Assembly: GCA_035488075.1 (NCBI GenBank)
Contig: DATHLO010000053.1
Span: 1 to 26,796, forward strand
Origin: Steroidobacteraceae bacterium
Lineage (GTDB): Bacteria; Pseudomonadota; Gammaproteobacteria; Steroidobacterales; Steroidobacteraceae
DNA: 26,796 bases
Direction of reading: 5' to 3'
Part shown: positions 1-26,796 of the stretch, piece by piece
How the letters are laid out: the number at the start of each line of letters is the position of its first letter
How positions within the stretch are numbered: the stretch's first letter is position 1
Translations under genes and position numbers: made by a program
Notes under the pieces: generated by a model
What the model was told of the DNA's origin: nothing
The model's input: the letters and a program-made list of their open reading frames with translations, nothing else
Database searches by the model: none

Positions 1-85
1 ACGGCCCCGCGTTGCTCGCGGACACCGCCGCATCCCCTGCTCCGACGCGAGCCGCGTCAGAGGCGAAGTTGGGCGTTGCTGTCAT
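1..85 (-). CDS. 5' fragment of an unknown gene downstream of the c-di-GMP riboswitch (runs off the window)
   Basis: ATG at 85-83 preceded by GGGGAAG and T7. The frame is open to the window edge (MTATPNFASDAARVGAGMRRCPRATRGR). Support is positional only. Confidence 0.4.
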   Translation of the reverse strand, partial: MTATPNFASDAARVGAGDAAVSASNAGP

Positions 86-193
86 AAAAAAACTTCCCCG
101 AACCGAAACCCTCAATGGCCACGGTCTTGGCGGAAACTGCGAGTTCACGCGACGGGATGGGAGTGCGAGCGTTCGCGCCTCGTGCGCGATCGT

Positions 194-279
194 GGCAGCC
201 CCGCCGTCATAGGAACCCGTCCTTTAGACCGGTGGCTTTGCGTCCCCGTCTTTCGACGGGTTTGCCCTTGTCACTGACC
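194..279 (-). ncRNA. c-di-GMP-I (GEMM) riboswitch aptamer
   Basis: Minus strand reads GGGCAAACCCGTC-GAAA-GACGGGGACGCAAAGCCACCGGTCTAAAGG...CCTATGACGGCGGGGCTGCC. It has the GNRA-capped P2, the GGACGCAAAGCC junction and a P3 with tetraloop receptor, matching the class I consensus as recalled. Confidence 0.93.
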
Positions 280-282
280 CAG

Positions 283-311
283 AGTGTCAAAGCGTCGCGG
301 TTTGGAGTCAA
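283..311 (-). promoter_or_regulatory. candidate sigma70 promoter for the riboswitch transcript
   Basis: TTGACT (311-306), 17 bp spacer, GACACT (288-283). The predicted +1 falls at the 5' edge of the aptamer. Confidence 0.4.
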
Positions 312-384
312 GTACTGAAATGTGCGAAGCCTCTCAAGTGCTGTGATGTACGCGCAACGCGCGCGCATTGCGTCGTCTTATGTC

Positions 385-909
385 TCAAGGTGACGACACC
401 ACGGCGCCCCAGAAGCGCCCGGCATTTACCAGATGATGTGCAAAGAAGCCCTCGCTCAGATCCGCAGAGGCCACCGCCACACCGCGATGCGGCGCGTGCA
501 CGAAGCGGCCGGCGCCAAGATAAACGCCCACGTGATCGATGCCGCCGGATCGCATGCGGAAGAAAACCAGATCGCCCGGCAACAGCTGCGTCAGCGGCAC
601 CGCTTGTGCGGCGCGCTGCTGCGCCGCCGCCGTGCGCGGAATGCTGATGCCGACCTGCGCGTGCACGAACAGCGCGAGCCCGCTGCAATCGAAGCCGCTG
701 AGATCCGCACCGCCGAACTCGTACGAGGTGCCGATGAGTGAGGCCGCAAGGTTGGCGATCGCCGCGCCCGATGCAGCTTCAGCCTGCGGCGGCGTGGGTG
801 CGGGGAGCTGCGCGGCGGGCGGGCGCGAGCGGATGAGGCTGCAGCCACTTAGCAGCAACGCACTGAGCACGAGCGCGGTGCGCAGGCGCGGCGGACTCGC
901 GGCGTGCAC
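385..909 (-). CDS. NlpC/P60 (C40) peptidoglycan peptidase lipoprotein
   Basis: Lipobox LLSGC and Pro/Ala linker, then Y-x-F-GG...FDCSG (catalytic Cys) and IDHVGVY...FVHA (His pair). Confidence 0.93.
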   Translation of the reverse strand: MHAASPPRLRTALVLSALLLSGCSLIRSRPPAAQLPAPTPPQAEAASGAAIANLAASLIGTSYEFGGADLSGFDCSGLALFVHAQVGISIPRTAAAQQRAAQAVPLTQLLPGDLVFFRMRSGGIDHVGVYLGAGRFVHAPHRGVAVASADLSEGFFAHHLVNAGRFWGAVVSSP

Positions 910-915
910 CGTGCG

Positions 916-1644
916 CTAACGCGCGCGCGCGGGCGCCTTCGGTTGCGCCGGCGCGCGGGCGCGCGCGGCGCTCAGGCGCGCGAGCGCCTCGATGCCATCG
1001 TGGGTGTAGCGCTGCACGCCGCGCCGTCCGGAGCGCGTTGCCCCGAGCATCGCCGCCCCGAGGGTGCGCGCGGCAATGCCGCGATAGACGGCGTACTTGC
1101 CCGCGAGCAGCGGATTCACGAGCGGCATGAAGGTCATCGCGAGCAGTTCCAGCGGCCGCATCTCCGCGCGCCAGCCGAGCAGCATCGAGGGCTGCAGGAT
1201 GTCGAGCGACTCGAAGCCGAGCGCCTCGAGCTCCTCCTCCATCTCCCCCTTGGTGCGCAGGTAGAAATTGCGCGACGCGGGATTGGCGCCCACGCTGGAG
1301 ATGACCGCGAAGCGCCGCGCGCCCGCCGCCTTGGCCACGCGCGCGAAGGCGAGTACGGCCTCCAGGTCCACCGCGCGGAAGCGCTCGCGCGAGCCCGCGC
1401 GGCGCATCGTCGTGCCCAGGCAGCACAGCGCGGCCTCGCAGCTGATGCCCTTCAGCTGCGTCTCGATATTCTCGAATTGCACGATGCGGTTGGCGAGGCG
1501 CGAATGCTCGCGGCCGAGCGGACGGCGCGTGATCGCGAGCACACGGGCGACGTCGGGTGCCTCGAGCAGCGCATCGAGCGTGCGCGCGCCGGTCAGTCCG
1601 GTCGCCCCGGCCAGCAAGACGATCTTCGCATCGGCGTCGGCCAT
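916..1644 (-). CDS. NAD(P)-binding Rossmann oxidoreductase, TIP30/CC3/YraR-like atypical SDR
   Basis: GATGLTG glycine motif, CCLGTT, ISSVGA, YLRTK (YxxxK) and QPSMLLG. Start moved to ATG 1644, where the Rossmann strand begins. Confidence 0.88.
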   Translation of the reverse strand: MADADAKIVLLAGATGLTGARTLDALLEAPDVARVLAITRRPLGREHSRLANRIVQFENIETQLKGISCEAALCCLGTTMRRAGSRERFRAVDLEAVLAFARVAKAAGARRFAVISSVGANPASRNFYLRTKGEMEEELEALGFESLDILQPSMLLGWRAEMRPLELLAMTFMPLVNPLLAGKYAVYRGIAARTLGAAMLGATRSGRRGVQRYTHDGIEALARLSAARARAPAQPKAPARAR

Positions 1645-1764
1645 CGTGGTCCCGCCCGCGCACGGGCGTTTGTTTTGCTCGGTCAAGCTTAGGAGCGCGC
1701 GCCTTCCACGGCAAGGGCGGCGCGCGCGCCGTGCGCGCGCGCGCGCAGGCTCAGGAGCTCCCGC

Positions 1765-4149
1765 TCAGATCGGGTCGTAGCAGCTCACGCTGATGGTCTG
1801 CGTCTGACCGGGGCTCACGCTGATGTCGCGGCGTACGTCGCGGTAGCCCTCGCGTGAACCGATCACCGTATAGCGGCCGGGTTTGAGGTCCACCTCGCGA
1901 CGCGTGAAGCTGCCGAAGGCGCCCACATTCATGATGGTCACCTGCGTGAAGCCATCGGACACCAGCGACAGGTGCACGGGGTGCTCGAACTCCGGCAGCA
2001 GCGCCGAGACGCGCGCCATCTGCAGCCGCAGCACCGGGCCCGGCGAGCCGATCTGCTGCGCGCCCTGCAGGAGCGTCGCCGCCTGCGCCCGCGCGTCCGC
2101 GGACGCCAGCAGGTCGGGTCGATCGATGATCGCCTGCAGGGAATCATTGAGCTCCAGTCGCCCCCGGGCCCGATCCCGGCCCTCCTGGGCGAAGGCCTGT
2201 GACGGATCGGAGCGCAAAATGGCGCTGTAGGCCGTCACCGCATCATCCCAGCGCTCGTCCGCCTCGGCGTCCTCGGCGCGCGTGCGCTGCGTGCCGAAGC
2301 CGCGCCCGCGCATGGCCGCATCGACCCGCCTGAGCCCGTCCGCAGCTTCCGCGCCGTTCGGGCGCACCGCGCGGGCGCGCTCGAATGCGACACGCGCCTC
2401 CTCGAGCCGGCCGGCGCCGAGTGCCGCAAAACCCTCGCCTGCCGCCTTGGCGTAGCGGTCATCGCCGAAGCCCTCGACGGCGGGCGCAGCTGCAGCGGCC
2501 CCCTTCGGGGCAGACGCCGCACCCTTTGTGCCGGTGCTCGCGCCCGTCCCTGCGGCCGCGGCGGTGGTGGCTGCGAGCTCACGCGCGCGGGCCTGCCCGG
2601 CGAGTGCGCGTTGGTCCTGCGGCGCGATGCGAACGGCGAGCTCGTAAGCCTGCAGCGCGAGCGTGCGCTCGTGGTCGGTGAGCGCGCGCTCCCCGGCGGC
2701 AAGTTCGGACGCCAGTGCCGCCGGCGCCGCCTGCTCGACGTTGTCGAGCAGCTGATTGGCCTCGACCATCTGCGTCTGCGCGCTCGCAACACCGCCCGCA
2801 TCGTGCGCGCCCTCCGCCTGTGCTGCCCGGGACTTGGCGGCGGCGAAGTCCTCTCCTGCCCAGATGCCCGCGCCGCGCGCCTCGAGCGCCGTGATGCGCT
2901 GCTCGAGCAGAATGTGGTCTGCTTTCAGCTGCGCCAGCGCGCTCGACTGCAAGGTGGCCGCAGCGCTCGGCGGCGGCGTCTGGGTGGCGGTGCCTGTGCC
3001 GGCCGGCGCCCCGCCCGGGAGCCAGCGCGGCATCCACAGGACGGCCGCGGCGACGACCGCCGCAAGTCCTGCGATGACAAGCAGCGCACGCGGCAGCCCA
3101 CTGCGCATCGGTTCAGGTCGGGAGCGCGGCAGCGGCGCCTCGCGCACCTCTTCCCAGATGCCGGCCCCATCGACATCTCCCGTGAAGGGGGTTGGCGTCA
3201 GCGGGGGCACCGCTTCGGCGGGCACCAGCGGCGGTGCAGCGTGCGGCGAGATCGGTGGCAGCGTGATGCGCTCCTGCGGCGGCACCGTCTCGTTCGCCGC
3301 GCCCGCGGGCGCTTCCTCGTCGAAGTCGAATGTCAGGGTGTCGTTGAGCGAGGCGTCGAGCTCGTCGATCACATCGCGCATGCTCGCCGGCCGGCGCTTC
3401 GGATCCTTCTCGAGCATGGCACCCACCAGGGTGGCCAGCTGCGGGGGAATCTGCTGTGCGGGCACGAGCGGCGGCACCGGCTCTTCCTGCACGCGCTTGG
3501 CATCAAACTGCGGATAGTGCGGCGGGTAGCGCGAGAGCAGCTCGTACGCAAGTGCCCCGAGTCCGTAGATGTCATCCCCGGGGGTCGGCGGCTCGCCGCG
3601 CAACTGCTCGGGGCTCGCGGTGAAGGGCGACAGGCCGCGCACCATCGAGTCCGTGCCCGGATCGAGCGAATCGCCGGAGACGCCGAAGTCGGCGAGCTTC
3701 ACGCGGCCGCGCTCATCTAACAGCACATTGCCGGGCTTAAGGTCGCGGTGGATGACCCCGCGCTCGTGGGCGTGCTCGAGCGCGCGGGCGACCTCGATCA
3801 GCACCGGGACGATCGTGAGGTAGCCCGCGCCGCGCAGGCGCTTCAGGTCCCCGCCCGTTGCCAGCTCCATGGGCAGAAGAAACGTCGTGCCTTCGCGCTC
3901 GGGCGCGAAGACCTTGAGGATGCCCGGATGATCCAGGCGGCTCGCGCTCTCGTACTCGTGCACCAGCGCGACCCACGCTGCGGCACTGCGTCCGGCGGAC
4001 GGATGCAGGATCTTGAGCGCGATATCCGTGCCGTTTTGCGGATCGAACGCGCGCCACACCTCGCCCTGCCCGCCGACGCCGAGTCGCTCGCGCAGGACGT
4101 AGCGGCTGTTCAGGAGCTGCCCGTTGTTTGCTGTCGCCGCCTCGTTCAT
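1765..4149 (-). CDS. Membrane-anchored Hanks-type Ser/Thr protein kinase with periplasmic helical/TPR-like region and C-terminal PEGA-like beta domain
   Basis: LGVGGQGEVW, IALK, HRDLKPGN, ADFG, SPEQ and DIYGLG, then a Pro-rich linker, a TM segment (ALLVIAGLAAVVAAAVLW), Ala-rich helices and the C-terminal VDLKPGRYTVIGSREGYRDV. Confidence 0.92.
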   Translation of the reverse strand: MNEAATANNGQLLNSRYVLRERLGVGGQGEVWRAFDPQNGTDIALKILHPSAGRSAAAWVALVHEYESASRLDHPGILKVFAPEREGTTFLLPMELATGGDLKRLRGAGYLTIVPVLIEVARALEHAHERGVIHRDLKPGNVLLDERGRVKLADFGVSGDSLDPGTDSMVRGLSPFTASPEQLRGEPPTPGDDIYGLGALAYELLSRYPPHYPQFDAKRVQEEPVPPLVPAQQIPPQLATLVGAMLEKDPKRRPASMRDVIDELDASLNDTLTFDFDEEAPAGAANETVPPQERITLPPISPHAAPPLVPAEAVPPLTPTPFTGDVDGAGIWEEVREAPLPRSRPEPMRSGLPRALLVIAGLAAVVAAAVLWMPRWLPGGAPAGTGTATQTPPPSAAATLQSSALAQLKADHILLEQRITALEARGAGIWAGEDFAAAKSRAAQAEGAHDAGGVASAQTQMVEANQLLDNVEQAAPAALASELAAGERALTDHERTLALQAYELAVRIAPQDQRALAGQARARELAATTAAAAGTGASTGTKGAASAPKGAAAAAPAVEGFGDDRYAKAAGEGFAALGAGRLEEARVAFERARAVRPNGAEAADGLRRVDAAMRGRGFGTQRTRAEDAEADERWDDAVTAYSAILRSDPSQAFAQEGRDRARGRLELNDSLQAIIDRPDLLASADARAQAATLLQGAQQIGSPGPVLRLQMARVSALLPEFEHPVHLSLVSDGFTQVTIMNVGAFGSFTRREVDLKPGRYTVIGSREGYRDVRRDISVSPGQTQTISVSCYDPI

Positions 4150-4189
4150 GTCCCATCCGCCGCAGGCGACCGCGCCGCCCGTGCACCTA

Positions 4190-4201
4190 TGACAATTGTC
4201 A
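4190..4201. promoter_or_regulatory. perfect 12-bp palindrome TGACAATTGTCA upstream of the kinase gene
   Basis: AT-rich palindrome in an otherwise GC-rich intergenic region, 41 bp upstream of the kinase ATG. The cognate factor is unknown. Confidence 0.35.
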
Positions 4202-4304
4202 CCCCCGCACGATCAGGAAAGTGATGCGGGAGACAGCTTTCTAGTATGCCACCGTCGGGCGCAGCGGGCCGCGCGTTCGCCCGCAGGACGGCCGGGGGCG
4301 CGCG

Positions 4305-6425
4305 TTAGAGGCCCAGGGACAGCTGCGCGCCGGGCGGCGTCGGCGGGCGGAACAGCGTTGTGTTCAATTCGCCGCGGCGGGAAGCGTTGAGCCCGTGTCT
4401 GCGACAGGCGAGGTGGAAGCGGTTGCGCAAGAGCTCAGCGAACGGCCCCGTGCCGCGCATGCGCGTGCCGAAGCGCGGATCATTGTCGCGCCCGCCGCGC
4501 ATGTCCCGGATGAGCGACATCACGTGGCCTGCGCGCTGCGGATAGTGCTCCTGCAGCCACTCACGGAAGAGGTCCTTGATTTCATACGGCAGGCGCAGCA
4601 GCACGTAGCCTGCCCAGCCGGCCCCGGCCGCGGCGCACGCTTCGAGGATCGCCTCGATCTCGTGGTCATTCAGCGCCGGGATGACCGGGGCTACGAGTGC
4701 GCCGCTCGGAACTCCGGCGGCATTGAGCTCGCGCAGCGCGCGCAGCCGTGCCTGCGGGGCTGCCGCACGCGGCTCGAGCGTGCGCTTCAGCTCCGGGTCC
4801 AGTGTGGTAACGCTCACCGCAACACTCGCCAGCCCCTGCCCTGCCAGCTCCGCGAGCAGATCCAGATCGCGCATTACGAGCGCACCCTTCGTGATCACGG
4901 TGACCGGATGGCGCGTACGCACCAGCACTTCCAGGATCGAGCGCGTCACTTTCATGCGCCGCTCGACCGGCTGATACGGGTCGGTGTTGGCGCCGAGCGT
5001 GATGGGCTTGCAGACATAGCCCGGACGCGCGAGCTGCTTCTCGAGCACGGCGGCCGCATCGGCCTTGTAAAAAAGCCGGGTCTCGAAATCGAGACCCGGG
5101 GAGAGCCCCATGTACGCATGGCTCGGGCGCGCATAGCAGTTGTGGCTCACCACGCCGTTGGCGATGAAGTCCTCGGTACCCGTGGTGATGTCGTAGAGGC
5201 GCATCGTCTTTCCCAAAGGCTCGATGCTCACGACCCGAAGTTTGGCGGTGCTCTTGACGGCCTGCCCTGCGATGTCGCGTTTGCGCGTGATCGCAGGATC
5301 CATCATGTGAAAAAAGCGCAGGTGTTCACGCAACCCACCCACGATGCGCACGTTAGCAGTAGGCTTGGTCTCTTCGCGCGGCCGCTGCTCCACGACAAAC
5401 CGGAAGTCGAACGCCCGCAACGCGTCACCCATCCTGCGGATGATTTCTGGATCCGTGTTGGGAATCCGCATAATCCCGCCGCTATAGCTGCCCTCGGCGT
5501 CAAAGATCCCGGCCAGGAAGCCCGCCTGCCAGGCACGGGGCGGCGAATCCGGCCACGCGATGAGCTCGCGAATCCCATTTACTTTATCGCGGCTTTGAGC
5601 ACCGATGGCCTGCATCGGACGCACCGTGCCGGCGAAAGCAAACTGCTTGGTCTCAATGTATCGGTATGACAACCAGGTTCGCGCACGATTGAGTGCTTCG
5701 AGATCACACAACGCGAGACGAAAGTGGTGTGTCGTACCCAGGCAAGGCCAACCCGGACGCAAGTAGGTCTGCGTCCTCACCATCCCGTCGCCGCGAATCA
5801 GCCCGCACAAGTACCCCGTCCGATAATCGGCATCCTGGTACACGGGAGCTGCGAATGCGCCCGTCCCCATGAGTTTGTTGTTGGTCGTGAGATGCGGTCG
5901 TCGCGCTCGGCCGCATTCGGTGCCGGTGATGAATTTCCAGCCCCGATCGGTCAGGAAACGATGGTCAGGGCCGACCGTCAGTTGCGTGTCGTCTTCGAGC
6001 GTGATGCGAAACGCGGGCTTAATGACACCCCAGCGCGCGAGGACCTGGGTTCGCACGTAGCGCCGGTAGGCGCCCCGGCGCTGTGTCCCGTAAATCCAGT
6101 CGCCCACCCTCAGCTTCGCGAGTTCTCGCGTCGAGCCGTCGCCCATGAGGATCGGCGTTTCACCCCATTGGCAGTACAGGCACGCATGTTCGCATCCCCT
6201 GTACGGATTGATGGATTGCTCGAACGGAATGTCCGGGGAATCGTTGGTGGTGATGATCTCGCGGGCGCGCTCGGGCTCGAGCGTCGTGGCAATGCTCTCG
6301 ATTGCCTCCTCGAGGTACCAACCGTCATCCGCCGGGGCGAGCTGCTGCCGGTCGAAGCGTCCCGGCGGGTTCGAAAGGGCGCCCCTTCCCTTGAACGACT
6401 GCCTTCCGATGAGCGTGCGGCGCAT
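4305..6425 (-). CDS. PA0069/Rv2578c-family radical SAM protein (spore photoproduct lyase-like) precursor containing an intein; 361 aa after splicing
   Basis: N-extein KGRGA...NDSPDIPFEQSINPYRGCEHACLY and C-extein CYARPSHAYMGLSPGLDFET...GANTDPYQP...ITK...EPRA rejoin to give CEHACLYC (CxxxCxxC). Confidence 0.93.
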   Translation of the reverse strand: MRRTLIGRQSFKGRGALSNPPGRFDRQQLAPADDGWYLEEAIESIATTLEPERAREIITTNDSPDIPFEQSINPYRGCEHACLYCQWGETPILMGDGSTRELAKLRVGDWIYGTQRRGAYRRYVRTQVLARWGVIKPAFRITLEDDTQLTVGPDHRFLTDRGWKFITGTECGRARRPHLTTNNKLMGTGAFAAPVYQDADYRTGYLCGLIRGDGMVRTQTYLRPGWPCLGTTHHFRLALCDLEALNRARTWLSYRYIETKQFAFAGTVRPMQAIGAQSRDKVNGIRELIAWPDSPPRAWQAGFLAGIFDAEGSYSGGIMRIPNTDPEIIRRMGDALRAFDFRFVVEQRPREETKPTANVRIVGGLREHLRFFHMMDPAITRKRDIAGQAVKSTAKLRVVSIEPLGKTMRLYDITTGTEDFIANGVVSHNCYARPSHAYMGLSPGLDFETRLFYKADAAAVLEKQLARPGYVCKPITLGANTDPYQPVERRMKVTRSILEVLVRTRHPVTVITKGALVMRDLDLLAELAGQGLASVAVSVTTLDPELKRTLEPRAAAPQARLRALRELNAAGVPSGALVAPVIPALNDHEIEAILEACAAAGAGWAGYVLLRLPYEIKDLFREWLQEHYPQRAGHVMSLIRDMRGGRDNDPRFGTRMRGTGPFAELLRNRFHLACRRHGLNASRRGELNTTLFRPPTPPGAQLSLGL
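5139..6173 (-). mobile_element. Intein (345 aa) with LAGLIDADG homing endonuclease
   Basis: Block A CQWGETPILMGDG, block B GPDHRFLT, endonuclease motifs YLCGLIRGDG and FLAGIFDAEG, blocks F/G LYDITTGTEDFIANGVVSHN followed by Cys+1. The insert is 1035 bp and in frame. Confidence 0.95.
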
Positions 6426-6430
6426 GGCAG

Positions 6431-6450
6431 TACTGTATATAAATACAGTA
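6431..6450. promoter_or_regulatory. LexA (SOS) box
   Basis: TACTGTATATAAATACAGTA, one mismatch from the consensus TACTGTATATATATACAGTA, 5 bp upstream of the radical SAM ATG. Confidence 0.93.
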
Positions 6451-6460
6451 TTGGTGGCAA
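6432..6460 (-). promoter_or_regulatory. sigma70-type promoter overlapping the SOS box
   Basis: TTGCCA (6460-6455), 17 bp spacer, TACAGT (6437-6432), then 6 nt to the ATG. No Shine-Dalgarno. Confidence 0.6.
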
Positions 6461-6494
6461 CGGCAATTTCTGCTGCAAAAGCGTGGAAATACCC

Positions 6495-6884
6495 CTATTT
6501 CACGAGGCGCAGCGAGAACGGATAACGGTAATGCTCACCCTCGCTCGCCTTGATGGCGGCGATAAGCGTGAACACGAGCCACACCACAAAAAGTGCCGTG
6601 CCGAGGATGAATCCCACGAACACCAGCATCAGCGCCATGCACACCAGAGCTGCGAGCACGACCGTGATGTTGAAGTTCAGCGCCTCGCGCGCGTGCTCGG
6701 CGACGAACGCCGACGAATCCCGACGCGCGAGCCACACGACCAGCGGTCCAATGATGCACCCGAGAAGCCACACCACGACGCCGGTGAGCGCGGACAGATG
6801 CGCGAGCATCCCCCAGGTGCGCTCGTTCTCGGTCGGCGCCGCAGCGGGTGCCTCAGTGGCGCTCGGGTCGCTCGGGTCGCTCAT
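6495..6884 (-). CDS. DUF4870 family membrane protein
   Basis: ERTWGMLAHLS...GPLVVWL...FVAEHAREALNFNIT...AAIKASEGEHYRYPFSLRLVK pattern with three hydrophobic segments. Confidence 0.88.
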   Translation of the reverse strand: MSDPSDPSATEAPAAAPTENERTWGMLAHLSALTGVVVWLLGCIIGPLVVWLARRDSSAFVAEHAREALNFNITVVLAALVCMALMLVFVGFILGTALFVVWLVFTLIAAIKASEGEHYRYPFSLRLVK

Positions 6885-6924
6885 GGCGACCCGAAGCGTA
6901 TCACTTCGACTGCGCCCGATCCTC

Positions 6925-8901
6925 TTACGGTGACAACTTCACTTTGATGCCCGCGAAGACACCGAAGCCTGGTTGCAGAAAGCCCACCGGATTTTGGTAG
7001 TGCCGGTCCGTCAGGTTGTCGATGCGTCCAAACAGCGCCAGGTGTTTGCTCAGATCGTAGGTCGCGGCGAGATTGACCGTCGTGTAACCCGGCGCATCCA
7101 GGCGTGGAACCGAAAAGTCGCGGTTGCCGTCCACCCAGGTGCTGACCCACAGGACATCCAGGTTGAGGAGCCACGCGTGGGTCGCCTGCCAGGACGCATT
7201 AAGGGTGCCCTTGTTTTTCGGGCGCCGCAGCAGCTCCTCATGCAGCGCATCATCGCTCGCCTCGGTGTACGTGTAGTCGGCCCGCAGGGTGAGTGTCGGC
7301 AGCGGCTGGTAGGCGATGAAGCTCTCGACGCCCTCGGTGGTGGCACGGCCGATGTTGGCATAGGTCGTGCCGGTCACATCGGTCGTGATCAGGTCGCGGA
7401 TGCGGATGTAGTAGAGCGTCACACCCACGCGCAGCACGTCCTGGGCGAAGCCCTGCTCGATGCCGAGGTCATAGCCGGTGCTGGTTTCGGGCTGCAGATT
7501 GGGATTGGCAAAGAAGAACGGCGGGAAGTCCTGGTAGAGCTCGCTCAAGGTCGGTGCCTTGAAGCCGGTGCCGACGGAGGCTTTGAGCTTGGTATCGGTC
7601 GCGCTGATCACCCAGGCGGGCGCGAAACGGTAGGTCACCTTGCTGCCGAAACGGCTGTTGTCGTCGTAGCGCACGTTGGCTGCGGAAAACCAGTGCTCGC
7701 CGATCTGCGACTGCAGCTCCGCGTACGCGGAGCTGATGTGCACGTCGGCACTGATCGGCTCGCTGATCTCGTCGCGCTCGTACTCGGCCCCCAGCACCAC
7801 GGTCTCGTCGCTCGCAGCCTTGATGTTGCCCTGCCAGTCGGCCTTGCGCCGCTCGCCGGTGTTGAGCGCCGCCGGGGTCTGCGGCTGCACGGTATCGGTG
7901 CGCTCGTGGGTGTAGGCGAGCCCGAGCGTCTGATCAAGGAGGCCGTCGAAGCTGTTGGCATGCGCGCTGAGGCGCGTGAAGTACTCATCGGTCGCGGCAG
8001 TGGTCTGCTCGGGAGCGGGGAAGCCCGCGTAGGGGGGCAAGGGACTGTAGTCCTCGCCGGTGGTGTGCAGGTGAACGTCGGTGTAGCGCCCGATCAGTCC
8101 CAGATCGAAGTTCGGCGTGACATCGAGTCCGAGCTTGGTCGAGAAAGTCAGGTTGTCGTCGTAGTCATCGTTGCGCGCCTCGCCCGGCTGCAGCAGGTCA
8201 AGCGGCGTCACCGGTACGGCACCTGCGTGAAAGTGGATGACGTTGGCGCTGTAGTGAAACGCGTCCTGCGAGCCGCTGATACTGCCGCTCTGATTGAACG
8301 TGTCGAAAGAGCCGCCCTCGAGCGCGCCGGTGAGCTGCGTCGGTCCTGCGCCCGATTTGGTGATGACGTTGATCACCCCACCGATGGCGTCGGAGCCGTA
8401 CAGGCCGCTTTGCGGGCCGCGCAGCACCTCGACGCGCTCGATGTCCGCCGTGAGCAGCTGCCCGAAGTCGAACGCCCCCGTGGAGTTACTGGGGTCACTG
8501 ATGTCGACGCCGTCCACGAAGACCTTGGTGTGATTGGAGTTGGTGCCGCGCATGAACACCGAGGTCACCCCACCGGGTCCGCCGGTCTGCACCACGTTCA
8601 GGCCCGGAATGTCCTTGAGCACGTCCGCGAACGTGCGCTCCTGGCGCGCCTCGATGTCAGCGGCGGTGACGAGGGTGAGGCTACTGCCGACCTCAAGCTG
8701 CGGCGTGGGAATACGCGTTGCCGTGATCACGACGGCCTGCAGCTCGTCCGGATCGGCGGCGCGTACGGCGCCGGCGGCGACAGCGAGGGCGCAGAGTGCC
8801 GCCCAGGGAAGAACTGGCGCGCGGGTTACCCGTTGCCAGCCGTGCGCGCACGGCCGTGCGCCGCGAACCTGCGCGCGGTACGCATTGAGACCTGTTGTCA
8901 T
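6925..8901 (-). CDS. TonB-dependent outer membrane receptor, BtuB-like (probable cobalamin uptake)
   Basis: Signal peptide ending ...AVRA, TonB-box-like LQAVVITAT, plug motifs DIPGL, VFMRG and IERVEVLRGPQSGLYGSDAIGGVINVIT, and barrel-end NLTDRHY. Lies directly downstream of a cobalamin riboswitch. Confidence 0.9.
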   Translation of the reverse strand: MTTGLNAYRAQVRGARPCAHGWQRVTRAPVLPWAALCALAVAAGAVRAADPDELQAVVITATRIPTPQLEVGSSLTLVTAADIEARQERTFADVLKDIPGLNVVQTGGPGGVTSVFMRGTNSNHTKVFVDGVDISDPSNSTGAFDFGQLLTADIERVEVLRGPQSGLYGSDAIGGVINVITKSGAGPTQLTGALEGGSFDTFNQSGSISGSQDAFHYSANVIHFHAGAVPVTPLDLLQPGEARNDDYDDNLTFSTKLGLDVTPNFDLGLIGRYTDVHLHTTGEDYSPLPPYAGFPAPEQTTAATDEYFTRLSAHANSFDGLLDQTLGLAYTHERTDTVQPQTPAALNTGERRKADWQGNIKAASDETVVLGAEYERDEISEPISADVHISSAYAELQSQIGEHWFSAANVRYDDNSRFGSKVTYRFAPAWVISATDTKLKASVGTGFKAPTLSELYQDFPPFFFANPNLQPETSTGYDLGIEQGFAQDVLRVGVTLYYIRIRDLITTDVTGTTYANIGRATTEGVESFIAYQPLPTLTLRADYTYTEASDDALHEELLRRPKNKGTLNASWQATHAWLLNLDVLWVSTWVDGNRDFSVPRLDAPGYTTVNLAATYDLSKHLALFGRIDNLTDRHYQNPVGFLQPGFGVFAGIKVKLSP

Positions 8902-9029
8902 GATTTAAGCTCCGTTAAAAGCACACACCCGTGCCCGAGGGCGCGTGGCTTTGCGGAAGCTCTCAAAGGGGTGCGGCGCGCCTGCGCGTACCGCCCACCC
9001 GCACCGCCCGCCGCGACGCCCATCGGTGA

Positions 9030-9252
9030 TACGCGAGGCCGGTCTCCGGGCTCCCGAGCTGGAGGAACTCTCCGGCGGATCGCCTTCCCGCCCCTTCAGG
9101 GGCAGTGGCTCATGTGATCCGCTTGATCTCGGTTACCGTTGCGGGGGCAGCGCCGGGCTTGGACGAATCCTCACCGGACTTCCCGTTTTTTCGTCCTGCC
9201 GCGTGGCGCCCCAGCCCGGGGCCGCCGCACGGTCGAACGAACACCTCACGAG
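9030..9252 (-). ncRNA. Cobalamin (AdoCbl) riboswitch
   Basis: Minus strand reads AGGTG...AAACGGGAAGTCCGGTG...GCTGCCCCCGCAACGGTAA...GCCACTG...GGGAAGG...GAGCCCGGAGACCGGCC (B12 box). P1 forms from CGTGAGG and CCTCGCG. Confidence 0.93.
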
Positions 9253-9330
9253 GCGCGAAGCGTGCCTGTCGTGGCTCGTCCGCGTCAAGAGCCGCGCGGC
9301 CGCTCACGCGCGTGGCATGATCCGGCCCTG

Positions 9331-9813
9331 GTGCAAACCGAACAAAACCCGGTTACGTCCCGCTGGCCGCGTGCCAACAGCGCCGCCGAGTGGGCCGGAT
9401 ATCTGTGCGTGGCGCCCCTGGTGCTGGGGCTGGCCGCGGTGGGCCTGCTCGAGGACTATCCCGCGCGCGAGTTGGCGCAGCGCGCCACGATTGCCTGGGG
9501 TGCGGCGCTGCTCGCCTTTACCGGCGCGGTGCACTGGGGGCTCGCGCTCGCCGGGCGCCTGCCGTGGCAGATGCGGCGCATCGCCGGCGCGCTCGTGCCC
9601 ATGCTCATCGGCGCCGTGGCCGGGGTGCTCGGCGGTCAGCGGGCGCTGGCGCTACTCGTCGTCGGCTTTGGCAGCTTCTGGCTGTACGAGCACCGCGTGC
9701 TCGGGACCCAGCTGCCGCCGGATTACCTGAACCTGCGCCGTCAGTTGTCGATCGCCATCTGCCTGCTGCTCGCGCTCACGATGTTCGTGTCCGACGCCGC
9801 CGGTCTCGCCTGA
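9331..9813 (+). CDS. DUF3429 family membrane protein
   Basis: WAGYLCVAPL...WGAALLAFTGAVHWG...YLNLRRQLS. The start is uncertain; GTG 9331 was chosen because the upstream part of the ORF overlaps the riboswitch. Confidence 0.8.
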   Translation: MQTEQNPVTSRWPRANSAAEWAGYLCVAPLVLGLAAVGLLEDYPARELAQRATIAWGAALLAFTGAVHWGLALAGRLPWQMRRIAGALVPMLIGAVAGVLGGQRALALLVVGFGSFWLYEHRVLGTQLPPDYLNLRRQLSIAICLLLALTMFVSDAAGLA

Positions 9814-9827
9814 CGGGGAAACCTCAG

Positions 9828-10892
9828 ATGGAAGACTTCGTATCCGCACCCTGGCTGCGCCACCTCATCACCGCCGTGCTCCTCGGCGGGCTCGTGCTGC
9901 TCGGTTTCCGCGTCATCGAGCCGTTCATCGTGCCGATCGTGTGGGCGACCATCCTCGCCTACGTGAGCTGGCCGGCCTACGAGTGGATGATGCGCAAGTT
10001 CGGTGGCCGCGCGACACTCGCGGCACTCCTCATGACGATCCTGGTATCGGCCGCCGTCATCGTGCCGATCGCCTGGCTCGCCGTGGTGCTGCGTCTTGAG
10101 CTGGTACGCGGGTATCACGACACGCAGGCGCTGTTCTCCGGGGGGCTGCAACTGCCGCCGGCGCTGCTGAAGATCCCCTGGCTCGGCGATCAGCTGCGCG
10201 ATCTCACCGCCAGCATTGCCCAGGACCCGCACGCCCTGGGACTGGAGCTGCGCAAGCTCACCGACCACTCGTTCGAGCAGATCACACACGTCATCGGCGA
10301 CATCAGCCGCAACGCGCTCAAGCTCGGTCTGGCCGTGATCAGCCTGTTCTTCGTCTTCCGCGGCGGGCATGCCTTCGCCAGCCAGGTGGCGCGGGCGCTC
10401 GAGCAGCTGCTCGGCCCGCGCGTGGACAACTACCTCGCGGCCATCGGCCAGACCGTCAAGGCCGTGGTGTACGGGCTCGGGCTCGCCGCTCTGGTGCAGG
10501 GCGTGCTCGCCGGTGTCGGCTACTGGCTGGCTGGCGTGCATGCGGCCCTCTTTCTCGCCGCGCTCACCACGGTCGGCGGCATCATCCCGTTTGCGGTGGT
10601 GCCGCTGCTGTGGGGCGGGGTGAGCGTGTGGCTCGTTCTCACCGGGCACACCGTGCCCGGGGTGGCACTGTTTGTGTGGATGGTGATCGTGGTGGCGGGC
10701 ACGGATCACTTCGTGCGCCCGCTGCTCATCAGCCGCGGTGCGCAAATCCCCTTCATCATCGTGCTGTTCGGAGTCTTAGGCGGACTGGCCGCCTTCGGAC
10801 TCGTCGGGCTTTTCATGGGCCCGGTGATTCTGGCGGTGCTGCTGGCGGTGTGGCGCGAGTGGCTGGCGGGCGGGGGGCCGCCGCGCGCGTAG
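9828..10892 (+). CDS. AI-2E family (PerM/YdiK-like) transporter
   Basis: PFIVPIVWATILAYVSWP, multiple TM segments, DHFVRPLLIS and FGVLGGLAAFGLVGLFMGPVILA. Start ATG 9828 follows GGGGAA. Confidence 0.9.
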   Translation: MEDFVSAPWLRHLITAVLLGGLVLLGFRVIEPFIVPIVWATILAYVSWPAYEWMMRKFGGRATLAALLMTILVSAAVIVPIAWLAVVLRLELVRGYHDTQALFSGGLQLPPALLKIPWLGDQLRDLTASIAQDPHALGLELRKLTDHSFEQITHVIGDISRNALKLGLAVISLFFVFRGGHAFASQVARALEQLLGPRVDNYLAAIGQTVKAVVYGLGLAALVQGVLAGVGYWLAGVHAALFLAALTTVGGIIPFAVVPLLWGGVSVWLVLTGHTVPGVALFVWMVIVVAGTDHFVRPLLISRGAQIPFIIVLFGVLGGLAAFGLVGLFMGPVILAVLLAVWREWLAGGGPPRA

Positions 10893-10905
10893 CGCGCGTT
10901 GCGCC

Positions 10906-12423
10906 TCAGGTGCCAAGAAACATGCGGTACGCCGGATTAGCGGTCTCCTCGACGTACACGTAGTGCAGCTCGTTCAGGTGCAGGAGGAAGTCGGCGCGCT
11001 CACCCGGCGGCACTTGGATGCCCGCCAGCACCCGTCCGTAGTCGGTGCCGTGGTTGCGGTAGTGGAACAGGGTGATGTTCCAGCGTGAGCCGATCGACTG
11101 CAGGAAGCGGTGCAGAGCGCCCGGGCGCTCCGGGAATTCGAAGCGGTAGAGCACCTCGTGGGCGATGCCGCGTGCGTGGCCCCCCACCATGTAGCGCACG
11201 TGCAGTTTCGCCATCTCATCGTCGCTCATGTCGGTGACCGCAAAGTCCGCCGCGCGCAGGCTGCGCAGTACGGCGTCCTTCTCCTCGCGTCCCTGGGTGA
11301 GGGCGAGGCCGACGAAGATCTGTGCGCTGTCGACGCCTGCGTAGCGGTAATTGAACTCGGTGACGCTGCGTGCGCCGATCACCTCGCAGAAGTGCAGGAA
11401 GCTGCCGGGCCGCTCGGGAATCACGACCGCGAGCAGCGCTTCGCGCTCACCGCCAAGATCTGCGCGCTCGGCGACGTGGCGCAGGCGGTCGAAATTCATG
11501 TTGGCGCCGCTGTTGATGGCGATGAGCCGCTTGCCGCGCCAGCCCTCACGCGCCACGTATTTCTTCAGGCCCGCCACCGCCAGGGCACCGGCGGGCTCGA
11601 CGATCGAGCGGGTATCCTCGAACACGTCCTGGATGGCCGCGCAGATCTCATCCGCGTCGGTGAGCACGATCTCATCGACCTGGCCACGACACAGCGCAAA
11701 GGTCTCCTCGCCCACGCGTTTCACCGCGACACCGTCGGCGAAGAGGCCGACGCGCTCGAGCGTGACGCGCCGCCCGGCGCGCAGCGAGTCGTGCATGCTG
11801 GCCGCATCCTGCGGCTCGACACCGATGATCCGCACCCCCGGGTACAGGTATTTCACGTACACCGCGATGCCCGCGAGCAGGCCCCCGCCGCCGACCGGCA
11901 CGAAGATCGCATCGAGGTTGCCGCCGCACTGGCGCAGGATCTCCACCGCGATGGTGCCCTGGCCGGCGATCACGTCCGGATCGTCGAAGGGATGCACGAA
12001 CACCAGTGAGCGCTCGCGCGCGAGCGTCAGGGCCTGCTCGAGCGCACTGTCGTAGTCATCCCCGTGCAGCACCAGCTCCGCGCCGAGATCGAGCACCGCC
12101 TGCACCTTGATCTGTGGCGTGGTCTGCGGCATCACGATGACCGCGGGGATGCCGCGGCGGCGGGCGGCCAGCGCCACGCCCTGGGCGTGATTGCCGGCCG
12201 AGGCGCACACCACGCCGCGCCGGGCGCTCGCCTCCGAGAGGTGCGCGATGCGGTTATAGGCGCCGCGCAGCTTGAAGGAGAACACCGGCTGCAGGTCCTC
12301 GCGCTTGAGCAGCACCTCGTTGCCGAGGCGCCGCGACAGGCGCGGCGCCGCCTCGAGCGGCGACTCGATCGCCACGTCGTAGACGCGCGCCTTGAGAATT
12401 CTCTCGATGTAGGGACTGGCCAC
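10906..12423 (-). CDS. ilvA: Threonine ammonia-lyase, biosynthetic
   Basis: LKREDLQPVFSFKLRGAYN (PLP Lys), SAGNHAQG, VGGGGL, EPAGA and SGANMNF, plus two C-terminal ACT-like repeats (PERPG). Confidence 0.97.
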   Translation of the reverse strand: MASPYIERILKARVYDVAIESPLEAAPRLSRRLGNEVLLKREDLQPVFSFKLRGAYNRIAHLSEASARRGVVCASAGNHAQGVALAARRRGIPAVIVMPQTTPQIKVQAVLDLGAELVLHGDDYDSALEQALTLARERSLVFVHPFDDPDVIAGQGTIAVEILRQCGGNLDAIFVPVGGGGLLAGIAVYVKYLYPGVRIIGVEPQDAASMHDSLRAGRRVTLERVGLFADGVAVKRVGEETFALCRGQVDEIVLTDADEICAAIQDVFEDTRSIVEPAGALAVAGLKKYVAREGWRGKRLIAINSGANMNFDRLRHVAERADLGGEREALLAVVIPERPGSFLHFCEVIGARSVTEFNYRYAGVDSAQIFVGLALTQGREEKDAVLRSLRAADFAVTDMSDDEMAKLHVRYMVGGHARGIAHEVLYRFEFPERPGALHRFLQSIGSRWNITLFHYRNHGTDYGRVLAGIQVPPGERADFLLHLNELHYVYVEETANPAYRMFLGT

Positions 12424-12484
12424 CGTGATCTTGCGCCCGCGGCTCGTGTGACAGAGGCGAGCTTAGCGGTGGTAGCGCAGTCTG

Positions 12485-14635
12485 TCAGCGCTTGTCGTTG
12501 CTCTTGCGCACCACGAAGCGGTACTGCTGGCGCCCGATCGACACGCTGTCGCCGTCCTTGAGTATCTGGCGGGTGACGCGCCGGCCGTTGACCTGCACGC
12601 CGTTGGTGCTGTTCAGATCCTCGATGACCGTCTGTGCCGGCCCGGCGAGGATCACCGCGTGGTGGCGGCTGATGAACTTCGCATCGATCTGCAGATCGTT
12701 GTCGGGGGTGCGCCCGACGCTCGTCTTGCGCCCGAGCACGTGCACAATCTCGCGCCCGTCCTGCTGGTAGATGAGCAGCCGCGTCGCCCCTTCCGGCAGC
12801 GGCGCCGCGGGCGACTCGGCCGCATCCGACTCGCGCAGCATCGGATGAACGCTGGTCTCGGCGAGGCTCGGGCGTGCCTCCTCCCCCGCAGCACGCCACT
12901 GCTCATTGGCCTGCTCGAGTTCCTCGACCCGCACGGCGTGCTTGCGCGCGTCGGACTCCAGCCGGTGCACGGCCTCCTCTGCCGCGGCGAGATCCGCCTC
13001 CAGATCCCCCACCCGCACGGCGTGCCCGAGACTGGTCGTTTTGAGGGCCGCCAGCTCCTCGTAGTGCTCGGCGGCGAGCCGCTCGGCCTCCCGGGCGCGC
13101 GCCTCGGCGGCGGCGAGCGTCGACTGATACGTGCTGCGCTCCTGGTGCACGCTCTTGAGCGCACTGCCCCAGTCCTCCATCTCGCGCCGCAGCGTGCCCA
13201 GCTCCTCCTCGAGCACCTGGGTGCGCTTGCGCTCCTCGGCGAGCGCGCTTTCGAGTTCCACGCCGCGCGCGCGGCGCTGATTGAGTGCCACCTCGTGCTC
13301 GGCCGCCTGCGCGGCGGCCGCGCTCGCGCTGGCGCGCGCGGCCTCGACCGCCGTGGTGAGATTCACCCGCTCGGTGAGCAGGCGGCTCAGCTCGCTCTTG
13401 CGCTGCGACTCGGTGGTGTTGTGCTGTTCGGTGACCGCGGTCAGCGCGCGGATACGCTCGCCGCTGGCCTCCAGCTGCGCCTGCAGGAGGGCGATGTTGC
13501 CGTGCAGCCCCTGCGCCTCGCGCCGCCCATCGCGCAGCTGGGCATCACGCTCGGCGAGGGCTGCCCCGAAGGAGGTCACCTGCTGCTCGAGCTGCTCGAT
13601 GCGCGCGGCGCGCTCGGCGAGCTCCGCGTCCTGCTCGCGCAGGCGCGCCTGCGCGACCACGAGCTGGTGCGCGAGCCGGGTGAGGTCGCTCTCGCGCCCG
13701 TGCGCTTCCTCGTGCAGGTCCGTCACGAGATTCTCGAACAGCGCGCGGCGGCTCTCCACGCTCTGCAGGGACTCAAAGTAACTCATGGCGCGGGCCCGCT
13801 CGGCGTGCAGGTCCGCCATGACACTCACCGTGTGCGCAGCGTGCGCGCGCTCGCGCTCGGTGCGCTCCTGCTCCTCGAGCAGCTCGCGGGCGCGCTCGGC
13901 CTGCGCCGCCTGCGCCTGCTCCTGCAGGCGCTGATCGAGCTGCGCCGACTGCGCGGTGGCGCCGCGCAGCTGCTCACGCGCCGTGGCGAGCTCCGCCTCC
14001 AGCTGCCGGATGCGTTGTTCGGCGCCGGTGCGTGCCTGGGTGAGTTCGCTGAACTGCGCGGCGTGCTGTGTCGCAGCTCCGCGCAGGCGCGCGAGTTCCG
14101 CATCCAGCTGCGCGGCGCGCTGCTCGGCGGCGGCGCGCAACTCCACGAGCGTGCTGGCGGTGGCGTCCCCGCCGGCGCGCAGATGCGCAAGTTCGGCGGC
14201 CACCCCCGCCGCGCGCTGTTCGGCACCGAGGCGTGCCTGCGTGAGTTCCGCGACCTGGGCGGCGTGTTGGCTGGCGTGCTGGGCGGCGGCCGCTTCCAGC
14301 CGTGCCACCGCCGCGGCCGACTCGAGCGCGCGCTCCTCCGCCGCGGCGTGCGCGGCGCGGGCTTCCTCGCGCTCGCGCTCGAGCTCACTGAGCCGATCGG
14401 CCTTGCTGTTCAGCAGCTGTTGCGCGGAGCGCAGCTGCCCGGACATCGCCTCGAGCGTCTTCTCCAGGTGCTGCTCGTGATCGGGGCGCAGCTGCGGCAG
14501 TGCCGCCCAGGTATCCGTACTCGTATGCTCGTCCGCGAGCGCAGCCGGCACCGGATCGAGCACCGGCAGCTCGGCCGTGCTGTCCAGATCGGCCTCACCG
14601 GAGGCCGGCGGCGGCGACATCGAACGAGAACTCAT
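12485..14635 (-). CDS. Long coiled-coil protein with C-terminal FHA domain
   Basis: About 550 aa of A/E/L/Q/R heptad sequence followed by VGR...ISRHHA...DLNSTNGVQVNG (FHA G-R, S-x-x-H and N-G residues intact). Confidence 0.9.
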   Translation of the reverse strand: MSSRSMSPPPASGEADLDSTAELPVLDPVPAALADEHTSTDTWAALPQLRPDHEQHLEKTLEAMSGQLRSAQQLLNSKADRLSELEREREEARAAHAAAEERALESAAAVARLEAAAAQHASQHAAQVAELTQARLGAEQRAAGVAAELAHLRAGGDATASTLVELRAAAEQRAAQLDAELARLRGAATQHAAQFSELTQARTGAEQRIRQLEAELATAREQLRGATAQSAQLDQRLQEQAQAAQAERARELLEEQERTERERAHAAHTVSVMADLHAERARAMSYFESLQSVESRRALFENLVTDLHEEAHGRESDLTRLAHQLVVAQARLREQDAELAERAARIEQLEQQVTSFGAALAERDAQLRDGRREAQGLHGNIALLQAQLEASGERIRALTAVTEQHNTTESQRKSELSRLLTERVNLTTAVEAARASASAAAAQAAEHEVALNQRRARGVELESALAEERKRTQVLEEELGTLRREMEDWGSALKSVHQERSTYQSTLAAAEARAREAERLAAEHYEELAALKTTSLGHAVRVGDLEADLAAAEEAVHRLESDARKHAVRVEELEQANEQWRAAGEEARPSLAETSVHPMLRESDAAESPAAPLPEGATRLLIYQQDGREIVHVLGRKTSVGRTPDNDLQIDAKFISRHHAVILAGPAQTVIEDLNSTNGVQVNGRRVTRQILKDGDSVSIGRQQYRFVVRKSNDKR

Positions 14636-14745
14636 CGACTTATCCCGGATTCCCCGTAGCTTTGTGGCGAAAAAGTGTAGCGCCGCTGCCCCGGAGGCCC
14701 CTGTGCGCCGCTATAAATGTGTGAGAAGAATCCCGAAAATCTCTC

Positions 14746-15465
14746 TCAACCGCGAAGGAAGTCGCGAACTGCCTCGGACAGCCGAGCGGGCGAGTGCGCC
14801 AGCAGTGCCTCACCGCTGAGCTCCAGATCCATCATCCGGGCGGCCGGCAGCACGTCACGCACGCGCGCGGTGGCTTCCCAGAGGTCATCCTTGGGGCGCA
14901 GCACCAGCAGTTTCTGGGGAAGACGGGCCAGCCGCGCGCGCACTCCACCCTCACCCAGCGCCTCGAGCACCCAGCGCTCGAGCTCGGGCCGCTCGGGCGC
15001 GGCGCTGCCCGTGGGGCGCTCTCCTGGCGCGGGCAACGGCACCGACACCATGACGATGCGGCTGACCTGCCCGGCGCGCGCGATGGCGAGTTCTGCGCCG
15101 AGCAGCGCCCCGGCGCGCACCCCCAGCACGTCGAGCTTGCGCAGGCGCATGTTGTCCAGGAAGTCCCCGAGCGCGCCCACGTAGTCGGCGAGGGAGGGGC
15201 GCGCCAGAGGTCCGTCGGATTCGCCGAACCCGGGCAGGTCGGGGGCGTAGACCGAGCGCTCGCGACCGGCCAGGGCCAGAAACGGGGTGAAGGTGCGCCC
15301 GGATCCGGGGCAATCGTGCAGGCACAGAAGGGGCGTCCCTTCCTCGAATCCGCCCCCGGGCGGCATGGCGTTGTGCAGGTGCAGCTGGCCATAACGGCTC
15401 TCGAAATAGCCGCGCCGCACGCGGGCCGAGGCGGCGGCGGCCGGCTTGGGAGTCGCTTTGGGCAT
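14746..15465 (-). CDS. Alpha/beta hydrolase-fold protein lacking the canonical catalytic residues
   Basis: RRGYFESRYGQLH, PLLCLHDCP, VYAPDLPGFGESD and LDVLGVRAG at the nucleophile elbow. Start is ATG 15465 (15474 is an alternative). Confidence 0.8.
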   Translation of the reverse strand: MPKATPKPAAAASARVRRGYFESRYGQLHLHNAMPPGGGFEEGTPLLCLHDCPGSGRTFTPFLALAGRERSVYAPDLPGFGESDGPLARPSLADYVGALGDFLDNMRLRKLDVLGVRAGALLGAELAIARAGQVSRIVMVSVPLPAPGERPTGSAAPERPELERWVLEALGEGGVRARLARLPQKLLVLRPKDDLWEATARVRDVLPAARMMDLELSGEALLAHSPARLSEAVRDFLRG

Positions 15466-15560
15466 GGGCAACATAGTGCCACGATCGCGGCTTTTGTTGC
15501 GTCGCGGGCGCGCCTGCGTAGAGTGGTTGCGTTCCGCTTCGCCCGGGGGGTTCACAAAAC

Positions 15561-15773
15561 ATGCACCGTGTACTGGGCTTGGCAGTGCTCGTGTCTTTGC
15601 TGAGTGGCTGCGGCGTCGCCGGCACCGGCGCGGCCGGCGCGAGCGCGGCTGCCGCCTCCGCCGATGAGGCCGCGCAGGCAAAGAAGATCGAGGAGCGCGT
15701 GCCCCAACAGGTGCAGGCGGCCGAGGACGCCGCCGCTCAGCAGCGCAGCGACGCGGAGAAACAGGGACAGTAA
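15561..15773 (+). CDS. Small Ala-rich lipoprotein of unknown function
   Basis: Basic N-terminus, hydrophobic core and lipobox LLSGC (Cys17). The ORF fills the gap between two genes on the opposite strand. Confidence 0.75.
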   Translation: MHRVLGLAVLVSLLSGCGVAGTGAAGASAAAASADEAAQAKKIEERVPQQVQAAEDAAAQQRSDAEKQGQ

Positions 15774-15800
15774 GGCGCGCGGCGCCGTTGCACCGCGACG

Positions 15801-15835
15801 GCCGCCGCCGCACAGGACTCCGGTGCGGCGGCGGC
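15801..15835. terminator. 13-bp perfect inverted repeat between convergent genes (candidate bidirectional terminator or stabilising hairpin)
   Basis: GCCGCCGCCGCAC (15801-15813), 9-nt loop, GTGCGGCGGCGGC (15823-15835). No U-tract on either side. Confidence 0.55.
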
Positions 15836-15843
15836 TACGGTTA

Positions 15844-16896
15844 CTAGCGTCTGCGGCCGCGCTTGGCGCGGGCGCGCTTCTTCGGACTCGCGCGCCGTGC
15901 ACTCTTGCGCGCGGCCTTCCTGGGCGCGGCCTTGCGCTTGGCAGCCTTGGCTTTCTTGCGCGCGACCTTTTTCTTCGCCGTCTTCTTCTTGGGTGCCGCC
16001 TTCTTCTTGGGTGCCGCCTTCTTCTTCGCAGCCTTCGCGGGCTGCGTCGCTTTCGTCGCTGGCTTCGCGGCGGGCGGTTTCGCGGGGGTCACTGCCAGCG
16101 TCGCTTTCGATGTGGCCGCAGGCTTGGGCGCGCTCATCGTGCGCGGGGCTTCCTGAACGGCGAACGCGCCGCCCTGCGGATCCAGGAACAGCGCGATCCA
16201 GCTGCCACCGGGCACCTCGATCGGTCCATGCAGCAGACGCCCGCCGGCCGCCTTGGCGGAGGCCACGGCCCGGTTGGCATCCGCGACGTGCACGTAACTC
16301 AGCCACGACGGCGGCGTCGAGGGTCCTTGTGTGTTGCAGATACCACCGACGCCTGCGCCGCCGTGCTCGAACAGCTGGTAGACGCCCATGGCGCCCATGT
16401 CGTGGCCGACGCCTTTGCTCCAGCCGAACAGCTGGCCGTAGAAGCGCAGGGCCGCGGCGACGTCCGTGGTCTGAAGTTCATGCCAGGAGAAGGCCCCCTG
16501 CTCCGGGGACGGACCCGGCGGCGGACCGCTCGGGGTGAAGACCGCGAAGGTCGCGCCTTGCGGATCGGCGAGCACCGCGAAGCGTCCGACGTTCGGGATG
16601 TCGGTGGCCGCCTTGCAGATACGCGCGCCCAGGCCCTGGGCCTGCGCGCAGGTGGCATCCACGTTGGGCGTGCCGACATACACGAGCCAGTGCGCCGGCG
16701 TCCCGCTGGCATCGGCCGGCAGCGCCATGAGGCCCCCGACCTGCGTCCCGCCGGCCATGAATATCGTGTAGCCGGGCATATTGGAGGGCTGCGTCCGCCA
16801 CGGCACGACCTTCGGATAGAAGGCGGCGGCGGCGGCCGTGTCAGTCGTCAACAGCTCGTGCCAGATGAATCGTCCACGGACCTCGGCGTTGCTCAT
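15844..16896 (-). CDS. Tandem VOC (glyoxalase/bleomycin-resistance-like) protein with Lys/Ala/Pro-rich C-terminal tail
   Basis: Two repeats of WHELxTTD...AAxxFY...W + HW/WLxYVxV...GG...DPQG[AT]F, then a 97-aa basic low-complexity tail. Confidence 0.9.
   Translation of the reverse strand: MSNAEVRGRFIWHELLTTDTAAAAAFYPKVVPWRTQPSNMPGYTIFMAGGTQVGGLMALPADASGTPAHWLVYVGTPNVDATCAQAQGLGARICKAATDIPNVGRFAVLADPQGATFAVFTPSGPPPGPSPEQGAFSWHELQTTDVAAALRFYGQLFGWSKGVGHDMGAMGVYQLFEHGGAGVGGICNTQGPSTPPSWLSYVHVADANRAVASAKAAGGRLLHGPIEVPGGSWIALFLDPQGGAFAVQEAPRTMSAPKPAATSKATLAVTPAKPPAAKPATKATQPAKAAKKKAAPKKKAAPKKKTAKKKVARKKAKAAKRKAAPRKAARKSARRASPKKRARAKRGRRR
15983..16018. repeat. Perfect 18-bp tandem duplication encoding AAPKKK x2
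   Basis: TTCTTCTTGGGTGCCGCC at 15983-16000 and at 16001-16018. Confidence 0.9.
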
Positions 16897-16966
16897 GGTG
16901 AGACTTCCTCTTGTTGGCGCGCGACCGCTTCGACGATCGGCGCGACATTCTGCCCTGCCCCGCGCG

Positions 16967-17857
16967 TCACTTCCATGATTCGTGCGCCGGTTCGTGCACG
17001 GCGCGCGTGCGCTCGCGCCAGATGAGGTACAAACCGCTCGCGATCACCACCGCGCCCCCGACAAGTACCCGCGTGGAGGGCAGCGTGTGCCAGACGACCC
17101 GATCGATGAGGATGCCCCACAGCAGGGCGGTGTATTCCAGGGGCGCCACCACCGCCGCCGGCGCGGCGCGGAACGCCTCGGTGAGCAGGTAGGAGCCCAC
17201 GGCGGCCAGGGCGCCGAGCGCGATGAGCCAGCGGTAATGCTGCGGTTGCAGCCGCACCCAGTGCGGCAGGGCGAGCGCGGCGCAAAACACGGTCATCAAA
17301 CCGATGGTCCACACCACGACGCTCGCGGTGGTGTCGGTACGCGTGAGCACCCGCACCAGGATGCCACTTACCGCATAGGCAACGGCCGAGATCAGGGCCG
17401 CGAGGGCGCCCAGGGACACCAGTCCCGACACACTCGGACGCAACATGATGAGGACGCCGGCGAGCCCGACGCTGATCGCGACCCAGCCGCGCGCATCGGT
17501 GCGCTCCTTGAGCAGTGGCACGGCGAGCGCGGTCATGATCAGGGGCGCGGACAGGAACACCGCGTAGACGTTCGCAAGACTCAGCGTGCGCACCGCGTAG
17601 ATGAAGCCGCCGAGGACCACGACCGCGAGTGCGCCACGCGCCAGGTGCATGCGGAAGCGCTCAGGTTTGAGCGTGCGCCAGCGCCCGCTGAGCAGCACCG
17701 GCAAGAGCATGAACGGCATGGAGGCCGCGCCGCGCAGCACCGCCACCTCAAGCGGCGGGTAGCTCGCGGACAGAAACTTCAACAGCGCGTCCATCCCGGA
17801 GAACACCGCCACCGCCGCGATCATCGAGACGATCGCGCGAAGCCTGCCGTGGAGCAT
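16967..17857 (-). CDS. DMT superfamily (EamA) transporter
   Basis: About 10 TM segments in two halves, with motifs LSLANVYAVFLSAPL...LLKER and AFRAAPAAVVAPLEYTALLW. Confidence 0.9.
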   Translation of the reverse strand: MLHGRLRAIVSMIAAVAVFSGMDALLKFLSASYPPLEVAVLRGAASMPFMLLPVLLSGRWRTLKPERFRMHLARGALAVVVLGGFIYAVRTLSLANVYAVFLSAPLIMTALAVPLLKERTDARGWVAISVGLAGVLIMLRPSVSGLVSLGALAALISAVAYAVSGILVRVLTRTDTTASVVVWTIGLMTVFCAALALPHWVRLQPQHYRWLIALGALAAVGSYLLTEAFRAAPAAVVAPLEYTALLWGILIDRVVWHTLPSTRVLVGGAVVIASGLYLIWRERTRAVHEPAHESWK

Positions 17858-17861
17858 GGCG

Positions 17862-20513
17862 TCAGCCGGCCGCGTCCGCCTCCGGGGGCGTGCCGACCAC
17901 CGCGTGCGCGGGCTTGCCGGGCGAGCTCAGCGGACGATAGCGGGTGCCGAGCAGGCGCGCCGGCAGCGGGAAGGCGCTGGCGAGGGAGACCACGAGCGAG
18001 GAGGCATACGGCACCGACTGCACCAGCAGCACGATGATCCATGCGAGACGGTCGGGACCGGCGTTCTGCTGCGTGCCGGTGCGGCAGACCCCCCAGGCCG
18101 AGACCAGTAGCCCGATCATCATGAGGCTCTCCTCGCGCGCGGCGGCGAGCGCATGCCACAGGCCGGAGGTCTCGCCTTGCTTGGGCGTGCGGAAGAACGG
18201 CTCGCCCTTGGTGAGCAGGCCCTTGATGGAGGCCATGCCGATGGTGTGCGTGAGCGCAAGGCCTGCGATGGCCGCGGCGAGGGTCTGGCGCACGTTGGCG
18301 CCCACGCGCACGCGGTACAGGTGCACGAGTTTCGCGAGCTTGAAGGTGAAGAGCGACAGCGGCAGCACCGAGTACATGACGAGCGGCGGATCGACACTGC
18401 CGGGGGCCCAGATCATCGCCGCCGACCAGCCGAGCGCTGCGAGGTTGAAGAGCATGTTGCAGCCATCGGCGATCCAGGGCAGCCAGCCGGCGATGAAGTG
18501 ATAGCGCTGACCGGGCGAGAGCGGACCGCCCTCCAGAAACAGCGTACGCGCGTGCGCCTTGAGGATCTGCATCGCCCCGTAGGCCCAGCGGAAGCGCTGC
18601 TTCTTGAAATCGATGAAGGTGTCGGGCATGAGCCCGCGGCCGTAGGTCTCGGGCACGTAGCTCGCATCGTAGCCGTGCTCGAAGATGCGCAGGCCGAGTT
18701 CCGCATCCTCGGTGATGCACCACTCCGCCCAGCCGCACTCATCAAGCTGTGCGCGGCGCACCATGGTCATGGTGCCGTGCTGGATGATGGCGTTGCGCTC
18801 GTTGCGCGTGATCATGCCGATGTGGAAGAAGCCGCGGTATTCGGCGTAGCACATGGCCTTGAAGGCGCTCTGGTGCGCGTCGCGATAATCCTGCGGCGCC
18901 TGCACGATGGCGATGCGCTGATCGTGAAACGCGGGCGTCAGGTCGCGCAGCCATGCCGGCTCGACCACGTAGTCGCTGTCGATCGCGGCGACGATCTTGA
19001 CATCCGGCGCGGTGCGTGCGAGCGCGTAGTTGAGCGCGCCGGCCTTGAAGCCGGCGAGCGGGGCGACGTGGAAGAAACGAAAGCGCGGCCCGAGCTGCCG
19101 GCAATGTGCCTCCACCGGGCGCCAGACGTTCTCGTCCTTGGTGTTGTTATCGATCACCAGCACTTCGAAGTCCGGGTACTCCAGGCGCGCGAGTGCATCG
19201 AGCGTTTCGATCAGCATGGCCGGCGGCTCGTTGTAGGCCGGCACGTGCACGGAAACCTTCGGCGGCGTGACGCTCGGGGTATAAACGGGCGCGCCGAGGC
19301 GGCGGCGGTAGGACACCCAGTGTGCCTCGGCCCACTCGTGCGCCTCGGCGAGCAGCACCAGCAGCACACCGAGCATGCCCAGCAGCAACAGCACGCCTGC
19401 GATCACGCTCGAGACGGTCATGTACTGCTGCGTGAAGTCGTAGATGACCCACACGGCGAGCGTTGCGGCTGCGTACACCACCAGCGCGAGGAAACTGCGG
19501 CCGCGATTGCGCAGCGCCTCGCTGTTGAGGTAAAGCAGCCCGAGCAGCAGCAGCGACACCGCCACCGACACCGCCGCGAGGATGTGCCACTCGGGCACGC
19601 GCACGATCGGCGCGGTGAATTCGAACTTCGGTTTGCGGTTCACGTCATACACGCCCCAGTACGAGCCGACCGCGCCTTCCATGAACGCCTTCCACGGCTG
19701 ATCGAACGCTTCCATGACGTAGTAGGTGATCTGCTCCTTCTGCGCGCGCGCGAGGAAGCGGCGCAGGAACAACGCCTCGTTCGCCTCGGAGGCGACCGCC
19801 GACTCGTGCGTGCGCCCGCGGCTTGGCCAGCCGATTTCCGCCACCACGATCGGTTTGTGCGGGAAGGTCTTCTGCAGGCGCTTGAACTGCGCGAGCGAGT
19901 ACTCGATCGCCTGATCGACCGGCACCCCCTCCCAGTAGGGCAACAGATGCACGCCGATGAAGTCCACGTGCTGCGCCAGCTCCGGGTGCGTGAGCCAGGT
20001 GTTCCAGGTCTCCGCCGTGCCCACCGGCTGCTCGATCGCCGCACGCGCGCGGTCGAGGAATTTTTCGAGCTCATCGAGCGGCAGATCCCCGCGCAGCAGC
20101 ACCTCGTTGCCGATGAACACGCGCACGACGTTCATGTGGTTGGCGGCGAGCCGCACGGCCGTCTGCAGCTGCTGCTCGTTCTTGTCGCGGTGATCATCGA
20201 GCCAGACGCCGATGGCGACGTTCATGTCACGCGCCTCGGCGAGCTCGGGAATATCCGCCAGCGTCCCCTGCACGCTGTAGGTGCGCACCGCGTGCACCTT
20301 GCCCTGCAGCAGTTGTAGGTCCGAGTCGATCTCCTCATCGGTCGGCAGAATGTTGTGGGTCGGATCCTCGTTGGCGCGAAAGGGCGAGAAAGCGAAGCCG
20401 GAGATGACTTTCGGCCACGGCGGCTCCTTCGTCGGCCGATTGAGTAAGGCCCACGCGGCGAAGGTGAGCAGCGCGAACACCGCCGCGATCAGCAGGCTCG
20501 GAATCGTTTTCAC
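17862..20513 (-). CDS. ndvB: NdvB-like (Pseudomonas-type) periplasmic beta-glucan synthase: GH17 domain fused to GT2
   Basis: GH17 with GNE (acid/base) and AEIGWPS (nucleophile), TM segments, then GT2 with PAYNE, IDNN, IDSDY, FKAGALN, TED and QRFRW. GTG start. Confidence 0.87.
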   Translation of the reverse strand: MKTIPSLLIAAVFALLTFAAWALLNRPTKEPPWPKVISGFAFSPFRANEDPTHNILPTDEEIDSDLQLLQGKVHAVRTYSVQGTLADIPELAEARDMNVAIGVWLDDHRDKNEQQLQTAVRLAANHMNVVRVFIGNEVLLRGDLPLDELEKFLDRARAAIEQPVGTAETWNTWLTHPELAQHVDFIGVHLLPYWEGVPVDQAIEYSLAQFKRLQKTFPHKPIVVAEIGWPSRGRTHESAVASEANEALFLRRFLARAQKEQITYYVMEAFDQPWKAFMEGAVGSYWGVYDVNRKPKFEFTAPIVRVPEWHILAAVSVAVSLLLLGLLYLNSEALRNRGRSFLALVVYAAATLAVWVIYDFTQQYMTVSSVIAGVLLLLGMLGVLLVLLAEAHEWAEAHWVSYRRRLGAPVYTPSVTPPKVSVHVPAYNEPPAMLIETLDALARLEYPDFEVLVIDNNTKDENVWRPVEAHCRQLGPRFRFFHVAPLAGFKAGALNYALARTAPDVKIVAAIDSDYVVEPAWLRDLTPAFHDQRIAIVQAPQDYRDAHQSAFKAMCYAEYRGFFHIGMITRNERNAIIQHGTMTMVRRAQLDECGWAEWCITEDAELGLRIFEHGYDASYVPETYGRGLMPDTFIDFKKQRFRWAYGAMQILKAHARTLFLEGGPLSPGQRYHFIAGWLPWIADGCNMLFNLAALGWSAAMIWAPGSVDPPLVMYSVLPLSLFTFKLAKLVHLYRVRVGANVRQTLAAAIAGLALTHTIGMASIKGLLTKGEPFFRTPKQGETSGLWHALAAAREESLMMIGLLVSAWGVCRTGTQQNAGPDRLAWIIVLLVQSVPYASSLVVSLASAFPLPARLLGTRYRPLSSPGKPAHAVVGTPPEADAAG

Positions 20514-20534
20514 GTAATCGCGTGTACCGCCGCG

Positions 20535-20954
20535 CTACCAGCTGCCGCTGTTGGGCATCGACTTCCACGGCTCGGCGGGCGCGAGGGACTCGCCCTTCTG
20601 CAGCAGTTCGATGGAGATGTTGTCCGGGGAGCGCACGAACGCCATGTGGCCGTCGCGCGGTGGCCGCAGAATCGTCACGCCGTGCTCGGCGAGGCGCCGA
20701 CAGGTGGCGTAGATGTCATCGACCGCGTACGCCAGGTGGCCGAAGTTGCGCCCGCCGCCGTAGTTTTCCGGATCCCAGTTGTGGGTGAGCTCCACCTGCG
20801 CGCTCTCATCGCCGGGCGCGGCGAGGAATACCAGCGTGAAGCGCCCGCGCGGGTTCTCCTGGCGCGCGAGTTCCCTAAGTCCGAGCGCGTCGCAGTAGAA
20901 GCGCAGGGAGGCGTCGATGTCGGTGACGCGGACCATGGTGTGCAGATACTTCAT
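20535..20954 (-). CDS. gloA: Lactoylglutathione lyase (glyoxalase I)
   Basis: MKYLHTMVRV, FTLVFL, VELTHNWD, FGHLAY and AFVRSPDNISIELLQ. Start moved to ATG 20954. Confidence 0.9.
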   Translation of the reverse strand: MKYLHTMVRVTDIDASLRFYCDALGLRELARQENPRGRFTLVFLAAPGDESAQVELTHNWDPENYGGGRNFGHLAYAVDDIYATCRRLAEHGVTILRPPRDGHMAFVRSPDNISIELLQKGESLAPAEPWKSMPNSGSW

Positions 20955-20976
20955 GGGAGGCCTCGGGGGGATGAGC

Positions 20977-22977
20977 TTAGTTGTTGTCGCGCGGTGCGAT
21001 GCCAAGCGCGTGCTCGATGCGCGCCGGTTCGTAGAGCTTGCCGCCCTTCATCACCAGTTCCACGTTACGGATATCGGCGATGTGCGTGCTCGGATCGCCG
21101 TTCACCAGGATCAGGTCGGCGAGCTTGCCGGGCGCGAGCACGCCGCGTTCGCCGCTCTGGCCGATCACCTGCGCGGAGGTGAGCGTCGCCATGCGCAGCA
21201 CCTCGGCGGGCGCGATGCCGGCGCGCACATACAGCTCAAGCTCGTGATGCAGTTCATAGCCGGCCACCGAATCGGTGCCCGGGATGAGGGTCACGCCGGC
21301 CTCGTGCAGCGCCTTGATGAGCGCGAGCAGCGCCGGCAGCGCCGCGCGATACGCCGCTTCCTCGCCCGGCGGCACCGCCAGTGCTCCGGAGAGCATGCCG
21401 CGGCGCACCTGGGCCGGCATGCGCGGGGCGATCCTCTCAAGCCCCGGGGTGACCGCCGCCGGGTCGCCGCAGAAGAGTGCCTCGAAGACATTCACGGTCG
21501 GGTCGAGCACTGTGTGCTGGCGGCGCAGGTAGGCGATGAAGGCCTGCACCTGCGGCTGCTCGGGCCCGAACTCGCGCGCGTGCGCGGCGACCGCGGTGAA
21601 GCGGTTCATGTTGCGGGTTTCCTTGACGGTGTCGAAGAGGAAGTCGAGCACGACGAAGTTGATGTGCTGGATCTCATCGGCGCCAGCGGCGACGAACTGC
21701 TCGGCGCTCATGAGCGCGGGCACGTGGCCACTCACGCGCAGGCCGCGCGCGTGCGCTTCATCGGCGATGACCGCAACCAGCGCCGGGGGCACCGAGGAGT
21801 AGATCTTGATCTGTCCGTAGCCGTGCTCGGCGTACCAGTCGACGTCCTTCAGCGCCTCCGCAGCGGAGGCGACGCGCATCTTGGTGGGCCCGGCGTACGG
21901 TCCGGTGCCATCGATGATGCCCGCCTTCCACACGCGCGGCCCAAGCTCGGTCCCGGCGTCAAAGCGCGCCACGCGCTCGAGGAACTCGTCGGTGTCGTTC
22001 GCCATGTCGCGCGCGCTGGTCACGCCGTTGGCGATATCGAGCACCCCGATGTTGTCGCCGAAGTGCTGATGGTTGTCCCACAACCCCGGCATCAGGAAGC
22101 GCCCGTGCGCCTCGATCACTTCGGCGCCCTCGGGCACGGGGATCTCCGCATCCGCGCCGACGCGCACGATGTGCGCCCCGCGCACCAGCACGCTCGTGCC
22201 GGAGGTTACGCTCAGATCGCGCGGATCAAAGAGGCGTGCGTTGCGGATCAGCACCGCGGCGGCGGGCACGTGCGTCTGCTCCTGCGCGAGGCGCGCGAAC
22301 CAGGCGCTGCTCGCCTGCGACTGCGCGGCGAGCAGTTGCGGCAGCAGCGCGTGCGTGCCGGGCGCGAGGACCGAGAACCAGTCCGACACGATCGCCGCCG
22401 TCGCCCCGTCGCGCCGCAGCCAGATCGGCGTCGGCGAGAACTCAAGGCCGCTGATCCGGTACTGGATGAGCTCGGAGGCCGCCCCGTCTGTTGCCAGCGG
22501 GCCGGCCTCCGCGATCGTCGCCTCGCCCGAGGGCAGCAGCGCCAGATGATGCTGCGGCGCCTTGAGCAGTGCGCGCGCGAGCACGCCGAGGAACTCAGGC
22601 GGCGCATTGGCCGGTACGTAGAAGGCGCCCGCCGCAGCCTTCTCACCGTGCTCCACGCGGTTGTGCCAGGAAGCGCGGCCGCCGCTCACGCGGAAGGTCT
22701 CGCTCACCGGCGCCTTCATGTAGTCGCTGCCCTGGCCGCTGTACTCGCTCGGCAGCCCCGACGCATCGAGCACCCAGTGCGCGACGATGTGATCGCCGCG
22801 CCCGCGATCGTTGTAGGAGAACTCCGCGCCCGCCGTCCTACCCTGCGGCGCGGTGAGGGTCTGCGAGCCTGCGGGGTTGCCGAGTATCAGGATCTCATCG
22901 GTGCGCGTTGCGGCGAGGGCTGCGCCGGCGGCGAGCAGGCCGAGCAGGAGCGCGTGGCGGCCGAGCGCAGGGGGCAT
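20977..22977 (-). CDS. Exported metal-dependent amidohydrolase family protein
   Basis: Signal peptide, extra N-terminal domain, then MPGLWDNHQH (HxH), QIKIY, SGHV, QHI, PGTDS and GKLADLILVNGDP. Confidence 0.87.
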   Translation of the reverse strand: MPPALGRHALLLGLLAAGAALAATRTDEILILGNPAGSQTLTAPQGRTAGAEFSYNDRGRGDHIVAHWVLDASGLPSEYSGQGSDYMKAPVSETFRVSGGRASWHNRVEHGEKAAAGAFYVPANAPPEFLGVLARALLKAPQHHLALLPSGEATIAEAGPLATDGAASELIQYRISGLEFSPTPIWLRRDGATAAIVSDWFSVLAPGTHALLPQLLAAQSQASSAWFARLAQEQTHVPAAAVLIRNARLFDPRDLSVTSGTSVLVRGAHIVRVGADAEIPVPEGAEVIEAHGRFLMPGLWDNHQHFGDNIGVLDIANGVTSARDMANDTDEFLERVARFDAGTELGPRVWKAGIIDGTGPYAGPTKMRVASAAEALKDVDWYAEHGYGQIKIYSSVPPALVAVIADEAHARGLRVSGHVPALMSAEQFVAAGADEIQHINFVVLDFLFDTVKETRNMNRFTAVAAHAREFGPEQPQVQAFIAYLRRQHTVLDPTVNVFEALFCGDPAAVTPGLERIAPRMPAQVRRGMLSGALAVPPGEEAAYRAALPALLALIKALHEAGVTLIPGTDSVAGYELHHELELYVRAGIAPAEVLRMATLTSAQVIGQSGERGVLAPGKLADLILVNGDPSTHIADIRNVELVMKGGKLYEPARIEHALGIAPRDNN

Positions 22978-24824
22978 CAGAACATCTCCGCGGGTCCGGG
23001 CGGCTTGATGTCGACCTTGGTGCGCGAGGGAATGAATTCTCCGGTGATCATCTCATCGTAGCTCTGCCCCGGACCCACCATCGGGTAGACACCCGCGTCC
23101 GGGTCGATCATCACTTCGAGGAAGGCCGGGCCCTGGAAGCCCAGGAACTCCGCGATCACCCGCGGCACGTCTTCTTTGCGCTCAAGCCGCGTCGCGTAGC
23201 GGAAACCATCCGCCTGCGCCGCCTTGATGAAGTCCTTCTTGTGCAGCGAGCGATCGCTCGCCGAGAGGCGCCCCTTGAAGAACAGCTTCTGCCACTGCTT
23301 CACCATGCCGTCGCCGAAGTTGTTGAGCACCACCACCTTCACCGGCAGGTCGTAGGTGGTCACGGTCTCCAGCTCCCCGATGTTCATGCGGATGCTCGAG
23401 TCGCCGTCGATGTCGATCACAAGGCGCGCCGGACAGGCGATCTGCGCGCCGATCGCCGCCGGCAGACCAAAGCCCATGGTGCCCATGCTGCCGGAGGTGA
23501 GCCACAGGCGCGGCGCGACGAAGTCGCAGTACTGCGCCGCCCACATCTGATGCTGGCCGACGCCGGTGCAGATGATCGCCTCGCCGCGGGTGTGACGGTT
23601 GATCTCCTCGATCACGTAGTACGGCTGGATCAGCGGGCTCGCGCGATCGTAGTTCATGGCGTACACGCGCTTGAGTTCGGCGAGCTCGGCCGCCCAGGCG
23701 CCAAAGTCGCGGCTGAACTTGACCTCGCGCCCGTGCGCGCTCAATGCCTCAAGAGCGGGGGCGACGAGGCCCACGTGGCTCCACTGCACGCGCTTCACCT
23801 TGTTGACCTCGGCGCGGTCGACGTCCAGGTGCGCGATGCGCACGGCGTTGCGGGCGAACTTCTCCGGCACGCCCGCGACGCGGTCATCGAAGCGCGCGCC
23901 CACCGCGATGAGAAAGTCGCAGTCATCGACCGCGTAGTTGGCAAAGGCCGCGCCGTGCATGCCGAGCATGCGCAGCGCCAGGGGGCGGCTCGTGTCGTAG
24001 GCGCCGATGCCCATGAGCGTGGTCACCACCGGCAGGCCGAAGGTGGTCGCGAAATCCGCGAGCGCCCCGGCCGCGTTGCCGTTGATCACCCCACCGCCCG
24101 CATAGATCAGTGGCCGGCGCGACTCATCGAGCATGGCGAAGAAGCGCGCGGCCGCGGGGGCCTCGAGGGCCGCCTCGGCGAGCTCGCGCATGCGGCGCCG
24201 GTAGCCGGGGATCGGCAAGAGGCCCTCGCCGCGAAAGCTCCCCTCCCAGGTCTGCACGTCCTTGGGGATGTCGATGACCACCGGTCCCGGGCGTCCGGTG
24301 CGGGCGATCTCGAAGGCCGTGCGCACCGTGGATTCGAGTTTTTCCGGATCGGTGACGAGGAAGATGTGCTTGGCGACCGAGCCCATGATCGAAGGCACGG
24401 GCGCTTCCTGGAAGGCATCCGTGCCGATGGAGGCGCGGGGCACTTGGCCGCAAATCACGACAATAGGGGTCGAATCTGCCATGCAGTCGCGCACGGGTGT
24501 AACAGTGTTCGTCGCGCCGGGTCCGGAGGTGACCAGGCACACCCCCACCTGGCCGCTCGCGCGGGCGTAGCCGGCCGCCATGAACCCGGCGCCCTGCTCG
24601 TTGGCCGGCACGATGAGGGGGATGCGGGGCTGACCGAGCTCAGCGGCGGCCTCGTTATAGAGGAATACCGCGTCGTAGGTCGGCAGGATTGCCCCGCCGC
24701 TGTAGCCGAAGATGGCCCGCACGCCCTCATCGGCCAGCACCTGCATGATCATGCGGGCGCCGCTCATGCGCTCGCCGGCGAGCGGGTGGCCCACCGGCCG
24801 GGGCTGGATCACTGTGTCGGTCAT
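22977..24824 (-). CDS. ilvB: Acetolactate synthase (AHAS) large subunit
   Basis: FGYSGGAILP, NEQGAGFMAAGYAR, TSGPGATN, FQEA, GVGQHQMW, SGSMGTMGFGLPAAIG and the ThDP motif DGDSS...NN. Start ATG 24824 is likely. Confidence 0.95.
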   Translation of the reverse strand: MTDTVIQPRPVGHPLAGERMSGARMIMQVLADEGVRAIFGYSGGAILPTYDAVFLYNEAAAELGQPRIPLIVPANEQGAGFMAAGYARASGQVGVCLVTSGPGATNTVTPVRDCMADSTPIVVICGQVPRASIGTDAFQEAPVPSIMGSVAKHIFLVTDPEKLESTVRTAFEIARTGRPGPVVIDIPKDVQTWEGSFRGEGLLPIPGYRRRMRELAEAALEAPAAARFFAMLDESRRPLIYAGGGVINGNAAGALADFATTFGLPVVTTLMGIGAYDTSRPLALRMLGMHGAAFANYAVDDCDFLIAVGARFDDRVAGVPEKFARNAVRIAHLDVDRAEVNKVKRVQWSHVGLVAPALEALSAHGREVKFSRDFGAWAAELAELKRVYAMNYDRASPLIQPYYVIEEINRHTRGEAIICTGVGQHQMWAAQYCDFVAPRLWLTSGSMGTMGFGLPAAIGAQIACPARLVIDIDGDSSIRMNIGELETVTTYDLPVKVVVLNNFGDGMVKQWQKLFFKGRLSASDRSLHKKDFIKAAQADGFRYATRLERKEDVPRVIAEFLGFQGPAFLEVMIDPDAGVYPMVGPGQSYDEMITGEFIPSRTKVDIKPPGPAEMF

Positions 24825-24967
24825 GGGCGCGCTTCTTGGCCTCAAACGCTAAGCCGTTCGAAAAAACTCGAAGGGATGGGCGAGCCTAGCAGCTTGGCCT
24901 GTAGGTGCAAACTTGGCCCGATCCTTTATTCTGCAGCAGTTTCCTGAAGCCTTTCCCTGAAAAGCGC

Positions 24968-25483
24968 ATGCGCCACATCATCGCCATCCTGCTGCAGAAC
25001 GAGGCCGGGGCCCTCACCCGTGTCGCCGGGCTTTTCTCCACGCGCGGCTACAACATCGAGTCGCTCTCGGTCGCGACCACCGATGACCCGACCGTGTCGC
25101 GCCTGACGCTCGTCACGAGCGGCTCGGATCCGGTCATCCAGCAGATCGTCAACCAGCTGAACAAGCTCGTGGACGTGGTGAACGTGCTCGACATGACGCG
25201 CGGGGAGCACCTCGAGCGCGAGCTCGTGCTGCTGAAGCTGCGCGTGGCGGCCGGCGAGACCGATGCGGTGCGCGGCCAGGTGGTGCGCAGCGGCGGCCGG
25301 GTGCTCGATCCGGCCAGCGAAGGGTTCATCGTGGAGCTGACCGCGAGTGAGGCGGAGGTGAACGGCTTCGTCGCCGAGCTCGCGCGGCGCGCCGAGCTGC
25401 TCGAGGTGGTACGCAGCGGCGCGCTCGGGATCAGCCGCAGCGCGCGCCCGCTGCGGGTGCGGGCCGCGCCGGCGACCCTCTAG
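24968..25483 (+). CDS. ilvN: Acetolactate synthase small (regulatory) subunit
   Basis: MRHIIAILLQNEAGALTRVAGLFSTRGYNIESLSV...QLNKLVDV...ERELVLLK...EVVRSG (IlvH/IlvN type). Start ATG 24968. Confidence 0.95.
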   Translation: MRHIIAILLQNEAGALTRVAGLFSTRGYNIESLSVATTDDPTVSRLTLVTSGSDPVIQQIVNQLNKLVDVVNVLDMTRGEHLERELVLLKLRVAAGETDAVRGQVVRSGGRVLDPASEGFIVELTASEAEVNGFVAELARRAELLEVVRSGALGISRSARPLRVRAAPATL

Positions 25484-26454
25484 GGCAAGAGCACCGTTGA
25501 GCCGGTGGTGCGGCGGCCTTCGAGGTCGCGCTGCGCCTCGGCGGCCTGCGCCAGGGGATACTTCTGCCCGATCAGCACGCGCACCTTCTTCGCCTTCACC
25601 GCCGCAAACAGCTCGCGCGCCGCCGCTGTGAGCTCCGCGCGCGTCGCGATGTAGTTGAAGAGCGAGGGCCGGGTGAGAAAGAGCGAACCGCGCTTGGCGA
25701 GCTCGAGCGGACTGATCGCCGGCGGCGGACCGGAGGCGTTGCCGTAGCTCACCATGATCCCCAAGCGGCGCACGCAGTCGAGCGAGTCCATGAACGTGTC
25801 CTTGCCGACGGCGTCGTACACTGCCGCGACGCCCGTGCCGCCGGTGAGGGCCTTGACGCTCGCGACCAGCTCGTCGCGCCCGGAGATGAGCACGTGCCGG
25901 CAGCCGTGCTTCCTGGCGATCTCCGCCTTGGCATCACTGCCCACCACGCCGATCACCTTCGCGCCGAGCGCTTTCGCCCACTGGCACAGGATAAGACCGA
26001 CGCCGCCGGCGGCGGCGTGCACGAGGATCGTGTCGCCGCGCTGCACCTTGTAGGTGCGGCGGATGAGGAAGTGCGCCGTCAGGCCCTTGAGCATGAGTGC
26101 CGCCGCCTGTTCATCCGACACGCCGCGCGGCACCTTCACCAGGCGCTCCGCGGGCACGTTGCGCAGTTCGCTGTACGCCCCGGGCGTGGGCATCACGTAG
26201 GCGACGCGCTCGCCGCGGCGAAACCCGCGCACGCCGCGCCCCGCGCGCGCGACCACGCCTGCGGCCTCACGCCCGAGCCCGCTGGGCAGCTGCACGGCAT
26301 AAAGGCCGGTGCGATCGTAGACGTCGATGTAATTGAGGCCGATCGCGGTGTGGCGCACCTGCACCTCGTGCGAAGCGGGCGGGCCCGGATCGAATTCCTC
26401 GACGCAAAGCACTGCAGGTCCGCCGTGCTCGTGGAAGCGGATGGCGACTGGCAT
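25480..26454 (-). CDS. qor: NADPH:quinone oxidoreductase (zeta-crystallin/MDR family)
   Basis: HGGPAVL, IGLNYIDVY, LGREAAG, LKGLTA, HAAAGGVG, YGNASG, GSLFLTRP and TTGSTVL. Confidence 0.93.
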   Translation of the reverse strand: MPVAIRFHEHGGPAVLCVEEFDPGPPASHEVQVRHTAIGLNYIDVYDRTGLYAVQLPSGLGREAAGVVARAGRGVRGFRRGERVAYVMPTPGAYSELRNVPAERLVKVPRGVSDEQAAALMLKGLTAHFLIRRTYKVQRGDTILVHAAAGGVGLILCQWAKALGAKVIGVVGSDAKAEIARKHGCRHVLISGRDELVASVKALTGGTGVAAVYDAVGKDTFMDSLDCVRRLGIMVSYGNASGPPPAISPLELAKRGSLFLTRPSLFNYIATRAELTAAARELFAAVKAKKVRVLIGQKYPLAQAAEAQRDLEGRRTTGSTVLLP

Positions 26455-26504
26455 AAGAGGCGCAGGATAGCGCGCGGCGGGGCGCGCAGCCTATGTCCCG
26501 TCAG

Positions 26505-26796
<292 letters not shown>

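Follow-up and report, generated by a model that had tools for sequence, protein, structure and literature searches.

The intein and its host gene

The window (the whole 26,796-nucleotide stretch of DNA that was analysed) carries on its reverse strand a gene for a PA0069-family radical SAM protein whose reading frame contains an intein (Table 1). The family assignment follows from profile NF033668, against which the whole precursor scores 492.5 bits in two stretches (cut-off 360), and the two exteins are contiguous on this profile. At its junctions (slashes) the precursor reads NPYRG-C78-EHA-C82-LY / C85-QWGETPILMGDG ... FIANGVVSHN429 / C430-YARPSHAY, and the feature at positions 5136-6194 that was flagged in the initial annotation runs exactly from the codon of C430 through the codon of C78. 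Ten congeneric alleles lack the intein and run GCxxxCx[YF]-C[YF]ARP[ST]HAY without interruption, which fixes both junctions to the residue. Since these alleles read straight through the motif, the third cluster cysteine doubles as the +1 nucleophile, as had been proposed, and splicing would restore the mature motif C78-EHA-C82-LY-C.

Table 1. Features of the intein-containing gene and its upstream region.
Feature	Position	Strand	Details
Precursor gene	4305..6425	-	PA0069-family (COG1533/SplB-like) radical SAM protein with intein; 706 codons + stop, stop-free translation
N-extein, residues 1-84	6174..6425	-	Ends C78-EHA-C82-LY; NF033668 profile 1-73
First two cluster cysteines, C78 and C82	6192-6194, 6180-6182	-	
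Intein, residues 85-429 (345 aa)	5139..6173	-	HINT domain split by two-motif LAGLIDADG homing endonuclease
Block A	6135..6173	-	C85(Cys1)-QWGETPILMGDG; Cys1 invariant among all relatives examined
Block B	5949..5981	-	LTVGPDH155RFLT; His invariant
LAGLIDADG motif 1	5784..5816	-	GYLCGLIRGD213G; catalytic Asp present
LAGLIDADG motif 2	5490..5522	-	GFLAGIFDAE311G; catalytic Glu present
Blocks F and G	5139..5198	-	LYD412ITTGT ... FIANGVVSH428N429; block F Asp, penultimate His, terminal Asn
Cys430	5136..5138	-	+1 nucleophile; third Cys of CxxxCxxC post-splicing
C-extein, residues 430-706	4308..5138	-	Remaining radical SAM barrel; NF033668 profile 74-347, 406.6 bits; Pfam Radical_SAM
LexA (SOS) box	6433..6448	.	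CTGTATATAAATACAG; perfect; 8 nt upstream of ATG; sole match in window

The original call of an intein stands on the junctions given by the empty alleles, on profile matches and on the fold of the AlphaFold model. In profile searches, TIGR01443 (intein_Cterm) scored above its cut-off and Pfam LAGLIDADG_3 reached 30.5 bits against a cut-off of 22.5; a phmmer search of the intein against PDB sequences returned no match. The model (pLDDT 94.5) shows the HINT fold, and the best PDB matches of the whole model are the intein-homing endonucleases PI-SceI, PI-PfuI and TliVMA (PDB 1vde, 1dq3 and 7qsu; Foldseek E 1e-13 to 1e-14), with which it shares the layout of a HINT domain combined with a monomeric double-LAGLIDADG endonuclease. 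The endonuclease domain best matches I-DmoI (PDB 2vs7, 1b24; TM-score by target 0.7-0.8) and has the two helices of a double-motif LAGLIDADG enzyme, each with a terminal catalytic acidic residue. Sequence identity to these four proteins is 13-16%, and their host genes and target sites differ from those found here.

Cysteines at position 1 (C85) and at +1 (C430) place the element among class 1 inteins, and H155, D412, H428 and N429 are invariant columns in the alignment of relatives (A1). Cys1, the block B His, the block F Asp, the His-Asn pair and Cys+1 are invariant in 10 congeners and 27 diverse clade members, at 79 of 79 genome loci with both junctions readable (80 loci listed), and in each of the 39 representative clusters having both ends. 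The residue three positions before the block B His is Gly in place of the usual Thr/Ser, which could slow the first splicing step; among 196 relatives this position is Gly in 125 and Ser in 71. Compared with the nearest intein-bearing relatives, dN/dS is about 0.10 for the splicing domain and 0.07-0.09 for the exteins. We regard the element as a canonical class-1 intein in which a LAGLIDADG homing endonuclease is nested; its splicing, endonuclease activity and homing are predicted from residues, fold and distribution.

Distribution and relatives of the intein

Alleles of the gene in the genus comprise 10 with the intein, 10 empty and 1 disrupted. Across a family sample of 250 genomes, with the unpublished genome G276 left out, at least 46 of the approximately 197 gene-bearing genomes carry the intein (about 23%). 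It is absent from all eight genomes with the gene in other families of the order and is rare in the rest of the class, with 2 carriers among 400 genomes. On the extein tree the intein label takes 8 changes for 10 carriers, against a mean of 8.5 after shuffling, and at least four of those 8 changes are forced by well-supported branches. The intein's distribution over this host-gene tree therefore looks random. Co-conversion could have blurred the extein tree; a comparison of intein-bearing and empty alleles over 30 nt on each side of the insertion point revealed no clear difference indicative of co-conversion or recoding. We also considered a recent acquisition and rejected it: synonymous divergence from the nearest relative is 0.42 for the intein and 0.40 for the extein, and this equality implies that the intein is older than the split from that relative.

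Sister genera hold several degenerate forms, all with the splicing residues kept: full-length alleles with a dead endonuclease (L010, L043), partially deleted alleles (252 and 286 aa) and, with differing deletion borders, mini-inteins of 155-175 aa. Some of the broken alleles, from long-read MAGs, may be assembly errors, and the persistence of mini-inteins could reflect tolerance of the element or a use for it. About 95% of 196 full-length relatives retain the catalytic Asp/Glu of the endonuclease, and the endonuclease domain has a dN/dS of 0.14-0.20 where dS is unsaturated (0.4-0.8); the endonuclease is thus under purifying selection. This selection and the coexistence with empty alleles lend indirect support to a putative site-specific cleavage of the empty allele. 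The homing cycle of inteins and group I introns is an established model in which invasion is followed by fixation, endonuclease decay and loss. All stages are found side by side in this one bacterial family, as empty sites, intact endonucleases, inactivated endonucleases, partial deletions and mini-inteins, and nothing sets the family pattern apart from the model.

Radical SAM proteins of the DUF5131 and B12-binding types carry related inteins at the same CxxxCxx/C site (the slash marks the insertion point); among the metagenomic representatives, host proteins that fuse DUF5131 to ParB are phage-like in appearance. Searched alone, the intein matches profile NF038136 (228.6 bits, profile positions 76-334, E 1.7e-67), with the N-extein reaching position 75 and the C-extein resuming at 335, which indicates that the intein is homologous and occupies the same insertion site; for the whole protein the score is 477.8 bits against a curated cut-off of 700, which places it outside that family. 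The NF038136 intein of the Rv2578c family has the same insertion point, Cys1/His-Asn/Cys+1 chemistry and LAGLIDADG endonuclease as the one described here, whereas its host is Rv2578c (NF038135) and the host here comes from the proteobacterial PA0069 family (NF033668). Identity of the intein to copies in Actinomycetota is 53-59%, against only 32-46% for the C-extein; in comparison with copies in Proteobacteria, the intein is 52-65% and the C-extein 55-75% identical. That such inteins were known mainly from Actinobacteria, as the initial annotation stated, agrees with the literature, in which inteins of the SplB/COG1533 family are catalogued only for Actinobacteria (Novikova et al., PMC4760082, table; NCBIfam NF038136). 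No publication on this site in Proteobacteria turned up when we searched the literature for inteins combined with radical SAM, 4Fe-4S or SplB. Among cultured phage genomes, tblastn found one weak match, a 'radical SAM protein-like' gene with 24.9% identity, from which no phage vector can be named.

Cysteine geometry and the LexA box

Cys82 lies at -3 from Cys1 (C82-L-Y-C85), as had been noted at the outset. The accompanying statement that the cluster cannot form until splicing occurs is an assumption that goes beyond the sequence, because Cys1 itself restores the C-x3-C-x2-C spacing in the linear precursor (C78, C82, C85). The precedent invoked for a redox trap does exist: in Pyrococcus abyssi MoaA, a native Cys(-3)-Cys1 disulfide blocks splicing until it is reduced (Callahan et al. 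2011, as reviewed in PMC3922620 and PMC10663303). The MoaA intein likewise lies in a radical SAM enzyme and likewise has an N-extein Cys at -3; however, MoaA is archaeal and hyperthermophilic, and in the intein described here such a disulfide is putative. The C(-3)/C1/C+1 arrangement was found in every clade member and host family examined. This geometry is generic because the host motif and the insertion site dictate the cysteines, and the grouping of four cysteines (-7, -3, 1 and +1) around the splice site is likewise a consequence of target choice. By analogy with MoaA it is plausible that splicing is sensitive to oxidation or thiophilic metals, but such sensitivity, if present, would be a generic by-product and not an adaptation of this locus.

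The LexA box is kept at about -23 regardless of whether the allele carries the intein, and its conservation extends to empty alleles in other families of the order. Because it is equally conserved where the intein is absent, it belongs to the host gene and not to the intein, and it is older than the intein. SOS control is an older trait of the host gene, with the side effect that the endonuclease, too, would be made only after DNA damage. The designed two-input control by DNA damage and redox state that the initial annotation had envisaged is not supported, given a LexA box that is equally conserved at intein-less alleles and a -3 Cys that is set by the host motif.

Selfish element or conditional splicing

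We favour, with a probability of roughly 0.86, the reading that the locus holds a selfish mobile intein in an active homing cycle, inserted in frame directly before the third Cys codon of the CxxxCxxC [4Fe-4S] motif in an SOS-regulated PA0069-family gene. From the conserved residues, Cys85 is predicted to undergo an N-S acyl shift; the resulting thioester would be attacked by Cys430, Asn429 would cyclise with the assistance of His428, and an S-N shift would join Tyr84 to Cys430. One product would be a 361-aa enzyme with the C78-x3-C82-x2-C motif restored, the other a free 345-aa endonuclease able to cut empty alleles, into which the intein would be copied. The element is a member of a large intein clade specialised on the CxxxCxxC motif, including the actinobacterial Rv2578c-family intein, and horizontal transfer has carried this clade across phyla and from one radical-SAM family to another.

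A broader and rather unlikely idea is that the whole CxxxCxx/C clade makes radical SAM maturation conditional, the thiols at -7, -3, 1 and +1 binding an Fe-S cluster or metal or forming a disulfide, so that splicing proceeds only if the cell is reducing and cluster-replete. If this were true of the clade, enzyme activation and endonuclease release in an SOS-controlled host would be coupled to DNA damage plus redox state.

The narrower proposal of the initial annotation was a domesticated conditional-splicing switch, in which a Cys82-Cys85 disulfide or a metal keeps the oxygen-labile enzyme inactive until the cell is reducing and thereby adds a redox input to the SOS response. The C(-3)-x-x-C1 geometry is present and is that of the splicing-blocking disulfide in MoaA, radical SAM clusters are oxygen-labile, and endonuclease-less mini-inteins persist in sister genera. 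Nevertheless, we consider this switch unlikely. The intein is missing in about half of the congeners, in about three quarters of the family and in every gene-bearing genome examined from the order's other families, it is unclustered on the host tree, and it keeps endonuclease catalytic residues and purifying selection that a mere switch does not need. The -3 and -7 cysteines are fixed by the enzyme motif in all alleles and so do not point to selection for a trap, the identical geometry recurs in each host family of the clade, and the LexA box predates the intein. None of the marks of a domesticated intein (fixation, homing independence, host-linked evolution) was found; instead the intein is polymorphic in the genus, its divergence is decoupled from that of the host, it has degenerate and mini-intein alleles in sister lineages, and it has moved between phyla and between families of radical SAM proteins. 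The patchy distribution could be compatible with a conditional benefit in those genomes that have the intein.

Gating by a cluster or metal without a disulfide, with C78, C82 and Cys1 (plus the nearby Cys+1) binding an Fe-S cluster or Zn/Cu and sequestering the Cys1 thiol, strikes us as very unlikely. The C78-x3-C82-x2-C85 spacing is kept in the precursor and in all clade members, and Zn and Cu are established inhibitors of inteins through catalytic Cys/His (reviewed in PMC4031507); yet the proposal is purely structural speculation, the barrel may fail to fold around a motif carrying 345 inserted residues, and the arrangement is likewise forced by the insertion site. Hardly credible is a dead or decaying intein that no longer splices and leaves the gene effectively a pseudogene: the usual block B Thr/Ser is missing and congener allele G009 and a few family alleles are split by stops or frameshifts, but the 706-codon frame here is open, every catalytic splice residue is intact, the block B Gly is the majority state in the clade, splicing-domain dN/dS is low, and the pseudogene reading was rejected on the open frame together with the low extein dN/dS.

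Read as a selfish intein in its homing cycle, the locus alone is ordinary, since the insertion site is already annotated in a sister enzyme family. What it changes is the host range of the 'SplB/Rv2578c' intein, which is widened from the published Actinobacteria to the proteobacterial PA0069 family, and the intein turns out to be frequent in a gammaproteobacterial family that public records label Steroidobacteraceae, with about a quarter of the species sampled carrying it. Showing every stage of the homing cycle, the Steroidobacteraceae lend themselves well to the study of how inteins are gained, decay and are lost in nature. A redox trap, if real, would be a property of the whole clade and not of this gene. 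Finally, the LexA box suggests that the intein sits in a gene transcribed only in the SOS response, so that the endonuclease would be made when recombination functions are induced, and this timing provides a testable idea on why inteins favour repair genes.

Identity and insertion site of the intein

The precursor gene encodes a PA0069-family radical SAM protein, with both extremities of the open reading frame matching NF033668 in two stretches (492.5 bits, cut-off 360; see table). The intervening element starts with C-QWGETPILMGDG and ends with FIANGVVSHN, followed by C430-YARPSHAY. The translated ORF therefore reads C78-EHA-C82-LY / Cys1...His-Asn / Cys+1, exactly as the initial annotation had it, and the span 5136-6194 is bounded by the codons of C78 and C430. 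In 10 species of the same genus the gene is uninterrupted and reads GCxxxCx[YF]C[YF]ARP[ST]HAY. These empty alleles fix both intein junctions and show that the +1 cysteine is the third cluster ligand, bearing out the proposal that this ligand is also the splicing nucleophile. Cys1 gives the precursor the C-x3-C-x2-C spacing again, so the initial annotation's view that no cluster site can arise ahead of splicing is an assumption. None of the three neighbouring genes is clearly related in function to the radical SAM gene.

Features of the radical SAM locus and its neighbours
Feature	Position	Strand	Remark
Precursor ORF	4305..6425	minus	706 codons open
N-extein			NF033668 profile positions 1-73
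C-extein			NF033668 profile positions 74-347
Intein	5139..6173	minus	residues 85-429 (345 residues); separates the two NF033668 stretches
DUF4870 membrane protein	6495-6884	minus	neighbour
Ser/Thr protein kinase with TPR and PEGA-like tail	1765-4149	minus	neighbour
TonB-dependent receptor	6925-8901	minus	neighbour

The inserted element is an authentic intein that contains a homing endonuclease. Both TIGR01443 (intein C-terminus) and Pfam LAGLIDADG_3 exceed their cut-offs. Alignment with 26 diverse relatives reveals invariant columns for splicing (Cys1, block B His H155, block F Asp D412, His-Asn) and for the endonuclease (Gly-Asp of LAGLIDADG-1, D213; D309 and G312 of LAGLIDADG-2). The AlphaFold model built from this alignment (mean pLDDT 94.5, pTM 0.90) has the intein-endonucleases TliVMA, PI-PfuI and PI-SceI as top PDB matches (E 1e-13 to 1e-14), and I-DmoI matches its endonuclease domain with a TM-score by target of 0.7-0.8. 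The sole deviation from textbook intein motifs is a Gly in place of block B Thr/Ser, which is the majority state of the clade (125/196 relatives). The genome carries a single copy of the intein, at this locus only. G+C content is 61.6% in the intein, 67.1% in the exteins and 68.6% in the window; the lower intein value is compatible with foreign origin or with weaker codon adaptation.

Spread across hosts and patchy distribution

Compared on its own with NF038136 ('intein-containing Rv2578c family radical SAM protein'), the intein aligns end-to-end over positions 76-334 (228.6 bits, E 1.7e-67), with the exteins abutting positions 75 and 335. The annotated actinobacterial intein and ours are thus one and the same, residing in different host families; the precursor scores 477.8 and misses the NF038136 whole-protein cut-off of 700 because its exteins are PA0069-type. 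The published intein census gives this host (SplB, COG1533) for Actinobacteria only (PMC4760082), in agreement with the initial annotation, which placed intein-bearing Rv2578c-family proteins mainly there. In the narrow sense of this census, the proteobacterial occurrence extends the published host range.

Scanning one genome per species gave at least 353 intein loci. By their labels, the best 80 of these comprise Steroidobacteraceae, Burkholderiales/Usitatibacter, many Actinomycetota (Solirubrobacterales, Micromonospora, Pseudonocardiaceae, Conexibacter), and Gemmatimonadota, Omnitrophota, Myxococcales and Gemmataceae; among these 80, CxxxCxx/C...HN/C is present in all 79 loci with both junctions readable. 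Identity to our intein is nearly flat at 52-65% regardless of host, and C-extein identity is 32-46% in Actinomycetota and 55-75% in Proteobacteria. Across phyla the intein is more alike than its host gene, which points to transfer. Among 1.84 billion cluster representatives searched, 1655 clusters matched at E<=1e-3 (266 at E<=1e-30), and further hosts among them are DUF5131 (Gp37/Gp68-like) proteins, some with ParB-like fusions, B12-binding radical SAM proteins and other radical SAM proteins; the CxxxCxx/C architecture recurs in 39/39 representatives with both junctions. This points to horizontal spread between phyla and between radical-SAM families.

In one cluster representative, the B12-binding radical SAM protein P0169 (821 aa), an intein of this clade precedes the second cysteine, not the third (RGCPYR/C...SHN/CNFC), and therefore the clade can shift by one cluster cysteine. 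Four others (P0151, P0152, P0173, P0176) are DUF5131 (Gp37/Gp68-like) proteins with ParB-like domains at the N-terminus and the same intein at CxxxCxxC; these hosts resemble phage or plasmid genes and might help the intein to spread.

Among 24 species of the same GTDB genus, 9 besides ours carry a full-length intein allele, 10 have empty sites and one allele is split by a stop and frameshifts, the remainder giving no match or partial matches only. Mapping intein presence onto a maximum-likelihood extein tree requires 8 changes for 10 carriers (shuffled mean 8.5), at least 4 of them forced by well-supported branches. In an even family sample (250 genomes, 40 genera; unpublished genome G276 excluded), about 197 genomes have the gene and at least 46 of these carry an intein at the site. 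The intein is absent from all 8 gene-bearing genomes of other families in the order, and occurs in only 2 others in an even class sample of 400 genomes. Such a distribution fits a homing cycle rather than a fixed feature.

Decay, selection and the proposed redox switch

Every decay stage is present in sister lineages. Two full-length inteins have substitutions at both LAGLIDADG catalytic residues (Asp to Ala/Gly, Glu to Gly; loci L010 in genome G024 and L043 in G227), others of 252 and 286 aa have lost part of the endonuclease, and mini-inteins of 155-175 aa occupy the same site in sister genera (L030-L036; G081, G205, G149, G223, G098, G264, G180). Since the mini-inteins lack the endonuclease domain at differing borders, several independent deletions are implied. 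All of these decayed alleles retain Cys1, block B His, block F Asp, His-Asn and Cys+1; of 196 full-length relatives, about 95% still have the catalytic Asp and Glu. Four intein-bearing alleles (L021 in G009, L038 in G079, L041 in G105, L042 in G061) extend over two frames or contain TGA stops, which may reflect gene decay or indel errors in long-read MAG assemblies.

Comparison with the three closest intein-bearing relatives, at unsaturated synonymous divergence (0.4-0.8), gave dN/dS values of 0.07-0.09 (exteins), about 0.10 (splicing domain) and 0.14-0.20 (endonuclease domain). Purifying selection thus acts on the endonuclease, a constraint that an element serving only as a regulatory spacer would not require. 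Synonymous divergence from the nearest relative is equal in intein and extein (0.42 vs 0.40), which argues that the intein predates their split.

The initial annotation had proposed a domesticated redox or metal switch, citing the Pyrococcus abyssi MoaA intein. That precedent holds: a native Cys-3/Cys1 disulfide that controls splicing is reported for this intein (PMC3922620, PMC10663303). Redox- or metal-sensitive splicing is chemically plausible at the present locus. Domestication fails on comparison. The cysteines at -3 and -7 serve the enzyme itself as cluster ligands and occur in all alleles, intein-bearing or not; the host needs the +1 cysteine, and all members of the intein clade have Cys1. 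The 'trap' geometry thus follows from the choice of target site and shows no sign of local adaptation.

SOS control of the host gene

The window contains a single CTGT-N8-ACAG, the SOS box. Intein-less alleles, including those of other families in the order, likewise have a conserved LexA box at about -23 relative to the start codon. A TTGCC/TTTAC-like -35 element precedes the box by about 10 nt, and no space is left for a Shine-Dalgarno sequence (window 6423-6470, loci L002-L028). The LexA/-35 layout is conserved genus-wide and in other families of the order irrespective of the intein, and suggests a LexA-repressed, leaderless transcript for the host gene. SOS regulation of splB-like radical SAM genes was previously described (PMC3323433, PMC3765255). 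Of the suggested two-input control by DNA damage and redox state, the SOS box is thus real, but designed coupling is not supported: since the box is equally conserved before intein-less alleles, such control is at most an accident of an intein residing in an SOS gene. Because the host gene appears LexA-repressed, the homing endonuclease would be made only during the SOS response, with RecA-dependent repair induced, and production timed in this way could favour homing.

Follow-up and report, generated by a model that had tools for sequence, protein, structure and literature searches.

P0001, a protein of 350 aa encoded on the reverse strand at 15844-16896 of the window (the whole analysed stretch of 26,796 bp from contig DATHLO010000053.1 of a Steroidobacteraceae bacterium), joins a double-VOC core to a long and strongly basic C-terminal tail. 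The fusion is genuine and old, and selection acts on the charge of its tail. As a whole, it is best explained by a ligand-binding double-VOC protein that is tethered to a cellular polyanion and takes part in electrophile defence, a reading to which we assign a probability of about 0.5. Double-VOC proteins and histone H1-like tether tails are both of kinds already known, and their fusion is a new variant; no description of a VOC protein with such a basic tail was found in the literature.

According to the open reading frame and its translation, the core comprises residues 1-252 (16141-16896, reverse strand) and the tail residues 254-350 (15844-16137, reverse strand), the latter being exactly the last 97 codons of the gene plus the stop codon. 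A Shine-Dalgarno-like GAGGA is located 9 nt 5' of the ATG (16906-16910, reverse strand), and the N-termini of homologues match that of P0001, with MSNAE or MSNAD as the common start. No signal peptide was visible upon inspection of the N-terminus. A consensus scan yielded neither a sigma-70-type promoter nor a canonical terminator for the gene. RNA folding predicted two GC-rich hairpins right after the stop codon (15776-15835, reverse strand; -49.4 kcal/mol, z = -2.9 compared to shuffled sequences), which occupy the 70-nt gap before a convergent small gene. They are a possible transcript end, are formed without a U tract and do not appear in the list of the consensus terminator scan.

Contigs from four soil RNA libraries cover the gene with 90-99% identity. 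One of them, 526 nt in length and about 97% identical, spans the core-tail junction (15995-16518) without indels, and the end of the tail is covered by three further contigs. Since DNA can occur in such libraries, these contigs are weak support for expression. The high library depth at 15995-16036 comes from Lys-codon repeats of other organisms.

The core consists of two VOC domains, each recognised by a Pfam family with a score above the respective cut-off: Glyoxalase_6 (PF18029, residues 17-120, 53.9 bits) and Glyoxalase (PF00903, residues 140-242, 53.5 bits). P0001 is thus a member of the VOC superfamily. A further match was obtained for the generic N-terminal motif Ble-like_N (PF22677, 29 bits with a cut-off of 24.5). 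AlphaFold2 modelled the core with a pLDDT of about 95-98 as four beta-alpha-beta-beta-beta modules. The best structural match in Foldseek was Rv0577 of Mycobacterium tuberculosis (CFP32, 3oxh; TM 0.85 by target, rmsd 2.2, 30% identity, E 3.8e-25), followed by AbxF (24% identity, TM 0.82 by target), and a phmmer search against the PDB likewise had 3oxh as its best match, at 1e-34 over both domains. Both domains are therefore alike to the Rv0577/KbpA-type double-VOC proteins in sequence and fold. KbpA (NF053614) was also the sole NCBIfam match (residues 12-248, 3.3e-23); with 82.6 bits it scores far below the cut-off of 250 bits, indicating that P0001 is not a KbpA equivalog.

Each domain was aligned with the GloA encoded in the window, and the metal ligands of glyoxalase I were found to be replaced. 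The first His corresponds to an invariant Trp (Trp12 and Trp138), the second His to Leu71 and Leu199, and the last Glu to Ala118 and Ala246, while the first Glu has no clear counterpart, its alignment position being uncertain. None of the glyoxalase I models (TIGR00068, NF050074) matched P0001, which places the protein outside glyoxalase I as defined by these models. The replaced ligands make a GloA-like reaction of the core unlikely. Residues conserved in the family are mostly aromatic (Trp12, Trp33, Tyr43, Trp70, Tyr73 and their equivalents in the second domain) and also include a few acids. Judged from this pattern, the conserved positions would match a ligand-binding cleft more readily than the Ni/Zn site of a glyoxalase.

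The tail contains 28 Lys, 12 Arg, 30 Ala, 11 Pro, 6 Thr and 4 Ser among its 97 residues and neither Asp nor Glu, resulting in a net charge of +40; a Pro/Ala-rich spacer of low charge is followed by a Lys/Arg-rich end. The first-pass annotation, made from the sequence by itself, had described the Lys and Arg counts and the lack of acids behind two VOC domains as well as a perfect 18-bp duplication, and Pfam, the composition and Tandem Repeats Finder confirm it on each point. The duplication is part of a tandem repeat at 15977-16026 (reverse strand; period 18, 2.8 copies, 96% matches) that encodes KKKAAP units. In the relative P0002, which is 96% identical, the protein is 6 aa shorter, corresponding to one KKKAAP unit fewer. 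The number of units hence varies among near-identical relatives, and repeat slippage is one source of length change.

Lys accounts for 29% of the tail and for 2.6% of the long ORFs of the genome, an 11-fold enrichment. Asp and Glu together make up 10.4% in the same long ORFs, so that by our own arithmetic a run of 97 acid-free residues has a chance of roughly 0.896^97 = 2e-5. The Lys codons of the tail are 23 AAG and 5 AAA in a genome with 70% GC, and a Lys-rich bias in such a genome opposes mutation pressure. The GC3 value of the tail (0.82) is close to that of the core (0.86), indicating that the reading frame codes along its full length. Of 1,638 C-termini called heuristically in the genome, that of P0001 is the most basic, with a charge of +22 in the last 40 residues, compared to +18 for the runner-up and a mean of +1.3 (sd 3.3).

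AlphaFold2 assigned a pLDDT of 53-66 and no secondary structure to the tail, which is hence modelled as disordered. Residues 254-350 matched no Pfam family, even at E = 10. The tail of P0001 is not recognised by the HC2 model (PF07382), for which precomputed matches exist in the relatives P0274, P0292, P0324 and P0223; as far as sequence can tell, the resemblance to HC2 is compositional.

Conservation of the tail was examined in 80 species-representative genomes, all of them soil MAGs labelled Steroidobacteraceae, Gammaproteobacteria or Proteobacteria. Of 73 complete orthologues, 72 carry a basic tail of 87-172 aa with a net charge of +31 to +56, and the sole exception contains masked bases. 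The best 120 database homologues are almost all 304-404 aa in length, and nearly every one ends with a Lys/Arg/Ala/Pro tail containing at most three acidic residues; the exceptions are a few truncated or frameshift-like entries, e.g. P0067 and P0114. The first-pass annotation had named absence of the tail in close relatives, or a frameshift, as what would speak against its interpretation, and the orthologues show the opposite.

A search with the core only against 1.8 billion cluster representatives (50%-identity clusters) likewise returned the combination of two VOC domains and a basic tail that had been suggested as worth looking for. Basic tails of 45-270 aa occur in about half of the nearest 150 clusters, which were inspected (core identity 40-67%), and the tailless remainder ends at most 10 residues past the core. 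In a maximum-likelihood tree calculated from core columns only, 59 of 63 tailed rows fall into one group of 61 rows (SH-aLRT 94), and the distribution of tails is accounted for by 4 changes, compared to 30 for shuffled labels. As kin share labels and the tree rows come without taxonomy, the tree shows deep retention and not the count of independent events. On this topology the tailed double-VOC proteins appear to be essentially one old clade.

Within the GTDB family, the VOC gene was found in 22 of 61 sampled genomes (48%-identical query, E <= 1e-30). Full-length double-VOC relatives occur in 5 of 150 other gammaproteobacterial families, represented by one genome each. Four of these five end at most 6 residues past the core, which holds also when the unpublished genome G098 is left out, and the fifth (L138) carries a non-basic extension of 93 residues.

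The sequence of the tails is not conserved and their length varies three-fold, but the net charge clusters near +40. Charge varies less than length in a set of 112 tailed homologues (coefficients of variation of 0.22 and 0.32, respectively). The ratio of Lys to Arg in orthologue tails ranges from 42:2 to 13:27, with Asp and Glu together never exceeding 7. Along the tails of the same 112 homologues, the charge density increases from 0.11 (first quarter) to 0.52 (last quarter), and the share of Pro and Ala drops from 0.53 to 0.27. The very end is rich in Arg and often reads GRRR; hydrophobic and aromatic residues are almost absent, which argues against an amphipathic membrane helix. As read from these alignments, selection on the tail acts on charge and not on sequence, and the tail is almost certainly functional.

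A possible intramolecular role, in which tailed cores would be more acidic to balance the tail, was rejected, as the core net charge is -8.5 in tailed and -13.2 in tailless relatives. Core residues specific to the tailed clade were sought and none were found. Tailed and tailless cores conserve the same residues, suggesting that the tail adds a location and not a new function of the core.

The neighbourhood of the gene includes gloA (20535-20954, reverse strand), which encodes a genuine glyoxalase I bearing the His/Glu/His/Glu ligand motifs. The assignment is based on Pfam (PF00903, 6.8e-24) and on glyoxalase I chains in the PDB (1e-30 to 2e-22); TIGR00068 gave 109.6 bits, which is below its cut-off of 120. 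Directly upstream of the VOC gene, separated by a gap of 70 nt, lies a gene for an EamA-family transporter (16967-17857, reverse strand; PF00892). In the 80 related loci the conserved order is GT2/GH17 synthase, EamA transporter, VOC-tail protein, alpha/beta hydrolase and FHA protein, with EamA found in 76, GT2/GH17 in 69, FHA in 66 and the hydrolase in 52 loci.

That gloA belongs to the same run of genes had been pointed out from the window, and the linkage turned out to be stronger than stated. In at least 62 related loci a same-strand gloA precedes the VOC gene, with 0, 1 or 2 genes between them (one in L031, L050 and L055). In two distant tailed relatives, whose cores are about 41% and 54% identical to that of P0001, a gap of 25-55 bp separates gloA from the VOC gene that follows it, and the pair is placed between the genes for acetolactate synthase and threonine dehydratase, as in this window. 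This direct adjacency makes the pair look ancestral, and the glucan synthase and the transporter look like later insertions. The neighbourhoods of four other distant tailed relatives are unrelated. As seen from gene order the linkage is real, yet it is confined to a single broad lineage and may reflect inherited synteny.

Double-VOC proteins of the Rv0577/Rv0911/KbpA family occur widely, and in M. tuberculosis the family has been connected with virulence and with tolerance of methylglyoxal. We know of no reaction that has been assigned to it. Rv0577 has the same two-domain core as P0001; its PDB chain (251-282 residues) ends with the VOC core, where P0001 continues into the basic tail. The Rv0577 paralogue Rv0911, likened here to P0001 as a homologue within the family and not by direct sequence comparison, protects against methylglyoxal and lowers the mutation frequency (bioRxiv 10.1101/2024.11.03.621721); its expression is switched on by SigG, a sigma factor that responds to DNA damage (PMC3776920).

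KbpA of Streptomyces is an AfsK-binding protein according to its NCBIfam name. Its profile of 231 positions covers the core only, and the gene of P0001 has no adjacent kinase gene. AbxF is linked to spiroketal formation of the antibiotic anthrabenzoxocinone by the titles of its PDB entries (8stb, 9jt3, 8eo9). Its chains (213-245 residues) end with the core, and no polyketide genes are found near the gene of P0001. The nearest characterised relatives, KbpA and AbxF, thus do unrelated things. GloA and the bleomycin- and mitomycin-binding VOC proteins have the superfamily fold in common with P0001. The sole link to the latter binding proteins is the motif PF22677, and sequestration of genotoxins of the bleomycin or mitomycin type, as initially proposed for the core, goes no further than an analogy drawn within a very broad superfamily.

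For the tail, the closest parallels are AlgP and PhaF of Pseudomonas, which likewise have a Lys/Ala/Pro-rich, acid-free and disordered C-terminal region. In AlgP, the KPAA-rich tail binds DNA and directs the protein to polyphosphate granules, whose spacing depends on this tail, and PhaF has an equivalent role for PHA granules (PMC9239181). Short tandem repeats that differ in number between strains encode part of these tails and of that of P0001. In AlgP and PhaF the partner is a helical domain or a phasin, whereas in P0001 it is the VOC pair. The hallmark of the KPAA-repeat domain is a long tandem array; P0001 contains one short array of 2.8 KKKAAP units, and the rest of its tail is non-repetitive Lys/Arg/Ala/Pro with an Arg-rich end.

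FrzCD of Myxococcus xanthus also carries a basic tail on a cytoplasmic, non-DNA protein, located at the N-terminus of a chemoreceptor, and this tail has been shown experimentally to bind the nucleoid without sequence preference (PMC5716589). The likeness to polyanion-binding tails that had been noted for P0001 holds as far as composition goes, being that of AlgP and PhaF for DNA and polyphosphate (PMC9239181) and of FrzCD for the nucleoid (PMC5716589).

Based on these comparisons, we picture P0001 as a cytoplasmic protein of the Rv0577/KbpA type whose two VOC domains would form aromatic-lined ligand clefts without the usual metal site of glyoxalase I. The tail would work by charge and not by sequence, holding the protein on an abundant cellular polyanion, and the Pro/Ala-rich spacer would let the folded core reach around the point of attachment. 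By analogy with the characterised tails, tethering to a polyanion is probable, and DNA as the polyanion is favoured at somewhat less than even odds; in the proposed mechanism the nucleoid is the preferred anchor, with RNA or ribosomes and polyphosphate granules as alternatives. For the core, binding or conversion of a small molecule that is reactive or aromatic would be most likely. The persistent linkage to gloA, together with the phenotype of Rv0911, would point to defence against 2-oxoaldehyde electrophiles of the methylglyoxal type close to nucleic acid, and we regard a role in electrophile or genotoxin defence as a tentative proposal that is more doubtful than the tether.

A bolder version of this proposal is rather improbable. 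It describes an old clade of obligately chromatin-bound VOC proteins, in which the tail would park a cofactor-poor scavenger or converter on the nucleoid, where it would intercept methylglyoxal-type electrophiles or repair early adducts at the DNA, alongside the soluble GloA encoded upstream and possibly the EamA exporter, whose gene lies between the two. If true, this would amount to a spatially organised, DNA-proximal detoxification system in bacteria and would suggest how the Rv0911/Rv0577 family lowers mutation rates. A large and old subfamily whose members invariably carry a putative polyanion-binding tail, and whose genes stay linked to gloA, hints at where the double-VOC family acts, and comparison of forms with and without the tail offers a simple experimental handle on it.

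The most serious rival, although distinctly less probable than the tethered double-VOC protein, holds that the tail is a habit of the lineage. Basic disordered tails would then be attached to many cytoplasmic proteins, e.g. for partitioning into RNA-, DNA- or polyphosphate-rich phases or for tuning of solubility, and would say nothing specific on the function of the VOC core. Indeed, the genome (75% complete) encodes basic tails on acetyl-CoA synthetase, adenylate kinase, SucD, topoisomerase I, L3 and S2, together with a basic N-terminal extension on DksA, and a tail of 70-160 aa was found on adenylate kinase in about half of 30 genomes of the family. Such tails on unrelated enzymes mean that the tail alone does not point to DNA-related chemistry, and a lineage-wide habit weakens any inference specific to VOC. 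However, the VOC tail is stronger and more constant than the other basic tails in the genome: it is kept in 72 of 73 orthologues as compared to about half for adenylate kinase, is the most basic C-terminus of the genome and marks one deep clade of the VOC family. Moreover, no such tail is present on the double-VOC relatives from four other gammaproteobacterial families, and the extension of L138 is non-basic.

Attachment to polyphosphate granules or to RNA and ribosomes, in place of the nucleoid, is less likely again. The similar tail of AlgP is found on polyphosphate granules and organises them (PMC9239181), a PPK2-like protein, recognised from sequence only, is encoded on contig C44 of the source genome, and recognition by charge only cannot tell polyanions apart; on the other side, DNA is the most abundant fixed polyanion and is bound by both AlgP and FrzCD.

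Still lower we rank a core that acts as a KbpA-like regulator, binding a Ser/Thr kinase or an FHA partner in place of a small molecule, with the tail placing a signalling module. KbpA is the only NCBIfam match, the PDB title of 3oxh reads 'kinase inhibitor homolog', a gene for an FHA-domain protein lies two genes downstream of the VOC gene in the 66 of 80 loci mentioned above and additionally in L122, and a Ser/Thr kinase gene is present in the window (1765-4149). Yet the KbpA score is far under its cut-off, the kinase gene is 12 kb away, the locus L119 has retained the gloA-VOC pair but has no FHA gene, and the conserved aromatic residues of the cleft suit a small ligand.

The tail could also be active by itself, if its Lys and Arg side chains served as a sacrificial sink for methylglyoxal. 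This had been an alternative in the first-pass annotation and is rejected here as highly improbable. In proteins, methylglyoxal mainly targets Lys and Arg, the tail provides forty such residues, and the gene is linked to gloA. Against this, the side chains of one protein are stoichiometrically trivial, the Lys to Arg ratio drifts over the full range given above although the two residues react very differently, and similar tails are found on unrelated enzymes. An artefact caused by frameshift, stop-codon loss or misassembly, finally, has nothing in its favour and is refuted by the homologue set, as the same architecture recurs across hundreds of independent assemblies. GC3 stays at a coding level along the tail, and independent RNA-library contigs cross the junction without indels.

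If the tail were a mere habit of the lineage, the result would be an ordinary refinement of the annotation to a VOC family protein with a disordered basic C-terminus. In a wider view, P0001 is a well-documented case among ordinary cytoplasmic enzymes with histone H1-like tails in uncultured soil lineages, a pattern that is growing and little described and that bears on the membrane-free organisation of the bacterial cytoplasm. One of the tailed relatives is labelled 'Candidatus Eisenbacteria'; its gene is located on a contig of 3.9 kb, and the label may be a binning error.

The double-VOC gene and gloA are flanked in the window by branched-chain amino-acid genes, with ilvA at 10906-12423 on one side and ilvB/ilvN at 22977-25483 on the other. 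This ilvA-to-ilvB/ilvN frame is preserved around the two genes at L119 and L122, two loci of distant tailed double-VOC relatives. In the window, the conserved block includes a 716-aa coiled-coil FHA protein (12485-14635). Between gloA and the VOC gene lies the gene for an 883-aa protein (17862-20513, minus strand) in which a GH17-like region is joined to a family 2 glycosyltransferase; the protein is similar to beta-glucan synthases. Since this gene, the EamA gene or both are absent in relatives, the pair looks like an insertion separating gloA from the VOC gene.

On the downstream side, an ORF of 70 aa that carries a lipoprotein-type signal (..LLSGC..) is convergent with the VOC gene (15561-15773, plus strand), and an opposite-strand gene of 70 aa was found at the equivalent position at L122. 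The ORF overlaps approximately the first 85 codons of a hydrolase, which in its long version comprises 355 aa (14746-15813, minus strand); the true hydrolase start is therefore probably located further downstream, near 15482.

A further tailed double-VOC gene (L123), with a core identity of 54.5% to the window protein, was found on a short contig (3.9 kb) in a MAG that carries the label Candidatus Eisenbacteria (GCA_035935255.1). Its occurrence under this label could reflect gene transfer or a binning error.

Basic extensions are also present on other proteins of G000, the genome bin that contains the window. Adenylate kinase (C37:2916-3815, minus strand), succinyl-CoA synthetase alpha (SucD, C133:2-325, plus strand) and acetyl-CoA synthetase (Acs, C5:2-2077, minus strand, continuing on C216:3-230, plus strand) each carry an acid-poor, Lys/Arg-rich C-terminal tail of 55-85 aa. 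The adenylate kinase tail, the one of the three that was traced in relatives, is present at lengths of 70-160 aa in about half of 30 family genomes. Basic C-terminal tails were likewise observed on topoisomerase I (C183:2453-5030, minus strand) and on a 277-aa protein (C241:2731-3562, plus strand), which we would guess to be phasin-like. A DksA-like protein (C265:4542-5348, minus strand) is extended at its N-terminus by a basic stretch of about 70 aa, reminiscent of Streptomyces DdbA (PMC3643593). Ribosomal protein L3 occurs in two differing copies, both with a basic tail (C200:775-1507 and C251:2631-3387, both minus strand). The bin is 75% complete with 3% contamination, and is probably a mixture of two related strains or species.

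Positions 15995-16036 are deeply covered in soil RNA libraries by contigs that come from other organisms and contain similar Lys-codon repeats; the depth reaches 127 in one run (X18). Soil seems to be rich in transcripts coding for Lys/Ala-rich repeats.
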